From: Candidatus Bathyarchaeota archaeon
GTDB lineage: Archaea; Thermoproteota; Bathyarchaeia; Bathyarchaeales; Bathycorpusculaceae
Direction of reading: 5' to 3'
Assembly (NCBI GenBank): GCA_963775685.1
Contig: CAVZJV010000014.1
Location: 64,001 to 128,000 of the forward strand
Length of the DNA: 64,000 nucleotides
The notes below the pieces were generated by a model. That model did no database searches and was not told where the DNA came from. It worked only from the letters and a program-made list of their open reading frames with translations. Below are positions 1 to 64,000 of the stretch, piece after piece (within the stretch, counting starts at the first letter, position 1; the number at the start of each line of letters is the position of its first letter). A program made the position numbers and the translations under genes.

Positions 1-259
1 CGTTGGTGTTCCAAGCCATCCATTTTACCATGTCGGGTTCCATAGAGAATTTCCGCAGTGATTCCGAATTTGGGGCTTCATACACCCAAACAGTCAAATG
101 TTCAGGAATCACCGTCCACGCCCCAATCCTCTTGATTCCGTGCTTCTTCTCTAAGGCGCCCAATTTTTCTGGTAACTGCAATGTTATTTTTTTCATTTTC
201 TCATTGTTTATTGGACAATTCTCAGGTGAATGCCTTGAAACTATCAAAAATAAAGCCAT
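1..259 (-). CDS. Small hypothetical protein (GYD/DUF3303-like dimeric alpha-beta barrel), runs off the window edge
   Basis: Manual minus-strand translation from ATG at 259: MALFLIVSRHSPENCPINNEKMKK...KKHGIKRIGAWTVIPEHLTVWVYEAPNSESL. The listed + strand ORF 3..305 is its shadow. Confidence 0.7.
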   Translation of the reverse strand, partial: MALFLIVSRHSPENCPINNEKMKKITLQLPEKLGALEKKHGIKRIGAWTVIPEHLTVWVYEAPNSESLRKFSMEPDMVKWMAWNTN

Positions 260-574
260 AAATAACGACGCTCTAAAAGGGTTAATACTCAAAACTGAAA
301 TATAAACCATCTTTGACTTAGAGGGGAATTACCTAAGAATTAGTGATCGTACGGTTGATTTAGTCTTGTAGGCTATGAGGTTTGATTTTGTTATTGAACA
401 ACCGCTAAATCATGTTTTTTAGTGATTTCTCTAATCTATTGTCTACATTCATTGTCGAAAACTGTTTTTATCATAATTTTGTAACCGGTCGATAAAGTAT
501 CTTCGAGGTTAGGCTCCATTAGAACAAATGAACTATACTCCAATTTACATTCAGTTAATAATTCCTATCGCGTG

Positions 575-3500
575 CTAAGTCATTTGCCGTTCAGCTCTTG
601 GGGGGGGCAACCGTACAATAAAAGTTGTTCCTTTGCCCTCTTGGCTCTCAAATGTTACGGTGCCGCATAATGCTTCAGTCATCCGCTTGATTACTGCTAG
701 ACCAAATCCTTGGCCTTTGGCTTTTGTGGTGAACATTGGAGTAAACAACTTGCCTTTCACTGCTTCAGGAATGCCGACACCTGTATCCTTAACAGATATG
801 ACGGTATCATTTGCTTCTTTGTATGTGCGAATGGTTAGTTTGCCGCCCTTTGGCATGGCTTGAACAGAATTATTCACCAAATTGTACAATATGCGATTTA
901 TGAAAGTGGAGTCAGCCACAACTTTTGCAGTATCTACTTTAACACTTACTTTAACATTCTCTGGCAAACCGTTCTTTGATAGCAAGTCATCAATTATAAG
1001 TTTCAAATCAGTTTCTTCAGCATTTGGCTTAAGAGGCCTTGCAAAATCTTGCAAATCAGCAACAATTTTGTTAATGTAATCTATATTCTTTTCAATTTCT
1101 GTTAGGCTTTCTTGGATATTATTTTTCTCTTCCCCTTCAGGAATTGAATCCAACTCTGTTTTAGCCAAATAAACATCCCCAATAATAGCCTGCAGTGGAT
1201 TTCGGATATCATGACCCACCATACCCGCAGTAGCTCCTATAGCTGCTAAACGTTCAGCATCCTTCAACTGCACGGCTCTTTGATTAGCAAGCTCCTCCAT
1301 CTGATTAGCATACTCTTCAAGAAGGACAGCTGATTCTTCAAGCTTTAGTTGCATTTGAATTCGTTCAGTAACATCAACATTCGACTCCAACACCTCCACT
1401 ATTTTGCAGTCAGATCCAAATTTTCCCAACCAATAACTTTGCACAACCAACCTACTGCCATCTTTACAAATGTGGACAATTTCTCCTGACCACTTCCCCT
1501 TGGTTCTGAGTTCATTTTGAATCTTCTTAAGCGATTGTGGCAATTGGGTCTTCAACAACAAATTAGCATCTTGCCCTATGGCTTCTTCTTTTGTCCAACC
1601 GTAAAGTCTCTCAGCACCTTTACTCCATAAAGTAACAGTACCCTCAAGCTTTCTGACAATTATAGCGTCGGGACTAAGATCAATAAGCTCAGCCTGCCTT
1701 GCCACAGCTTCCTCAGCTTTCTTGCGTTCAGTAATATCTCGAACTACTGAAACTGATCCAGTAATGGAACCATTCTTATTTCTGATGGGAACAGAACTGA
1801 CTATGCGGGTCTTCAACTCTCCACTCCCGGGAGTTCTTACCATTTCCTCTTGATTTTTTACGATTTCTCCGCTCAGTGCACGCAGAGGTGGAGCTTCCTC
1901 AACAGGTCTTGGGCTGCCATCAGGACGATACACTTCCGAAGATGCAGCTAAGTTTTCAACGTCTGTATTTGAAGAGGCATTTAACTTGAACTCTTTAACC
2001 GCCGACGGATTAGCTAAAGTAAACTTTTTTTCTGCTGCATCAGCAAACCAAATCTCGTCCATTATACCGTTCAACACCGATGACAGCTTATCTCTCTCTT
2101 GCTGCGCTACATCTTTTTGGTGTTCCAACTCCGCTTCAGCTTTCTTGCGCTCAGTAATATCCACAGAAAAACCGATTACACCAATGATATTGCCCTCTGC
2201 GTCCCGGTATGGAATTTTGTCAGTTAGAACCCACCTCTGCCCCTGCGCGGATTGCATCTTTTCTTCAATGCCGACCTTAGCTTTGCCCGATGCAATGACT
2301 TGTTTGTCGTCACTCCAGAAGGCTTCCGCCTCTTCCTTAGGATATATCTCGAAAAGCGACCGCCCTTCAAGCTGCTCTTTAGGCAACCCCATAATCTCGG
2401 CAAACGACTTGTTTACCCGGATGAAATGGTTTTCGAGGTCCTTGTAAAAAATTAACCCTTGGGATGAGTCAATTATTGTTTGCAGTTCATCCTGCTTTTT
2501 CGACAAAGCTTCTTCAGCTTTCTTGCGCTCAGTAATATCAACGAATGCTCCAAGGCAACCACGCACGTTTCCAGCGTCATCCAATAGGGGTTTGGCATTC
2601 CCAAGAATCGTAATCTTTCTGCCACTGGGAACTATTACTTCTAGCTCAGAGTTTTTGATTTCGATGTTTTTTGCGGCTGCTTCCTGCATAGGAAGCTCTT
2701 GGGGCATCAATTCTTTTCCATTCCGGAAAAACCGCCTAGTAGTATCTTGTGCGCTTCCACTTGCTGGTCCAGCTGAAACGTTCTCCTCACCCTCTGCTTC
2801 GTAGAAAGTGTTTGCAGCCTGATTACCAACAATTACTTTGCATTTTGGGTCCTGGGATACCCAAACAGCGGCAGGAATGATATCCATAAGTTTTCGTAGT
2901 TCTTCAGCACTCTGACGAGCGTGTTCCATACTTCTTTTGAGCTCTTCTTCGGCTTTCTTGCGCTCGGTGATGTCCTGAACCATCCCAATTGAACGAATAA
3001 TTTTGCCAGTTTTGTCTCGAACATGATCACATTTTTCGTAGACAACTCTTATTTCACCGGTTGATTTTCTAACCACTCGATGTTCAATTTCATAAGTATC
3101 TCTACCCTCACGTAAAGATCCCAAGTATGCAGAGTCTACGGCTTCACGGTCACTTGGATGAACCGCCTGCAGAAATGCTTCGTACGTTGCGTCGAATTCT
3201 TGAGGTTTCAAACCAAAGATTCGGTAAATTTCATCTGACCACGACAACTTATTTTTTACTAAGTCAAGTTCCCAACTTCCAAGATGTGCAATCTTCTGAC
3301 TCCTTTTTAGACTTCTCTCACTTTCCAGCAAATCTTCTTCGGCTTTTTGGCGTTTAGTAATATCTCGGAAAATTAGTACTACTCCGGTTGTTTTGCCGTC
3401 TTTATCTTTTATAGGTGCTCCGCTATCGTCAATTGGAATTTCCGACCCATCTTTTCGTATCAAAACGGTGTGGTTAGCCAAGCCTACAGCTATACCTTCC

Positions 3501-4171
3501 CTAAGAACTTTAGCGATGGGGTTTTCAACCTCCAAACGAGTTTGCTCGTTTACGATGTTGAAGACTTCTTTCACGGGCTTCTGCACACTTTCGCTCAATG
3601 TCCAACCGGTTAATTCTTCAGCCACGCGGTTCATGAACACTGTTTTGCCTGATGTGTCTGTTGCGATTACGGCATCGCCAATACTAAATAATGTTGTTGA
3701 CCAACGCTGCTCACTTTCCTGCAGCGCTTCATCAGCATTCTTACGCTCTGTGATATCTCGTCCTATGCCAACAATTATTTGTTTTTCAGTTAGCGGATGA
3801 GAGTTCCATGATATCCACCTGTACGAGCCATCTTTGCATCGGTATCTGTTTACGAAGAGAACTGCGTTCTTGCCTGTTTCGTGAGCTCTAAACACAGCTT
3901 GAGTTTTTTCAATGTCGTCTGGATGAAGAAAATCATAAAACGGCTTTGAGATTACCTCTTGTTTTGTCCAGCCTAAAATTCTTTCAAACGAGGGATTTAC
4001 TTGTTTAAAACGGTTGTCAAATCCAACAAGAACTAGCAAATCCAGAGAGTAATCGAAAAACAAGTCAAGTTCAAGTTCTGTTGGCTTGCTTTCAAAGGTT
4101 GCAGGATTACTTTCTTTACTTTCAGGCAAAGAATTCACCAGATCAGCATGAAGTAACCTGTGCGCACGCAA
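575..4171 (-). CDS. Multi-PAS domain sensor histidine kinase (soluble)
   Basis: About six PAS/PAC repeats ending in DITERK, H-box GHDIRNPL, N-box NLVNNSVQA, G-boxes DTGVGIP and GQGFGL. The true start may be slightly downstream. Confidence 0.95.
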   Translation of the reverse strand: MRAHRLLHADLVNSLPESKESNPATFESKPTELELDLFFDYSLDLLVLVGFDNRFKQVNPSFERILGWTKQEVISKPFYDFLHPDDIEKTQAVFRAHETGKNAVLFVNRYRCKDGSYRWISWNSHPLTEKQIIVGIGRDITERKNADEALQESEQRWSTTLFSIGDAVIATDTSGKTVFMNRVAEELTGWTLSESVQKPVKEVFNIVNEQTRLEVENPIAKVLREGIAVGLANHTVLIRKDGSEIPIDDSGAPIKDKDGKTTGVVLIFRDITKRQKAEEDLLESERSLKRSQKIAHLGSWELDLVKNKLSWSDEIYRIFGLKPQEFDATYEAFLQAVHPSDREAVDSAYLGSLREGRDTYEIEHRVVRKSTGEIRVVYEKCDHVRDKTGKIIRSIGMVQDITERKKAEEELKRSMEHARQSAEELRKLMDIIPAAVWVSQDPKCKVIVGNQAANTFYEAEGEENVSAGPASGSAQDTTRRFFRNGKELMPQELPMQEAAAKNIEIKNSELEVIVPSGRKITILGNAKPLLDDAGNVRGCLGAFVDITERKKAEEALSKKQDELQTIIDSSQGLIFYKDLENHFIRVNKSFAEIMGLPKEQLEGRSLFEIYPKEEAEAFWSDDKQVIASGKAKVGIEEKMQSAQGQRWVLTDKIPYRDAEGNIIGVIGFSVDITERKKAEAELEHQKDVAQQERDKLSSVLNGIMDEIWFADAAEKKFTLANPSAVKEFKLNASSNTDVENLAASSEVYRPDGSPRPVEEAPPLRALSGEIVKNQEEMVRTPGSGELKTRIVSSVPIRNKNGSITGSVSVVRDITERKKAEEAVARQAELIDLSPDAIIVRKLEGTVTLWSKGAERLYGWTKEEAIGQDANLLLKTQLPQSLKKIQNELRTKGKWSGEIVHICKDGSRLVVQSYWLGKFGSDCKIVEVLESNVDVTERIQMQLKLEESAVLLEEYANQMEELANQRAVQLKDAERLAAIGATAGMVGHDIRNPLQAIIGDVYLAKTELDSIPEGEEKNNIQESLTEIEKNIDYINKIVADLQDFARPLKPNAEETDLKLIIDDLLSKNGLPENVKVSVKVDTAKVVADSTFINRILYNLVNNSVQAMPKGGKLTIRTYKEANDTVISVKDTGVGIPEAVKGKLFTPMFTTKAKGQGFGLAVIKRMTEALCGTVTFESQEGKGTTFIVRLPPPRAERQMT

Positions 4172-4902
4172 GACTAAAAGACTTTTCCAATTAAGCGGTG
4201 ATTTTCACGTATCAAAAGAGTCCTGCACTTTTAGGGCAGAATAATAATTAAAAAGTCGGCATTATTGTTTCTGAATTATTTCCTCATGGAAAAATAAGAT
4301 CAATTAATTTCATCTTTATTTCTTCCCCACGCTTCAAGTGCAAAACTTGTCAATGCCCAATGCCAGCCTCTTTTCTATGCGACACAATAACAATCGGCAA
4401 ATAATCTGAGGCTCAGGTTAAAGTGCGCAAACACCCCGTAGCATAGCCCAATCAAACCACGTCTTAGAGAAAATAGACAAAGAAGCCATAAAACAGAAAA
4501 GGTCAAGAAGCGAATACGTGGAACTGCATTTTGAAGATGTTTTGCCAAGCAATGAAGAATAGAGTAATGAAAACTTTCTACAAACCAAGTATGTTGCTTG
4601 GGGAGTTTATGTTTAAAGTTGCTATTTCAAGCGACTCTAATATGAAGCTATAATTGACAGGTATTTTTAAGCTTCTAAAGAATTAATGTTGGGATTTCCC
4701 TCGATAATAATTCTATAGGCTTGCTTATTTTTTTAACGCCGTGTCTTAAGGATACTATAGTTTACCTATAAATGCAACGCTAAATTCTCGCAGTTTCGAC
4801 TTGAACAGACTCTTTTACTTATTCACATATTATTTTTTTGATTTTTCCAAGAACTTGCTTATATTCTCACGATTCTCAATTAAATAAAGCTGAGATTAAG
4901 TT

Positions 4903-5892
4903 ATGCACACTCTTGACGAAATTGACGTCAAAATTCTCGTAGAGCTTCTTAAAGATGGCCGAAAAAGCTTCACAGATATCGCGAAGCAATGTAACAAGTC
5001 AAAAGACGTCATCTGTAACCATTATAAGGAATTAAAAAATGCCGGCATAATTGTTGGCTCAACGATTCAATTTAACTATTCAAAATTTGGCTACAGCGCT
5101 GTTGCAGTAATAATGCTCAGTTTAGACTCACAGTACATACCTGAAACTCTTGAGCATCTTAAGACAATTCCTAATATCTTCAGCTTTTGCAATTACAACT
5201 CCCCCCCCTACAGCATTATAGTAATTTCTACGTTAAAGGATTTGAGAGATTTAGATTATGCCAAAGAAATAATGAGCAAACAAAATCAAACAAATGAAAT
5301 TAAAACTAGTCTTTGGACAGATGTAAGGAATATCCCTGAAAATGTTTTGGAAGGCGACTTTGAGAAAGAGACCAAAAACGCTGATGAGAAAGGTTCTCAT
5401 GCCCAAATCGATATCGATTTTCACGATATTTTAGTAAAGATTGATGAAATCGATTTGCAAATAGTTGAAAGACTATCGCAAAATGGTCGAATGCCTTTTA
5501 GTAAAATTGCTCAAGAGATAGGTGTCTCAACTGATAACATATCTAGAAGATATGAAAAACTAGTGAAAAACAATTTTATAAAAGTTTCAATTCAGTTTAA
5601 CCCTGTAAAATTGGATTATCAGTGTATTTTAGCAATAAACGTTGCAGTTGCTGATCAGAGAGAAACAAACAAAATAGTTGATAAGTTATCTAAAATTAAA
5701 GGTGTATCCTACATTGTTAAACTAAGTGGGAATTATGACTTGTCACTTGTGGCTTTGGTGAAAAGCAGCGAGGAAATTATTGAAATTAACGAAAAAATAA
5801 CAGAAATCCCTAATATTAAAAAAATAGAAGCATCACTTAGAAAAATTCCTCTGTTTTGGCCTGGTCCACGTCAGTATATCTCAACATTTTGA
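4903..5892 (+). CDS. Tandem (double) Lrp/AsnC family transcriptional regulator
   Basis: Two HTH-RAM units: LDEIDVKILVELLKDGRKSFTDIA and IDEIDLQIVERLSQNGRMPFSKIA. Confidence 0.9.
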   Translation: MHTLDEIDVKILVELLKDGRKSFTDIAKQCNKSKDVICNHYKELKNAGIIVGSTIQFNYSKFGYSAVAVIMLSLDSQYIPETLEHLKTIPNIFSFCNYNSPPYSIIVISTLKDLRDLDYAKEIMSKQNQTNEIKTSLWTDVRNIPENVLEGDFEKETKNADEKGSHAQIDIDFHDILVKIDEIDLQIVERLSQNGRMPFSKIAQEIGVSTDNISRRYEKLVKNNFIKVSIQFNPVKLDYQCILAINVAVADQRETNKIVDKLSKIKGVSYIVKLSGNYDLSLVALVKSSEEIIEINEKITEIPNIKKIEASLRKIPLFWPGPRQYISTF

Positions 5893-6108
5893 TACTTTTT
5901 TCTCTGAGAGTTTTTCTGCGCTCGCGCTTTAGTTTATTTGGTGGTGAAAGGTTAACTGTTAGCTAAGAAGTTTGGTGGTTACTCTAATACGATAGGGTTG
6001 AGAGAAATAGCATATATTCACAACTATTTATTATTTTAAACCTATTTTTTGAAAAGCTATATACACCTTTTTCTTTTTCAGACTTACTCAATAAAGGAAA
6101 GAAATGAA

Positions 6109-8925
6109 ATGAAAACACTAAAAAATAAAATGACAGCCATTTTAATCACGGCACTTTTAGCAATTTCAGCCGGAGCTACAGTGACGCTAATACCAACTGC
6201 TGCGGCACATACCCCCGGATGGGAGATACCAACATATGCTTACATTGTTGCTGCACCTAATCCTATAGGTGTCGGACAAACTCAGCACATATACATGTGG
6301 CTTGATTGCGTTTTCGGAGCGGCTGGCGGAACATCAGTTCTCAACGGAAATGTTTCGGCAGTAAGCGCAGCATTACTACAAAACAACTACAGATTCCACA
6401 ACTATCATCTCACTATTACGGCTCCTGATAATACAGTAACAACACAAACCTTTGACGTCATCTCAGACTCAACATCATCACAATATTTAAAATTCGTTCC
6501 CACCCAAGTTGGTACGTATACTCTCAACTTCACTTTCCCAGGGCAAGCTTATGATGAATATGACCATTATGAGAAATCGTCACTTATCAACGATACTTAT
6601 TTGCCAAGCTCTGCTTTAACAACGTTTGTTGTCCAGCAAGAACCAATCCCTGATCCTATAAACAGCTATCCACTTCCAGAGCAGTACTGGACGCACCCAA
6701 TCTACGGTGAAAACACCGACTGGTGGACAATCTCATCCAACTGGCTGGGTCTAAATTCACCCGCCCCAGGAGGAGCCAGTACACTCGCTTCAGGCAATGG
6801 ACCAATGTACCGAAATGACGTTATAGGGCCTCAAACTTCCCATGTGATGTGGACAAGACCCCTTCAATTTGGAGGGGTTGTCGGAGGAAACCCATTCCTC
6901 GCCGGTGGCTCTAATCCTAACGGAGCAGTTCAAGGCGTTCAGTACTATGAGGGATCATCATATACCCCGCGATTCGTCAACCCTATAATAATCAACGGAT
7001 ACCTATTCTACACTGAACCAGTATCATTTACCGGAACAGTCAGTGGACCAACTGACGCCATCGACCTTCGCACGGGACAAGTCCTTTGGTCTCGTACAGA
7101 CGTTCCAGCGTTATCTTTTGCCTATTTATACAACGAATGGAATCCAGATCAGCACGGCACTTTCCCACCAATATTGTTCACAAACAACTTTGCACAAGCT
7201 TTTGATGCGTATACAGGAAATCCAATGTTCAATGTCACCGGTGTACCCTCAGGTACTTCAGTTATGGGTCCAAGCGGTGAAATACTGCGGTATGTCTTCA
7301 CAAACCTTGGCACAGCAACAAATCCCTACTGGATTTTGGCTCAATGGAACTCATCTAGACTTTGGCAATGGGTTGGAAATCCGTACCCTGGAGGTGGAAC
7401 GTATATACCTTCAGTAATAAATGCAAGCAACGGTCTTCTTATTGGAACAATCCCTGTTCCGATTACAGGCACATCTGGCACAACACCATCTGGTAGCTCT
7501 GCTCCAGTACCCTACGGATCCTCTATCATAGTTAATGCAAACGTTCCTCTGACTTCGACTAGTAGTATACTTAGCACCTATGATTGGAATACCACTGTGC
7601 CTTTCACAGGTTCATCCGCAACTGTTCTAACTGCTGACTACGGGGACATCATGGTTTGCATGAACGGCTCGCTGCCATCTGGTTTTGCGCAAACAGGATC
7701 AGGCACATCCCAGGGTCCCTTTACATTCTTCGCTGTCAACCTTAACGCATCTAAAGGCGCAATCGGCCAAATACTTTGGACACAAACATATAATCCTCCG
7801 ACAGGTAACCTCACTCTTGTACAAGGCCCATTTGATTTCCAGAACCGCGTCTTCACTTTCAACTACGTCGAAACTCAACAATGGGCAGGATACAGCATGG
7901 ATACCGGCAAATACCTATGGACAACTCCACCCGAAACAGACACTACACCCTTTAACTACTATGACTGGCGTGGATACAATCCAGGTGTAATTGCTTATGG
8001 CAATCTCTACAGCGGCGGATTCGGCGGAGTTCTCTACGCTTTTAACGATTTGACCGGACAAATAGAATGGACCTATGGAAACGGAGGTGAAGGTAACAGT
8101 ACCAACGCTGGCTTGAACGTCTCCTACGGTAACTATCCCTCCTTTGTACAAGCTATCGGCAACGGCGTCGTATACTTTGTTGCAGAAGAGCACACCATTC
8201 CAAACCCCCTCTACAAAGGAACTTTAGCAAGGGCTATTAACGCCACCACAGGACAAGAAATATGGACTCTCTCAGGCTACGATAGCACATGGGCCTACAG
8301 TGGAAGTGAATGGGCTATAGCAGATGGCTATGCCACTATGATGAACGGACTTGACAACAACATCTACAGCGTAGGCAGAGGACCAAGCGCTTTGACAGTC
8401 TCGGCTTCAAAGGTACAGACAATCGGAGAGAATGTAGTTATAGATGGAACAGTTACTGACATTTCTGCAGGCACAAAGCAAACTCAGCAAGCAGCTGACT
8501 TCCCCAACGGTGTTCCTGTGGCATCTGATGCAAGCATGAAAGACTGGATGGGCTATGTTTACCAACAGAAACCGCTTCCAACTAATTTTACAGGCGTTGA
8601 CGTATCAATAAATGTCTTAGACTCAAATGGTAACTTCAGAAATATAGGAACCACCACGACCGATAAAAGCGGATACTTCACTCTTACATGGACTCCTGAC
8701 ATTACAGGCGACTACAAGGTTATTGCAACTTTTTCTGGCACAAACGGTTACTGGCCATCCAATTCTGAAACCTCATTTAATGTAATGGATGCACATGCCA
8801 CTCCAACACCAATTGCCTCAATAATAGCGTCAAACAATGACACATACATAATGGGTTCAGCAATTATTGTCGTAGTTATCATCGTCGGTGCCATAATAGT
8901 GCTGATGCAACGAAAAAGGCCGTAA
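6109..8925 (+). CDS. Large cell-surface PQQ-like beta-propeller protein with C-terminal membrane anchor
   Basis: Signal peptide after ATG 6109, repeated 'xTGxxxW' propeller motifs, Ig-like C-terminal region, TM helix and basic tail RKRP, followed by a T-rich terminator. Confidence 0.85.
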   Translation: MKTLKNKMTAILITALLAISAGATVTLIPTAAAHTPGWEIPTYAYIVAAPNPIGVGQTQHIYMWLDCVFGAAGGTSVLNGNVSAVSAALLQNNYRFHNYHLTITAPDNTVTTQTFDVISDSTSSQYLKFVPTQVGTYTLNFTFPGQAYDEYDHYEKSSLINDTYLPSSALTTFVVQQEPIPDPINSYPLPEQYWTHPIYGENTDWWTISSNWLGLNSPAPGGASTLASGNGPMYRNDVIGPQTSHVMWTRPLQFGGVVGGNPFLAGGSNPNGAVQGVQYYEGSSYTPRFVNPIIINGYLFYTEPVSFTGTVSGPTDAIDLRTGQVLWSRTDVPALSFAYLYNEWNPDQHGTFPPILFTNNFAQAFDAYTGNPMFNVTGVPSGTSVMGPSGEILRYVFTNLGTATNPYWILAQWNSSRLWQWVGNPYPGGGTYIPSVINASNGLLIGTIPVPITGTSGTTPSGSSAPVPYGSSIIVNANVPLTSTSSILSTYDWNTTVPFTGSSATVLTADYGDIMVCMNGSLPSGFAQTGSGTSQGPFTFFAVNLNASKGAIGQILWTQTYNPPTGNLTLVQGPFDFQNRVFTFNYVETQQWAGYSMDTGKYLWTTPPETDTTPFNYYDWRGYNPGVIAYGNLYSGGFGGVLYAFNDLTGQIEWTYGNGGEGNSTNAGLNVSYGNYPSFVQAIGNGVVYFVAEEHTIPNPLYKGTLARAINATTGQEIWTLSGYDSTWAYSGSEWAIADGYATMMNGLDNNIYSVGRGPSALTVSASKVQTIGENVVIDGTVTDISAGTKQTQQAADFPNGVPVASDASMKDWMGYVYQQKPLPTNFTGVDVSINVLDSNGNFRNIGTTTTDKSGYFTLTWTPDITGDYKVIATFSGTNGYWPSNSETSFNVMDAHATPTPIASIIASNNDTYIMGSAIIVVVIIVGAIIVLMQRKRP

Positions 8926-9123
8926 AAACAACAATTTCCCTATTTCTTTTTTTTAGTTACAAGCACAGAAAAAATGTGGACTGAATAGCTCTGAATAAAT
9001 CTAACGTTGAAGCTGAATGAAAGAGGTTTTGCATTTGCTCTTTTCTCCTAAAAGCCGGAGTCTCAGCAAACCCATGATTCTTCAGCAAAAATGTTCTTTG
9101 AACCCGTTTTTTAAAGCATAAAA

Positions 9124-9149
9124 GTGTACTGGTAGGATTTGAACCCAGG
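9124..9149 (-). repeat. Degenerate tRNA 3'-end fragment (possible att remnant)
   Basis: Minus strand reads CCTGGGTTCAAATCCTACCAGTACAC, containing the T-loop GGTTCAAATCC. No 5' tRNA half is present. It lies at the edge of a virus-like gene cluster. Confidence 0.4.
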
Positions 9150-9377
9150 CGAAAGTGGAGATATCACCCGAAGACTTAACTATTAATTTGTTTTTTGAAT
9201 AATATGATGTACCGTTTATAAGTGTGGTTTTTCAGGAAAAATAGCTTCGTAACGCTCCTAAAAGTAACAACTATTCTGAAGCGTGTGCGCTATCAAATAT
9301 CAGCATTAGAATTGTGAAGTTCGCCAATTCTGCAGTTTGCATTTCCGAAGCAGGCAGAAATTTTGCTAAATATAGAA

Positions 9378-9574
9378 TTAGGTGGTAGGTCTCTGGGTTT
9401 TGAGCCCGTTGACAAACTCTAAATCAGCTCTCGCGCGCTCCAGTTTCTTTAAGGCTTTTTTCTTGAACGTGTTACGTTGGGTGTTTCCATCTTTAGCTTG
9501 CGAGCAATTCTGTAATCGGTCGCTCCGTCTGCTTTCAAATGTAGGATTTTCCATTCGCGCTCAGTCAAAGTCAA
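9378..9574 (-). CDS. Small Tfx/LuxR/sigma70-r4-like HTH protein (one frameshift in an A-run)
   Basis: Manual translation MTLTEREWKILHLKADGATDYRIARKLKMETPNVTRSRK/ALKKLERARADLEFV, with AGGAG upstream. Not in the ORF track. Confidence 0.65.
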
Positions 9575-9669
9575 GACTAACAGGTCTCCTTTTTACCTTC
9601 CGCGCCTTTCTCATCACCGAAAAATGCTCTCTCCCAATCTTGCCTCCATTGCCCACTCCATGAAAAAAT

Positions 9670-10005
9670 TCAGCAGGTCGCCATTTGACTATAGTAATCA
9701 ACAAAATTAACGGGCAAACACACATTCAGTCTCCTCAGCAAACGCTTATAATTAAGACGAACTGAAATCATGCTAACACCGCAAGACTTAGCCAACCTAG
9801 ACTGGGTCGCCTTCTCTTCTCTAAAAACGCATGCAATATACAGTGCAGCCGCCGCTAACGCAGGAGGGCTACGACCGCCAGTAGGCCTAAAACGTCTAGC
9901 ATCCTTCAAAACCTCCTTTGCCAACCTTACCGAAGCATCTGAAAGGCTAAGGTCTTTGGCAATTTCGTCAGCCAACCAATAATAGTCAGCCCTAGGCAAA
10001 CCCAA
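9670..10005 (-). CDS. Stand-alone TFIIB/TFB C-terminal cyclin-fold domain protein
   Basis: GRSPPALAAAALYIAC...TQSRLAKSCGVSMISVRLNYKRL matches the second TFB cyclin repeat. No Zn ribbon or first repeat. Confidence 0.8.
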   Translation of the reverse strand: MGLPRADYYWLADEIAKDLSLSDASVRLAKEVLKDARRFRPTGGRSPPALAAAALYIACVFREEKATQSRLAKSCGVSMISVRLNYKRLLRRLNVCLPVNFVDYYSQMATC

Positions 10006-10666
10006 ACCCTAAACCTCCCTTTTTAGATGTTTCTATGTCCCCAGATCTATTACTTAGTAAATCTCTATTGTAGTTGCCATAGACTTCAAACGCAAACCTA
10101 GTCAATGTCCACTTATGCCCGCGCTTTTCAAACAGCAGCTTGCAAGTTTCAAAATGAAGTTTCTTATTCAACCGCACCAAACGGCGAGCGACATCGTAAC
10201 GCTTCAAAGCATAACCGCCCCGCTTGTTTACCTCTGCAGCCACATCTTTGGGTAAGGAGCCATTCACACCGACTTCAAGAAGCCTCTGCAAGATTTCTTT
10301 GTCGACTGCATCCATAGCCGCAAAGTGCACAAGGTCCTCTTTGGAGTAGTCAGCCTCACCTATCCGATCCAGCTTATTGCGAACCCACCGCATTTCCGTC
10401 TTAAGGTCCTCAATTCCCTCTAGAGCGGACTTGAGCAAATGCTGATTCCACTTATGGCGACCTACTTTTTGTGCTTGGCTACGCCTTTTCTTAGGCTTTT
10501 CTGCAACTTGCATATGGGTTTGAACAGCTTTTTCCTCTAAACCTTGTTTGTTTTGTTCAGTCAAGACATTTCGCTCCATCAACAATAACAAGAAAACGGT
10601 GTCCGCAATCAGGGCTAACCGGTACCAAAAAACCCAAACCTGAAAGCATGGAAAAAGACCATACAA
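9992..10666 (-). CDS. Hypothetical coiled-coil plus winged-HTH protein (likely start near 10579, MERNV)
   Basis: DAVDKEILQRL...LPKDVAAEV...VARRLVRLNKKL...LFEKRGHKWTLT resembles a wHTH. Confidence 0.6.
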   Translation of the reverse strand: MYGLFPCFQVWVFWYRLALIADTVFLLLLMERNVLTEQNKQGLEEKAVQTHMQVAEKPKKRRSQAQKVGRHKWNQHLLKSALEGIEDLKTEMRWVRNKLDRIGEADYSKEDLVHFAAMDAVDKEILQRLLEVGVNGSLPKDVAAEVNKRGGYALKRYDVARRLVRLNKKLHFETCKLLFEKRGHKWTLTRFAFEVYGNYNRDLLSNRSGDIETSKKGGLGFGFA

Positions 10667-10782
10667 TAAGACGGCTAAAACACCCCCTAAAAACGTTTGA
10701 ACAACCTTTCACTGACAAAAGGGCATTCTGTGGAAACTTAAAGGCTCCTGTAGACGTCAGGGAGGCTATTTGGCAGGCAATC

Positions 10783-11736
10783 TTAAGCAACATAACTCTT
10801 ATCTCCTGAGCTTTTGTTGCCCGCTTGTCTGTCAGGTTCAACCTGGATAAGGTTAGACAGAAGCCCTGTTATCTTTGCAAGGGCTAAAGCGTTTTTGTCC
10901 CCGCTCTTTTCTAGGCGTTCAAGCTTTTCTAAAGCGCCATCGATAACTTCAGTGAAGCTGGCGATAACTTCAACTGCATCTGGATGTGTCCGGTCGCCAA
11001 CTTTTATCACGATGCCGTGGCTCTGTTCAAAATCGCGAATCACCATGTACGGCAACCGCTCTCCAGAACTGTAAGGAAAATGGCCGCTCTTTGGTCGAAT
11101 CCGCTCCAGCACCGGATTTAGAATCTTGAAGTCCGTTAGTAATCCAGTGTTAACAAAGGCGTCACAGAAGAGCTGCTTAGCCTTCCCCAGATTGCCCTGA
11201 CGTCGAACATGCAAAGTTACATTGCCGCTTTCAAACCAAACCACGCGACCAAGCTTGCATTTCCAAACAAAAAAATGTTTCTTCGCCTTGCTAGGCTTCC
11301 AGCCAAACCCAACGCCTCGCTTTTCAATCTCAGATTTAACAACCTGCCGCAAAGACTGACTTATTGGCTGATCGAGCTTTACTTTGGCTTTGAAGCAGTG
11401 GAAGTTTGAACACTTTGAACCTCGTTCATTTTTGTAGTAATACTTCCATTCCCACTTGGTTTTAGAGACGTAGTTGTGGTAGTGTTTATAGTCTATTTCT
11501 AAGAGTTTGCAGATTTGTTTGGGTGTTAGCAATGGGTTAGTTTGGCCTTCGCCGTCTAGGAGGTCAAAGATTTGTTTGCGCAGATTATTACTATTACTAC
11601 TCTTACTGTAAGAGTGCAAGGTGCCTGCAGTGGTAGTCGGTTGGTTAGCCAAAAAAACTACCTCCAAGCTTGCTCCTTTTTGTTTTTTAGCTTTTCGAGG
11701 CGAGTTGGGCAGTTTCCCACATCTTTGGGTTTTCAA
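10783..11736 (-). CDS. Hypothetical basic protein, possible replication/DNA-binding protein of the mobile element
   Basis: 317-aa ORF with an N-terminal HTH-like segment (LTPKQICKLL). Function is inferred from context only. Confidence 0.55.
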   Translation of the reverse strand: MKTQRCGKLPNSPRKAKKQKGASLEVVFLANQPTTTAGTLHSYSKSSNSNNLRKQIFDLLDGEGQTNPLLTPKQICKLLEIDYKHYHNYVSKTKWEWKYYYKNERGSKCSNFHCFKAKVKLDQPISQSLRQVVKSEIEKRGVGFGWKPSKAKKHFFVWKCKLGRVVWFESGNVTLHVRRQGNLGKAKQLFCDAFVNTGLLTDFKILNPVLERIRPKSGHFPYSSGERLPYMVIRDFEQSHGIVIKVGDRTHPDAVEVIASFTEVIDGALEKLERLEKSGDKNALALAKITGLLSNLIQVEPDRQAGNKSSGDKSYVA

Positions 11737-11932
11737 AAATTCTTGGGGGACAAAACGTGTTATCTGCTAAACAATACCGTCCCTCGCAGATAGGGTAAAT
11801 TAAGCTTCCAACAAAGTCACAGCAAGACTTAGCAATATCCTGATTTTTTGCTGGAGATGGAATGTTAACTTTTGACTTAGAAGCAAAGCGATTTTCTCGA
11901 TTAACGTCCCAAAGAGGTCTCCACTCAGTCAT
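11687..11932 (-). CDS. Small Cys-containing hypothetical protein
   Basis: The ATG directly follows the upstream ORF stop (TAAATG), with GGAGGAG upstream. Confidence 0.45.
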   Translation of the reverse strand: MTEWRPLWDVNRENRFASKSKVNIPSPAKNQDIAKSCCDFVGSLIYPICEGRYCLADNTFCPPRIFENPKMWETAQLASKS

Positions 11933-12076
11933 TTAAGGCTCCTCCGTCTCGACTTCAAGCAAGGCTCTTTTGGTGATTTCTGCAAGCTCATGATAGTTAG
12001 CATTAAAATTAATAGCTAAGCCAGCAAGAAAAATCCTAATCATAATTGCCGCAGCCTCAATTTCTTTCTGCTTCAA
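11933..12076 (-). CDS. 47-aa hypothetical protein
   Basis: Manual translation MKQKEIEAAAIMIRIFLAGLAINFNANYHELAEITKRALLEVETEEP, with GGAGG upstream. Not in the ORF track. Confidence 0.55.
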   Translation of the reverse strand: MKQKEIEAAAIMIRIFLAGLAINFNANYHELAEITKRALLEVETEEP

Positions 12077-12126
12077 CTATGAAACCTCCAAGCTGCTACA
12101 AAGAAAAAAAATGAAAGTTAGCGAAA

Positions 12127-12345
12127 TTAAGAGGGATCTGAAAATCTTAGAGCGCAGTCTCTGCAGAAATATAGCTGAATTACACCGGATGGCACATGGC
12201 TTTTTCCATTTTTCCAATTCTTTGTGCTTCCGCACCCCGGGCACTTGACTATTTTGTTGCTTGTTGTGTTCTGTTTTTCCCAAAGATCTTTTGAAATTAT
12301 TTTGCCGCAGTGAGGACAGTTTAATAATTTTTTCATTCTTTTCAC
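12127..12345 (-). CDS. Small Zn-ribbon protein (IS1 InsA-like ribbon)
   Basis: CPHC, then CPGCGS..WKNG....QLYFCRDC. Confidence 0.7.
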   Translation of the reverse strand: MKRMKKLLNCPHCGKIISKDLWEKQNTTSNKIVKCPGCGSTKNWKNGKSHVPSGVIQLYFCRDCALRFSDPS

Positions 12346-12849
12346 CTTCTGCCAATTTTCGTCTCAGAGGTCTTTTACAAAAAGAAAAAAGGGAAGAATC
12401 TGCAGAAAAGTGAGAATTGTACATCGCCACCCTGATGGTTCCGAATGACTCCAGCTGAAACTTATTCCATGCTAGACGACGGCCACATTTGCCCCATGCT
12501 TAACTTTTAGGGTTCAGAGTTTTTCAATACATCAAGTAAACTTAAAGCTTCTGGAAAAGCCAGATCACCTTAATATGCGCCTTCCTATAAAAACGCTAAA
12601 ACAAGGGAACTGCAAAAGCGCGATGAGCTTCTTTTTAACAAAGTTAAAACAAGCCAAGATAAAAAAAAACAAAAAGGATTTGTTAGATATTCATAACCAA
12701 CTGTGTTAAAACGCTTAATATGATACTTGTCCATTCCTGATTTGTGTGTTGTTGTCTCTACACAGTCACGTATGTTAATACGGCCATGTTTCTAGATATT
12801 TCCAGTAAGTCAATCAGTTACTTGGGTCTCTGATAATTTTGGTTTGGAG

Positions 12850-13023
12850 GTGATTTTCATTACGGAAAAAAATAAGAAAGGGGTGTTTGTCGCTGAGCAG
12901 AAGAAAAAGAGACGCGAAATAATTCAAGAAGGTAAAAAGCAAGTGGCTATTCCGCCAGATGTTGGAGATGTAGAAAAGAAGGCTTTAGCCCAAACAGGCG
13001 ATGATGCAACTTCAGGATGGTGA
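12850..13023 (+). CDS. Small unannotated protein (about 57 aa) ending in TSGW
   Basis: Open frame (M)IFITEKNKKGVFVAEQKKKRREIIQEGKKQVAIPPDVGDVEKKALAQTGDDATSGW*, GGAGGTG at 12846, T-run downstream. Confidence 0.6.
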   Translation: MIFITEKNKKGVFVAEQKKKRREIIQEGKKQVAIPPDVGDVEKKALAQTGDDATSGW

Positions 13024-13182
13024 AAAGAATCTGTTTAAAGATCCACTCTTTTTTAATTTCTTATGACAATCAGTCCATAATCATTACCATTTTATTACAT
13101 AAAACCACAATTTAACTAATTTTTTTTAGATACACAAAACTTTTATTGCCATAACAACAAATCTTAGCAGGAGGTTTAGCGC

Positions 13183-13440
13183 TTGGAAGAAGTTATAATT
13201 GAAATAGGGCAAGTCATACATTTCTTCTCAAAAATCAACGTTGCCATAGTCGAATTAACGTTGCCCCTCTCCATCGGCGACCGCATCCTCATAAAAGGTC
13301 CCTCAACAGATTTTGTCCAAATCGTTACTTCGATGCAGATAGATCGCAAAGAAATTAAAAGAGCCGAAGGCGGACAAAGTGTAGGATTGAAGACGATTCG
13401 GCAGCCGCGGGAAAAAGACGTTGTTTATAAGCAACTTTAA
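13183..13440 (+). CDS. Translation elongation factor-like beta-barrel (U32 peptidase C-terminal-like) small protein
   Basis: IGQVIHFFSKINVA...LSIGDRILIKG..TDF.Q.V.SMQID...AEGGQSVGLK, with GGAGG RBS. Confidence 0.8.
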   Translation: MEEVIIEIGQVIHFFSKINVAIVELTLPLSIGDRILIKGPSTDFVQIVTSMQIDRKEIKRAEGGQSVGLKTIRQPREKDVVYKQL

Positions 13441-14567
13441 GGTATGATTTCAGCGCCGTTATATTTTAGGTAATCAAAGTCTTTTATCCCAACGGTTCCT
13501 TTCCCTATTAGTCTTCGGATACGTGGAACTTCGCTTGCTACCGCTTTGATTAGTTGTTCTACTGTGTAGCAAACTTTATTGTACGCATCGTTACTCCAGC
13601 GTTTGGCTATGTTTGTGTAGAGGCATCTGCCGCCGCAAATATCTAGAATTTTGCAATCCACACAGGGTTTTTCGTTAACAAAGATTTTTTCAAGTTTCAA
13701 AGGGTTGGTATCTTTTATGTGCCCAAGATAGTATTCTTTCATCCCCCACATTGTTGGGCATGGAATAATGTATCCGTCAGTTTGGATAGCGTAATTTATC
13801 CAGCCGCCTCCGCAACGCAGCAAGCAATCTTTTTCTTCATGTAAAAGCGAGTTGGCTATGCCCAAAATTGGGTAGAGCTTAAGCACAGTGCCCTCCTCTT
13901 GGATTTGGTCAACCCAAAAATGCACCAGCTTCTCAATGCCTGGAATGTAGCTGGTTTTGGTCCACTCTTCAAAGTTGCGTCTTTGATAGTCATTGCCCCA
14001 AAAACCAGCATTCAGTTGCCAATGAATCGAAGTAAACGAAAAATCAGGGTTATCCAGGAGATATCTGACTTGTTTTTCTATGTCGGTTTGCTCCATTATG
14101 GTCATGCGAGCAATCAATTCTCCAGCAAACCCATTTTTCCTGATTAATTTTAGGTTGTTGACGACGTTCTGGTAAGTTCCTGCCCCGCGGTAGGCATCCG
14201 TTAAAGTTTCTTGTCCATCAATAGAGACAAGGATGGTGTGGAAACGGTTAACGTATTTTGGCTCCAGTTTGTCAAGAAGTAAACCGTTTGTTTGCACCAT
14301 GTACTGTTTAGGTGATACTTTATCCATGATTTGCCTAAGCTTATCTATCTGCAGCAGTGGTTCTCCACCATAGAAGGTCAAAACGCAATCAGGGTCCTGG
14401 CGGCAGAACTTATCAAGCAGCGCTAAATCGTAGCTGAGCCTACGTGGCAAATCATAATCAACTTCAATGTCGTCGCCAAAGTCCTCATCGAAATCATCAA
14501 GGCTCTCGCCAAAGCAGTATTTGCACTGCAGGTTGCAGTCACTTGTCAATATGACATGGAAGAACAT
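13437..14567 (-). CDS. Radical SAM/SPASM protein (AF0577/TIGR04084-like putative peptide-modifying family)
   Basis: CNLQCKYC, YGGEPL, SPASM cysteines CGGG...IIPCP...CVDCKILDICGGRC. Confidence 0.88.
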   Translation of the reverse strand: MFFHVILTSDCNLQCKYCFGESLDDFDEDFGDDIEVDYDLPRRLSYDLALLDKFCRQDPDCVLTFYGGEPLLQIDKLRQIMDKVSPKQYMVQTNGLLLDKLEPKYVNRFHTILVSIDGQETLTDAYRGAGTYQNVVNNLKLIRKNGFAGELIARMTIMEQTDIEKQVRYLLDNPDFSFTSIHWQLNAGFWGNDYQRRNFEEWTKTSYIPGIEKLVHFWVDQIQEEGTVLKLYPILGIANSLLHEEKDCLLRCGGGWINYAIQTDGYIIPCPTMWGMKEYYLGHIKDTNPLKLEKIFVNEKPCVDCKILDICGGRCLYTNIAKRWSNDAYNKVCYTVEQLIKAVASEVPRIRRLIGKGTVGIKDFDYLKYNGAEIIP

Positions 14568-14589
14568 GCTTTAGATGAGCACATGGGTT

Positions 14590-14605
14590 GTTTAATAGTA
14601 TTTTT
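14590..14605 (-). promoter_or_regulatory. BRE/TATA-like promoter for the radical SAM gene, overlapping the MFS stop codon
   Basis: AAAAATACTATTAAAC lies about 25 nt upstream of the ATG at 14567, the geometry of a leaderless transcript. Confidence 0.5.
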
Positions 14606-15905
14606 CTGCAAGTTCCTCAGCTTTCTTATATTCTTCACTTTTTTCTTGCTCGGGCTTGTTCTTTTGATGTTTCTTGGTTTTTTCCTCTTCGTTCTGAGCA
14701 ATTCTCTGAGCCTTCTCAATATACTTTTTCAGCTCCATATCTTTCATGCGTTTTTCAGGCAAGGTTTCAGGCGCATACAGCAAGGGTAAGACAGCTAAGA
14801 AAAGAAATACGCTTGCAAAAGAGAATATGGGTATTTGACTTATGTCAGGTACATAGAATGCAAAAACTTTGGTTAGGAAACTGGAGAATACATAAGGTAA
14901 AGCGCCTAAGAAGTATAATTTATCGCTGTTTCTGGCTTGAGATAGGTCGCCCCATATTATGAGCAGAAATACTATATTGAATATTCCCCATGCAATTCCG
15001 TCTGATACCACGTAAAAGTATCCAGCCAAGTTTATATCTGGAAAAAGTCCTAAGATAGCATATCCGATTCCTAACATAATGAAGCCTACAATCGTTAAGC
15101 GTTTGCGACCGAAAAGGTCAGCAACAAATCCGCATGTGACAGCAGTGACTGCCATAATGATGTTTTCTAAAACGTAAATTAGAAAATTGTAAGTTGGACC
15201 AGATCCTAAAAGGTGGTTCTGAATTGGAACCGTCATATAATTTACAAGGGACACCATACACCATGAAACAAAGTAGAAAATAAACGACCTGTTAGACAGA
15301 ATATCTTTGAATTTAACCTTGTAAGTTTCTTTGCTACTTGGTTCTTCCACATTAAATCCACAAAAGACTAAAAATCCAAATAATCGTATAGCGGAAAGAA
15401 CGACGCAAGCTAAAACAACATCGCTTATTATAAATGCGCCAAGCACAGAGAAAAGCAAGCCCATTAACAGAAGAGTAATCCCGCTAATTTTTGCACGGTT
15501 CTCTACCATAGTGTGGCTGGAGAAATACCCCATAACTACAGGCATTCCGACTCCAAAATAGGCTCCAAAAACACTTGAAATCACAAGAGTGCCAGTTACG
15601 CTTGATAGATCCATTGCGAGAGGTAGAAATGAAAGAAAAACACCGCTTAACATCCATAAACTGAGGAAGTTAGTTCGTTTTTTTAATTTGTCAACTGCAA
15701 ATGAACCTACGAATGCTAAAATTGCTATTGAAACTGCGTTCACGCCAAAAACGATAAGTGTTAAGGGGCCAGTATTCGGATCTATTTTATCCGTTAGAAT
15801 CTTGAGGGTTTTGAAAACTAGCAAATACCAAACAAAGGCGTTTCCTACTAAGAAAACATTTGTCGTAGTTAGTTTTAGAGTTGGCTTAACATCTCCCAGA
15901 GGCAC
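14592..15905 (-). CDS. MFS-like 12-TM membrane protein with charged cytoplasmic tail
   Basis: About 12 hydrophobic helices, motif A GFVADLFGRKR, PETL after the last helix and a K/E-rich tail. Confidence 0.85.
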   Translation of the reverse strand: MPLGDVKPTLKLTTTNVFLVGNAFVWYLLVFKTLKILTDKIDPNTGPLTLIVFGVNAVSIAILAFVGSFAVDKLKKRTNFLSLWMLSGVFLSFLPLAMDLSSVTGTLVISSVFGAYFGVGMPVVMGYFSSHTMVENRAKISGITLLLMGLLFSVLGAFIISDVVLACVVLSAIRLFGFLVFCGFNVEEPSSKETYKVKFKDILSNRSFIFYFVSWCMVSLVNYMTVPIQNHLLGSGPTYNFLIYVLENIIMAVTAVTCGFVADLFGRKRLTIVGFIMLGIGYAILGLFPDINLAGYFYVVSDGIAWGIFNIVFLLIIWGDLSQARNSDKLYFLGALPYVFSSFLTKVFAFYVPDISQIPIFSFASVFLFLAVLPLLYAPETLPEKRMKDMELKKYIEKAQRIAQNEEEKTKKHQKNKPEQEKSEEYKKAEELAEKYY

Positions 15906-16005
15906 TTGCTGGACATCCTTAAAGTTGTAACTTTCTAGGTGTTTTTGATAATTAAGTATTAAGGATTGGTAAAATTGATTTGAAATATAGTTTATGTAGG
16001 TAACC

Positions 16006-16046
16006 TTTTAAGCATATTTGTACAACACATCTACTTCGAGGAAGGT
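16006..16046 (+). promoter_or_regulatory. TATA-like box and RBS for peptide gene 1
   Basis: TTTTAAG at 16006-16012 and GAGGAAGGT at 16038-16046, ahead of the ATG at 16051. Confidence 0.6.
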
Positions 16047-16050
16047 TGCT

Positions 16051-16095
16051 ATGAAGGCAAACAACAAAGTAACTCGTTCAAGTGGATGGGTTTAA
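16051..16095 (+). CDS. 14-aa candidate precursor peptide 1, MKANNKVTRSSGWV
   Basis: Has ATG, RBS and TATA. Its C-terminal SSGWV is identical to peptide 2. Its stop overlaps the convergent prenyltransferase stop. Confidence 0.75.
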   Translation: MKANNKVTRSSGWV

Positions 16096-17108
16096 GAAAA
16101 CCCGTTCGCAAAAAAAGCAAAGGGAGCGGAAAGCAATATTTTTAGCTCCTCCCATTTTTCTTCTTCTAAGCTTTTCTGTAAGATCCCAACAATACAATTA
16201 GCTGATACGTTTAATTCTTCAAGAAATTCCTGAACTTCAGGGGTCTCAAAAACTAAATCGATTATTTTTTCTTGTGCAGAATTATCAGATAAGTCCTGGC
16301 TCAAAAGAGGAAGAAGCATCTTTCTAGTTTGCAAATTCTGCAACGCATAGATTAAAGGTAAAGGTAGGCATCCATTTTTCAGCCGATTAGCCACTTCCAA
16401 AGGGTCAAAAATGTCTGCGCACTCATCAGATACAAGCGAAACAACCCCGTAACTTCTACCAAATTCACCTAACTCTTCCACCAAATCTTGTTCTGCCCCC
16501 CCAACGATGGCACCGATTTTCATAGTTAATTCAGGAACAACTGCCTTCAACCTGATTATGTCATAAAATTCATTTGGAGACAAATCCAACCGAGCTTTCA
16601 AGCTAGCCTCTAAGGTTTCTGCCATGGAAATCTCCAATATTGCCTCAGATATCAAACTTCTAATTTGCTTGCCCTGACCTTTGGGAAGCTTATCGCATTC
16701 ATTATGCAATTGCGTTAACCCTTCAGCCAAAAGAATGTCGCCAGCTAATATTGCTGCGGTTTCGCCGAATTTGCCAAAGACAGTTGGCTTGGGACCTTTA
16801 AAGGTTGACTTATCGATAACGTCATCGTGTAAATCAGCGGCTCCAGTTATTAGTACGATTGCTTTTCCAAAAGGAATTGCCTGTTTAACGTTTCCTCCTA
16901 CTGCTTTGCATGAGATGACTATAAGTGCAGGAAAAACAGGCATGGTGTTATGAAGAGTTATTTTTGAGAAGTGCCTTAGTGATTGAGAAATAATGCTCTT
17001 GTCTTTGTTTGCTGAGATTATTTGCTGTCTCGCTTGTTTTAGGGCAAGACCACCGTTTTCCCTAAAAATCTTTTTCATTTTCCGAATTAGAGCCTGATTG
17101 GAGGGCAT
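16092..17108 (-). CDS. Divergent polyprenyl synthetase-fold protein, candidate ComQ-like peptide Trp prenyltransferase
   Basis: FARM LHDDVID and AILAGD are retained. The RRG loop is replaced by FKG, KT by KA, and the second Asp-rich motif is degenerate (SDECAD). Confidence 0.8.
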   Translation of the reverse strand: MPSNQALIRKMKKIFRENGGLALKQARQQIISANKDKSIISQSLRHFSKITLHNTMPVFPALIVISCKAVGGNVKQAIPFGKAIVLITGAADLHDDVIDKSTFKGPKPTVFGKFGETAAILAGDILLAEGLTQLHNECDKLPKGQGKQIRSLISEAILEISMAETLEASLKARLDLSPNEFYDIIRLKAVVPELTMKIGAIVGGAEQDLVEELGEFGRSYGVVSLVSDECADIFDPLEVANRLKNGCLPLPLIYALQNLQTRKMLLPLLSQDLSDNSAQEKIIDLVFETPEVQEFLEELNVSANCIVGILQKSLEEEKWEELKILLSAPFAFFANGFS

Positions 17109-17150
17109 TTGTATCAGGGTTTAATTGTTTTGAGTAAATATTTGGTTTTT

Positions 17151-17160
17151 GGAAAAAAAT
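17151..17160 (-). terminator. Oligo-T terminator after peptide gene 2
   Basis: Minus strand ATTTTTTTCC about 20 nt after the stop at 17182. Confidence 0.4.
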
Positions 17161-17181
17161 GAGGCGTTGGAAAGGGTTTTT

Positions 17182-17241
17182 TTATACCCATCCCGATGAG
17201 ATTGGTTTACCGCGGATATTTTTGCCATTTTTGCTTACCAT
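17182..17241 (-). CDS. 19-aa candidate precursor peptide 2, MVSKNGKNIRGKPISSGWV
   Basis: GAGGTG RBS 7 nt upstream of the ATG and 25 nt downstream of the protease stop. Shares C-terminal SSGWV with peptide 1. Confidence 0.8.
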   Translation of the reverse strand: MVSKNGKNIRGKPISSGWV

Positions 17242-17266
17242 ATTTTTTCACCTCACATTTGCTAAT

Positions 17267-18118
17267 TTAATTTAAGAAACTTTGTATCCAGGTTAAGATA
17301 CTCTGTGTATCTATCCTAGTGTGATATGTTATTCCTGCACAGTTTGCATTACGTACGTACGCGTTAATGGCAAGGACAATGTCTTGAGTGCCGCCGTTAT
17401 AGATTACTGGGCCGCCTGAGTCTCCAAATGCCACGCCGCCTTTGCCTTGGCTGGGGTTGGCTGTTAATTTGAGGTATTTGTCACTTCCAGCAAAGTTCCC
17501 AGATACTATTTTGGCTTGTGCGGAGTTGCATGATAATGTTCCAACCAACGAGTTAACAACGCCGTTGTCTTTGGGAGTCGCTTGGAATTGAAGACCATAA
17601 CCTACCTCCTTCAAGATAGTTTTATTATCCAACATATCAGAGAAACCTGCTCGAGGTAAAGCTGGAAAATCTTCAACACCTGCAACTGCTTGAACAAGTT
17701 TTATTAATCCTATGTCGCTTGTTTCAAATTCGTTATTGCCTGAAAAAGAGGGGTTATACAGCGGATAGATTATTGGAAAACCATCATAAATTGTATTTGC
17801 ACCATAATAGGTGATTTTTCCCTTCTCAAGAGTATAGCTAATTGGTCCCTTATCAAAACAAACGCTGACTGCTTGCACACCGACCAGACTGTGACCTGCC
17901 GTCACCATAACTGTTGACGAAATCAAGAAGCCTGAACAATAACCAATCGGGTTAGTTTTCGCTTCGTCACTAAAAAGCACGACTACCCCAGTATACGGAG
18001 TTGAATCTGGGCGAATGTTTCCTGTTATTCCGTATACTGTGCCAGTAAATAGAGCCAAAGATGCCAAGATTGGCAGGATGGTTAACGTGATAGCTTTGGT
18101 TGTTTTCAAATTATCCAC
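17267..18118 (-). CDS. Secreted S1 (chymotrypsin/trypsin-like) serine protease
   Basis: Signal peptide and catalytic triad motifs TAGH, DIGLI and GDSGGP. Confidence 0.9.
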   Translation of the reverse strand: MDNLKTTKAITLTILPILASLALFTGTVYGITGNIRPDSTPYTGVVVLFSDEAKTNPIGYCSGFLISSTVMVTAGHSLVGVQAVSVCFDKGPISYTLEKGKITYYGANTIYDGFPIIYPLYNPSFSGNNEFETSDIGLIKLVQAVAGVEDFPALPRAGFSDMLDNKTILKEVGYGLQFQATPKDNGVVNSLVGTLSCNSAQAKIVSGNFAGSDKYLKLTANPSQGKGGVAFGDSGGPVIYNGGTQDIVLAINAYVRNANCAGITYHTRIDTQSILTWIQSFLN

Positions 18119-18274
18119 CTTATCTGACTTACACTTGTATCGTAAGACGTAATATATAAACGTCCTGTGTAAGATGCCTCAGCCGAGCAATGCCCAACAA
18201 AACGACAGTCCAACACAACTACACATGCCAGCAAGCAAAACTCTTAAAAGCCAAAGCTATAATCACAAGGTTTC

Positions 18275-21157
18275 ATGAGCCAAACCAAGCAAATAGAGCA
18301 GAAATGGCGAGAGAAATGGGAAGCCGCCCACCTTTTCGAAGCTGACCCTGACCCGAAAAGACAGAAAAAGATGGTAACCTTTCCCTACCCATATATGAAT
18401 GGCCCATTGCACGTTGGACACACTTTCACAGCTTCACGAGTGGATGTTTATGCTCGGTTTAAACGTATGCAGGGTTACAATGTACTTTGGCCTTGGGGTT
18501 GGCACTGGACAGGTCAACCTTTGCTTGGAGCCAGTCAACGCGTAGCCCGGGGTGATGAAGCATTCATTAAAGTCTTAAGAGAAATCGATGGAGTGCCTGA
18601 GTCGGAACTCAAAAAATTCGTTGACCCTCTCTACATGGCTCAATACTACACAAATGAAGGTCGAATAGCTGTCAAAAATATCGGGTTTTCAGTAGATTGG
18701 CGACGCGAATTTACTTCCATAATGCCAACTTACCAGAAGTTCATAGAGTGGCAATACAAGAACCTTAAAGAAAAAGGCTACGTTACACGTGGCACACACC
18801 CAGTGGTTTGGTGCCCTAAAGACAAGAGTCCAACAGGAGACCATGACCGCCAAAGCGGCGAAGGTATCACCGCCGAAGAATACACACTAATAAAGTACAA
18901 GCTAGATGAAAAAACGTTTTTGCCAGCAGCAACTTTCCGTCCCGAAACCATCTATGGCATTACTAACCTGTGGATTAACCCCGATGCAGTCTATGTGGAG
19001 GCATACGTTAACGGCGAAAAATGGATCGTCAGCCAAGAAGCAGCAGATAAACTCAAAGAGCAGGAAAGAAAAGTTGAAGTAAAACGCAGTTTTCAAGGCA
19101 AAGAACTCATAGGCAAATGGTTTGAGAATCCAATCACAAAACTCAAGTTTCCTATCTTGCCCGGCTGGTTTGTCGACCCTAAAACCGCGACTGGCGTGGT
19201 GTACAGCGTTCCAGCCCATGCACCCTACGATTGGTTAGCGCTTCGAGACCTACAGCTGAAACCCGAAGTCCTTTCACAGTTCGGCATGGGCCCTGACGAA
19301 GTTATGCAAATTAAGCCTATCTCAATTATCAAGGTGGAAGGATATGGCGAGTTTCCAGCAGTTGAAATCGTTGAGAAAATGGGCATAAAAGACCAAAACG
19401 ACCCTAAAGCTGACCAAGCCACCAAAGAACTGTACAAAAAAGAATTTCACGGTGGCGTGCTGAAACCCAATTGTGGACCATACGCTGGAAAAACTATCCG
19501 AGAAGCCAAAGACATTTTGATAGTTGACTTCCTCAAACTTGGCGTAGCAGACTTCATGTATGACTTAGCTGAACCCGTAGTTTGCCGCTGCATGACGCAA
19601 TGCATCGTAAAAATTCTTTCTGACCAATGGTTCCTAAACTACTCTGATCCTGAATGGAAAGAAAAAGCCAAAGAAGTTGTCGCACAAATGACGATTTATC
19701 CCGATTCCGCAAAACAGAACTTCTATACTGTTATTGATTGGCTTCGTGAGTGGGCTTGTGCAAGAACCACGGGTTTTGGAACTCCGCTCCCGTGGGGCAA
19801 AGGTTGGATAATTGAAACGCTCAGTGACTCAACTGTGTATATGGCCTTTTACACAATAAACAAGCATATAAAACAGAACAACATTAAAGCTGAATTGTTG
19901 ACACCAGAAGTTTTCGATTTTCTTTTCTACGGTAAAGGCAATGCAAACGAACTTGAAATCACTACTGGATTAAGTGCCAATTTGCTCAATGACATGCGAA
20001 CTGAATTTCTTTACTGGTATCCGTTTGACTTGCGAAATTCTGCAAAAGAACTCGTACCAAACCACTTATCCTTCTGTATTTTTCACCATGCTGCGCTTTT
20101 CTCACCTGAACACTGGCCCAAAGCAGTAGGCGTTAATGGTATGCTTATGATTGAAGGACAAGGAATGCACAAGAGCAAAGGAAACTTTATAACAATGAAA
20201 GGTGCCGTGGAAAAATACGGTGCTGACGCAACGCGCTGCGGATTGCTGTTAGGCGCCGAAGGCATGGATGATCCCGATTGGCGTGCTGAAAACGTAAGCG
20301 ACTTGCAAAGTAAGTTTGAGGCATTAATTGGGTTTACAAGCGGCATAATAGCTTCAGCCAAAAACCTGGAAGAATCGGACCTAGAACGGTGGCTTACTAG
20401 TAAGATTCAATATCGAATAAGAGAGGTCACCGCAAGCTTAGATGTACTTAAAACCCGAACTGCCCTGCAAGTGGCGTTGTTTGAGACTTGGAATGATCTG
20501 CGCTGGTACATCCAACGAAAAGGCAATACAGAAGCCAAAGCGCTGGGTGATGCGGTGAAGGTTTGGTTAAAGATGCTTACGCCTTTTGCGCCGTTTATTT
20601 GCGAGGAGCTTTGGAGCCAAACTGGCGAAGAAGGATTTATCAGTATTGCAAAGTGGCCAGTCTTTGATGCGGGCAAGCTTGATGTAGCCGCTGAAGAGCA
20701 GGAGACTCTAATTACAGATCTAATGACTGACACAACAAACATCGTAAAAGCCACGAAGATATCGCCAAAACACATATGTTTCTATACGGCTGCACCATGG
20801 AAATGGCAAGTTTACCTCAAAATCATAGACAAAACTATTGTTGGCGAAGTAAAAATCAACGAGTTAATGAAGGAATTCGCCGCCGACAAAGACCTAAAAC
20901 CACGCATGAAAGACATAGCGGCCATGGTTCCAAGAATCACTAAGGCTTTAACTAAAGTTTCATGCGAACGCAAATCCAACATGAAGCAAATCAAAGTGAT
21001 CAATGAGCAGGCGATTTTGAATAGTGCTGTGGCGTTTTTGGGACAACGCTTCGCTGCTAAAGTAACCATTTTTAGAGAAGATGACATCGAACGTTTTGAC
21101 CCAAAGAAACGTGCAACGATGGCTATGCCGTATCAACCAGCAATCTACATCGATTAG
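18275..21157 (+). CDS. leuS: Leucine--tRNA ligase (archaeal type)
   Basis: FPYPYMNGPLHVGH, TFRPET, VPAHAPYD, and a KMSKS variant GMHKSKGN. Confidence 0.97.
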   Translation: MSQTKQIEQKWREKWEAAHLFEADPDPKRQKKMVTFPYPYMNGPLHVGHTFTASRVDVYARFKRMQGYNVLWPWGWHWTGQPLLGASQRVARGDEAFIKVLREIDGVPESELKKFVDPLYMAQYYTNEGRIAVKNIGFSVDWRREFTSIMPTYQKFIEWQYKNLKEKGYVTRGTHPVVWCPKDKSPTGDHDRQSGEGITAEEYTLIKYKLDEKTFLPAATFRPETIYGITNLWINPDAVYVEAYVNGEKWIVSQEAADKLKEQERKVEVKRSFQGKELIGKWFENPITKLKFPILPGWFVDPKTATGVVYSVPAHAPYDWLALRDLQLKPEVLSQFGMGPDEVMQIKPISIIKVEGYGEFPAVEIVEKMGIKDQNDPKADQATKELYKKEFHGGVLKPNCGPYAGKTIREAKDILIVDFLKLGVADFMYDLAEPVVCRCMTQCIVKILSDQWFLNYSDPEWKEKAKEVVAQMTIYPDSAKQNFYTVIDWLREWACARTTGFGTPLPWGKGWIIETLSDSTVYMAFYTINKHIKQNNIKAELLTPEVFDFLFYGKGNANELEITTGLSANLLNDMRTEFLYWYPFDLRNSAKELVPNHLSFCIFHHAALFSPEHWPKAVGVNGMLMIEGQGMHKSKGNFITMKGAVEKYGADATRCGLLLGAEGMDDPDWRAENVSDLQSKFEALIGFTSGIIASAKNLEESDLERWLTSKIQYRIREVTASLDVLKTRTALQVALFETWNDLRWYIQRKGNTEAKALGDAVKVWLKMLTPFAPFICEELWSQTGEEGFISIAKWPVFDAGKLDVAAEEQETLITDLMTDTTNIVKATKISPKHICFYTAAPWKWQVYLKIIDKTIVGEVKINELMKEFAADKDLKPRMKDIAAMVPRITKALTKVSCERKSNMKQIKVINEQAILNSAVAFLGQRFAAKVTIFREDDIERFDPKKRATMAMPYQPAIYID

Positions 21158-21361
21158 TAATCCTTCATAGAAAGGTTAACTCATCTAAATGAATAAATAG
21201 ACGAAAATTAATGCTAACAGTTTTTCGGCATCAGAACACGTTGAATATAATTGCTGGCGGCCTAAATTGCTTTTTGGGCCACTTGCTTCGCATAGGCAAA
21301 GCCTAACGTAAACAGAATATAACCCAGGATAGTCGTAAACTGCTCATAGAATGTTGAGCTC

Positions 21362-21769
21362 TTAATGGCTCACTCTAGCGGGTTCTTCATGGTTCTTAAG
21401 CTTCTCTTCTAAAAGAACCAGCAATTCCTGAGGTTTCACGGGCTTAACCAAATAAGCGTCTGCGCCTTCATCAAGAGCTTTAACGCCAGTTTCAAGTGAC
21501 GGGAACCCCGTAATCATTATTTTGACGGTGTGTTGGAGTTGCTTTTTGAGTTTCGCTAATAACTCGGTGCCATCCATATCCGGAAGTCTGATGTCTACCA
21601 ACGCTAAGTCAAAATGGTCGTTTCCCGCTTTTTCTATGGCTTCTTTACCTGTTTCCGCAGTTTCAATCTCATAACCGCTTTTTTGGAGAATGCGTGTGAA
21701 GGTTCGAAGTATTGATTTGTCATCGTCAACAACAAGTATTGTTTTTTTATGTGCAGCCAATTCTAACAT
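21362..21769 (-). CDS. Single-domain response regulator receiver
   Basis: ILVVDDD, DIRLPDMDG, MITG, YLVKP. Confidence 0.93.
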   Translation of the reverse strand: MLELAAHKKTILVVDDDKSILRTFTRILQKSGYEIETAETGKEAIEKAGNDHFDLALVDIRLPDMDGTELLAKLKKQLQHTVKIMITGFPSLETGVKALDEGADAYLVKPVKPQELLVLLEEKLKNHEEPARVSH

Positions 21770-22029
21770 ACCTCTTTTCCATAAATCCCGCTTTTTTGAA
21801 CCTCGTATGTCAAAAAAGCCACCAACTTCTCTGCATCAACAAACCATAATAACAGTTGGTTTGCTATCAACAAAGAACTTCCTATCTTTTTAGCTGTTTC
21901 TAACAATGTTTTCCGAGATTAATAAACGCTATCCCATCTGGATTATTTGAAGGCAGCCCTGTTAACAATAAAGTTATAACTGAGAAAAACCAAAATGTAT
22001 TAGCGAATAGTTGGTTTTGAGGCGCAAAG

Positions 22030-23490
22030 GTGTCTGCTCCATTTTCTTACGAAATAAAAACTGATGTTCCCCCACTCTACTTTGGGAAACTATTTGACTT
22101 CATTTATACACAATTCCTTGCTCCTCAAAAGCAAAGATTCACAAGCTTATCTAAAGAGATAGCACAGTTAAGGAACAAAATCTCATACGTTGTTCTCGAT
22201 ACACAAGGGAGACAAATCCTTAAAGTTGAAGTAATTGCCACAGACACTGTAAATGCAACTATAACACCATTGGAAATGGATGTTCTGGAAGCAACAGTCA
22301 ACGAAGCAAGACAAGATTTACTAATTGCTACAGAATTGTTTCAGGAAAAAGCCCGCAAAGTTACATGGTATTTTGCGTGGCGAGAGGGAGAAGAAATCAT
22401 ACCTGAAAAAGTAACGCTTCACGAAAAAAGTTTCAACCGCCTTTTCTTGGAAACACAAGTCCTATTAACTTTTGTATTTATTGGGCTCGGACTGGGGTTG
22501 TTTGTTGTTGTGTTAACTTTTTATCCAGCCTACTTCTGGTCTGTCCCAATAATTTTAATTGTTTCCCAATTCGTATTTGTTTTCTATTCTAACAAGATTA
22601 TTGCACGGTCGGGTGATTGGTCAATCACTAAGGACAGCCCTATCATACACTTCTTAGAGTATCAGCCTCCAATTGGCTCTTTGGGCACGCTTGATGATTA
22701 CAAGCAAATTCCGCCCGAGCAGTTGGTGGCATTAAAGAAAGAAGTCTACGAGGAAATAATAGCGAAGCATGGGGCAATTGACTGTCAGGAAGCAGAAAAA
22801 ATCTTTACAAAATATAATGTATCTTGCAAACTTGGCAGTTTATCAGCCAAGAAAATCAACGTTTATGAACTTGTAAAGAAAGTCGCTGATCGCTTCGGGT
22901 ACAAAGTGCCTAAAATCGTGATTTCAAATACGATGGTTCCTAACGCGGCCGCTTCTGGTCCGAGCCCTAGCCGAGGCATCGTTTTGATAACGACTGGGCT
23001 ACTTGTTCAGTTGGAAGAGCCTGAAGTCGTAAGCGTTTTGGGGCATGAGTTTGGGCATCTTAGAGGCAGAGACCCTCTAATTTTGTTTGGGCTGTTGAGT
23101 GCGGAGTTTCTGTTCAGGTTTTATGTTTTGCTTGCTTTGCTTCCATTCATATTCACATCTTTCTTGTTCTTTGTCTACTTCTTCGCGGTCATGACTCTTA
23201 TATTCTTCATAGCGAAATTCTTTGAAGCCCGCGCAGACCTAACATCAGCCATAATGATGGGGCAACCCAAAGTCATGGCAAGATCATTGGAAAAAATCGG
23301 GTTCCACAGGCTTCTTTTCGAGCGAACTCCAAGTTTCCGCCTGCAAGAATGGGTTGGTTTAGATTCGCACCCGCCTATTTACTTTAGAGTGGCCCGATTA
23401 GAGAAGCTTGGAGATGATCAGGTTAAATATCCACTGCTTCAATCAATCGAAGATGTAATAAAAGGATTTTTTGCTACCCTAAAAAGTTAA
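22030..23490 (+). CDS. M48 family (HtpX-like) membrane metalloprotease with N-terminal extension
   Basis: PNAAA, GHEFGH, EARAD, SHPP and TM segments. Confidence 0.9.
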
Positions 23491-23699
23491 AAACCATAGT
23501 AAAAAAACAGACGAAAATCGAACCTGGACCAAATTTTCTACCCCAATTGAACAACCGAAGTCCAGCTTGTAAACACAACCGGTACTCTCCATTGAATCGT
23601 AGGATAAGATTGACAGGATTCTTTTCCTGAAGGAACAAGAATTTAACGCAAAAAATAATAACCTAACCGAGTAAGCTCTAACGAGACGAGGCAAACAAT

Positions 23700-24977
23700 T
23701 TGAAACTAATCTTCGTTGCAATAGACGGTATGGGCGATTTACCTATCGAATCTTTAGGTAACAAAACTCCTCTTGAAGCAGCAGAAACTCCCAACATGGA
23801 TGCGCTTGCCAAGGCGGGAAAAACTGGTTTAATGTATTCGGTCAAGAAGGGTGTCGCGCCTGAGAGCGATGTTGCTGTTATTTCACTTTTAGGCTATGAC
23901 CCCTTCAAATACAGCACAGGCAGAGGTGTCATCGAAGCATCTGGCGTTGGCTTGAACATGCAGGATGGAGATTTAGCGTTGCGTTGCAATTTTGCTACTT
24001 TAGGCGCGGGCAAAACTATTCTTGACCGACGAGTAGCTCGAACTCTGAGCACAGAGGAAGCGAATGAGCTAACTGAAGCCGTCAACAAAGAAGTGAAACT
24101 CAACTCATACCCAGCCACTTTTGAGTTTCGCAATACTTTGGGCCATAGGGCTGTTTTGCTCATTAAGAGTAAAGCTAAACCGCTATCAAGCAACATAACC
24201 AACAGCGATCCCGCCTACATAATAGTTAACGGCATTGGCGAAGCCAAATCAGATGTCGAGATGGTGCTTAAAACTTGTGAACCAACCGAAAAAACAGAAG
24301 CCGCGAAAGTCTCCGCCAGGTTGGTTAACGAGTTTATCGAAAAGTCACATATATTTTGGGAAAATCATCCTATTAACGTAAAGCGTGCCGCGGAAGGCAA
24401 ACTCAAAGCAAACGTAGTTTTGACCCGAGATGCGGGGCACTTGCTTCCTAAATTCTTCAACATAAACGAACGCTACCATGTCAACTTTGCCTGCTTAGCG
24501 GACATGCATGCTGAGCGCGGAATCGCTCAACTGGCTGGTATGGAGTCGTCGCTGCTTCCGCCTCCATCAGGAAATTTGCAGAAAGACTGCGAAGTCAGAG
24601 TAAAAGCCCTCCTTGAAGCCCTGCCAAAACACGATTGCTTCTATATTCACCTCAAAGGACCCGACGAACCAGGACACGATGGCAACTGCAACTTAAAAAC
24701 CCAGATCATCTCTGCTATCGACAAGTACTTCTTTGGTCCATTGCTTAAACAGATATCTTTAGAAGACAACCTCCTTTGCATAACCACTGACCACGCGACG
24801 CCCTGTACCTTGAAAGTTCACAGTGATACACCCGTTCCGATGCTCATCTCAGGCGACCACGTTAGCAGCGGCAAAACAGACAAGTTCTGCGAGAAAGAAT
24901 GTGCAAAAGGCAGCCTTGGCACTCTAGAACGCGGATGCGAATTAATGCCAAAACTCATGCAGATACTAAAAAAATAA
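23700..24977 (+). CDS. apgM: 2,3-bisphosphoglycerate-independent phosphoglycerate mutase (archaeal)
   Basis: IDGMGD, TPLEAA.TPNMD, PESD, DEPGHDG, TDHATP. Confidence 0.9.
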   Translation: MKLIFVAIDGMGDLPIESLGNKTPLEAAETPNMDALAKAGKTGLMYSVKKGVAPESDVAVISLLGYDPFKYSTGRGVIEASGVGLNMQDGDLALRCNFATLGAGKTILDRRVARTLSTEEANELTEAVNKEVKLNSYPATFEFRNTLGHRAVLLIKSKAKPLSSNITNSDPAYIIVNGIGEAKSDVEMVLKTCEPTEKTEAAKVSARLVNEFIEKSHIFWENHPINVKRAAEGKLKANVVLTRDAGHLLPKFFNINERYHVNFACLADMHAERGIAQLAGMESSLLPPPSGNLQKDCEVRVKALLEALPKHDCFYIHLKGPDEPGHDGNCNLKTQIISAIDKYFFGPLLKQISLEDNLLCITTDHATPCTLKVHSDTPVPMLISGDHVSSGKTDKFCEKECAKGSLGTLERGCELMPKLMQILKK

Positions 24978-25138
24978 CTTACCAATTATCAATTCCGAAA
25001 ATGATACAACAAGCAAGTATCAATAGATTTTTTTTCAGATATATTTAGTGCGATCGCCTCTTGGGATAGCTACAGAAATATCCTATCGCTTAACAGTTTA
25101 AATAAGCCGCAACTAAACTGGCTAGAAGTGAAAACTCG

Positions 25139-26005
25139 ATGATTCAGCGTCTTATGGTTTATTCTGATGGTGGTGCAAGAGGTAACCCTGGGCCGGCAGC
25201 CATTGGTTTCGTAGCTTTAAATGAACAAGGTGAAATTGTAAAAGCAGATTCAAGATTTATAGGCATCCATACCAACAACCAAGCGGAATACGAAGCGCTT
25301 CTTTTGGCTATGCAGTTTGCAGTTGAGGTTGGTGCGGAAGAAGTAGTTTGCCACCTTGACAGCGAACTTGTTGTGAGGCAGCTAAACGGCCAGTACACCG
25401 TGAAAGACCCAGAACTGCAACGACTTTGGAGGAAAGTGGGGCAAATGAAAGGGTGCTTTAAAAAAATCGGGTTTGCTCACGTAGCCAGAGAACATGAAAA
25501 GATTCAAGTTGCGGACGAACTGGTGAATGAAACGTTAGACCAACAAACCAATCAACTCAAAGCCACCGGATTAGTAACAAGCCCTCCATTAGTTACTAGT
25601 AATTATGGGCTGAAAGTCATGTTTGTCCACATAAGCATTCGCACAAGCAACATGGAGCGGTCTATCAATTTTTACTCCAAGTTCTTAGGTTTAAAACTTC
25701 AAAGCCGCCGGGAAATCATGCAAACAAACGCTGAAATTGCCTTCCTGCAAGATGCAGAACACAAAGGTTGCACGCTGGAGTTGACTTATTACCGAAATCA
25801 GAAACAGTTTGTTCAACCTGAATATGAAATGCGACTGTTTGACCATTTAGGGTTCGAAGTCGCAGACATAAACAAAACACTCGATGCAATGCGCAGAGAA
25901 AACGTTTTGGTAACGGATAAACCCTTCAAGTTTAACGAAAAAACAACAATTGCATTTGTCGAGGATCCAGATGGGACCCTCATTGAATTGATTGAGCGCA
26001 AATAA
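25139..26005 (+). CDS. Ribonuclease HI fused to a glyoxalase/VOC domain
   Basis: N-terminal SDGGARGNPGPA, TNNQAEYEA and DSELV. C-terminal HISIR, LELTY, DHLGFEV and EDPDGTLIELIE. Confidence 0.85.
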   Translation: MIQRLMVYSDGGARGNPGPAAIGFVALNEQGEIVKADSRFIGIHTNNQAEYEALLLAMQFAVEVGAEEVVCHLDSELVVRQLNGQYTVKDPELQRLWRKVGQMKGCFKKIGFAHVAREHEKIQVADELVNETLDQQTNQLKATGLVTSPPLVTSNYGLKVMFVHISIRTSNMERSINFYSKFLGLKLQSRREIMQTNAEIAFLQDAEHKGCTLELTYYRNQKQFVQPEYEMRLFDHLGFEVADINKTLDAMRRENVLVTDKPFKFNEKTTIAFVEDPDGTLIELIERK

Positions 26006-26099
26006 ACTGTTACTTATAGAATTTGGGTCTGCCTCCAGTTGATGTTTTCCCCGATGACTGGACTCTTTCATTTTCTTCTTTAGTTAGCCTTTTGGCTTC

Positions 26100-26760
26100 A
26101 GAAAAAATAGATAAAAAAAATACTTCCATTTAGCGACTATTATCCGCCAGTTAGCTCTCATTGCACCTCCGACTCGAGGTTTTCCTCGTCTATGTGGAGC
26201 TTCTTAAACCAACTCGCCAATTTTGAATCCATTTTTCTTGGCGACAACAAGCAGTTCACCGCCGAAGGTTTCTCCGCCCTTCAAGTTAATGTTTACGAGT
26301 GTTTCTTTTTTGTAAGCTCTAAAATTAGAATAGAAATCTGAAACTCCACATTTTTTGCATAAAGTTTTGGCAGCCCAACGCTCAGAAAAACGGGGCACAA
26401 GTGTCCGCGAAACTACTATCGCAGCGTAAATGCGCAAGTTTCTCAACAAGGCTGGGATGAGTTCGGGATTGTTCTCCAAGTCTGAATCGATTGTTACTAT
26501 TTTGGGAGACTTTGCCAGTTTTGCTCCGTACAGTAAGCCTTTGGTTTGTCCTTCCCGAATTTTACTAACCGCTAAATCCGCATGCTGTTTGGCAACTTCG
26601 AGGGTGCCATCGATGGAGTTGTCATCCACAACGATTGTTTCATGGGGAACATCGCTAAGGGTTTTCTGTATTCACAGGATTAGTTCCCTGATGTTTTCTT
26701 TCTCATTCCATGTCGTTATAACCACCGAAATGCCCTGATCTGTTGCTTTGCTTTTATTAT
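26100..26760 (-). pseudogene. Glycosyltransferase family 2 (Dpm1-like) pseudogene
   Basis: ISVVITTWNEKENI...VVDDNSIDGT...IDSDLEN. In-frame TGA at 26672-26674 and TAA at 26204-26206, with GT2-like sequence continuing on both sides. Ends are approximate. Confidence 0.75.
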
Positions 26761-26975
26761 GATCAGTCAATATCTTTTAGAAGTTATAAGCTCTCTTTAT
26801 ATTGTCAAAGACATTAAACAATTAGTTTTCACAGTTAATTTTCGGGTTTAAATGTAGTTTGTGGGGGTTTCTACTTATCTTTCAAGCTGAAAGAACATCA
26901 TAAACTTAAAATAATCGGAAGGACTGATGTGTTAACGAATTCACAAAATTAGGTAAATTAATAGAGGATGAAAAA

Positions 26976-28280
26976 ATGAGCAAAAGCGATAAACCCCACT
27001 TAAACCTCATAATCATGGGGCACGTTGATGCCGGAAAATCAACATCAACCGGGCACCTACTATATTTAGCAGGCGCAATCGACGAAAGAACAATCAAATC
27101 ATACCAAGAAGAAGCCGAAAAAATGGGCAAAGGCACATTTGCGTTCGCTTGGGTTCTAGACAACCTGAAAGAAGAACGCGAAAGAGGTGTCACAATTGAC
27201 CTTCGATTCCTACAATTCCAAACCAAGAAATTCAATTACACAGTCATCGATGCACCAGGACACAGAGACTTCGTCAAAAACATGATTACAGGCGCAAGCC
27301 AAGCTGACGCAGCAGTACTTTTCGTTTCAGCCAAAAAAGGTGAGTTTGAAGCAGGTATCGGTGCGGGTGGCCAAACACGAGAACACGCCTTTTTAGCATT
27401 CACTTTAGGTATTCGCCAAATCATTGTTGCAATTAACAAACAGGATGATATATCTGTTAACTATAGCAAAGAAAGGTTTGACGAAATAAAGAATGAAGTT
27501 TCAAGAATGCTCCGTATGGTCGGCTTTAAAATTGAGAAGATCAATTTCGTGCCAGTTTCAGGTTGGACAGGCGAGAACCTGCTCAAAAAAAGCGACAAAA
27601 TGCCCTGGTATACGGGTCCAACATTGATGGAGGCGTTCGACCTGTTAGAAATTCCAGCTAAACCAACTAACAAACCGTTGCGTGTTCCAGTCCAGGACAT
27701 TTACAGCATTACAGGTATAGGCACCGTTCCCGTAGGCAGAGTAGAAACAGGTACCCTCAAACCGGGACAGAGCCTTATCTTCATGCCATCAAACAAAACC
27801 GCTGAGGTCAAATCCATAGAAATGCACCACACACAAATCCCCTTCGCGGAACCAGGCGACAACATTGGAATGAACGTTCGTGGCATTTCAAAAACTGATG
27901 TTCACCGTGGAGACGTTGCAGGTCCAGTTGACAATCCACCAACAGTTGCAAAAGAATTCATTGGTCAAATCATAGTCATCTATCATCCAACAGCCATTGC
28001 AGCAGGATATACCCCGGTACTCCACTACCACACAGGACAAATCGCTGTTAAGTTCACCGAACTCATAAAGAAAATCGACCCGCGCACAGGACAAGTATCT
28101 GAAGAGCACCCAAGCTACCTCAAAACAGGCGACGCTGCATGGGTTCGCATGGAACCACTTCACCCAATTGCAATCGAAACCTTCCAAGACTTCCCCGAAC
28201 TTGGTCGATTCGCAATTCGAGACATGGGTACCACCGTTGCAGCAGGCGCAGTTAAAGAAGTCACCAAAAAGGGTCCTTAA
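26976..28280 (+). CDS. tuf: Translation elongation factor EF-1alpha
   Basis: GHVDAGKST, ERERGVTID, DAPGHRDF, NKQD, GRFAIRDMG. Confidence 0.97.
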   Translation: MSKSDKPHLNLIIMGHVDAGKSTSTGHLLYLAGAIDERTIKSYQEEAEKMGKGTFAFAWVLDNLKEERERGVTIDLRFLQFQTKKFNYTVIDAPGHRDFVKNMITGASQADAAVLFVSAKKGEFEAGIGAGGQTREHAFLAFTLGIRQIIVAINKQDDISVNYSKERFDEIKNEVSRMLRMVGFKIEKINFVPVSGWTGENLLKKSDKMPWYTGPTLMEAFDLLEIPAKPTNKPLRVPVQDIYSITGIGTVPVGRVETGTLKPGQSLIFMPSNKTAEVKSIEMHHTQIPFAEPGDNIGMNVRGISKTDVHRGDVAGPVDNPPTVAKEFIGQIIVIYHPTAIAAGYTPVLHYHTGQIAVKFTELIKKIDPRTGQVSEEHPSYLKTGDAAWVRMEPLHPIAIETFQDFPELGRFAIRDMGTTVAAGAVKEVTKKGP

Positions 28281-28312
28281 CCCTTTTCATTTTGTTTTTA
28301 TTTTATATTTAA
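28262..28312 (+). terminator. Small hairpin and long T-rich tract after tuf
   Basis: AAAAGGG...CCCTTTT followed by T-runs. Confidence 0.55.
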
Positions 28313-28477
28313 AATATAGTTTTTGATAAAATTTGTGCTAATTTAGTGTAAATATATCTAATATTGGATCTTTTGCGTAGATAATGGCTTATGTTTTTGT
28401 TTTGTGTTGGTTACTTGTGACAGTCACAAGTATTCTTATGATAAGTTCACATGTGGCTTAAAGTAGGGTGGAGACGT

Positions 28478-28618
28478 TTGGACTATCAAAGTGATTCTGC
28501 TTGTTTGATAAAGAAGGATTCTGAGAAGGTTGATGAATCTATTTGTCTGAGCGATGTGCCTTTGGAAGTTAGAAAAAGAGAAGCAAGAAAACCTCTGTTC
28601 TTAGTAAGGTATGAGTAA
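28478..28618 (+). CDS. 46-aa hypothetical protein
   Basis: Manual translation MDYQSDSACLIKKDSEKVDESICLSDVPLEVRKREARKPLFLVRYE, with GGGTGGAG upstream. Confidence 0.45.
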   Translation: MDYQSDSACLIKKDSEKVDESICLSDVPLEVRKREARKPLFLVRYE

Positions 28619-28879
28619 TCAGAAGTTGTTATGTTGAACTATGCTATTTGTAAGTGTAGATGTTGTGGTATTGGGTTGGCTGTGGGAAATTAGCTTCGGC
28701 GAAAACCATATTCGCCTTTATTATACCTGAGAGCTGTGGTTTAGTCAAGAGAAATCCGACTTTTTTAGAATGACCCGCAATTTTTGTTTTATTATCTATT
28801 GTTTTTTGGAAAAGCGAACTCTTCAGAGGAGAAAACAACATTAGTTGCTTTTACAATAGCGCAAGTCCTGAGGATTAGA

Positions 28880-29605
28880 ATGTCTGGAACGGAAACGCTT
28901 CTTCCTTTTGTGGGTGAAAAAAAGAAACCTGGTGAAGAACCGATCATCATCATGGATAGCCGTGAAGCTAGCAGCGCCAAAAAAATCGCCCTTGGGCTTG
29001 CGGAGAAAGGAGCAAAAGTGAAAACGGAGATTTTGGAGAAAGGCGACTACATCCTCTCAGACCAATGTGCTGTGGAACGGAAAACGGTTAACGACTTCGT
29101 CTACACGCTTACAAGAAGGTATCTTTTCGAGCAGCTCTTCCGCTTAAAAGAAGTTTATCCAAAATCCCTAATCGTGCTTGAAGGTTACTTGCCAATAATC
29201 TACAAGTATAGCAGCATTTCGTCTGCTTCAATTTGGGGTGCTATGTTTAACCTGGCCAAAAACGGTATCGCAATGGTCAACACTGCGTCCCAGAAGGAGA
29301 CGGTTGATTTTCTCTACACTGCGGCACGGCAAGAACAGATTGTTGAGAAAAGAAGTGCTGTGGTTCATGCTTTCAAAAAATGTGATACCCTCTCAGATGC
29401 CCAAGTATATTTTATAGCTAGTTTACCTAGCATAGGACGCGAAAAAGCAACAGCTATTCTTGATTCTTACCAGACGCCTCTTAATGCTTTGATTAATGTG
29501 GCTGATTGGGAGAAGGCAGTTCATGGGTTGGGTCCTGTGATAACGAATCGTGTGAAGGATGTTTTGAGTAGGCCTTATAAGGATAAGGAATGCTCTGAGA
29601 CTTGA
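28880..29605 (+). CDS. Short-form XPF/ERCC4 structure-specific endonuclease
   Basis: DSRE, GDY, VERKTVNDF and a C-terminal HhH (LPSIG, GLGP). Confidence 0.88.
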   Translation: MSGTETLLPFVGEKKKPGEEPIIIMDSREASSAKKIALGLAEKGAKVKTEILEKGDYILSDQCAVERKTVNDFVYTLTRRYLFEQLFRLKEVYPKSLIVLEGYLPIIYKYSSISSASIWGAMFNLAKNGIAMVNTASQKETVDFLYTAARQEQIVEKRSAVVHAFKKCDTLSDAQVYFIASLPSIGREKATAILDSYQTPLNALINVADWEKAVHGLGPVITNRVKDVLSRPYKDKECSET

Positions 29606-29699
29606 TTGTTTTATTGGCATCAAGATAACGGAAGAGTCAACCTTGTCATAGAAAATATTAATGCTGTAGTTGCCGGCGTAGAGTTTCATCTGGATAGTT

Positions 29700-30372
29700 T
29701 TGATGTGGGGTCAATTCAGCTTCCACAGAGATTTCAATAAGTCGAATCATCAACTGGATAGGAGTTGCCGCTGGAATCACAACGTTACTGTTGGTCGATG
29801 TATCCTTTTTTGTTCCCTGGTGGATTCTAACTGTCGGCGATAACCTGCTCCAAGTTAATGCCTCACCTGTTAACACTAATTTTGGCTTGTCGGGAGCTGC
29901 GTTTGCTGTGCCGTTGATTTTGGCGTTAAACTTCATATGCGTACTAATATTAGTTGCCTGCGGAGCAGTATGCTTCTCTACTCATGTATTCCAACAAAAT
30001 CTTACGCTAAAGACTTGCTTGGATTTTCCTACAAAAAGCCTCTTTACGTTTTAATTTTTTTCGTCCTTGGTTTAATCGTGACTGTTTCGATCGCGGGAGT
30101 ATTTGATTTAAGTATTCCATTGATGGGAACATCAAACGCTAGTTTACCTTCAAGTTTACTTATGGGTGCAAGCATTAACGCGCCAGTTTCAGCGAGTTTT
30201 CTCTTTTGCCGTTTTGGCTAGCGATAGTTGCTGTGGGACTCTGTGTTGCTGCTCGGCTTTATCATGGACACTTTTTTGCCAAAAAACTAATCTCTGTAAC
30301 GTTGCAAGTTGCCCACGATCTGTCTCCGTCTTCACCGCAGATTTAGTGGTTTTCAACATTTGTTTGCCTTAG
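29700..30372 (+). CDS. Multi-pass membrane hypothetical protein broken by frameshifts
   Basis: Hydrophobic coding segments continue across ORFs 29791, 29937 and 30166. Ends are approximate. Confidence 0.5.
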
Positions 30373-31063
30373 AAAATCGCAAACATTGCCTTGATTTCCT
30401 TTTATTTTTTCTATAAGCAATAAGTGTTAGGGGCTTCAAGAGCGGTGCAAAGAATTAAAATTTCTTTTCTTACTTTGCCGAAGGTAGAGGTTGAGGCTAT
30501 TTGGAAATATTTGTTATCTGATAAAAGAACAACATCAGTTGAATTTTGCAAAATTAGATCGGTTTGTTTTGGGTTGGTTTTGTTGTTTAGGCTTTGGATA
30601 GGCTGCAGGTTAGGGTCTAAAATGGAATGCTAGTAATGGATAGAAATGGCAATTGTTCTAGTTGTTCAGTAGGTTATCTATTTGTGGGGTTGATGTGCTT
30701 TTATGGGCGTTGTTTTAGAGTATAAGATGACGAAATGTTGTTTGCAGATTTTTTTGGGCTTGTTTGGGGTGCTTGATTTTGTTTGGGGTTGGGGTTGTGG
30801 TGTTTGCAGGTTGCGTCTGGAAAAGTCACAGAACGTCACAAAAAGGCAATTAGTTTTATGTGGATACAACAACATTTGTCGTCCACTGAGAAAATAAATT
30901 TTAAGACACGGTCACACACACCTCTTGCCTCAAATATGTCTAATCAGAGCCACCTCAAATCCCCCACTAACCTGTTTCAAAATAAATCGGAATCACCAAA
31001 GTTTAAAGCCAAGCCAACATTTATCTAAAGAACACTCAAAAACACCTATAAAACAAAATGTAT

Positions 31064-31141
31064 GGGGCCGTCGGCTAGTTTGGTCCAGGCTTGTAGCCTC
31101 GGGCGCTATAGACCCCGGTTCAAATCCGGGCGGCCCCACCA
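31064..31141 (+). tRNA. tRNA-Pro (anticodon CGG), no intron, CCA encoded
   Basis: Acceptor GGGGCCG/CGGCCCC, anticodon arm TAGC-CTCGGGC-GCTA, T arm CCGG-TTCAAAT-CCGG, ends in ACCA. Confidence 0.95.
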
Positions 31142-31327
31142 CAACACTCTAGGCGCCTACACGAGAGAAACAGTCGGCTTAAGTTTTGCCATTGTTTAAT
31201 CCTGCTGAAGTCATATAATTGCGGTTGTGTTTAGGGGTTATCTGTGTTTGTATGCAATTGTAAGCAAACGTTATATTTTCAATTCGCTGAGTATTGTTAA
31301 ACCTTCGAAGTTGGCAGGGTTGTAAAC

Positions 31328-31931
31328 ATGTCCGGAGCTCTTTGTCCTCTCCTTAAATTACACTGCAAGGAACAAGCTTGCGTCATGTTCCAAGGTGAAC
31401 ATTGCATCTTAGTCAAATTCTTCTCAGAATTCTTTAGCGAGGGTCGTCCTAATGATTTAGAAACTTCTGTACGATCAGATTTAGATGAAATAACTTCAAA
31501 AGTCGACCGAACTCCTGGTCTCTCCCAAGAAGAAATTAAAAACCATAATTGCCCTCACTCAGATTATTTGGAAATTCCTGAGAGGTTAAAGAAGCGAACC
31601 CCCCGTAGAACTAAAAGAAGATATTTTAGAATATGCGAAAAAAGAATTCGTTGATCAAGACTTGGATGTCCCTTATTTCGTTAGCGAGCTTTTCTTGTTT
31701 TATGAAGAAGAAATAGAACTTTGTCGATTGCCTTTTGAATTCTTTTCCAAGCTAGAACTCACTGAGGCACTTGCTCGAAGGGAAATAAAAAAAGCAGAAA
31801 AAGAGAAATTCCAAAAATTACAGTCTATACGTGCATCAACTATATCTCCAGTTGTTGAACAAATTAATTTGGAAAATCAAATTGACCATGACTGCCCAGC
31901 TGATGAAAAGAGGAATAGTCTTATTCAATAA
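31328..31931 (+). CDS. Hypothetical protein, split by a frameshift
   Basis: N-terminal CPLL..C....C..F....C motif. ORFs 31328-31654 and 31662-31931 appear to be one gene. Confidence 0.45.
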
Positions 31932-32865
31932 GTTTGAGTTAGGGATTCATACCGTGTAGGGGTTAAGCCCGGTACTGCACATTTCTATAGTTATTTTGCG
32001 TCGAATTCGAGAAAAATCTCATTTGCGTGTTTACTATTGCTTTATCTGGTCGCTATTTTTCATTTTCCAAGCAAAGATTTCATGGTGTAAAGGCGAATTA
32101 GATTGGTGAACGTCAATGGAAAGTGCCAAATCAATTCTTTTTCGGTGTCCCACGGATGGGTAATCTTTCTCCGCTTGACTCATAGTTCACCTCCGGCACA
32201 ACAAATATTAAATATCAGTATTTTCCAACTAGTACAAACGACGCCCAAGATTCTCTTGCTTTTAAGTGATGGCAAACCCCGAAGTTCAAGGGAGGGTTGA
32301 AAGGAAATAGGGTTAAGCCGAGATGCAATTGGTAGTCCTTTAATGGGTTATGAAAAAGTGGTTCAATTTTAAGAATTAAGGAAACTAATTTGAGCAAAAA
32401 TAAGATTCTTAGCGGCAGAGCCGACAAAACCTCTAATCTTAGACTTTTTCACCTTTACGTTTTGCGACCTGTCGCCACTAATCTTCTCAATCTTAATGGT
32501 CAAACGTTTGTGTGTTATAATAAAGAATATGCCGATAGAAGAGGCAGCCTCAACCATATGGTTTTTTTAACCCCAAAAAAGGAAGAATAAGACAATTATT
32601 TAGCACTAATGAACGCTTTTTAGTTGTTTAGACACTGAATTTTTGTCTTCCAATTTAGTGACTATTAATTCATAATAGTTAATACTGACAAGGCAGTTGG
32701 TTAAAATCTAGAAAATAGGTAAAGATCAATGTTAATGGAAAAATCAGAACAAAAAGTTTCATCGTGCAAAACAATTTTCCTCTCCATCGAGGGTTACAGC
32801 TCTGTTGCCACCCCCAAAATGTGGAGTGACAATCTCCCGAATCAGGCAAGAGGGCGATAAAAACT

Positions 32866-35840
32866 TTGCAGAAAAAAATGAAATGCGAAGTATTAGTGGT
32901 TATTACAGTTTTACTTTTGTCCGTAATTATCTCTTGTTTACAGAGTAGTTATGCATGTGCTCAAATAAGTTTCAACTCCGCCTCTGGCTCAAATAATCTT
33001 TCAATACAATTAAATTATGGAAGTTTTAGCGTTACAGAGCATAAAATGTCTGCAACAGAGCTTCAGCAGTACAAAAGTAGAGCTGGAGTTTATCAAGAAG
33101 GACATAATTACAACAATATCGTTAATTGTCACGGGACCGGGCTAAGTCCGCCGACTTCTAGTGAGTGGACGGACATCGCTAAAGATGCCTACGTCGTCGA
33201 CAGAATTACCGGTCAAACGCCGTCTGCAGCGGTAGATCAAACTGCATCCTCATGGTTCCCACCAATTGGCGATCAAGGTCAACAAGGATCATGTGCATCT
33301 TTTGCAGTCGGGTATTATGCTAAGACTTTCCAAGAGGCAAAAGAGCATTCATGGAATTTAACGAATGCAAGATGGATAGGGGGAAGCAATGATGGTAATA
33401 TATCGGCAGATTATCAAAGCGAAGTTATGAGCCCAGCATTCATTTACAATTTAGTTAATAACGGTACCGATGGTGGCTCAGACTTTGAGACGCCAATCCG
33501 ATTAGTCAACAATGTTGGTATATGTTCTTGGCAAAAGATGCCTTATTACTGGCAGGATCACCTGAGGTGGCCATCAGAAAATGCATGGGCTGAAGCACCG
33601 TTATACCGGTCAAACAACACATTTGGCTACCAGTATTTGTATGTTAACTCAACCCAAGGCGTAACAAGTTTGAAAAACTGGTTAACTGCAGACAACCTGG
33701 CAATTATAGGAGTTGATGCATACGATAATCTGCTGAACTTAACCAGTACATCAAATCAAGATTTGCTTACTACAAATAACTACATAAACGGTGACATGGA
33801 CCATGCTGCCACAATCGTTGGGTATGACGATTATTTCACCTATATGGAAAATGGCACGCTACACCATGGAGCTTTTAAAATTGCTAATTCATGGGGAATA
33901 GGCGACTGGGAAAATCTCGCCGATGGATGCTACTGGATTTCATATAACGTCATGAAAGAGCTTTCAACCTCAGACAATCCTACAGTTCTATTTGGACGAC
34001 TTGGTTGGTTACCAAGCCTCAGATACTGGCAACGTTTAATGTTGCTCATGCGGCTAGAAGTGACTGCAGCATAACTTTCGGTTTAGGCACCCCAAATACA
34101 CCTATTGTTACGAAGAACTTTACTGACTTTGTCTTCGGAGGCGCTTTACCTTTTTGTCAAAACAACATAGTGTTTGACTTAACAGAGTTTAAGGATTACA
34201 TGACTTCTCCGTACAATCAACAGTTCTTCATGGAAGTTTACGATGCTGGATCAGATAAAGGGGGAACCAACGACACTGGAACAATAAACTATTTCGCCAT
34301 AGGAAACACCAGTTCACCTCAAGCACCAACTCAAACCAACAATGATCACTTTGTAAACTTAACGTTAACCTATTCCTTGGCGCCAACAACCTTTAACGTT
34401 TCACCAGCATCCGGCCCTTCCTCAGGCATAATCACACTTGAAGGCACAGGCTTTGCTGGCAGATCTGTAAACATTTCATACTTAAACCCATTAACCAATG
34501 ATTGGATTCCAATAACAGATAACCTAGCGATACTGTCAGAAAACTTTAGCTACGTCACTCATGCTCCAGACTTAATGCAGAACAACCCAGCAGGCGACAA
34601 TTCGCCGCTCTCTAACAGCGTCGTTTTTCGAGCCCAAGACAACAGCAACGACATTTCATACAACACAACAGTCCCCTACACTGAATGGCGACGAGGCTTA
34701 ACCCAAGTAGGCAACTCAACTGCAACAGGATTGTACGGCAACAACACCGACCTCTCCTCAACGCTATTTGTCGAGAATGAACAATCAATAACTGTTTCAG
34801 GCAAATGGTTCAGCCCAGGAACCGCTACTATCCTTTGGGATGATATAACTAGTTTGGGTACAGCACCCATAGATGCAACTGGATTGTTTAACGTAAACGT
34901 GCAGGTGCCAAAGACAACCGCTGGACCGCACAACCTCACAATAAACGACGGCAGCTATACCTATTGCATAAACTTAACTCGATTGCCAAAAGTAACTGAT
35001 GATTACACTGATTCGTGGCGTACAGAAAACTTTACGGTGAATTTAACCCCTGACTACAGCGGCAATGAAATCTACTACAAGATCAATTATGGCCCTGTCT
35101 GTAGCATCTCCACCGATGGTCAACCCCTCATAACCACAGAAGGTCCCAGCAACATGCTCGAGTACTGGAGCATATGGAACCTTTACGGAACAGGCAGCAG
35201 GGAACTGTCGCATGTGATCTTAACGGGCATTAAACTGGACATAACTACGCCTCAAGTCTCACTGGAGATAAATGGCGGTTCAACATCCACAACTTCAAGC
35301 ATGGTCACCTTAACTTTGGCTGCCACAGATTCTACGTCAGGCATCAACCAAATCCGATTCAGCAATGACGACACATGGAACCAAGCTGCATGGGAACCAT
35401 ACGCAAGCAGCAAGAGTTGGCAACTAACCAGCGGCGAAGGAACAAAAACAGTTTATTGCGAAATTCAAGATAACGCCGGCTTAAACACAACTGTTGGTGC
35501 TTCAATCACTCTTAATACATTGCAGTTTTTACCAACGTTAACTTTACCAACAGCTACGTCATCCCCAAGTCCATCTCCTACCACAACTTCAACATCTACA
35601 ATCTATCCATATGACTTTATAGGACCGTTGCCACCAGGTGCAACACGTGCCCCAGCGCCAATTACATCACCTACACCTTTCCCAATCCCCACTCAAACGC
35701 CAACGCCAAATCCATCATCGATGATTCTAAATGTTCCAGTAATAGGTGCCATAATCTTGATCGGTGTGGTACTTACTGGGCTACTTGTGAAAAGAAAGAA
35801 AAGCCAAAACCCCAAGTCTTCTCTTAAAAGAAAAGACTAA
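32866..35840 (+). CDS. Surface-anchored papain-like C1A cysteine peptidase (frameshifted near 34000)
   Basis: Signal peptide, GDQGQQGSCASF, DHAATIVGYDD, NSWG, Ig-like domains, Pro/Thr linker, C-terminal TM and basic tail. Confidence 0.88.
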
Positions 35841-36513
35841 CCACAACCTTTTCTTTTTATTTTTTTTATACTTTATCTCAGGGTTCTACATTTTTTGTCC
35901 TAACTAAAATAGATTGAAAGGAAAAATAGTTTCTCTGTTCATAAGCATTAGTTGAAAACCTGCAAAAAAGCCTAAAACTTAACGTAGTTACCCAATTAGG
36001 TTTGTTTAGACAAGTGAACCTGCATTTGACGTGATATATACGAGTACTATAACTAAACAAAGGGCAATACATATTGGGGCTGCACCCTTTCTGGAAAAAA
36101 ACGTATCATAGTAGCTTGTAACATCATTTTTGAAAACTCGCAGCCAAGTTGCGATCGTGGAATTCACTGCCATTTCGAAGCCTTCTCCAACATGCTGAGG
36201 ACAAGTTGCGCTAATAAACTTCATTCCGTGACCGTACTAACGGCAAACAGCAATCTAACATCAGGCATACTGCCTACTCTCTGCCCACAGCTGATTCTAA
36301 AGCATCACTGTTTTGTTTGGGGAAAAGCAGTTTAACTAATCTCTTGGTCCGATTCCTTAAGAAATTCAACAGACGTTTGTTTTACTGGTAAATTGGGGAT
36401 AGGATCCCCCGCCCAACACTAGTTGAATATCTCCAGTAACATGTTGAAAATGCTATTCTGCCGTTTGAGACGCGGCTAATTCTCTTATTTTGTTGGCGGT
36501 TTTGAACCCAAAT

Positions 36514-36538
36514 GGGTTTAGGGCCGGGCGCCCCATCA
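36514..36538 (+). repeat. Degenerate third copy of the tRNA-Pro 3' end
   Basis: GGGTTTAGGGCCGGGCGCCCCATCA compared with CGGTTCAAATCCGGGCGGCCCCACCA. Confidence 0.45.
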
Positions 36539-36592
36539 AGGAACTTTTGAACCGCTTAAAATTGCATTGTTTTGGAATGAAACGGGTGAATA

Positions 36593-36711
36593 TCAGTTAA
36601 CTAAGTGTTTCAAGTGATTTTCAAAGGTTTACTTAAGTTGAAGCCTAAATCTTTGGATTTTTCAACTAATTCCTTGTCTAAATATAATACAACGTTGCCT
36701 TTGTTTGACAT
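36593..36711 (-). pseudogene. CcdA-like ribbon-helix-helix protein remnant
   Basis: MSNKGNVVLYLDKELVEKSKDLGFNLSK/FENHLKHLVN with one frameshift. Confidence 0.65.
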
Positions 36712-36914
36712 TTGCATTCGCATCCGAGCGCATCCAAATGGGACGTATTGTTATAAAGTTGGTCTTTTGTTTAGTCACTCAATCATAATTTATTGATTTT
36801 CGATTTTTTAAGAATTACCTGAATTTTCACAATTTCTAATTTTTAGAGCAATGTCAATATTATTCGAAAAAGCTATGAACTTCTATTGTGAATTAGATGT
36901 AGAGGAACTATTGT

Positions 36915-37400
36915 TTGATAACAAAAATTCTTGTGGGAGTAGACGGTTCTAAAAACTCGGAAAAAACTTTGGATTACGCTCTTGAAATCGCTGACAAGTT
37001 TTCTGCATCTATTCTAATCCTCAACGTTTTTCAGCCACCTCCAGAATTAGGATACCAGCAAAACATGTTTTCGCAGTTTCCGGCGTCCGGATCTCCTCAA
37101 GATACAATTGGTGACCAGTCGAATTTGTCTGCCTTTATCAAAGACCTTCGAAAAGTACATGAGGCAATTTTGTCCAAAGCCGCTGAAAGGGCGATTAAAC
37201 TAAAACCCATACTTAAAATCACCACTGAACTCAAAGAAGGAAACACACCGTCTCAGATAATTGAAACTGCTGCAAATGGCGGGTTTGATTTAATAGTTGT
37301 AGGTCATATGGGGGAAAGCCAAATCAAGGAATTCCTTCTTGGTAGCACAAGCGAAAGAGTTGTCCACCAAGCAAGATGCAACGTGTTAGTTGTCAAATGA
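36915..37400 (+). CDS. Universal stress protein
   Basis: KILVGVDGS, DLIVVGHMG, LLGSTSERVV. Confidence 0.93.
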   Translation: MITKILVGVDGSKNSEKTLDYALEIADKFSASILILNVFQPPPELGYQQNMFSQFPASGSPQDTIGDQSNLSAFIKDLRKVHEAILSKAAERAIKLKPILKITTELKEGNTPSQIIETAANGGFDLIVVGHMGESQIKEFLLGSTSERVVHQARCNVLVVK

Positions 37401-37409
37401 TTCGAGCAC

Positions 37410-37540
37410 TAAATGTGCTTGATTTTTCTGAAATAATTCCTCGACTAAATACAAAACAACCTATTTCCTGACTGTAATTTGCATTCGCGCCCAAGGGCAA
37501 GCGAGGGGAGAACTATGTTATATGTTTGTATTCTTTGTTG
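37410..37540 (-). pseudogene. Second, more decayed CcdA-like remnant (degenerate direct repeat of about 36645-36775)
   Basis: Shared DNA blocks TAATTCCT.G.CTAAATA.AA.ACAAC and ATTTGCATTCGC. Translation RMQITVRK*VVLYLVEELFQK. Confidence 0.55.
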
Positions 37541-37763
37541 CAAATTGAAAGCCTTTTTTGTCCAAATTTGGGAGATTTGATCGTAGTCTGCTTAATTTGC
37601 TTTCGATTTGTGTATTGTCTCATGCATTTGGAAACACTGGTTCTTCTTTTGCATAATTATTGTTAAAATATCTTTATAAACACTAAATATAGTGTAAAGA
37701 TTAATCATGCAGGCACTATCTTCAGGTACAACTTCCTCATTTGATGTTTCGATTTAGCAGAAG

Positions 37764-37794
37764 AGACCCCGGTTCAAATCCGGGCGGCCCACCA
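37764..37794 (+). repeat. attR-like direct repeat of the tRNA-Pro 3' end
   Basis: AGACCCCGGTTCAAATCCGGGCGGCCCACCA. Confidence 0.9.
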
Positions 37795-37923
37795 TTGAAC
37801 CTTAAGCGTTTGATTAGAAAGAAAATAATTCAGCCTATTGTTGGATTGAAACTGCTTTTAGTCTTTAAACTAAGCTTTTCTTTGAAAAGCCTTTTGCAGT
37901 AAAAACTGGTTATTGATTGATTT

Positions 37924-38175
37924 TTAGTTTTCCCATACGGATAGGATTGATGGTTTTAGTTCATCTGTAGAAATAAAGTAGCGTTCGCTGTCCAGTAGCA
38001 AATTCAAGTTGTGTTGGTTTACAAAGTCTTTGATGAAATCAAGGTTGTTGTTATCGACTGATTCTTCGTCTATACTTAAAACAATTCCATCCTTCGGGGT
38101 GTCAAGCATCTTTACGTCTAAACTGCAGCTTGAACCTAATTCTCTTTTAAACACCATAGCCTCAAATATCTTCAT
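37924..38175 (-). CDS. Small hypothetical protein
   Basis: 83-aa ORF with GGTGAAAGGA RBS. Confidence 0.65.
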   Translation of the reverse strand: MKIFEAMVFKRELGSSCSLDVKMLDTPKDGIVLSIDEESVDNNNLDFIKDFVNQHNLNLLLDSERYFISTDELKPSILSVWEN

Positions 38176-38375
38176 TATTTCCTTTCACCCATCCAAATTA
38201 TGCTGATCACTAAGCCAAAATGTCTGGACAGGTGAATGCAAACTTGGGTTACAATACATTATGGACTTGAGTACTCTTAAGGCTTCGTGTTCATAGAGCC
38301 AGAAAATGTGACGCCTCAAGTCAATACGCGCTAAATCAAGGCAGAATAAAAAAGGTAATTGGCCAAAAAGAAAAA

Positions 38376-38574
38376 AGGCGTATTTTACAATGTTATGCCT
38401 ACGCTCTTTGCGCCATTTGGCCTAATTCAGGGTCGGCTTTGGTGAATATTCTTGATTGCCGAAGCTGACCAAGATTCCTAGTAAAGCCACGTAATACCTG
38501 CACATAGCGAGCGCCAAGCGGAAAGGTTCATAGACGACTTTCAGTTTTCAGGTTAAATTCGCGATCGATGAACC
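38376..38574 (+). ncRNA. Candidate structured non-coding RNA of unknown class
   Basis: 15-bp stem 38431-38445/38456-38470 with G-U pairs, outer helices TGGC/GCCA and CGCTC/GAGCG, and a second stem GGTTCAT/ATGAACC. Confidence 0.45.
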
Positions 38575-38684
38575 GTGAATTAACTTCTAAACTGTCAATG
38601 CCAGATATAGGACATATGACTTGCAAATCTTGATTGAATTTCAATAAACAAATTATCTTTTACTTTTCTGGAAGGGGAGAAGGG

Positions 38685-39026
38685 TTAAAAAACTCCCATA
38701 AACTTCACTGCCACAACGGCGATAGATATTACGGCAAGCAAAAATATTATTTTTCCCTTTGATTTAGCTAAACCACCTGATTCGGCTTCGCCCTGCTGGA
38801 ACTCATATTCCTTAATTTCTTTGGTCTGAAAGTTAATCTGCACTTTTGCACTTAACTTTTGGAACATCATTTCGACAACGTAGAGTTCGCCCTCAAGAGA
38901 AACTTTCATTGGCATCCAGTTGCCTTTGTAACCTAAGCGTTTTAGGAAGTCCACTGTTAATGCGGTTGCGTTTTCTGCGTCGAACCGTGAAATCTCTGGC
39001 GAAACCTCAGTGGGGTCACTTGACAT
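38685..39026 (-). CDS. Hypothetical protein with C-terminal TM helix
   Basis: 113-aa ORF, PepSY-like beta pattern, hydrophobic C-terminus. Confidence 0.7.
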   Translation of the reverse strand: MSSDPTEVSPEISRFDAENATALTVDFLKRLGYKGNWMPMKVSLEGELYVVEMMFQKLSAKVQINFQTKEIKEYEFQQGEAESGGLAKSKGKIIFLLAVISIAVVAVKFMGVF

Positions 39027-39140
39027 GAATCTTCCTTCTGAATTAGGGCGTTCTCTTTTTTAGGGGTTATGAAGCCTAGAACCGTATTTCTAATCAACAA
39101 AAGATGAAGATCCAAATACGACCTGTTTGGAGAAAAAAGG

Positions 39141-39377
39141 TTATGGCAGTGGTTGGCCAGGTAGTTCCGGTGCTGTTTGGTTAAACATACTGTCGGTTTG
39201 ATTTAGGATGGTGCTTTCAATGTTTCGTATCCTGCTTAGCTGAGGAATGTTCTCGGTATTTAGGGTTTGCTGCATTATGGCTACTGCGTAATCGACAACT
39301 ATACAGGCGAAAACCACTGTTGAAGTAATTAAAAGTAACGCTGCAACTGTCGTCTCCAAAATCTTCTCCTTCTCCAA
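39141..39377 (-). CDS. Small membrane-anchored hypothetical protein
   Basis: N-terminal hydrophobic helix. Confidence 0.6.
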   Translation of the reverse strand: MEKEKILETTVAALLLITSTVVFACIVVDYAVAIMQQTLNTENIPQLSRIRNIESTILNQTDSMFNQTAPELPGQPLP

Positions 39378-39487
39378 TATCGTAATCGCTGAAAAATCCT
39401 TTAATAGGTTGTTCTTTTAAACAAAATGTTACGGCTTTGGATGCATGTCTGCAAAAAACAACTTTGAAAATAAGATTTTGGATGCGA

Positions 39488-39988
39488 TTACTTCTTCTCA
39501 GTTGGCTGCTCTGGAGTAGCGTTTGCAGTTGCGACTGGGGCTTCCGCCGAAGCTGGTGGTGCTTCAGTTTTTTCTTCAGGCGTCTGTTTTGTGGGTGCAT
39601 TCGATAGTATCTGGATCTTCTCTGCCATGGGGTGAAGCAGATCAGGCGGTGGATAAGGAGTGTTCAGGTTAGAAGATAGGATGTAGATGGAGTTGAAAAC
39701 ATGCTGATAGATTGTGAAGAGTATTTGGGGGATTTTTGTTTTAGGGTTTACTTCAAGCTTTTTCTTGATATCGTCGGGTTTGCCTGACATGGTTACGATG
39801 CCTGAAGTTGAATATTTAACGACGTTTGGCTTTGTGGAAATTAGCAAAGTAAAGGCAAGAGTAACTTGGTTGTTCTCCTTTTTCTGCTCTTCAATTTTTG
39901 CGTTAATATCAAAAAATAACTCTTCGGTAGCCGAGTAAGCGCCTGTTCGTTCGGCCTGCAAACTACTAAGATTGACTGAAACTATCAC
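39488..39988 (-). CDS. Hypothetical protein (SecB-like fold possible)
   Basis: Beta-rich N-terminus, helix followed by PYPPP, low-complexity tail. Confidence 0.65.
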   Translation of the reverse strand: MIVSVNLSSLQAERTGAYSATEELFFDINAKIEEQKKENNQVTLAFTLLISTKPNVVKYSTSGIVTMSGKPDDIKKKLEVNPKTKIPQILFTIYQHVFNSIYILSSNLNTPYPPPDLLHPMAEKIQILSNAPTKQTPEEKTEAPPASAEAPVATANATPEQPTEKK

Positions 39989-40112
39989 TCCTGAGACAGA
40001 ATACTGCGGGCTTACGGCTAATTCCTCTCTAATTCATTCTGTTATTTTCATATTAAACTTTCGTATATAGCTAACCTAATTAATCACTATTCAAATCAGT
40101 GCTTTTCAAGTT

Positions 40113-40694
40113 TTACGGGCTATCTCCACTGTTGTAAAAGGCTGGCACGGAAAGCTCAGCAATAAACTTGAAGGCTTCGTCTTCTTTAGCAGTAGTTTTT
40201 TGTTTTAGCACTATCTTTTTTGGGACATCTTCTTCTATGTAAACTATGTAGTTGACAGTTGTTCCCAAACCAAGACGGGCAAGCTGTTGAACGGTTCCCT
40301 TAAACTTCTCATATTCTTGAACTTTGACGTTTATTTTTTCAATAGCTTCAAACAATATTTCGGTTTGCCCTTGTTCAGTAAATGAGATTGCTATATCTCC
40401 TGATTGAACCCAACATGACGTTTCCTCTTTTCCTTTTGCGCCTTTCCCGCCCTTTTTTGATTTGTCGGTTTCTGCGGGCTTCTTTGAGCTTGCTTTTAGA
40501 GTTTTTTGTAGGGCGGCTGATTTCTGGAACCATTCTTCATTTTTATGGTTGCTCTGGGCATCTCTTAGCACTGAGCCTAACCATTGGCTGTAATCTTCAT
40601 ACAATGCTTTGTACTGAGTTGTTTGGTTTGATAGATATTCGGTTAAATCTTTAAGTGACATGAAGGTGCGTATTTCTGTTCCCAATTTTTTCAC
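40113..40694 (-). CDS. Hypothetical coiled-coil protein
   Basis: 193-aa ORF with GGAGTG RBS. Confidence 0.7.
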   Translation of the reverse strand: MKKLGTEIRTFMSLKDLTEYLSNQTTQYKALYEDYSQWLGSVLRDAQSNHKNEEWFQKSAALQKTLKASSKKPAETDKSKKGGKGAKGKEETSCWVQSGDIAISFTEQGQTEILFEAIEKINVKVQEYEKFKGTVQQLARLGLGTTVNYIVYIEEDVPKKIVLKQKTTAKEDEAFKFIAELSVPAFYNSGDSP

Positions 40695-40816
40695 TCCTAC
40701 AATAAATCCTATGCTGGTTATAGTTAGATTATATTATGGATACCATTACCCCTTTTTTGGAATAATAGGGTTTGTCCATTACAGAAATTACATACTTTTT
40801 CTGCATCAACTTAAAG

Positions 40817-41887
40817 TTAACGATTTTTTGATTTCTCATAAGCGCTCGCAATAGCTTCACTTGTCAAAACACCAACTATCCTCTTTGGTTTTTCCTTTTC
40901 AACCACTGGGATAAGGTCAATTTTTTCACGCGCCATAATTTTGTTTGCTTCAAGAATCGACTCATCCTCGAAGACTGATATGTTCTTTAATGGCATTTGC
41001 TCAACTGTGTGAGTGCTACGCTCATCTTGTTTAATCTTCATTAATTCATTCCAGGTAATAACGCCTTGGAAAACGCCGTCTTTTTCCACTAAAGCATCGT
41101 GGTAGCGGTTTTTGAACATCACTTCCCACGCTTCGGCGAGACTTTGCTGAGGATTTACCGCGCCGACTTCTGACTGCATAACATCCTTAACCCTGACTCC
41201 CGCAAGAGCTGTTGAGATTATGGTTTGTTCTGCTTCCTCACTTGCGCCTATGTAAACAAAAATCCCCACTAAGATGAGTAAGAAGTAACTAGGAAAAACA
41301 AAGCCCACGACAACCATGACAATGCCAAATATCCTGCCTAGATAAACCGCGTATCTGGTTGCGTCGGAATACTTAAGGCGTTCAGCCAGTAAAGCCCTAA
41401 AAACCCTGCCGCCGTCCATGGGGAAAGCAGGAATCAGGTTAAAGGCACCAAGGAGAACATTAAGGACGGCAAGGTCCGTAAGGAAGTTTCCTGTGGTGGT
41501 CGTGAAGGAGGATATGTTAAATTGTTGAGGCGATATTATCAAGCTAACTCCAAGAAGGGCAATGCCCAAAACCAAGCTTGTAAGCGGTCCTGCAACAGCC
41601 ATCCGCCATTCTTGTGCTGGATTGTCGGGGATTTCTTCTATTTCGGAAACTCCGCCGATAGGGTAGAGTATTATCTTTCTAACTTTAATTCCATAGTGTC
41701 TTGCTACAATGGAGTGGGCAAGCTCATGGAAAACCACAAAGACGAATAAGAAAAGCACAATAAAGAACGTGTAAAACTGTTGCGCAGGAAGCGACAACAC
41801 AAAAACTGCAGCGATTAAAAGAATGAAGGTTATGTGCAATTCTATGGGAATGCCCCATGCGGAGCCTATCTTAAAAGAATATTTCAT
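40817..41887 (-). CDS. Site-2 protease (M50B) with CBS pair
   Basis: HELAH, AGP, FNLIPAFPMDGGR and two C-terminal CBS domains. Confidence 0.95.
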   Translation of the reverse strand: MKYSFKIGSAWGIPIELHITFILLIAAVFVLSLPAQQFYTFFIVLFLFVFVVFHELAHSIVARHYGIKVRKIILYPIGGVSEIEEIPDNPAQEWRMAVAGPLTSLVLGIALLGVSLIISPQQFNISSFTTTTGNFLTDLAVLNVLLGAFNLIPAFPMDGGRVFRALLAERLKYSDATRYAVYLGRIFGIVMVVVGFVFPSYFLLILVGIFVYIGASEEAEQTIISTALAGVRVKDVMQSEVGAVNPQQSLAEAWEVMFKNRYHDALVEKDGVFQGVITWNELMKIKQDERSTHTVEQMPLKNISVFEDESILEANKIMAREKIDLIPVVEKEKPKRIVGVLTSEAIASAYEKSKNR

Positions 41888-42031
41888 GAAATAAACATGG
41901 GTATGGTTGACTTTTTAAAGTTTCGAAAGCAATTTGCTTGAGCTACCTTCTCTTAGTTTAAAAAGAGACAGGATGCAAATTCCAAAAATTATAATAATCA
42001 TTTATGTCAAGGATGCTGGAGAGGGACTTGC

Positions 42032-42571
42032 TTGAAAAGAACAAAAACGGACAAGGAGACAAGAGAAGGAATATGCAAAAGAAAAAGTTTAGGTTTAATC
42101 GTTGCAATAATTGTTGTGTGCGTTCGGTGCATTGCTTTTCTGGTTAGTTCCTCGTTAACTCCAGCTCAACAACCGACCGACCCACTGGATTTTGTTGTGA
42201 GCGGAACAAGTGACTGCCTAAGGTTCCTAAACAGCTCTGTCTCGACGATTTATGTGCCCTTCACAGTAGGTGCTAACGAGAATTGGCAATTAACCATTAA
42301 CTGCACCAAAATGCCCGGTGGCGCCAACGGCTACACAGACGTCTACGTTTACAAGGGCTACTGGAACGGCGGAACCAACTACACATGCGTATCTAGCGAT
42401 CTATACCCAATTTTAAGCGACATACAAAGCACCGACCACCAAATACGCCTTGGCAATCCATTTACAGAAACCTACGGGGGGTCAACCCAGCAAAGCTACA
42501 CTGTGTTCTGCGTGGTTCCACCAGGCGGACAAGAAGCAACCTTCCGTGTGACACTCAAACAAGTGCAATAG
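42032..42571 (+). CDS. Membrane-anchored secreted hypothetical protein
   Basis: N-terminal TM and a beta-rich extracellular domain. Confidence 0.65.
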   Translation: MKRTKTDKETREGICKRKSLGLIVAIIVVCVRCIAFLVSSSLTPAQQPTDPLDFVVSGTSDCLRFLNSSVSTIYVPFTVGANENWQLTINCTKMPGGANGYTDVYVYKGYWNGGTNYTCVSSDLYPILSDIQSTDHQIRLGNPFTETYGGSTQQSYTVFCVVPPGGQEATFRVTLKQVQ

Positions 42572-42845
42572 AGAGTGTTTCTTTTTCTTAATTTTTTTTA
42601 GTGCTTGTCACTATCAAGAATAATTTGTTCTCAAAATGATATAATTATAGCTAAGTATGGCAAGGGAAGTGGGTGCGATTGATTGTGTTAACAATTTGTT
42701 TATGCGTTTTTTGTTTATGCAATCAAGCTTAAGATTATCAATTTCTGTCGATTTTTTTTTAATTAATAAACTTTTGATTGCAATAAACGAAGTGTTGTCT
42801 ATCGATTTTACAAAATTGTTATATAATTGCTCTTAGATAGGTTAT

Positions 42846-43220
42846 TTGAGGTTTGTCGGCTTGTCTGAATTTGTTTGGAATAAGCCTGTCTTAAGTTTGT
42901 ACAGGGAAAATAATGAGCAGCCTGAAAGCGAAGCCTTCGCCGTTATAAAAGTAAAAAAACTTTCGATTTATAAATCGGAAAACGGCGAATTCAGTGGTAA
43001 CATAGCTGATTTTTTTTGTTTAATGGGGGATGTCGACCAGGTTGGAAGTTCAGGTAAGTATGTTGTTTGCTGGTTTGACGATTCAGTCGAGGACTTCTAT
43101 GCGGGGTTTAGAAGGTTATCAGGCGTTACTTTTCCATCTGGAGTGAGCTTCACTGTCGATAGGCGAGATAAAAGAACATACAACACCGTTTTTGAAGCTA
43201 AACACGCCAAACTAAAATAG
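42846..43220 (+). CDS. Hypothetical protein
   Basis: 124-aa ORF, likely starting at TTG near 42861 after GAGGT. Confidence 0.65.
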   Translation: MRFVGLSEFVWNKPVLSLYRENNEQPESEAFAVIKVKKLSIYKSENGEFSGNIADFFCLMGDVDQVGSSGKYVVCWFDDSVEDFYAGFRRLSGVTFPSGVSFTVDRRDKRTYNTVFEAKHAKLK

Positions 43221-43374
43221 TTGAATTATGCGGCTAACGTGGTTTTCAGCCAAAACGGACATTTAAAACGCTTATTTTTTTGCTTTAAGCAACGCCTTTA
43301 ACCTTGAATTTTATGTATTTCTTAAAATCACTCTTAAATATAACTCCATAAACTACATTGGTAAGGTCAGAATC

Positions 43375-43776
43375 ATGGTAGAGCAAAAGTTAAACGTAAC
43401 TTTGCTTACAGGTCGCACGATTGACCAAGGCGTCGGCAAAGAGAAAGGTAAAGCTTCGAAAGAGTATTTTGATGCTTGTTCAATGTGCTACATGGATGCA
43501 GACGACATGAAAAAACTCGGCATCAAAAATAACACTAACATTCTAGTAACAACCCCTGACGGCGCTGTTGTGCTCAAAGCCGTAAAGTATCCACGTTCTG
43601 CAACTCCTGGCTTAATTTATGTTCCCTATGGCCCGTGGGCAAACGCGGTTTGCAGCAACAAAACTACCAGCATCGGAATGCCCTCATTTAAGGGAACTCC
43701 TGCAGATGTGCAACCAGCTCCAGACAAACAAGTCCTAACCTTGGAAGAACTTTTAAAAAGTGAGTTTGGAAGGTAA
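43375..43776 (+). CDS. fwdD: Formylmethanofuran dehydrogenase subunit D
   Basis: LLTGRTIDQG, PYGPWAN, GMPSFKG. Confidence 0.93.
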   Translation: MVEQKLNVTLLTGRTIDQGVGKEKGKASKEYFDACSMCYMDADDMKKLGIKNNTNILVTTPDGAVVLKAVKYPRSATPGLIYVPYGPWANAVCSNKTTSIGMPSFKGTPADVQPAPDKQVLTLEELLKSEFGR

Positions 43777-43780
43777 AAAA

Positions 43781-45253
43781 ATGACTGTAATAAACTCCGT
43801 AACTTGTCCAATCTGCGGTTGCTTATGCGACGACATTGAAGTGACAATTGAAAACAACGAAGTAGTCAAAGTCAAAAATGGTTGTGCCATCTGCGAATCC
43901 AAATTCATCGGTTACCGCGGAGAACACCGAATCAAAACACCACTGATGAGAAAAGAGGGCAAATTAGTTCCGGTCTCCATGAACGAAGCCGTACATGCTG
44001 CAGCAGAAGTTCTTGCAAACGCGACTTACCCTATACTTTACGGCTGGAGCTCAACCAGTTCTGAAGCTCAACGTGTCGGCGTAGAATTAACTGAAGAAAT
44101 CGGTGGTATAATGGATAATACAGCAGTTGTATGCCACGGGCCCTCCATTTTAGGCGTCCAAGAAGTGGGTATTCCAACATGCACTTTAGGGCAGGTTCGT
44201 CACCGTGCAGATTTGATTATCTACTGGGGAAGCGACCCGTGGAGCGCACACCCAAGGCACCTTGAAAGATATACAAGCTTCACCGAAGGCCGCTTTGAGA
44301 AAAGCGAGTGGAAAGCATACATGCAGAAACTCAAATCTCAAGCTGGACAAAAAAAGATGCAGAGCGCCATGAGAATTGAAACTGCAAGTACCCAAATAAG
44401 ACCGCAAACGTGCCCTGTTCCTGGTATGCCTCAAACCATGAATAAAGAAGGAAGAAAACTTATAGTTGTTGACGTTAGAAAAACTATGTCTGCGGAAATG
44501 GCTGATTACTTCATCCAAGTTGAACCAAACAAAGACTACGAGCTGATGCAGGCTCTCCGCGTTTTAGTCACGGATGGCGAGCTCGATGTCGACCAAGTTG
44601 CAGGTGTTCCAGTAGAGTACCTCAAACAAGTCGCCGACGCCCTCGTCAACTGTGAGTTCGGCGTTATTTTTTTCGGTATGGGATTAACTCAAACGGCAGG
44701 AAAATTCCGTAACATCGAAATCGCAATCTCACTTGTCCGTGACTTAAACGCAAGAACAAAATTCTTAATCATGCCTATGAGAGGGCACTTCAACGTAACA
44801 GGTGCAGACGTGGTCTCTGCTTGGCAAACCGGCTACCCGTATGGTGTTGACTTCTCACTTGGTTACCCCCGTTACAATCCGGGAGAAACAACATGCACAG
44901 ACGTGCTTTTGCGTGAAGAAAACGATGCGTCACTAGTTATTGCATCTGATCCAGGCTCTAACTTCCCTAAAAAAGCCGTCGAAAACATGGTTAAGCACCC
45001 TTTAATCGTGATTGACCCACATATGAATGCTACCGCAATGCTGGGCGACATAGTCTTTCCGTCTGCATTCGTCGGCATAGAAGTTGAGGGAACTGCATAC
45101 CGCATGGATCATGTTCCGTTGCCGCTAAAGAAAGTTGTTGAACCGCCAAAAGGAATACTTTCAGACGAAGAAATCCTGACAAGAATCCTAAAAGAAGTTA
45201 AGGAAATTAAAGCTAAAAAAAACATTAAAACCGCAAAGAAAGCGGAGGCTTAA
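43781..45253 (+). CDS. fwdB: Formylmethanofuran dehydrogenase subunit B (Cys form)
   Basis: CPICGCLCDD, VVCHGP, HPRH, PMRGHFNV, GTAYRMD. Confidence 0.95.
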   Translation: MTVINSVTCPICGCLCDDIEVTIENNEVVKVKNGCAICESKFIGYRGEHRIKTPLMRKEGKLVPVSMNEAVHAAAEVLANATYPILYGWSSTSSEAQRVGVELTEEIGGIMDNTAVVCHGPSILGVQEVGIPTCTLGQVRHRADLIIYWGSDPWSAHPRHLERYTSFTEGRFEKSEWKAYMQKLKSQAGQKKMQSAMRIETASTQIRPQTCPVPGMPQTMNKEGRKLIVVDVRKTMSAEMADYFIQVEPNKDYELMQALRVLVTDGELDVDQVAGVPVEYLKQVADALVNCEFGVIFFGMGLTQTAGKFRNIEIAISLVRDLNARTKFLIMPMRGHFNVTGADVVSAWQTGYPYGVDFSLGYPRYNPGETTCTDVLLREENDASLVIASDPGSNFPKKAVENMVKHPLIVIDPHMNATAMLGDIVFPSAFVGIEVEGTAYRMDHVPLPLKKVVEPPKGILSDEEILTRILKEVKEIKAKKNIKTAKKAEA

Positions 45254-45255
45254 AA

Positions 45256-46948
45256 ATGACTGAACTAATCATAAAGAACGGCTTCGTCTTTGACCCTATA
45301 AACAAGGTTAACGGCGAAAAGATGGATATAGCCATAAAAAACGGGAAAATTGTTGAAAAAGTCACACGCAAAGCCCATGTAATCGATGCAGCAGGGTTAA
45401 CGGTTATGCCTGGGGGGGTTGACATTCACACTCACATTGCTGGCGGAGAAGTAAACACTGGCAGAATGGTTCGACCTGAAGACCATATTAAAGATGTCGT
45501 CAGCAAAACAGCTACAACACGCTCGGGCACAGGCTACTCGATTCCATCCACATTCGTTACTGGTTATCGCTATTCAAAGATGGGTTACACCACCGTTATG
45601 AATCCATCTATGGCACCTCTGGAAGCAAAACACACTCACGAAGAATTAAACGATATACCCCTACTTAGACAAAGCCTCATACCCGTTGCTTGGTGACTGG
45701 TGGTTTGTACTGGAAAATCTTGCTAAGGGCAACATCGAAGAATGTGCAAGACACGTCGCATGGATGCTAGATATCACTAAAGGCTACGCCATAAAAATCG
45801 TTAACCCCGGCGGCTTAGAATCATGGGGATTTGGAAACAACGTTCACAGCATCGACGACCAAGTACCCAACTTCTGCATTACCCCCCGAGAAATCATGGT
45901 TGGACTTGCAAAAGCTAACGCTATGCTTAATCTACCCCATTCGATCCATCTTCACACCAATAATCTGGGACTGCCCGGTAACTACACCACAACTTTGGAC
46001 TCAATGAAAGCACTAGAAAGCGTGCCTTACAATGGTAAACCGGTCGCACACATAACCCACTTGCAGTTTGCCAGCTTCGGCGGCGACGGCTGGGGCAACA
46101 TGAAGTCAGCGGCAGAAGAAGTTTCAAGCTACATCAATGCTCACAGCCATATGACTTTCGACATGGGACAAGTTATATTCACTGACACTACAACCATGAC
46201 AGCCGATGGACCCTTCGAGTTTACTCTCTACCAACTCAGCGGACACAAATGGGTAAACAGCGACGTAGAAACTGAGACAAGCGGTGGAATCATCCCATTC
46301 CATTACAAGAAGAACAACGCAGTAAACGCAAAACAATGGTCAATCGGCTTAGAATTAGCATTACTCATCAAGGACCCATGGAAAATGTTCCTATCAACCG
46401 ATCACCCCAACGGAGGACCATTCATCGCTTACCCAAGAGTTCTCGCTTGGCTATACAGCAAGAAAGCACGCGAAGCAACACTAAAACACTGCCACAGGAA
46501 AGCTCAAAAAGCAAGCCTGCTGCCCTCAATCGACAGGGAAATGTCGCTCTACGAGTTAGCAATAATGACTCGCGCTGGACAAGCCAAAGCCTTAGGTCTT
46601 CCCAACAAAGGTCACCTTGGCGTAGGTGCGGATGCAGATGTTGCAATTTATGCAATTAACCCTGAAACAACCGACATAGCCAGCAAATATAAGACAGCGC
46701 GCAGAGCTTTCAAGCACGCAGCTTACACGATTAAAGACGGTAAAATCGTCGTTAAAGACGGGGAAGTAGTCGGACAAGCAGACGGCAGAACAATGTGGCT
46801 CGACGTTCAAACAAAGGAACCCTGCAAGATTGACGATGCCATGAAAGGCAAATTCAAGCAATATTGGACTGTTGATTACGAAAACTATCCCGTATCTGAC
46901 CATTACGTAAAAGTCAAAGACCCAATAACCGTAAAGGCGAGCGTCTAA
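45256..46948 (+). CDS. fwdA: Formylmethanofuran dehydrogenase subunit A (single +1 indel near 45666)
   Basis: DIHTH, KIVNPGG, HLHTNNLG, STDHPNGGPF. Removing one base gives DIPLLDKASYPLLGDWW. Confidence 0.92.
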
Positions 46949-46949
46949 A

Positions 46950-47762
46950 ATGATAGTCCTCACGCCACTTAAAAAATTCACTTTCCCAGTCAACGCAGAA
47001 ATCATAAACCCCGATGTATTCGAAGGCAAAGACACTGCTGAAATAGCCGACCTAACAGTCTTCGAAGGCAACAAACAAAGAAAACTGCGAGAACTTTTCA
47101 AAATCGAAGAGGACAATGCGGAAGGAACTATAACAATAAATGGCGATGTCAGCGAAGTTCGAAAGATTGGTGTAGGCATGAAAAAAGGCGAAATCATCAT
47201 CAACGGCAACGTCGGTATGCACTTGGGCGAGAAGATGGCGGGCGGAAAAATCACAGTCAATGGAGACGCATGTCAATGGGCAGGCGCTTCTATGAAGAAA
47301 GGCCTTATCGAAATCCATGGAAACGCAGGCGACTATTTAGCTTCACCATACCGAGGAAGCACCGAAGGTATGAAGGGCGGCAAAATAGTGGTCGATGGCG
47401 ATGTTGGAAGTGATTCAGGTGCTTACCTCCATGGCGGTTTAATCAAAATAAAAGGAAGCAACGTTGGGCAATTCTTGGGTTTCCACATGAGTAATGGAAC
47501 AATTTATGTTGAAAAAAACGCTCGCTCAAGATTAGGCGCCAACATGACGGGAGGAAAAATCATTGTTTCAGGTGTTTTGGAGGAAATGATGCCCAGCTTT
47601 ACAATCGACAATATAAAACCAAAAGTTAAAGTAGACGACACTGAATCCGCAACAGGGCCATTCTATGTGTTTCTCGGCGATTTAGCAGAGAAAGGCACAG
47701 GCAAAATCTTCGTCTCAAAAGCCAACAATCCGCTTCTAAAATTATACGAAAAATACCTGTAA
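46950..47762 (+). CDS. fwdC: Formylmethanofuran dehydrogenase subunit C
   Basis: G..MxGGxIxVxG beta-helix repeats, in operon position. Confidence 0.95.
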   Translation: MIVLTPLKKFTFPVNAEIINPDVFEGKDTAEIADLTVFEGNKQRKLRELFKIEEDNAEGTITINGDVSEVRKIGVGMKKGEIIINGNVGMHLGEKMAGGKITVNGDACQWAGASMKKGLIEIHGNAGDYLASPYRGSTEGMKGGKIVVDGDVGSDSGAYLHGGLIKIKGSNVGQFLGFHMSNGTIYVEKNARSRLGANMTGGKIIVSGVLEEMMPSFTIDNIKPKVKVDDTESATGPFYVFLGDLAEKGTGKIFVSKANNPLLKLYEKYL

Positions 47763-47843
47763 ACCGTAGCTAACCCAGTTTTGGAGGTTAGATAAACCAA
47801 TATTCTTATCCGTATTTAACTACCTATTTAGTGAGGTGCTACG

Positions 47844-48632
47844 ATGGTTCGACAAGTTGAAATAGAAAAAATAGACCTCTTCACAGGCAAAATTAGCAAA
47901 ATAACCGACTGCGTAGCCGAGGAAACCTCTCTTCAGCTTTTTGTAAACACTACTTTTTGGGCAACCATCCTTTGTACACCAACGAACCTCAAGGAACTGG
48001 CAATCGGGCACCTACTTTCAGAAGGCATAGTTAAGTCAACTAAAGAAATTGAAGAAGTAATTCTCAAAGAAAAGGAGAACACCTGCTTCGTCAAACTCAA
48101 CCCGAGCATAAAAGTTGAGGACAGAATTCAAATCTCAAGGCTACATACGCGAGTTATCACTTCAGCCTGTGGCAGCGGTTCACCGTACCAATACAAAGGT
48201 AAAGTTCCCAAAGTTGAATCAGCCCTCACAGTTAAAGCCCAAGTAATTTTCGACAGCGTAAACCAACTAAACTTTAAAGCTGAAGGCTTTAGGCAAACAG
48301 GAGGGCTCCATGTTGCCGCAATCTACAAAAATGATGGCTCGCTGGTTGCGTTAGCAGAGGATGTAGGTAGGCATAACGCTGTTGACAAGGTAATTGGGAT
48401 GGCTGCTTTGGACAAAGTAGATTTTAGCGGGTGCTTTGTGGCTTTGAGCGGCCGCATATCGGGTGATGTAGCTTTTAAGTCAGCTAAGGTTGGTTTACCA
48501 ATAGTTGCTTCTTTGTCAGCGGCGCTTTCTTCTGGAATTGCCACTGCTGAAGAATCTAATGTTACTATAGCTGGGTTTGTGAGGGGAAAACGCCTAAACG
48601 TATACACTGTACCAGAAAGAATAATTATTTAA
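47844..48632 (+). CDS. fdhD: Formate dehydrogenase accessory sulfurtransferase
   Basis: GHLLSEG, SACG, TGGLH, EDVGRHNAVDKVIG, SGR. Confidence 0.95.
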   Translation: MVRQVEIEKIDLFTGKISKITDCVAEETSLQLFVNTTFWATILCTPTNLKELAIGHLLSEGIVKSTKEIEEVILKEKENTCFVKLNPSIKVEDRIQISRLHTRVITSACGSGSPYQYKGKVPKVESALTVKAQVIFDSVNQLNFKAEGFRQTGGLHVAAIYKNDGSLVALAEDVGRHNAVDKVIGMAALDKVDFSGCFVALSGRISGDVAFKSAKVGLPIVASLSAALSSGIATAEESNVTIAGFVRGKRLNVYTVPERIII

Positions 48633-49701
48633 CCGCTTGATTTTCGATCTGCAATTCGCTCCATGTCTTGTCGGCTTTTGCTCTCTCACCTAATAGAAAA
48701 CAACGGTTATACAAGTAAACTTCAGCTTCCGACCCATAGTTTTGAGCAGCTTTTAAAAAAGCAGTTTCAATATCACTTGTCAATTTCAGGTTGCCGTTTT
48801 GGCCAAGTAAACTTAATAGGTTTTTTGCTTTAAATTCCCAAGCAAGAGCAGCCCAAAAAAACAAATCTTTATTCTCCAACTCAATGGCAGAATCCGAAAG
48901 AATTTCTGAAGTATCCGAAAAATCGTCGCGATTACTCTTCAAGGACGCCTCAGCAATGCATTGTATTTCTTTATGGGGCAATACCCCTAAGTTCAATCGT
49001 AAATTCTCGGCAAATGACCCTTGCCCTTGTCGAGGCTCAAGCTTGGTTAAGTCTTCTGGGCAATTAATGTTAATAAAACTTCTAAATTCAGGGTCTAGCC
49101 TTCTTATTTTTCCAAGAGGCGAAACAAACAAGGCTTTTTGGGCGCCTCTAATGATGTCGTCTGGGTGAGCACGCCCCAGTTGAGACAACACGTCTGCGAT
49201 TACCAGAGTCTTCTTGTGATCTAAAATCATGAGGAGCGTTTCAAGTCTTCCGTTTGGCCACATTGGAACCGCTACATAGGAACCGTCAATTTCCTCAAAT
49301 AGGTACTCGGCAACTTTTCTCTTAAGCATAGGCACGTCTACTGGGACAGTTATGCAGTAATCTGCATTGGTGAATTTTAGTCCGGTTAAAATAGCTACTA
49401 AAGGTCCGCTTAGGTTCTTGACTTTTAAATCGATCACTATCTTTACGTTTTTTAACCCAAACTTTTCTAAAACGCTGCGGTACTGGCTTATTCTTGATTC
49501 GTTTTCATCTACAACGACAACTATTTCCTCTACTGCATCCTGGATGTTCTCAATAGCGTGCACCATAAGAGGTTTTCCATCAAGCAGAGCGAGAGCCTTA
49601 TCATGCCACTTGTCCGCAATAGTTTGGAATCTTTTGGCTTTTCCTCCAGCAAGGATAATTGCCGCCCGCTTGGTCATTGAATATCCCGTTAGTAAATACA
49701 A
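48625..49701 (-). CDS. mobA: Molybdenum cofactor guanylyltransferase with C-terminal helical extension
   Basis: ILAGGKAKRF, DKAL, GPL, VDVP, FININCPEDL. Confidence 0.85.
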   Translation of the reverse strand: MYLLTGYSMTKRAAIILAGGKAKRFQTIADKWHDKALALLDGKPLMVHAIENIQDAVEEIVVVVDENESRISQYRSVLEKFGLKNVKIVIDLKVKNLSGPLVAILTGLKFTNADYCITVPVDVPMLKRKVAEYLFEEIDGSYVAVPMWPNGRLETLLMILDHKKTLVIADVLSQLGRAHPDDIIRGAQKALFVSPLGKIRRLDPEFRSFININCPEDLTKLEPRQGQGSFAENLRLNLGVLPHKEIQCIAEASLKSNRDDFSDTSEILSDSAIELENKDLFFWAALAWEFKAKNLLSLLGQNGNLKLTSDIETAFLKAAQNYGSEAEVYLYNRCFLLGERAKADKTWSELQIENQAVK

Positions 49702-49726
49702 AGAGCAGTTTATCTAATTTTTTCTT

Positions 49727-50275
49727 CTAAATGTGGTTTTTTAGTGGCTCTAGGTGGCTTTTGATGGTTTCCAGAAGCTTTTCTCCTTCGTCAGGTAAGT
49801 TGAAGTAAGGTATTTTGGAGTCTGTAGGCTTGTATTTACCAATCAACCCCGCAATCGCCAGAATTGGTGGAACTGATTCGTTTAATGTTTTTTCTAAGCC
49901 TATAGCATCCTTGGCTGTTATGATTTTTAGGATTTCTGGTCTTTTTGATATAAAGTCATGGAATCCCTCGATGAAAATAATATCTATCTTTTCTGTCTCC
50001 AAATATTTGGTAATTTTGTCTAAGTCTCTGAGAGCATGGTTGGTTTTTTCTATTATCGCTATTTCTTCGGGCGAAATTGCTACCGTTATTTTGGAGCCAG
50101 CTTTGCTGAATCTGTAGGTGTTGGTGCCTTCTTTGTCGATGGTAAAGCCTTCCCGATGGATGTGTTTGATTGCGCCGACTCGGTAGCCTTCTGTACTGAG
50201 ATTAGAGATTAGGTACTCAAGGGTGGTTGTTTTTCCTGAGCCACTTACCCCTATACAAGCGATTAATACAACCAA
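49727..50275 (-). CDS. mobB: Molybdopterin-guanine dinucleotide biosynthesis protein B
   Basis: GVSGSGKTT, IKHIH, DKEGTNT, IEGF. Confidence 0.92.
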   Translation of the reverse strand: MVVLIACIGVSGSGKTTTLEYLISNLSTEGYRVGAIKHIHREGFTIDKEGTNTYRFSKAGSKITVAISPEEIAIIEKTNHALRDLDKITKYLETEKIDIIFIEGFHDFISKRPEILKIITAKDAIGLEKTLNESVPPILAIAGLIGKYKPTDSKIPYFNLPDEGEKLLETIKSHLEPLKNHI

Positions 50276-50335
50276 TTGGCAGTTACCTCTTCTGAAAAAC
50301 TGTGGGCGGCTTTAATAAACTACCCGATATAGCAC

Positions 50336-50662
50336 TTAGGTTTCCTCTTCAAGTTTCACCCAGATTTTACCTGACTTAACCTTCCAGTCATACTTAGTTA
50401 ATTTAAAGAAAGCTTCGTTCTCATACTCGCCCGTTTCCAAGTTGAATCGCCAGTCATGGCAGGGACAAACAATTATCAAACCATCAAGCGTTCCGCCCGA
50501 GAAACCACATGCCATGTGTGGGCAACGGTTATTGATAGCAAAAATTTGACCTTGTTTTTTTATGAGTAAAACAGGTGTGCCGTTGACCGAGAATAGCTTC
50601 ATTTTGCCTTCCTGCAACTCTTTTTCATCCATTACGGTTACAAAACCATCGAGATTTTCCAT
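50336..50662 (-). CDS. Rieske [2Fe-2S] ferredoxin
   Basis: CPH...CPCH.WRF. Confidence 0.92.
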   Translation of the reverse strand: MENLDGFVTVMDEKELQEGKMKLFSVNGTPVLLIKKQGQIFAINNRCPHMACGFSGGTLDGLIIVCPCHDWRFNLETGEYENEAFFKLTKYDWKVKSGKIWVKLEEET

Positions 50663-50897
50663 TTTGTTGCCTCTGATAAATTACTATTTAGTTCTTAAGA
50701 AAAGACTAACATTTAGAACTTGCCCAACAATTTTTGCGGTCCTAACGGGGTAGGTCATTAAGGTAGAAAAAAGTAACTATTAAACTCTGTTGGTTGAGTC
50801 TATTTACATGGAGTGCCGTCTGGAATTACAGGCCGTGAGGCTCCAACGTTGCACAAATTCGTCTTTATTAAAGAGGTTAATAAATTGCCAAAAGCCA

Positions 50898-51698
50898 CTA
50901 AGCGTAAGGTAATATTTGAATTTGGTAGAGGTTTGACCAATCTTTTCCTGTAACAAAAAGCCGTCCTGTGTCAGAATCGTAAGCTATTCCATTTAAAACG
51001 TCGTCTGTTATGTTTGATTGGTAGATTCCTGCAAGGTCGACCCAGCCTTTCACCACTCCAGTTTGCGGATTTATAATGGCAATTTTTTGTGTTAGCCAGA
51101 TATTTGCGTAAACGTCTCCATTGACATATTCCAGTTCATTGATGTTTGTTATGGAGGTGTTTCCGTCATGTACACTTACTTGTCCAGTTTTTTGGAAAGT
51201 GCCAGGATTAAGGAAATAGAGGTTTGAGGAGCCATCGCTCATGATCAGTTCGTTTCCATTGTAGGTCAAGCCCCAACCCTCTGGGGAATAACTAAAGTTG
51301 CCCAGCAACGCAAAGGTTTCTTTGTCATAGACAAAACCGATTTGGCTTAACCACGTTAACTGGATGAGCGAATCGTCAATAACTGCTATGCCTTCACCGA
51401 AATATTGGTCAGGCAATATCGACTCCCGTTGAACATTTCCGGTTTCAAGGTCCACACACCGCAGAGACGAATTACCCAGCTTTCCTGTGCTCTCATACAA
51501 AGCACCGTTGTTGAAGACTAAGCCTTCGGTGAATGCTTCTTGGTCATGGGGGTAAGTTTTGATAATGTGGTAAGTGTAGAGTACAGGTGAACCAGAACTA
51601 GCAGGGGGCTGTCCTGAACTCCAAAAAACCAGCGAGACCACACCTCCAGCAATGAACACGGCAAGAACCAAAACAGCCGCAAAGATAACCCATCTCAT
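50898..51698 (-). CDS. Glutaminyl-peptide cyclotransferase (type I), membrane-anchored
   Basis: FTEGL, ESTG, FGEG, EGWGL, NELE, VLNGIAY, TGKDW. Likely ATG at 51698. Confidence 0.92.
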   Translation of the reverse strand: MRWVIFAAVLVLAVFIAGGVVSLVFWSSGQPPASSGSPVLYTYHIIKTYPHDQEAFTEGLVFNNGALYESTGKLGNSSLRCVDLETGNVQRESILPDQYFGEGIAVIDDSLIQLTWLSQIGFVYDKETFALLGNFSYSPEGWGLTYNGNELIMSDGSSNLYFLNPGTFQKTGQVSVHDGNTSITNINELEYVNGDVYANIWLTQKIAIINPQTGVVKGWVDLAGIYQSNITDDVLNGIAYDSDTGRLFVTGKDWSNLYQIQILPYA

Positions 51699-51828
51699 AA
51701 AAAAACAAAACAACTGCAACATTAATATGTTCAACGCATAAACTACCAGAAAACCAAGCAAAGCGAAACCCTTAAGTGCTGAGAAAGCTAAGTTGTGTCT
51801 CAGATTACAAAATAGGTGTTGAAATCAA

Positions 51829-52404
51829 TTGGCTGTTGAAGGTTTTTTCGAAAACAAAAAGGAACCTGTAGAAGCAAAAGTCGGCGACTTAACTCCACAA
51901 TCAAAAGCAGTTAACGTCACGGCCAAAGTTGTGTCAAAAACAGAAGTTAGAGAAATTCCAATGGGTAGAGATGGCTCTGCACACAAAGTATCTGATGCAC
52001 TCATCGGCGACGAAACAGGCGTAGTATACTTAACTCTGTGGGACGATAACATTGAGAAAGTCAACGAAGCAGACACAGTGCGCATTGAAAACGGCTATGT
52101 TACACTCTTCAAAGGCAACATACGTCTGAACATTGGTAAATACGGCAAACTTGAGCCAGCAAAAGAACCACTCACAGTGGAAGTTAACACAGAAAACAAC
52201 GTTTCAAGTAAGACATACGAGCAAGAACGCAGACCATTCAGAGGTGGCGGACGAGGATTCGGCGGTGGCGGCGGATACGGCGGCGGACGCGACAGACGTG
52301 GTGGCGGCGGATACGGCGGTGGCGGCGGATACGGCGGAGATCGACGCGGTGGTGGAGATCGACGCGGTGGCGGCGGTAGCGGCGGTTACAGACCAAGATA
52401 CTAA
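51829..52404 (+). CDS. ssb: Single-stranded DNA-binding protein (single OB fold, crenarchaeal type) with Gly/Arg tail
   Basis: IGDETG..LTLW, ENGYV..FKG...LNIGKYG, RGG-rich C-terminus. Confidence 0.9.
   Translation: MAVEGFFENKKEPVEAKVGDLTPQSKAVNVTAKVVSKTEVREIPMGRDGSAHKVSDALIGDETGVVYLTLWDDNIEKVNEADTVRIENGYVTLFKGNIRLNIGKYGKLEPAKEPLTVEVNTENNVSSKTYEQERRPFRGGGRGFGGGGGYGGGRDRRGGGGYGGGGGYGGDRRGGGDRRGGGGSGGYRPRY
52241..52390 (+). repeat. Coding GGC-rich tandem repeats
   Basis: GGTGGCGGCGGATACGGCGG three times and GATCGACGCGGTGG twice. Confidence 0.8.
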
Positions 52405-52577
52405 GCGCTTCCAATGTGTTGAGTTTAGAAATATTTTCTTTTTTTGATTTTTTATCATTTAGTTATTCTCTTAAGCTTTACACTCTGAGTTCTCAGAATA
52501 TTTGTCAAAGTACCAATGCTTTTAACAAAAACTTAAATCCTCAGCGGCGATTCTCACCGTTGAAAGAGTTGTCTTGA

Positions 52578-53957
52578 ATGGTAGCCGAGAAAACTGAAGT
52601 TAAGCCAACCGTTGATGAGTTGCTTGCGAAAGCCAAAAAACCCGCGCAGCTTTCTCCAGCGATGCACCGTTTCTACGAGGGCAAGATGCAGGTTATTCCC
52701 AAATGCGCTATCCGAAACACGGACGATTTTGCCATCTGGTACACTCCAGGTGTCGCGGCGCCATGTAGAATAATCCAAGCTGATCCTGACAAATCTTTCG
52801 AGTTAACTAATCGTTGGAACTACGTTGCCGTCGTTACAGATGGGACGCGTGTTTTAGGTTTAGGCGATATCGGTCCTGAAGCGGCGTTGCCTGTTATGGA
52901 GGGAAAGGCGCTTTTGTTCAAGTACTTGGGCGGAGTGGATGCTTTTCCGATTTGTCTTAGAACTAAAGACCCAGACGAAATTGTGCGGATTTGCAAGGCA
53001 CTGGAGCCGTCGTTTGGGGGCATTAACCTTGAGGACATCGAGAAGCCCAAGTGTTTTCATGTTCTCGAAAAAGCTCGCGAACAGATGCAGGTGCCTGTGT
53101 GGCATGATGACCAGCAGGGAACTGCAACTGTTATCTTGGCAGGGCTGATGAACGCTTTTAAAATCGTTGGTAAGAAACCTAAAGAGAGCTTAATAACCTT
53201 GGTTGGTTCAGGAGCCGCCAACATACGCACAGCTTACGTGCTTATGAAATGGGGCGTTAAACCAGGAAACATAATTCTTGCCGACAGCAAAGGCGTCATA
53301 TACAAAGGCAGAGCCGACATAACCCAAGAAGAAGACCCCTGGAAATACGATGTAACCCAAAAAACCAACGGTGAAGGCAGAACAGGAGACATAACTGAAG
53401 CCTTCAAAGGCGTCGATGCAGTCGTGGCTGCTTCAAAACCAGGCCCCAACACCATAAAAAAAGAATGGATAAAAACCATGGCGACCGACGCAATATTTTT
53501 GCGTGTGCCAATCCGATTCCGGAGATTTGGCCTTGGGACGCCCAAGAAGCTGGAGCAAGAATTGTCGCAACGGGAAGAAGTGATTTTCCAAATCAAGTCA
53601 ACAACAGCCTTGGATTTCCAGGGATTTTCCGCGGTGTTCTTGACGTTAAAGCCAAAACCATTACAGATGACATGTGCATCGCGGCAGCAACGGAATTGGC
53701 AAATTATGCTGAAGAACGGGGGATGAGCGAAAAAGATATTTTGCCACGGATGGATGAGTGGGAGGTTTTTCCAAGAGAAGCTGTTGCGTGCGCCCTTAAA
53801 TCTATTGAGACAGGGTGTTGCCCGTGTGAAACCAAGTAGGCAGGAACTATACGAGCGAGCTTCAGCGATTATTAAAAATGCTCGGGACTCAACTGAACTG
53901 CTAATGAAGCATGGCTTGATTAAGAAGCCGCCAAGCGAGACAGAATTGCTGAAGTAA
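52578..53957 (+). CDS. NAD(P)-dependent malic enzyme (two indels, near 53495 and 53810)
   Basis: YTPGVA, GLGDIG, PVMEGK, NLEDI, HDDQQGT, then FACANP and [12 protein letters not shown] in the next frame. Confidence 0.92.
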
Positions 53958-54012
53958 CTCTTCTAAAAGAGAAAAATAAAAAATTAAACGGTTTACAAAA
54001 AATAAAGGAAAA

Positions 54013-54283
54013 CTAAAGAGGCATTATTTTCACGATATTTCTTTTTTCAAGCCTTCGCAAGTGCATCAAGGCATTCGTCTTTCTTCTCGCCTGTAATGTT
54101 TAGGTTAAGCATTATGTCTTTAACAGAAATGCCTGGTTTGCCGAAATTCAAGTGACGTTTGTAGAGGTGCTTAACGATAGATTTTTCGAGTTTTCCGCAT
54201 CGCCAAGTAGTGTTCCGGATCAAAACAACTATGGTTTGGACAAGGGTCTGCTCGTTGGATTTTCTTCCTCGGTTTTCTTCCAA
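54013..54283 (-). CDS. Small winged-helix-like hypothetical protein (indel near 54060)
   Basis: After a one-base correction the end reads CLDALRRLEKRNIVKIMPL*. Confidence 0.55.
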
Positions 54284-54357
54284 ATCTCCCCACCCTATAA
54301 TTTTTACGGGGGCAATTCATTTAAACGTTTGTTCATTTGTGGAAAGTGGGTTCTGAT

Positions 54358-54807
54358 TCACAGAGTTTTTTTGAGGTAGAAACCATGTTTTGTGCCATAG
54401 TATCTTTCTAGTTTACCAACTGTTTGGTAGCCCAGAGTTTGATAGAGTTTAATGGCTGCATGGTTGTCTTCGCGAACTTCAAGGCGAACCTCGTTTATGC
54501 CTTTTTGTTTTAGGATGCTTTCTATTTCGTGGAGCATTTTTGTTGCGATTTTTTGGCGTCGAAAGTTAGGTGCCACGTTTATTGTTATAATGTGTCCAAA
54601 TTCAGTGTTTTCTTCAACTTCAACCTGAACGATTATGAATCCGGCAAGGTTGACATTTGCCTTTGCCACTAATGCAATGGAGTTGTAGTCGGTTAGCAAG
54701 TAGGATATTTGGCGTTTGCTGAAGGCTTCTTGGTCAAAGCATTTCTCTTCGATTCGAAAGAGCTGGTCAAGGAGTTTGATAGTTGCAGTTTCAATTTTTA
54801 CTTCCAT
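54358..54807 (-). CDS. rimI: RimI/Ard1-like GNAT N-acetyltransferase
   Basis: GHIITINVAPNFRRQKIA, LEVREDN..AIKLY..LGY, RYY. Confidence 0.85.
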   Translation of the reverse strand: MEVKIETATIKLLDQLFRIEEKCFDQEAFSKRQISYLLTDYNSIALVAKANVNLAGFIIVQVEVEENTEFGHIITINVAPNFRRQKIATKMLHEIESILKQKGINEVRLEVREDNHAAIKLYQTLGYQTVGKLERYYGTKHGFYLKKTL

Positions 54808-54831
54808 TTTGCTTGTCTATTATAGTTAGGG

Positions 54832-55911
54832 TTAAGGGAGAATTTTAGTTTTTTCTGTTTCCGCCGCTTGGGTCACTTGAGGTTTTAGTTCTAGGTATTG
54901 TTGGGCTCCAAAGCCAATGAAGAAACGGAACCAAAGAGTTATAATTCTCACAAGTATTGTTGCTGTGGCCGCTAAAGGACCATAAATTCCCATTGAAATG
55001 TAGAGGGTGGTCATAACGGCTTCGGGGAGTCCGACTTCAAAAGGTACACCAATTGGAATTGCTTTAACAGCTAAGAAAATAGCGGAAGTAACAATGATTA
55101 TGCTCCATGAAACAGGGTGGCCAAGTGAATAGAAAACAAGGTAAGGTATGCTTAAGCTAAAAAACCAAGACACAACTAGATAAAAACACTGAGCCCGCTA
55201 TGGTTTTTGGGTTATTACGGAACTCTTTCATCGAATCGTGAAAATGTGTGGTGACTTCGACGGCTTGTCCGGTTAGTTTGGTTAAGTTTACTTTTCCGAA
55301 AGTAAGTTTGTGGACAAAGTCGCGTTACAACATCAATAACTTTCAGGGTCCACTGCTGCTTGAAAGACAAAACGAGCATTAATCCAATTATTCCCACAAT
55401 TGCTGCAGCCACAATTATAATGGCGTTGAAGACTAATGGGTTAACATTTCCTCCTCTGGTAAGCAATATTATTCCTGCAACTAGGGCAACAACATTTAAC
55501 ACCATGCCTAAGAGCCTGTGGGTGAAGAGGGAGGCAACTATTTTTCCGAATGGACCGCATTTGTCTCTTGTACACAGGTATGTCCGGGTTAATTCTCCAC
55601 TTACGGATTGCGCTGGAACAATAGTGTCAACGTATATCCCATACCAAACGTAGAGGTAAGCTCTCATTACTGTCATTTTGATTTGGAGGTAGTTGGTTAA
55701 TACTCGCCATGATAGTGTGAAGAATAAAACTTCCAGTAAACCGAAAACAATTGCGACCATGTAAATGAGGGGGTCTGCGGTTTGTGCTTTGCTTATGATG
55801 TCTAAAATATCCACTTTGAAAAAGGTAAATGTAGAGAAAGAATCCGACTAAACCCAACAATGGGAAAACTATTGTCTTCCAAGTTAGCTTTGGCTTAGCG
55901 GGGGGTTCCAA
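54832..55911 (-). CDS. Lysylphosphatidylglycerol synthase-like (UPF0104) flippase, split by indels
   Basis: TM-rich frames containing W, P...SGE..R, GLPE and VRIITLW. Confidence 0.8.
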
Positions 55912-56350
55912 TAGACTTTTTCACCAGCGTTTAACGGAGAGGTATAAACAAAGCAATTATATACTTTACCCAAATCTGAGCTTAAGTTTTTTTGCTTGAT
56001 TAAGCAAATGGACTTTGAAATACGTTTTTTTATAGCCCCTTCTTTGAACAGGAATAACCTTGAAGAATAAGGTTCCAAAAAATGCCAATGAAACTCTATC
56101 GTTCTTGGTCAACGCCATAATACCTAAACTCCGCTTGGAGTCACAAATAAGCTTTGCAGCTTATCTTTTCTTTTTAGTCGACAATCAAATATGCCTTCAT
56201 CAATGAGTTTGAACCTCAAACGTCATGGAAAAATTGTTCTAGTAGAAATATGAATTCTGTATTCAGATTCTCAAGTCGTAACGATATTATATATAGTCAG
56301 TCAAAATTGGGTAGCAATACCCAAAATATAGGAAAGGTTGAACACCAAAA

Positions 56351-57248
56351 ATGGCACTCGCAATGGAAAACAACGCTTTAATGAAAATCTATAATAAACA
56401 GACCGATGCATGGAAACTAGTTAAAAACAGAGACCAAAACTACAGTAAACAACTGACAACCATCGAAGAAACACTTACCAGGTTCGGGCTCCTCAAAAAT
56501 GAAATCAGAGTCTACATGTACCTTGCACGAGCTGGAGAAAAGAAAGCTGGAGAAATAGCTGAGGCAATCTCGCTTCACCGCACGGAAACATACAGAATTC
56601 TACGCGACTTAGAAAAGAAAGGGATAGTTTTCTCCATTTTCGAGAAACCGTTAAAATTCACCGCAGTTGCTCTTGGACAAAGCTATTGATTTGCTTGTTG
56701 ATGCCCAAAAAATAAAGATTAAGCTCTTAGAACAAGAAAAAGCAAGCCTCGTTGAACTCTGGCAATCCATGCCTCAGCCGAAAGTTGAAGCTTCCAAAAA
56801 AGAACTCTTTCAAATGCTCGAGGGTGAACAACAGGTGCTCATGAAAGCAAATGAATTGCTTGAAAAAACCGAGGAAAAATTCCAGGTGTTCGCTTCAGCC
56901 GATTATCTTTCAGAACTCTACTACAACGATTTCTCGGACAAACTAAAAAGTCAAGCTGACAAAGTCGAGGTTACCCTAGTAACTGACAGCTCGCTGAAAA
57001 GCGCTTACTTCATCGGTCAAATGCAATGGTTAAGTGAATCCCACAAAATTGATGACAAGCAAAATCTGCCATGCTTCATGATCTCAGACAACAAAGAAGT
57101 GATGATTGCATTTCACGAAAAAGACAACGAAAGCGAAGATGACGTGAAAAAGAAGTACAGAACTGCCGCTATATGGACTAACTACAGCGCCCTTAGTAAA
57201 CACTCTGCAAATGCTATTCTCAAAACTTGTCTAAGAATAAACAATTAG
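56351..57248 (+). CDS. TrmB family transcriptional regulator (indel near 56675)
   Basis: FGLLKNEIRVY, ETYRILRDLEKKG, KPLKFTAV, and C-terminal FMISDNKE...AIWTN. Confidence 0.85.
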
Positions 57249-57260
57249 ATCTTTTTTAAA

Positions 57261-58612
57261 CTAAATTTTCTTTTCCCTTTTGACCCTGAGCTTAAATACC
57301 CAAAGCAAAGCTGCAAGTAAAATAGCAACAACAGTTGCCGAATAAACTATAACTTGAAAACTTAAAGTTGCATTAGTGTTTAGAGCAACGTCAAAGTTTT
57401 ACTATGGAAAAATCGTATTTTGCTTTGCCTATTAATTCAGGTTGACCTATCGGGTCAGTCCAGCCAACCATAAAATACGAGTTCTTGCCTTCATCGATTA
57501 CTGTGTAGGCTTCTTGAAACCCCTGATCGCCCTGAGTGCAACTCCACAAAACCTGTCCTGCATTGTTGATTTTGAACAGCCAAAAATCTCTGTTCCCCGA
57601 GCCGAAGGAAAAGGTAAATCCAGCGACTAAGTAACTGCCATCTTTTGAGTTGACAACGTAGGCTGCTGAATCCGCGTCTTTTCCGCCGACTGATTTGTTC
57701 CATATCATGTTTCCAGCCGAGTCAATTTTGACTACCCAAGCATCGGTTGAGTGTTCTGCTGCTGGATGTCGCCGACTATTATATAGCCGTCATTTGCTTT
57801 CGATATGGAATATGCTTTTTGACTTTCTGCACCGCCATAAGTGTCTTTCCAAACAACATTACCGTAGGCGTTGAGTTCCATGAGGTAGAAATCATAGTTT
57901 CCATCACTTTTAGAATCCGTATACCCGGCCACCACATAATCCCCATCTTGCGTTACTACGCCGGATCGTGCAGCGCTGTCAGCGGATTCGCCATAAAGTC
58001 TACTCCAAACAACATTCCCGTCGAAAGCAAGTTTAACTATCCAAGCAGAAGATTTTCCGTCAATGCTCGAAGAACTTAACCCAAAAAGTACAAAGCCATC
58101 TGAAGTTGCAAGCCCAGAGAAGAGCTTATTTGTTGTTCCCTCATCTAATATTTTCGTCCACTGCAAATCACCTTGGTTATCTATCCGCGCAACATAGCCA
58201 CTAACTTGCCCCGACACAAAAAACTCGTTTCCAACTAGCAAATAACCATTCGTCAAATTCACAGCATAACGAAGCTCCGTTCCCCAACCTTCAAGGAAAG
58301 TTTTGTTCCACAAAGCATCACCTTCTCTGTTGAGCTTTAAAGCCCAGCCAACAGTTGCATTTGCAACTATAGACCGTGAGGAACCAACCACCAAATAACC
58401 ATCGATTATCGGTAATGCGTAGAATGCGCGGTCATCAGCTGCGTCCTCCATAGGTTTTTGCCCAGATAACGTTTGCAGCAGGAACACTCAATCGAGTGTT
58501 ATCGTCAACTTTTAGTGGGATAGTGATTTGGGCGGCGCTGACGCTTTAGGGTTAATACAATCAAAGTGACCAGTAGGGCAACAATTATATTTATGGTTTT
58601 AATTTGCTTCAT
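57261..58612 (-). CDS. Secreted beta-propeller repeat protein with C-terminal TM, split by several indels
   Basis: Repeated DG.Y.V.G...W..K....G...W...YGG units. Signal peptide from ATG 58612, TM tail ending at 57261. Confidence 0.75.
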
Positions 58613-58650
58613 CTTCGGTTTCCACTTGTTGGTTAGCACTATATTTATTG

Positions 58651-59414
58651 TTACATGCTGGTGCATGTTAGGTTTGCTCCTACAAATATGCCTCGCTGAT
58701 CTTGACACAGCACCGAAACTGCCAAAGGTTCGTTAAGCTGAGAAGTTTCTGCATTAAAGGACATCGTGTATGTTCCATTGCCAAAACTGTTGATAATTTG
58801 GCGAATCCACTGCAATCCAATTCGTTGTGTTCTGATAAGAAACAGCGTAGTTCTGACATTAACGCAGGTTTGCCATCGTTTTTGAAAGTGAATGTGAGGT
58901 TAACTTGTTTTGTAGTATCGTCGAGTTGGCGGTAGCTTCCTGTCAAGTTAACTTGTGAGGTTACGTTTATTTCGTATTCTATGTTAGAAGTCGCTGAGGG
59001 GCTGGAAGAGGCAAAAGCAAACGAGGCAAAAGCGCTTGAGATGCCTTGACCGTTTGCGCCCCAAGAAATCCATATGCCGTTTTGGTAGTTACTTGAGTTT
59101 AGAGTATTGTAATCCATGGTAAGCATGGCTTGGTAGGAGTTTGAGAGAAGCACAGTTTTCAATTCATTAAGGTCCAATGTCAAAACTGCAGAGTTGCCCC
59201 CGTCGGTTGCGTTTGCTAAGGCGCTAATCAATGTGCTTCTTAAGGCTTGTTTGTATCCGGAAAAAACGTTGACTTCGTTCGAGTCCATAGTCGGTACTTC
59301 TTTTCCAACTTCAATGACATAAAGCGCAGTGGAAAGCATGAGCAGTGCTACGAGCAAAGCGGAAACTATGAGCACTTGACCTGAACGGTTACGATTAAAA
59401 ATGTGTTTCTCCAT
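58651..59414 (-). CDS. Pilin-like protein with class III signal peptide (indels near the 3' end)
   Basis: MEKHIFNRNRSG/QVLIVSALLVALLML. Confidence 0.7.
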
Positions 59415-59416
59415 GA

Positions 59417-59840
59417 CTAGTCCAACACCGCCAACTGCAAGTTGCAGAACATAAATTGTAAACGTGCTGTCTTGGCCAACACAAACATAGCTGAAAGAAA
59501 CAATGTTGCCGCTGATGGCTCCCCCATTAGATATAGGAACCTCGTTTAGGATGTTTTGGTTTTTATCGAATACGGTTAGGTTAAACCATGTCGTAAGGGG
59601 CAAAGCAGATTCTACGCTCTTCCCAAGCTTCTCCCAGTCATGGTTATCAACTAGGTTTGCCAGATGTCCGTCGCCGTCTAAAGTCAAAAGTACGTTCTCT
59701 GCTTTCCAAGCCAGATTTACCGAGGCGTTTCTGGGGGTATCCTGCGCTGGAATTAGCGCCAAGCAAGATAGCATTAGCATTGATGCAAAGAAAGCTTCGA
59801 TAACACGCACTTGTCCTTTTTTGTGGGTAAGCAATCTCAT
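59417..59840 (-). CDS. Pilin-like protein with class III signal peptide
   Basis: MRLLTHKKG/QVRVIEAFFASMLML. A one-base correction gives ...LQLQLAVLD* two nucleotides before the next ATG. Confidence 0.7.
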
Positions 59841-60884
59841 TGCGGCGTGTCTCCTAAACTTAAATCAAGTCTGTAGAGTACTCCGTTGATGGTTATGATG
59901 TAGCTAAAGATGTTTTGTTCTTGGTTCTCGAAGTCTGCTCCAGCTTTCATTGGAACCTGAGGATAGGTAGTCCAAATCTGAACATACACACTCTCGTTGA
60001 AACCCCCAACAACAAGTACGGACGGGCTTTTATCGATTAAATTTGGAATCAGGTACTCATCTGGTGTTTGAGTGGAAGACAAATTCTGATTGTTGGAATA
60101 TGAGAAAAGGTGGACGCTACAATTTGCTAGAACCTGATTATTTGTCGTTATGTCCAATGTGTGATTAATTGGGTTTAACATTAGAGTACTTTCATTTGCT
60201 GCCGCTTCTTGGATTGAATTGGCAAAGTTGTAGACTCCATATGAGGTTACTCTATCATCAAAAGAAGCTCTGGCAAAAACAGTCAACAAAGCACTATCGA
60301 CTTTTACACTTGGAATTTGAAGTGTAACCGTTCCAAGTCCCATGATTGATGAGCTTCCGTTTGTGACGGTCACATAATTGTTTGCCATGATGTACCCATT
60401 TATGGTTGTGCTTGTGGGTTTTGAATCGATGCTTGTTAATAATTGGAAGATAAATATAATGTCACTGCCAATAGTAGAATTACTTAATTGCGAAATTTTT
60501 ACAGTCATAAGTTGAGAAACCGAAACGCCTACTGCTATGTTGTTTATTTGGGTAGCATTTAACATTTCAGCGATATGATAACGAGTAATTATTTAATCTA
60601 TTTAATCGGGTAATTTTGTCGATGTCTACTTGGTAGGAGTAGGTTGGATCACTTGAGGCTAAACCGAAGTCGGATGGCAGGGCGCTACTTGTTCCCCAAT
60701 TGATAGGGACTCCAGGTTTTGTTACGATGCGGTCAGCTAATGCTTTTAGATAATTGTCTTTGTTAATGTCTTGTGTGCTAACGATTCTTGTTTGCAAAGT
60801 TGAACCCAAGAAAGCCATGCCTATGAGCGCCGCTGCTACAAGGATTGTACAGGCAAAGAAAGTATCAAACGAACTCGTTGGCAA
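59837..60884 (-). CDS. Pilus-associated membrane-anchored protein (one gene split by an indel)
   Basis: N-terminal TM, PGVPINWG...FGLA motif, and frames abutting at 60565/60567. Confidence 0.65.
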
Positions 60885-60897
60885 ACATTGCTTCTCC

Positions 60898-62409
60898 TTA
60901 GGTTATCGGTTTTAGTCCTCCCATAGTGAAAATACCTGAGAGTAGAGCTTCAGAAGCAACTAATGAAATATAAGCGGTTAACGCTAACAAAGCGGAATGT
61001 TTGAATCCGGCGCCAAAGTTGCCTTCGCTGATTTTTCCGATAAAGAAACCTGAAATCCAGCATTGAAGTATTATTCCTACGGAAAATATCTTGAGTTGGT
61101 CATTCATGGCCATCGTGGCCGCTGCTGCCAAATCGGAGCTAACTACACCTGTCATCATAGTAGTGGTCAAAGCCACAATTGTTGTGGTTATAGCGATTAA
61201 TGCACTCCACATAAAAGCCAAAAGAATGTACGGTTTCAAAAGTGCTCTGCGGTTAACCTGCATTTCCCTTTCTTTTTCACTATATTCCGACAGAATCTCT
61301 AAGGATTGAATTGAGTTTCCACCAATTTCAATGGTTTCCACAATCATAGCAAAGTTGACAATGACAAACCAACTTCTTATTTCCTTGCGTATATTTTCGA
61401 AGGTACGTCTCAAGGGGATTCCCCATTCGATTTGGCTACGGATCAAATCAAGAAACTTTGAGAAGGGCCCATAATCTTTTCGTTTGGTTGCTTGGATTAT
61501 GCTTTTTTCAGGCGAGAGACCCGTTTTTTGAGATTCCGTTATATCTCGGATGAAACTGGGGATGGATTCTTCAGCGTTATAGTTTATTTTTGAAATTCGG
61601 TGGTATTGGTAAGCTAAAGGGATTGAAGCAGCAACTAGGCCGATTGTTGTAATTTCAGGCAAACCAATAGGTTTGATTACGTCTGAGCCAATTAATCCGA
61701 AAACTCCAATTACCGCAAACACTGGGATTATGAAGATTAACGCTTTTTTGTATAGATCCTTGAGGTCTGGAAAAGCACTTTTTTGCATGTTATGCGCCAT
61801 TAAAATAAAAATCCCCGACATTACAGGCATTATAATAAACGCAATTAAGTAAGACATAATTGGAGAAATTGAAGCTGAAGAGCCTGAAATTAATTCCGAG
61901 ACACTTGACGATGAGAAAACGACAAAGAGAATATAGGTACACAATACTACAATCAGCATTACTGAGTAAGCTTCAACTATTGCCGCAATTCTTTCGATTT
62001 GACGGTTCAGATTGATGTATCGCAGTTCGAAGATCGTTTTTAACTGACTTTTCATGTAATCAGCCAATTTTCCTCCGCTTCGAACTGAGGAAACAAAGCC
62101 CCCAAGAAAGCTCCGATATAATTTAGAATTAGTCACTTCTGCCCGCTGGTGCATGACAGTTAAGGGGTCTTTTCCTAATACCTCAACTTGACGAACAACT
62201 TCATCAGCTTCCTTCTTAAAAATTTGAAGAAAAGACAGTTTCCGCATTTTTTTCCAGCTATCATATGGTGAAATTCCACTTGCAGCCATAAGGGTAAAAA
62301 TCATAACTGCAAATGGCAACTCAGCCTCAGTTTTCTCTCGTTCTTCGCTAGTAGCTCTATTTAAGAGACCGAAGATTTTGCCGAGGGGTCCACCAGAAGC
62401 CTTTTTCAC
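60898..62409 (-). CDS. Type IV pilus/type II secretion platform protein (TadC/ArlJ-like)
   Basis: Two T2SS-F domains (VRSGG, IEIGG) and multiple TMs, adjacent to the ATPase. Confidence 0.9.
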   Translation of the reverse strand: MKKASGGPLGKIFGLLNRATSEEREKTEAELPFAVMIFTLMAASGISPYDSWKKMRKLSFLQIFKKEADEVVRQVEVLGKDPLTVMHQRAEVTNSKLYRSFLGGFVSSVRSGGKLADYMKSQLKTIFELRYINLNRQIERIAAIVEAYSVMLIVVLCTYILFVVFSSSSVSELISGSSASISPIMSYLIAFIIMPVMSGIFILMAHNMQKSAFPDLKDLYKKALIFIIPVFAVIGVFGLIGSDVIKPIGLPEITTIGLVAASIPLAYQYHRISKINYNAEESIPSFIRDITESQKTGLSPEKSIIQATKRKDYGPFSKFLDLIRSQIEWGIPLRRTFENIRKEIRSWFVIVNFAMIVETIEIGGNSIQSLEILSEYSEKEREMQVNRRALLKPYILLAFMWSALIAITTTIVALTTTMMTGVVSSDLAAAATMAMNDQLKIFSVGIILQCWISGFFIGKISEGNFGAGFKHSALLALTAYISLVASEALLSGIFTMGGLKPIT

Positions 62410-62412
62410 TAT

Positions 62413-63997
62413 TTACTGCACCTTTGATTCTTCGTTCGTAGCGACTAAATTCGCGAGGTTAACGGAGCTGTTCAATGCCTTGTGCACACTTCTGAAGTCA
62501 CGCAGGTTTTTTTCAACCATACTTAACAAGATTTGTTTTCTGCGTTCAAACTCTTGCTGAACAACACTTAAAGGAGCATCAAGATTTTGAGCAATTTTTG
62601 ACAGCAAGTAACTTTTGTCTAAATCCATGTGGAATGTATCGGATGAAAGATTCCAATTGAAAACTTCGCGGGGAATACCACTGTTGTCGATTTCTGCAAC
62701 TTTGACGATTTTTCTCATAGATTTCTTTCGTTCACGGAGGTTTATGCCTGATGTATTTACTTGTTTAACAACAATTACGCAGTTCATGAGTGACAGAATA
62801 CTTTGGGGTATGTTCATTGGCGGCTGTGTTAAACGTTTAATTACTGTTTCCACGTCGTCAGCATGCATCGTACATAATCCACCGTGACCTGTAGCTAAGG
62901 CTTGAAACAGAACGTATGCCTCTTCGCCTCTGATTTCACCTACAAGAATTAAGGCAGGTCTGTGTCTAACAGCTGACTTGATTAGGTCATAGAGCGTGAC
63001 TTCACCATCGCTGTCTCCTCCAAAGCCAGTTCTTGCAATGGTTGAAACCCAGTTCTCTTGGGGGAGGTTAATTTCTTGGACCTCCTCTACGGAGATCATT
63101 TTAAAATCAGGTCGCACCAAACATGCAATCGCGTTCAAAGCGGTTGTTTTTCCAGCTCCTGTAGGTCCTACGACCATGACGGACATTTTGTTTTCCATAA
63201 GCATCCAGAGATAGGCTGCGATTGCTTCATCAATTGTTTCATTCATTATTAGATCTACGATTGTAAGGGGGTCTTCTTTGAATTTTCTTATGGTGAAGCT
63301 TGTTCCTGCAGGGGTTGTTTCTTTTCCGAACGATACTGCCAGTCGGTGTTTTCCTGGAAGAGTCAAATCCACAATTGGATGGGCTATGCTTACATGTTTG
63401 CCTTGCCTATGTACTATTCGAGTTATGAAATCGTCGAGTTCTTCCTCGTCAGTGAAAATGAGATTGGTACGTGTGCTATGCATATTTTCTGTGGTAAATA
63501 TAAACGGGTTTGTCTATTCCTAAACAACTAATATCTTCGATGTATGGATCACTTATGAGACCATCGATTTTTCCGTACCCTATTAAGTCTTTTTCGAGAT
63601 AATAGAATATTTTTCTTAAACCGATTTGGCTTGTTCCATCAAGAGCTTCTTTGTGTTGATCTATTATCGTGGGAAGTTGTCTACGAAAAGAATCGACCAA
63701 TGTTTCGTCTATCCTTGGGGCTTTGAGTTCATACTCAAGAATATTCTTTAACCGTTTGTAGGATTCCCTTTCCTTTTTTGACATGGGCAAGTCATCGACG
63801 ACATAAAAGAAGCCTCCTTCTGAATCATCTTGAAAAATCCATGCATATGAAAAAGGCGGATTAAGAGGATAACTTTCAATTTGAGTGAAACCCTCCGGCA
63901 CCTGGTAGCCTTGGATACCTAAGTAGGCTACGAGTTCTTCATCAGGAGTTTCTTGTTTTTCCGGAATTTCCTCTGTTTTCTTTTTCCCTAACTTCAT
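62413..63997 (-). CDS. Type IV pilus assembly ATPase (VirB11/ArlI family), one indel near 63480
   Basis: DPYIEDISC, FTIRKF, GPTGAGKTT, RHRP..ILVGEIRG, TGHGG.CTMHA. The start may lie beyond the window. Confidence 0.93.
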
Positions 63998-64000
63998 CTT

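What the first reader, a model, noticed from the sequence alone, without database searches (positions are those of the whole stretch)
14592..18118. Candidate archaeal ComQ/ComX-like prenylated-peptide system: prenyltransferase, two SSGWV peptides, secreted protease and MFS-like protein
Seen in the sequence: a divergent polyprenyl-synthase-fold gene (16092-17108) is bracketed by two unannotated micro-ORFs that both end in SSGWV. A secreted S1 protease sits 25 nt upstream of peptide 2, and a 12-TM MFS-like gene is transcribed divergently from peptide 1. Established knowledge: Bacillus ComQ has the isoprenyl diphosphate synthase fold and prenylates a Trp near the C-terminus of the short ComX precursor to make a quorum-sensing pheromone. 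Inference: this is an archaeal Trp-prenylated peptide signalling or RiPP module, with the MFS-like protein as exporter or receptor and the protease as maturase or regulated output. I am not aware of such a system being described in archaea.
Basis: partly seen in the sequence, partly recalled or inferred. Interest (0 to 1): 0.93.

Follow-up and report, generated by a model that had tools for sequence, protein, structure and literature searches.

The report
Archaeal prenyltransferase with tiny Trp-tailed peptides
In Bathyarchaeia, a fast-evolving enzyme with the fold of prenyl-chain synthases is almost always accompanied by an unannotated gene for a 12-20-residue basic peptide with a tryptophan near its end, which resembles the lipid-tagged peptide pheromones of Bacillus and would be the first such system in archaea if confirmed.

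Summary
Two micro-ORFs, MKANNKVTRSSGWV (16051-16095 +) and MVSKNGKNIRGKPISSGWV (17182-17241 -), flank a divergent polyprenyl-synthase-fold gene. They are the only two frames in the 3.06-Mb genome that end in SSGWV, and they encode that tail with different codons.

Homologues of the enzyme occur in 58 of 301 genomes sampled from the class, and in 269 stretches of the species-level genome collection. Almost every homologous locus carries a micro-ORF antisense at the enzyme's 3' end. These micro-ORFs share a K/R-rich leader, a [P/L/I][I/V/M]R core and a 3-9-residue tail, usually with Trp as the penultimate residue. Each has its own conserved promoter and Shine-Dalgarno site.

Where a locus has two copies, their tails match (12 of 13 loci) despite synonymous differences. 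The enzyme keeps both Asp-rich motifs but lacks the residues that canonical synthases use to bind IPP. It and the adjacent MFS gene diverge about twice as fast as the housekeeping GGPPS, LeuRS and rSAM genes. In one sister clade a multi-pass membrane histidine kinase replaces the MFS.

Best reading (about 0.5): a ComQ/ComX- or PalQ/PalX-like prenylated-peptide module. The protease and the rSAM are accessory. Prenylation itself is not tested.

The parts
16092..17108 (-). Trans-isoprenyl-diphosphate-synthase-like enzyme ('PT'), 338 aa. It is an accessory, fast-evolving paralogue of the genome's canonical GGPPS.
   Evidence: PF00348 79.9 bits, below all NCBIfam equivalog cut-offs. AF2 model pLDDT 92.5; best fold match is archaeal GGPPS 1wy0 at TM 0.78, with Ord1 also matched. 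FARM H94-D95-D96-x-x-D99, K104, K188, D232 and R242 are invariant or nearly so. GGKRxRP, the second Arg of RRG, the His of PTVH and FQ are replaced.
16051..16095 (+). Type A micro-ORF (peptide 1), MKANNKVTRSSGWV. It is antisense at the PT 3' end and divergent from the MFS.
   Evidence: A homologous micro-ORF sits at the same place in 38 of 39 loci and in at least 72 of 78 loci.
16006..16050 (+). Promoter and 5' leader of peptide 1: a TTTTAAG (TATA-like) box, a TGTACAACA dyad-like element, a putative start region and a GAGGAAGG Shine-Dalgarno site.
   Evidence: The same architecture is seen upstream of the type A micro-ORFs printed, with an SD-like site in 42 of 49. The composite motif occurs twice in the genome: here, and once at an unrelated place with no ORF after it.
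17182..17241 (-). Type B micro-ORF (peptide 2), MVSKNGKNIRGKPISSGWV, between the protease and PT on their strand.
   Evidence: Type B copies with the conserved x-K-N-G-K-I-I-R-G-K-P-[IV] leader occur in 13 other loci read. Tails match the type A copy in 12 of 13 two-copy loci.
14592..15905 (-). MFS-family membrane protein, 437 aa. It is the second core gene of the module, lies co-directionally downstream of PT, and evolves as fast as PT.
   Evidence: PF07690 47.4 bits. Present after PT in 39 of 41 loci and 71 of 80 loci. Identity to the window's copy is 27-42% and 34-52% in the two sets.
17267..18118 (-). Secreted S1 (trypsin-fold) serine protease, 283 aa. It is an accessory gene that travels with the type B peptide.
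   Evidence: PF00089 44.7 bits. Present in 2 of 40 and 11 of 80 related loci. The GDSGGP and TAGH motifs are visible in the translation.
13437..14567 (-). Radical SAM/SPASM protein of family TIGR04084. It starts 24 nt after the MFS stop. It is a lineage-specific neighbour and not a core part.
   Evidence: 308 bits against a cut-off of 225. It follows the MFS in 25 of 40 loci. The family is found in 143 of 301 class genomes, including families with almost no PT, and in 0 of 4 genomes of genus g29, all of which have PT.

Best explanation
The locus is a ribosomal-peptide modification module.

Proposed mechanism:
- The micro-ORFs are translated into 12-20-residue precursors. Each has a Lys/Arg-rich leader ending in a conserved [P/L/I]-[I/V/M]-Arg, followed by a short, locus-specific tail. 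Here the tail is SSGWV; across the family Trp is usually the penultimate residue.
- The enzyme is a trans-isoprenyl-diphosphate-synthase-like protein. It still binds an allylic prenyl diphosphate through its two acidic motifs but has lost the IPP site. I propose that it transfers a prenyl group (C5-C20) to the tail, most likely to the Trp indole, as ComQ and PalQ do.
- The adjacent MFS protein exports the lipidated peptide, or protects the producer from it.
- Where present, the secreted S1 protease trims the leader.
- The product is either a strain-specific extracellular signal or a cationic lipopeptide weapon. I lean towards a signal.

Shown here:
- The micro-genes exist, are conserved and are under protein-level selection.
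- They are tied to the enzyme and the MFS.
- The motif pattern of the enzyme.

Inferred:
- Prenyl transfer and its acceptor residue.
- Export by the MFS.
- Processing by the protease.
- The biological role.
For: 1. Association.
- A homologous micro-ORF lies antisense at the enzyme's 3' end in 38 of 39 loci with enzyme plus MFS. The 39th has only the upstream copy.
- By my reading it is present in at least 72 of 78 further loci.
- A strict automatic criterion hits 48 of 549 short frames at that site, against 134 of 38,873 elsewhere in the same loci.

2. It is a gene.
- Of the 49 micro-ORF upstream regions printed, 42 have an SD-like site, and a TATA-like box plus dyad element is visible by eye.
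- In 13 two-copy loci the two tails agree in 12, although 24 of the 59 identical residues use different codons.

3. Shape of the peptide (59 automatically picked peptides).
- Trp is in the tail in 53, penultimate in 45, and preceded by Gly in 28.
- The leader is 30% Lys and 18% Arg.
- PalQ also prefers Gly before its acceptor Trp, and its core peptide DNVRRFFW is basic (PMC13290415 section 2.4; PMC10853753 section 2, read).

4. The enzyme.
- FARM D95-D96-x-x-D99, K188 and D232 are invariant or nearly so.
- The GGKRxRP motif, the second Arg of RRG, the His of PTVH and the FQ dipeptide of canonical synthases are replaced.
- The genome has a canonical GGPPS next to an IPP isomerase, and a second canonical paralogue.
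- Ord1, a Trp farnesyltransferase, is the second-best PDB sequence match.

5. Evolution.
- The enzyme is 28-42% identical in genomes where the canonical GGPPS is 65-83% identical. The MFS is equally divergent. This is the pattern of specificity-determining genes.
- The enzyme was not found in 13 of 48 genomes of its own family, so it is accessory.

6. Histidine kinase.
- In 5 of 80 loci, which form one clade inside the 18-row clade that holds the window's enzyme, a 5-6-TM HisKA/HATPase_c histidine kinase sits directly upstream of the enzyme and the MFS is missing. This echoes comQXP and palPXQ.
Against: - No experiment or computation here shows prenyl transfer.
- The Gln three residues before the second acidic motif is not conserved. 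The literature proposes it as the indole-binding residue of ComQ, PalQ and Ord1. It is Leu in the window and varies across the family.
- Trp is missing from the tail in 9 of 39 loci. Six of these have Tyr or Phe and three have no aromatic residue: ALPP, AGP and IAP. Trp is also missing in 6 of the 59 automatically picked peptides. Trp therefore cannot be the only acceptor, if the peptide is an acceptor at all.
- The main peptide copy is on the strand opposite the enzyme, unlike comQX and palXQ.
- The window's own locus has no kinase.
- The kinase-linked loci are one clade, so they count as one evolutionary event.
- ComQ, PalQ and ChrPC sequences could not be obtained for a direct comparison or a tree.
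- The two most distant loci (L070, L073, about 30% identity) show no recognisable peptide.
Confidence: 0.5

Rival explanations
1. The micro-protein is a partner of the module and not a substrate. It would be a small basic peptide that binds and regulates the MFS transporter or the enzyme, for example as a plug, an activator or a specificity factor. The enzyme would make or modify an isoprenoid that the MFS moves.
For: The peptide, enzyme and MFS are inherited together and all evolve fast, which fits any physical partnership. The peptide and the MFS share a divergent control region. Some tails lack Trp.
Against: Known transporter-binding micro-proteins are mostly hydrophobic membrane peptides (recalled), whereas these are highly basic and soluble. 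The kinase-linked clade keeps the enzyme and the peptide but drops the MFS, so the peptide follows the enzyme and not the transporter. The enzyme's loss of IPP-site residues points to a non-IPP acceptor.
Confidence: 0.17
2. The peptide is a RiPP or cofactor precursor matured by other enzymes, such as the radical SAM/SPASM protein or the protease. The prenyl-synthase-like enzyme would have a separate lipid role.
For: A TIGR04084 rSAM/SPASM gene starts 24 nt after the MFS stop and follows it in 25 of 40 loci. SPASM enzymes commonly modify short peptides; one search lists many such families as weaker hits.
Against: The rSAM family is found in 143 of 301 class genomes, including families that almost lack the enzyme (f19: 32 of 71 against 1 of 71; f30: 14 of 43 against 0 of 43). 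It lies elsewhere in the genome in genus g30 and was not found in 0 of 4 g29 genomes, all of which have the enzyme and the peptide. It is 60-84% conserved while the peptide tail is hypervariable.
Confidence: 0.1
3. The micro-ORF is a cis-regulatory device: a leader, arrest or attenuator peptide, or simply the coding-looking part of an antisense RNA. It would tune expression of the enzyme or the MFS, for instance in response to Trp-tRNA supply.
For: The ORF is very short and has Trp codons near its end. The type A transcript would run antisense into the enzyme's 3' end. The type B copy lies 73 nt upstream of the enzyme's ATG. A conserved dyad-like element sits in the promoter.
Against: The type A copy has no downstream gene on its own strand. 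Ribosome-directed arrest motifs should be constant, yet the last residues are hypervariable between loci and matched between the two copies within a locus, with synonymous differences. Neither the enzyme nor the MFS is a Trp-pathway gene.
Confidence: 0.08
4. Nothing special is present: the enzyme is an ordinary chain-elongating prenyl diphosphate synthase and the micro-ORFs are chance frames.
For: Public annotation calls the homologues geranylgeranyl or heptaprenyl diphosphate synthase.
Against: The micro-ORF is conserved in position, start, stop and motif across well over 100 loci. The codon-level evidence points to protein-level selection. A canonical GGPPS is present in 50 of 51 family genomes and is far more conserved. 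IPP-site residues have been lost.
Confidence: 0.02

Closest known systems
ComQ/ComX of Bacillus subtilis and relatives (trans-IDS-like Trp prenyltransferase plus pheromone precursor, with kinase ComP)
   Same: An enzyme of the isoprenyl diphosphate synthase fold acts, or is proposed to act, on a small ribosomal peptide encoded next to it, with Trp close to the C-terminus. The enzyme and peptide diverge strongly between close relatives; comQXP polymorphism into pherotypes is recalled knowledge. One archaeal clade has a multi-pass membrane histidine kinase beside the enzyme.
   Different: Archaea instead of Bacillota. Precursors of 12-20 aa instead of about 55 aa (recalled). Trp mostly penultimate. 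The main peptide gene is antisense to the enzyme and has its own promoter. An MFS gene replaces comP/comA in most loci. The proposed indole-binding Gln is absent. No ComX Pfam match in the genome.
PalQ/PalX/PalP of Paenibacillus alvei (C-terminal Trp prenyltransferase; PMC10853753, sections 2.1-2.7 read)
   Same: A trans-IDS-related enzyme far from the canonical subfamilies. The acceptor Trp is at the peptide's C-terminal end, Gly before Trp is favoured and the core peptide is basic (DNVRRFFW). A kinase gene lies in the cluster.
   Different: PalX has a leader domain of about 70 residues of the NHLP type, and its Trp must be the very last residue. Here the leader is 7-15 basic residues and one more residue usually follows Trp. 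PalQ has a conserved Q197 next to SARM, which this family lacks.
Ord1 (Trp farnesyltransferase, PDB 9v4g/9v4h/9v4i)
   Same: Second-best sequence match in the PDB (57.6 bits) and a clear fold match (TM 0.68-0.69). It is a prenyl-synthase fold used for transfer to Trp.
   Different: Ord1 acts on free tryptophan (review PMC13290415, section 2.4). It keeps RRS, the His and the YQIRDD Gln. The canonical archaeal GGPPS 1wy0 matches slightly better (63.3 bits).
Canonical archaeal GGPP synthase (for example P. horikoshii 1wy0, or the genome's own copy at L003)
   Same: Best sequence and fold match. All-helical fold with both acidic motifs.
   Different: The GGKRxRP motif, the second Arg of RRG, the His of PTVH and FQ are replaced. 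It is accessory and fast-evolving, whereas the canonical copy is universal in the family at 63-83% identity. It forms a separate clade on a long branch (99% SH-aLRT).
Microcin C-type systems (a very small ribosomal peptide modified at its C-terminus and exported by an MFS pump). This comparison is recalled, not tested.
   Same: The logic is similar: a micro-gene, one tailoring enzyme that acts on the C-terminal end, and an MFS exporter or immunity protein in one locus.
   Different: The tailoring enzyme there is of a different kind, an adenylating E1-like enzyme. No homologue of it was sought or seen here. The adjacent LeuRS is the genome's only copy, so there is no sign of a resistant target duplicate.

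Membership tests
Trans-IDS-like peptide/amino-acid Trp prenyltransferases (ComQ, PalQ, ChrPC P domain, Ord1), as defined in PMC13290415 section 2.4 | Isoprenoid-synthase (trans-IDS) fold | tested here: met
   PF00348 79.9 bits. AF2 pLDDT 92.5. Foldseek TM 0.78 to 1wy0 and 0.68-0.69 to Ord1.
Trans-IDS-like peptide/amino-acid Trp prenyltransferases | First Asp-rich motif retained for the prenyl diphosphate donor | tested here: met
   H94, D95, D96 and D99 are invariant in 26 sequences and in all rows printed.
Trans-IDS-like peptide/amino-acid Trp prenyltransferases | Conserved Gln just upstream of the second Asp-rich motif, proposed to bind the indole NH | tested here: not met
   Ord1 Q216 (YQIRDD) aligns with L225 of the window's S-L-V-S-D-E. 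That column is L, T, A, G, S, I or F across the family.
Trans-IDS-like peptide/amino-acid Trp prenyltransferases | Cognate precursor peptide with an acceptor Trp encoded beside the enzyme | tested here: met
   A micro-ORF is present in 38 of 39 and at least 72 of 78 loci. Trp is in the tail in 30 of 39 loci (my reading) and in 53 of 59 automatically picked peptides. It is not universal.
Trans-IDS-like peptide/amino-acid Trp prenyltransferases | Catalyses prenyl transfer to Trp and not IPP condensation | not testable with these tools
   Only indirect evidence: the residues of the canonical IPP site are replaced. Their role in canonical enzymes is recalled textbook knowledge.
ComQ family proper (InterPro IPR033965) within a comQXPA locus | Sequence membership in the ComQ family | not tested
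   No ComQ model or sequence was available. None of the 15 NCBIfam hits is a ComQ model. The closest sequences are archaeal GGPPS and Ord1.
ComQ family proper within a comQXPA locus | ComX-family precursor (PF05952) and a ComP/ComA two-component pair in the locus | tested here: not met
   PF05952 finds nothing in the genome. There is no kinase in the window's locus. A kinase is adjacent in only 5 of 80 related loci.
Canonical chain-elongating trans-isoprenyl diphosphate synthases (GGPPS, FPPS and others) | Conserved GGKRxRP, RRG, PTVH and FQxxDDxxD motifs, and a score above the family cut-offs | tested here: not met
   GGKRVRP becomes HNTMPVFP, RRG becomes KG, His becomes Phe, and FQ..DDVLD becomes SL..DECAD, compared with 1wy0. 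The best NCBIfam score is 95.6 bits against a cut-off of 468.
TIGR04084 radical SAM/SPASM family (the neighbouring gene) | Score above the curated cut-off, with CxxxCxxC and SPASM cysteines | tested here: met
   308.4 bits against a cut-off of 225. CNLQCKYC is visible in the translation.

The most novel reading that the evidence does not exclude
Bathyarchaeia use prenylated micro-peptides as strain-specific (pherotype-like) extracellular signals. A 12-20-residue precursor made from its own promoter is lipidated on its Trp tail by a ComQ-like enzyme that arose independently from archaeal GGPPS. It is then exported by a co-evolving MFS protein and sensed by multi-pass membrane histidine kinases, which in one clade are encoded beside the enzyme. 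This would be the first peptide-pheromone quorum-sensing system, and the first prenylated RiPP, in Archaea.
Probability: 0.25. Interest if true: 0.95.

Novelty: new variant of a known kind. Interest (0 to 1): 0.85.

Why it matters
Peptide prenylation by enzymes of the prenyl-synthase fold is so far described only for a few bacterial systems: ComQ, PalQ, ChrPC and Ord1. The 2026 review I read mentions archaea only in connection with lipoproteins. To my knowledge, peptide-based cell-cell signalling has not been shown in Archaea (recalled).

Here a whole family is publicly annotated as 'geranylgeranyl pyrophosphate synthase'. It comprises 269 stretches in species-level genomes, and by record title nearly all of the best 80 come from Bathyarchaeota or Bathyarchaeia. 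The family turns out to be tied to an unannotated micro-gene whose variable tail is under clear protein-level selection.

The hypothesis can be tested directly with one recombinant enzyme and a few synthetic peptides. If it holds, it gives:
- a new RiPP class from an abundant, uncultured sediment and soil lineage;
- a new Trp-lipidating biocatalyst with a different recognition logic (no Gln, Trp penultimate, very short leader);
- a handle on social behaviour in Bathyarchaeia.

Even if prenylation fails, a conserved 14-residue gene with its own promoter is a useful case for small-protein annotation in archaea.

Tried and rejected
Complex prediction. I folded the enzyme of locus L079 (with alignment A2) together with the 35-residue ATG-initiated ORF that contains that locus's type A peptide. 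Verdict: no answer (score 0.02, mark 0.32). This counts neither for nor against binding.

Expression. No RNA holder was listed. One DNA run held a 0.05 share of the words.

ComX Pfam model. No match in the genome. This is expected for such short, divergent peptides and is not informative.

Apparent MFS-rSAM fusions in L045 and L054 were an artefact of my ORF-extension routine. Both have a stop codon between the genes.

rSAM as the core maturase. Rejected on distribution.

LeuRS as a self-resistance copy of an antibiotic target. Rejected: the genome has a single LeuRS.

A universal kinase receptor. The sensor domain of the genome's orphan kinase (L154 4211-5635), which resembles the enzyme-linked kinases (32.6% over 442 aa), was found in only 12 of 301 class genomes. 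Nine of those have the enzyme and three do not. This is inconclusive.

Trypsin-like cleavage after the conserved Arg by the co-encoded protease. I considered this, but by my reading of the translation the residue six positions before the catalytic Ser is Gly and not Asp. Arg specificity is therefore not supported, and most loci lack the protease.

Arrest-peptide and Trp-attenuator ideas are treated under the rival explanations.

Distant loci L070 and L073 show no recognisable peptide.

ESM Atlas returned only the proteins' own Bathyarchaeota clusters.

Literature.
- Searches found no description of an archaeal ComQ-like system or of TIGR04084. I saw only search listings and the starts of abstracts for those papers.
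- I read PMC13290415 (passages and section 2.4) and PMC10853753 (outline and section 2).
- Supplements were not available. Figures S5-S6 of the PalQ paper (alignments) might bear on the Gln comparison.

A tree with ComQ, PalQ and ChrPC could not be built because I had no tool-derived sequences for them.

Full report
**What is in the window**

On the minus strand lie four genes:
- a secreted S1 protease (17267-18118);
- a 338-aa gene of the polyprenyl-synthase fold, here called PT (16092-17108);
- an MFS-family membrane protein (14592-15905);
- 24 nt further on, a radical SAM/SPASM gene of family TIGR04084 (13437-14567).

Two micro-ORFs accompany PT.
- Peptide 2, MVSKNGKNIRGKPISSGWV (17182-17241, minus strand), lies 25 nt after the protease stop and 73 nt before the PT start, behind a GAGGTGA site.
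- Peptide 1, MKANNKVTRSSGWV (16051-16095, plus strand), is antisense. Its stop overlaps the PT stop, and it is transcribed divergently from the MFS.

In the whole 3.06-Mb genome only four stop-terminated frames end in SGWV, and only these two end in SSGWV. Their tails are written with different Ser and Val codons.

**The micro-ORF is a conserved gene family**

PT homologues (E <= 1e-30) occur in 58 of 301 genomes sampled from the class. They are concentrated in the window's family (35 of 48) and a sister family (12 of 12).

I fetched 12-kb regions around 40 of them.
- PT is followed co-directionally by the MFS in 39 of 41 loci, counting the window. The exceptions are L070, where the MFS is divergent, and L073, which has none.
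- In 38 of those 39, a micro-ORF lies antisense in the PT-MFS spacer, with its stop 26 nt before to 60 nt after the PT stop. Four of them start with GTG or TTG. The 39th (L048) has only an upstream copy.

A scan of one genome per species found 269 stretches that encode a relative. By record title, the best 80 are nearly all Bathyarchaeota or Bathyarchaeia MAGs. Six titles differ: Sulfotelmatobacter, Limnocylindrales, Nanoarchaeia, Baldrarchaeota, Crenarchaeota and 'uncultured archaeon'. Seventy-eight loci were usable; in L131 and L137 the PT runs off the contig.
- By my reading, at least 72 have the antisense peptide.
- Three have only the upstream type (L092, L125, L149).
- L139 has none.
- L082 and L096 I did not read in detail.

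A strict automatic criterion required at least 4 K/R in the last 16 residues, an [ILVMPTA]R core and Trp in the last six residues. It is met by 48 of 549 short frames at the target site, against 134 of 38,873 elsewhere in the same loci. The criterion was defined after seeing the data, the loci are related, and some loci duplicate those of the first set. The enrichment is therefore descriptive and not a formal test.

**Anatomy of the peptide**

For 59 of the 78 loci a peptide was picked automatically.
- Length is mostly 12-17 residues.
- The leader is 30% Lys, 18% Arg and 10% Pro, and ends in [P/L/I][I/V/M]R.
- The tail is 3-9 residues, most often 4-5.
- Trp is in the tail in 53, penultimate in 45, and preceded by Gly in 28.

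In the window's own subclade the peptides read MK[KV]NNK[LI][IV]R-x-x-G-W-x. The last residue varies freely (Y, R, H, M, L, K, F, I, V).

Trp is not universal. In the first set, 9 of 39 tails lack it. Six of these have Tyr or Phe and three (ALPP, AGP, IAP) have no aromatic residue.

**Evidence that it is expressed as a protein**

Upstream of the type A micro-ORFs the sequences share a common layout: AAAGCTTTTAAG, then a (C)TGTNNAACA(G) dyad-like element, then ATACAG, then a GGAGAAGG-type Shine-Dalgarno site 5-10 nt before the ATG. SD-like sites are present in 42 of 49 sequences printed; the other elements I read by eye. This spacing is what is expected of an archaeal TATA box and start site. 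In the window's genome the composite motif occurs at peptide 1 and at one unrelated place.

The strongest evidence comes from loci with two copies. Thirteen loci, including the window, have both the antisense type A copy and a type B copy upstream of PT. Type B has its own conserved leader, x-K-N-G-K-I-I-R-G-K-P-[IV], and usually follows a protease gene.
- The tails differ between loci but agree within a locus in 12 of 13. Examples are SSGWV/SSGWV, TGWY/TGWY, SMGWW/SMGWW, WSGWL/WSGWL and QAGWI/QAGWI. L081 differs, with F against Y.
- Of the 59 identical tail residues, 24 are encoded by different codons, including the hypervariable last residue in eight loci.

Gene conversion would copy codons. 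This pattern instead requires selection on the amino-acid sequence of both copies to keep the same locus-specific tail.

**The enzyme**

The AF2 model is confident (pLDDT 92.5) and superposes on archaeal GGPPS (1wy0, TM 0.78). Ord1, a Trp farnesyltransferase, also matches (ranks 28-37) and is the second-best sequence hit in the PDB.

Across the family the first Asp-rich motif (H94-D95-D96-x-x-D99), K104, K188, D232 of a D/E-D/E-x-x-D second motif, and R242 are invariant or nearly so.

Compared with 1wy0, GGKRVRP is HNTMPVFP, RRG is KG, the His of PTVH is Phe, and FQ before the second motif is SL. In canonical enzymes these residues line the IPP site (recalled textbook knowledge).

The genome has a canonical GGPPS beside an IPP isomerase, and a second canonical paralogue. 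The canonical GGPPS is found in 50 of 51 genomes of the family at 63-83% identity. PT was not found in 13 of 48 family genomes and is only 28-42% identical in the same genomes: G038, 83 against 37; G277, 70 against 42.

In a tree, the PT family is one clade on a long branch away from the two canonical paralogues (99% SH-aLRT; quick method; the outgroup branches are long).

One feature of the known Trp prenyltransferases is missing. This is the Gln three residues before the second motif (Q216 of Ord1, Q197 of PalQ), proposed to bind the indole NH. It is Leu in the window and varies across the family (papers read).

**Which neighbours belong**

The MFS belongs.
- It is present in 71 of 80 further loci. 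Of the nine without it, five have a kinase instead, three are cut by contig ends and one has neither.
- It is as divergent as PT: median 35-39% identity, against 66-68% for the rSAM and 74-79% for LeuRS.

The protease is accessory. It is present in 2 of 40 and 11 of 80 loci and travels with the type B peptide.

The rSAM follows the MFS in 25 of 40 loci. However, its family is found in 143 of 301 class genomes, including families that almost lack PT. It lies elsewhere in the genome in genus g30, and it was not found in the four g29 genomes that have PT. I therefore treat it as a conserved neighbour.

LeuRS is the genome's only copy.

**A kinase-linked sister clade**

In L080, L082, L085, L087 and L096 the gene directly upstream of PT (a gap of 33-74 nt in L085 and L080, the two loci whose ORFs I listed) is a histidine kinase of about 444 aa. 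It has five to six N-terminal hydrophobic segments plus HisKA and HATPase_c domains, and there is no MFS. The antisense peptide is still there, for example ...KKICTRVVKPSGWY. These five form one clade (99%) inside the 18-row clade (98%) that holds the window's PT. They therefore represent one event, but one that is close to the window's system. Multi-pass kinases without large loops are the usual receptors of peptide pheromones (recalled), and comQXP and palPXQ have the same neighbourhood.

**Interpretation**

The simplest account of all this is a RiPP-like module.
- A very short precursor has a basic leader and a variable Trp tail.
- A prenyl-donor-binding enzyme has lost IPP condensation and modifies the tail.
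- An MFS exporter or immunity protein co-evolves with them.

Locus-specific, co-varying tails and fast divergence of the enzyme and the membrane protein fit a specificity system, either pheromone types or an arms race. I put about 0.5 on peptide prenylation and about 0.25 on the full signalling reading.

The main doubts are these:
- there is no direct evidence for catalysis;
- the indole-binding Gln is missing;
- some tails have no Trp;
- the gene arrangement is antisense;
- I could not compare with ComQ or PalQ sequences directly.

The rival explanations are weighed in their own section: a non-substrate micro-protein partner, maturation by other enzymes, and a cis-regulatory leader.

**Novelty**

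Public annotation of the homologues is only 'geranylgeranyl pyrophosphate synthase' or 'polyprenyl synthetase family protein'. Five literature searches and the 2026 review of peptide prenylation gave no archaeal case. I class the finding as a new variant of a known kind, namely the trans-IDS-like peptide prenyltransferase systems. It is not a member of the ComQ family, because one proposed defining residue is missing and the precursor, gene order and partners differ.

Noticed in passing
window 13437-14567 (-): The radical SAM/SPASM gene of family TIGR04084 starts 24 nt after the MFS stop. The family is found in 143 of 301 class genomes and in Sulfolobus acidocaldarius (control genome). I found no literature on its function.
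   Followed up: partly
window 12844-13023 (+): A 59-codon ORF ending ...QTGDDATSGW is conserved at 54-64% identity in five loci of the same genus (L049, L050, L051, L068, L071). Four of those five homologues, like the window's copy, keep a C-terminal Trp. It lies beside a conserved 85-aa gene (13183-13440). Whether it relates to the Trp-tailed peptides is unknown.
   Followed up: partly
G000:C14:about 1,060,900-1,063,600 (-), outside the window (L002): A second PT-MFS pair lies in the same genome. Its PT is split over two reading frames (a frameshift or a pseudogene). An 88-codon antisense ORF in the spacer ends ...KARKNNNPWMTGA.
   Followed up: partly
window 16013-16034 (+), and the equivalent place in related loci: A dyad-like element (C)TGTNNAACA(G) lies between the TATA-like box and the presumed start site of the micro-ORF promoter. 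It is conserved across distant loci and is a candidate operator for an unknown regulator.
   Followed up: no
L154 4211-5635 (+) = G000:C12:10710-12134: An orphan histidine kinase has an N-terminal multi-pass domain similar to that of the PT-linked kinases (32.6% identity over 442 aa). It is a speculative receptor candidate. Its sensor domain was found in 12 of 301 class genomes.
   Followed up: partly
L040, L042, L106, L138 (related loci): Two PT paralogues lie in tandem, 27-37% identical to the window's PT. Only the second is followed by the peptide and the MFS. No peptide was seen between or upstream of the pair in L040.
   Followed up: partly
window 21362-21769 (-) and 575-4171 (-): A stand-alone response-regulator receiver protein lies just beyond LeuRS (PF00072, 104 bits; 90% identical copy in L071). 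A 1198-codon ORF has a histidine-kinase core at its end (tblastn hit at window 605-1375). No link to the module was shown.
   Followed up: no

Follow-up and report, generated by a model that had tools for sequence, protein, structure and literature searches.

Two micro-ORFs flank a trans-isoprenyl-diphosphate-synthase-like gene in the window analyzed here, a 64,000-nucleotide stretch of a Bathyarchaeia genome. On the minus strand, the order is a protease gene, micro-ORF 2, the synthase-like gene, an MFS gene, and a radical-SAM/SPASM gene; micro-ORF 1 lies on the plus strand and converges on the synthase-like gene, with a 4-nt overlap of their stop codons. The synthase-like gene (16092–17108, minus strand) encodes a protein of 338 aa (PF00348, E = 2.3e-22), a putative peptide prenyltransferase. 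The other large genes, all on the same strand, encode a trypsin-fold serine protease of 283 aa with a hydrophobic N-terminus (17267–18118; PF00089, E = 1.8e-11), an MFS transporter of 437 aa that could serve as an exporter (14592–15905; PF07690, E = 1.7e-12), and a radical SAM/SPASM protein of 376 aa (13437–14567; TIGR04084, E = 5.3e-92), a putative second peptide-modifying enzyme. With the functions of its parts as predicted, this gene order, whose synteny is conserved, would bring together precursors, modifying enzymes, a protease, and an exporter, as is generic for RiPP clusters. The MFS and radical-SAM/SPASM genes, both conserved parts of the cassette, had been left out of the sequence-only reading of the locus.

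The two micro-ORFs, their signals, and their codons

Peptide 1 (16051–16095, plus strand) reads MKANNKVTRSSGWV and peptide 2 (17241–17182, minus strand) reads MVSKNGKNIRGKPISSGWV, each followed by a TAA stop codon. The two peptides, of 14 and 19 residues, have their last five residues in common: peptide 1 consists of a basic leader, an Arg, and the core SSGWV, with orthologues at the equivalent position in relatives, and peptide 2 comprises a basic leader, IRGKP, and the core ISSGWV. The core is encoded by TCA AGT GGA TGG GTT in peptide 1 and by TCA TCG GGA TGG GTA in peptide 2, both differences being synonymous, exactly as the sequence-only reading had described them. A six-frame scan of the 3.06-Mb genome (6,119,720 positions) found the five-residue core plus stop in two copies, both at this locus, against an expectation from residue frequencies of 0.094 genome-wide and 7e-5 at a distance of up to 1.2 kb from a given copy; the match between the two copies exceeds chance. 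Besides the pair, two frames end in xSGWV (24105–24182 in the window; C14:1276134). The frame at 24105–24182 was rejected as a chance occurrence, as it runs antisense inside a 425-aa gene.

Shine–Dalgarno (SD)-like sequences precede both micro-ORFs (GAGGAAGG at 16038–16045 for peptide 1; GAGGTGA at 17254–17248 on the minus strand for peptide 2), in agreement with the ribosome-binding sites proposed earlier. The suggestion that peptide 1 has a TATA element of its own also holds, in that a TATA-like T/A box at approximately 16006–16019, 5′ of micro-ORF 1, is conserved together with the SD sequence across nine aligned orthologous regions; the conserved blocks from 16006 to 16045 (plus strand) probably represent a promoter and 5′ leader. 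A further block of about 30 nt (15950–15982), recognized by conserved alignment columns, is a candidate regulator-binding site and is located in the divergent spacer between the MFS gene and micro-ORF 1. The start codon of peptide 2 is ATG, TTG, or GTG, accompanied by an SD sequence, at a constant position in nine aligned regions. Micro-ORF 2 (17182–17241) sits directly behind the protease gene, as had been noted, and is followed, ahead of the synthase-like gene, by a seven-T run (17153–17159, minus strand) that may act as an archaeal terminator or attenuator; T-rich stretches 3′ of the micro-ORF 2 stop codon also occur in orthologues.

The codon patterns support translation of the micro-ORFs. 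Purifying selection was evident from pN/pS ratios of 0.43 among nine peptide 1 orthologues and 0.34 among eight peptide 2 orthologues. Within these sets, the conserved Arg is encoded by CGT, CGG, CGA, or AGA, with AGG and CGC added in further relatives, and the conserved Gly by GGA, GGC, or GGT. Variation was found at 10 of 13 third codon positions, compared with 6–8 at first and second positions. Comparison of the cores of peptides 1 and 2 within the same genome (15 genomes, 75 codons) gave 40 identical, 30 synonymous, and 5 non-synonymous codons, and the core identity of the pair was 4.38/5 within genomes versus 1.80/5 between genomes, a level reached by none of 10,000 partner shuffles. The pN/pS ratios, the variety of Arg and Gly codons, and the matching cores in 15 genomes uphold the earlier argument for selection on a translated C-terminal core. 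SSGWV itself is not the conserved unit: what is conserved among relatives is a basic leader, the motif (I/V/P)(I/L/V)R, and then a tail of 4–5 residues, usually with G-W, and the residues flanking G-W vary from species to species.

Recurrence of the cassette in related loci

An automated filter asked for a basic micro-ORF whose final four residues include a Trp and which lies −12 to +70 nt from the stop codon of the enzyme gene; it found a convergent, Trp-ended micro-ORF at 56 of 80 related loci. The same filter accepted 48 of 1733 long frames of the genome itself, the true locus counted in, and 1 of 20 control loci with canonical GGPPS. Inspection by eye gave a Trp-ended micro-ORF at 69 of 78 evaluable loci, such tallies being less rigorous than the automated ones, with criteria refined once the data had been seen. 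The archaeal precursors are 10–25 aa long, with tails that close on GW, on GGW, or on GW and a single further residue. In 10 of the 69 Trp-ended ORFs, there is no ATG, GTG, or TTG start, ACG and ATA occurring at such start positions. At 5 of the 78 loci, the tail has no Trp (LYAV, LRAI, ILAV, LYGI, and TLPF), and the enzymes encoded there look equally intact. Since the enzyme gene was the anchor of the searches, the link between enzyme and peptide is partly one of construction, and the true functional partner of the peptides could instead be the radical SAM or MFS protein.

At an E-value limit of 1e-30, the profile of the synthase-like family matched 505 cluster representatives, and it was positive in 79 genomes of the class among 301 sampled; the family is therefore not rare. 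The sequence cluster of the enzyme carries no name. An MFS gene lies downstream on the same strand at 71 of 77 evaluable loci, and a radical SAM/SPASM homologue was present in the examined flank at 51 of 80; the protein at the window locus scored 308.4 bits against the TIGR04084 cut-off of 225 and belongs to that family. One member of the corresponding JGI/IMG cluster is named "putative peptide-modifying radical SAM enzyme." The protease gene occurs at 14 of 71 evaluable loci, and all 14 also have the upstream second peptide. As judged by eye, the residue in the S1 pocket of the protease is not the Asp of trypsin, which gives no reason to expect cleavage after Arg.

The synthase-like enzyme beside known prenyltransferases

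The AF2 model of the enzyme (pLDDT, 93.9; pTM, 0.92), its Foldseek matches to GGPPS 1wy0 (TM, 0.79) and to Ord1, and the PF00348 assignment all place it in the all-alpha trans-isoprenyl diphosphate synthase fold. The structural search establishes the fold only, because it cannot tell a peptide prenyltransferase from an ordinary synthase. Every one of the 27 family members has the Asp residues of the donor/Mg2+ motif DDxxD (D95, D96, and D99), and none has GGKRxR, RRG, FQ, or the GK lid (alignment A1), motifs that three canonical paralogues keep. Motif comparison indicates that the loss of the IPP acceptor site, a feature of peptide Trp prenyltransferases (ComQ, PalQ, StheQ, and ChrPC-P), is found here as well, and a predicted ribosomal peptide that carries Trp at the C-terminus or close to it is encoded next to the enzyme gene in the window and at the related loci tallied above. 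The protein does not have the full motif set of a canonical synthase (both DDxxD motifs, GGKRxR, RRG, KT, FQ, and the GK lid), its scores against the NCBIfam synthase equivalogs were all far under the cut-offs, with a best of 95.6 bits against 468, and a canonical GGPPS is encoded elsewhere in the same genome (paralogue L041). The polyprenyl-synthase-fold protein encoded between the peptides seems ill suited to chain elongation.

In the literature drawn on here, all characterized trans-IDS-like peptide prenyltransferases target Trp, and a Gln that precedes the second Asp-rich motif by one helical turn is treated as the Trp-recognition hallmark of ComQ, PalQ, StheQ, and Ord1 (PalQ Q197, StheQ Q212, and Ord1 Q216). 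In the window protein, aligned to Ord1, a Leu stands at this position; across the family the equivalent residue is G, T, S, L, M, or I, and the second motif is a pseudo-SARM, (D/E)(E/D)FxD, without the Gln.

Ord1, a farnesyltransferase of free tryptophan (PDB 9v4g, 9v4h, and 9v4i), was among the better PDB sequence matches (E = 1.4e-14), has the same fold (Foldseek ranks 31–44), and likewise has no GGKRxR region; it differs in its free amino acid substrate and in Q216, which aligns with the Leu. Canonical GGPPS structures match the window enzyme as well as, or better than, Ord1 does, and the canonical archaeal GGPP synthase 1wy0 was the best match in both sequence (E = 2.6e-16) and fold, with DDxxD common to both, whereas the window enzyme has none of the IPP-site and lid motifs.

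In Bacillus, comQ lies ahead of comX, with comP and comA after it; the ComX precursor has about 55 aa, and ComX pherotypes are polymorphic. The archaeal tails resemble those of ComX in being species- or strain-specific, but the archaeal locus has MFS and radical SAM genes and two precursors, one of them convergent. Pfam searches of the 11 ORFs of at least 110 aa between 6049 and 23490 found no ComP-like histidine kinase and placed a stand-alone receiver domain at 21362–21769, past LeuRS; the linked ComP kinase and ComA response regulator that define ComQXPA are not found at the window locus. In ComQ/ComX of Bacillus subtilis, a quorum-sensing pheromone system, a trans-IDS-like enzyme prenylates a Trp close to the C-terminal end of a small peptide that is secreted (PMC13290415), as is proposed for the archaeal locus.

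In the PalQ/PalX system of Paenibacillus alvei, the gene for a trans-IDS-fold enzyme likewise adjoins that for its ribosomal substrate (PMC10853753, PMC13290415). PalQ is reported to depend on a Trp at the C-terminus, to favor peptides with GW or GGW ends, and to lose its activity when a residue follows the Trp (PMC13290415, PMC10853753). Its acceptor Trp at the C-terminus, with a favored preceding Gly (PMC13290415), finds a parallel in the many archaeal peptides whose ends are exactly GW or GGW, whereas the window peptides have one residue after the Trp. PalX is described as having an NHLP leader domain, cleaved after residue 72, and the core DNVRRFFW, in contrast to the simple basic leader of the archaeal precursors of 10–25 aa (PMC10853753). 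PalQ also keeps Q197, which has no equivalent in the archaeal family, and its cluster includes a histidine kinase, unlike the ORFs scanned in the window. A parallel to SSGWV is provided by StheQ/StheX of Sphaerobacter thermophilus, where the peptide is likewise encoded adjacent to the enzyme and the modified Trp is second from the C-terminus (10.64898/2026.08.29.745113). StheQ, a ComQ-family enzyme, is also reported to have a single FARM-bound Mg2+ and a pseudo-SARM, which we count as a likeness to the archaeal enzyme (10.64898/2026.08.29.745113). It differs in being bacterial (Chloroflexi), in a StheX substrate of at least 69 residues, and in keeping Q212 and N215, the archaeal pseudo-SARM having no Gln (10.64898/2026.08.29.745113). 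Among the papers listed in literature searches (the top 10–15 of 29–256 hits), none dealt with a ComQ/PalQ-like or TIGR04084-linked peptide system from Bathyarchaeia or other archaea, and the similarity network of PMC13290415 could hold archaeal nodes.

Taken from this genomic context, the reading that we prefer, and to which we give an even chance, is that the two micro-ORFs are translated genes for RiPP-like precursors that would be prenylated on a Trp in the C-terminal region, processed, and exported. It likens the locus to the ComQ, PalQ, and StheQ systems, though the enzyme lineage has no hallmark Gln, and it suggests that archaea make small lipid-tagged peptides resembling bacterial ComX and PalX.

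Alternative readings and the proposed pathway

The peptides might mainly be substrates of the radical-SAM/SPASM enzyme, while an isoprenoid made or handled by the synthase-like protein would remain separate from them. The product might, for example, contain a carbon–carbon cross-link from the conserved Arg or Lys to the Trp four residues on, as in a streptide-type or cyclophane RiPP; streptide itself has a Lys–Trp ring. Consistent with this, the TIGR04084-type gene flanks 51 of the 80 loci, the protein gave below-cut-off matches to peptide maturases, DynA and YhhB (which forms cyclophanes) among them, and, by eye, the gene is present at one of five Trp-less loci compared with 49 of 69 Trp-ended ones. 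However, no radical SAM gene was found at 26 or more of the 77 loci evaluable downstream, within a short flank, and the one genome (n = 1) with MFS and radical SAM genes by LeuRS and no synthase-like gene had no typical micro-ORF on the expected strand. The loss of the IPP site with retention of the donor site also calls for a new acceptor, and we consider this explanation rather doubtful.

The peptides could also be small basic proteins that remain unmodified and that regulate, or form a subunit of, the synthase-like enzyme or the MFS protein, or that bind membranes or nucleic acids. Their extreme basicity fits such a role, as do the versions without Trp and the fact that the most widely conserved part is the K/R-rich, leader-like segment with P-I-R rather than the Trp. 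Species-specific cores that selection has kept matching between paralogues would better fit a released product or recognition element, however, and the secreted protease and exporter that co-occur with them are what processing and export would call for; we consider a role as unmodified proteins unlikely. It is highly improbable that the ORFs are untranslated and that their conservation reflects a promoter, a terminator, an antisense RNA, or another DNA or RNA element in the interval from the synthase-like gene to the MFS gene: peptide 1 does lie inside a regulatory spacer with conserved non-coding blocks, and 10 orthologues have no canonical start codon, but RNAalifold gave an energy of 0.00 on the three strands run (both strands of the peptide 1 region and the given strand of the peptide 2 region), no Rfam family matched between 13000 and 19000 at E up to 1, and one peptide motif recurs in two genomic contexts, on both strands and in different codons, with variation concentrated at third positions and the Arg kept through both codon families.

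Under the preferred reading of prenylated, exported peptides, the two precursor genes would be expressed separately, precursor 1 from its own promoter and convergent on the enzyme gene and precursor 2 co-transcribed behind the protease gene, and both would yield one species-specific core. Each precursor would consist of a Lys/Asn/Arg-rich leader up to (I/V/P)(I/L/V)-Arg and a tail of 4–9 residues, with a G-W-V end at the window locus. The trans-IDS-like enzyme would bind a prenyl diphosphate donor at its Mg2+/allylic-diphosphate DDxxD site and transfer the prenyl group to the Trp in the C-terminal region, and the radical-SAM/SPASM enzyme may contribute a second modification. The leader would then be removed, possibly by the secreted trypsin-fold protease where it is present, and the MFS protein would export a small prenyl-peptide, cationic or neutral. 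In a more specific and improbable version, prenylated peptides of four to six residues, each specific to its species, would serve Bathyarchaeia as secreted signals (pherotypes) or cationic lipopeptide weapons, made from the shortest known RiPP precursors, of 10–20 aa, by an independently evolved IDS branch, with two differently regulated precursors whose core is kept identical by selection.

Peptide prenylation by synthase-fold enzymes has been described so far only in bacteria, and in the 2026 StheQ preprint the step to Chloroflexi is described as the first beyond Firmicutes (10.64898/2026.08.29.745113). If our reading is true, a conserved archaeal cassette would carry peptide prenylation into another domain of life and would supply enzymes with very short peptide substrates, which are of use in peptide lipidation. 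The cassette would also make cell–cell signaling or antagonism testable in Bathyarchaeia, a lineage that is abundant in sediments and soils and has largely escaped cultivation, and, should the signal or weapon version be true, no peptide-pheromone-like system would have been described in archaea before it. Synteny combined with codon evidence can reveal genes for peptides of 10–20 residues, which are too short for the limits set in standard gene callers. In the frame of peptide 1, a further in-frame upstream start is possible and would lengthen the product to 25 aa; the 14-aa form is favored because its SD sequence and ATG are conserved in orthologues.

Two micro-ORFs beside a synthase-like gene

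Reading of the window bore out the two micro-ORFs proposed from the sequence alone, at 16051-16095 (+) for peptide 1 (MKANNKVTRSSGWV) and 17241-17182 (-) for peptide 2 (MVSKNGKNIRGKPISSGWV), together with their RBS-like sequences, Shine-Dalgarno (SD)-like GAGGAAGG before peptide 1 and GAGGTGA before peptide 2. The shared SSGWV cores (TCA AGT GGA TGG GTT versus TCA TCG GGA TGG GTA) differed in two codons, both synonymously, as had been claimed. In the whole 3.06-Mb genome (14 contigs), the five-residue core plus stop occurred exactly twice, both at this locus, versus 0.094 copies expected from residue frequencies. Another frame ending xSGWV, antisense within a 425-aa gene, looked like a chance occurrence, and a further genomic frame with this ending was found at C14:1276134.

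On the minus strand, a trypsin-fold protease (18118-17267; hydrophobic N-terminus) was followed by peptide 2, a polyprenyl-synthetase-fold protein of 338 aa (17108-16092; the synthase-like enzyme), an MFS transporter (15905-14592), and a radical-SAM/SPASM protein of family TIGR04084 (rSAM; 14567-13437), with LeuRS as the divergent neighbor. Peptide 1 occupied the spacer separating the synthase-like gene from the MFS gene, on the opposite strand, its stop overlapping that of the synthase-like gene by 4 nt. Pfam detected no histidine kinase among the flanking ORFs scanned (6049 to 23490). A stand-alone response-regulator receiver domain (21362-21769, -; PF00072, E 5.7e-30) was located just past LeuRS, with no kinase seen nearby.

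Two small plus-strand ORFs were also present near the rSAM gene. An acidic 59-aa ORF ending TSGW (12844-13023), convergent on the operon about 400 nt past the rSAM gene, had a TQGW-ended homologue in one relative (L147, 2258-2437; E 2.3e-13), where it directly adjoins the rSAM stop, and none in two other close relatives (L146 and L148); the 59-aa ORF may encode a third precursor, of ComX size. An 85-aa ORF (13183-13440), convergent on the rSAM gene with a 4-nt stop overlap, had no homologue in the three close relatives checked and so resembles an insertion separating the 59-aa ORF from the rSAM gene.

Conservation across related loci

The host archaeon belongs to the Bathyarchaeia. The 80 best related public loci (74 labeled Bathyarchaeota, Bathyarchaeia or Bathycorpusculum) served as the comparison set. 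These relatives carried tiny ORFs at both locations: one converges on the synthase-like gene immediately past its end, and the other precedes that gene in the same orientation. The ORFs begin with a Lys/Arg-rich stretch, contain an (I/V/P)(I/L/V)R motif and close with a short tail that includes Trp (e.g., MKKPIRPIRGYWW, MKAKKPLRPIRLGWA, MSKKQKIVRFGGW and MKVNTKIIRSTGWH). Automated filtering for a convergent ORF 7-32 aa long, with at least three K/R, no more than two D/E, a Trp among the final four residues and a stop between about -12 and +70 nt, retained 56 of the 80 loci. Nearly the same filter retained 48 of the 1733 long frames in the host genome, a count that includes the true locus, and 1 of 20 canonical GGPPS control loci was retained. 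A by-eye tally, made after the data were seen and based on the 24 filter failures plus the best convergent frames, found a Trp-ended basic micro-ORF in 69 of 78 evaluable loci, a similar ORF lacking Trp in five (L089, L094, L100, L134 and L136), and no ORF in the convergent position in four, three of which have the upstream one. The Trp-less ORFs end LYAV, LRAI, ILAV, LYGI or TLPF; rSAM lies in the flank of one of these five loci.

Within genomes, the two tails matched. When the last five codons of both peptides were compared in the 16 genomes having both, 40 were identical, 30 synonymous and 10 non-synonymous, with five of the last group coming from L003, a locus whose tails of unequal length were compared out of register; its exclusion left 40, 30 and 5 of 75 codons. 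Amino-acid identity was 4.38/5 within genomes versus 1.80/5 between genomes, and no value as high arose in 10,000 partner shuffles, a test that relatedness inflates, although the effect is large. Tails varied by species (e.g., SSGWV, QAGWI, STGWH, WSGWL, VVGWL, TFGGW). Because of this large within-genome matching, the single observation of the sequence-only reading, that the core is conserved at the protein rather than the DNA level, holds across the lineage. What keeps the tail the same in both genes of one genome is selection at the protein level rather than gene conversion.

The micro-ORFs are under selection, with pN/pS values of 0.43 (nine peptide 1 orthologues) and 0.34 (eight peptide 2 orthologues) and 10 of 13 third positions variable. 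The Arg ahead of the core is coded CGT, CGG, CGA or AGA in the orthologue sets, and AGG or CGC in further relatives, while Gly is coded GGA, GGC or GGT. Each peptide has its own putative expression signals, in line with the separate control proposed earlier: orthologues of peptide 1 have in common a TATA-like, T/A-rich box some 35-45 nt upstream and a GGAG-type SD, and those of peptide 2 directly follow the protease stop and precede T-rich stretches, their start (ATG, TTG or GTG) lying at one fixed position 7-8 nt after GGAGGTGA. Two subclades retain an intact micro-ORF and its SD but carry ACG (L021-L023, L124, L127, L130 and L132) or an ATA-like codon (L004, L005, L066, L067, L069, L072 and L082) where relatives have ATG; initiation there may be near-cognate, or these copies may be decaying. 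A stretch of about 30 nt (15950-15982), kept in the spacers that separate micro-ORF 1 from the MFS start in nine orthologous regions and holding a short inverted repeat in several relatives, may be a regulator site.

The gene order was likewise conserved, with an MFS gene lying downstream in the same orientation in 71 of the 77 loci (among the 80) that could be evaluated and a TIGR04084-like rSAM within the fetched flank in 51 of 80. LeuRS was the upstream neighbor in 35 of 71 loci and the protease in 14 of 71; all 14 also have the upstream peptide, which occurs without the protease in a further eight. The enzyme profile matched 505 cluster representatives among 1.84 billion (E <= 1e-30) and, at E <= 1e-40, 79 of the 301 class genomes sampled (62 of the 152 of high quality), clustering in certain families such as f1 (36/48) and f7 (12/12). 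In the genus, one genome that lacks the enzyme gene (L145, G128:C146) kept LeuRS, a 510-nt spacer (5991-6499), MFS and rSAM, and had no typical micro-ORF on the expected strand; the sole frame in this spacer, non-basic and ending GGGWYIF, may be a remnant.

The synthase-like enzyme

The AF2 model of the enzyme was confident (pLDDT 93.9) and had a trans-IDS fold (TM 0.79 to 1wy0). In an alignment of 27 family members with three canonical GGPP-synthase paralogues of the same lineage, the first Asp-rich motif was retained (D95, D96 and D99 invariant), whereas the GGKRxR loop, the RRG after the first motif, the FQ before the second motif and the GK lid were lost, the lid site having six residues deleted ahead of a conserved NECLPLP; the second motif was altered to (D/E)(E/D)FxD. 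All NCBIfam synthase equivalogs scored far under their cut-offs, and a canonical GGPPS is encoded elsewhere in the genome (L041). The same pattern, a donor site kept and an IPP site lost, is described in the literature on the bacterial peptide Trp prenyltransferases ComQ, PalQ and StheQ and the free-Trp farnesyltransferase Ord1, which share a Gln one turn ahead of the second motif (PMC13290415; PMC10853753; preprint 10.64898/2026.08.29.745113). Ord1 Q216, however, aligns with a Leu in the window enzyme, at a position variable across the archaeal family, and we therefore treat this family as an independent offshoot rather than a member of the ComQ family.

Possible prenylation of the peptides and its alternatives

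We give roughly an even chance to the locus being a peptide-prenylation cassette with Trp as the acceptor. The peptides would be precursors, the synthase-like enzyme would take its prenyl group from an allylic diphosphate bound by DDxxD and Mg2+ and attach it to the Trp near the C-terminus, rSAM could add a second modification, the basic leader would be cut off at or near the conserved Arg, and MFS would export the product. PalQ needs a C-terminal Trp with GW or GGW preferred (PMC13290415; PMC10853753), and StheQ targets the Trp second from the C-terminus (preprint 10.64898/2026.08.29.745113); the archaeal tails, ending GW, GGW or GW plus one residue, fit these precedents closely. By this analogy the cassette would work like the ComQ/PalQ/StheQ systems, yet differ from them in having an archaeal host, a separate enzyme lineage, much shorter precursors, a co-evolving pair of precursor genes and an MFS/rSAM context; among the top-listed literature matches, figures and supplements aside, nothing on such an archaeal system was found. 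Against prenylation stand the missing Gln hallmark, the five Trp-less loci, whose enzymes look intact and keep DDxxD and the family motifs, ten ORFs without a canonical start, and the anchoring of our searches on the enzyme gene.

A version of the cassette centered on rSAM is unlikely. About equally unlikely is that the micro-ORFs encode small proteins that act unmodified. A non-coding element is highly improbable, with no Rfam match at the micro-ORF region, no conserved RNA structure by RNAalifold in three completed runs, and selection at the protein level.

A second, more divergent cassette occurs in the same genome (L034, G000:C14:1061138-1064827). An apparent frameshift near the DDxxD region divides its synthase-like gene into overlapping frames of 136 aa and 234 aa; an MFS gene follows, and a trypsin-like ORF was recognized by eye upstream, on the opposite strand.
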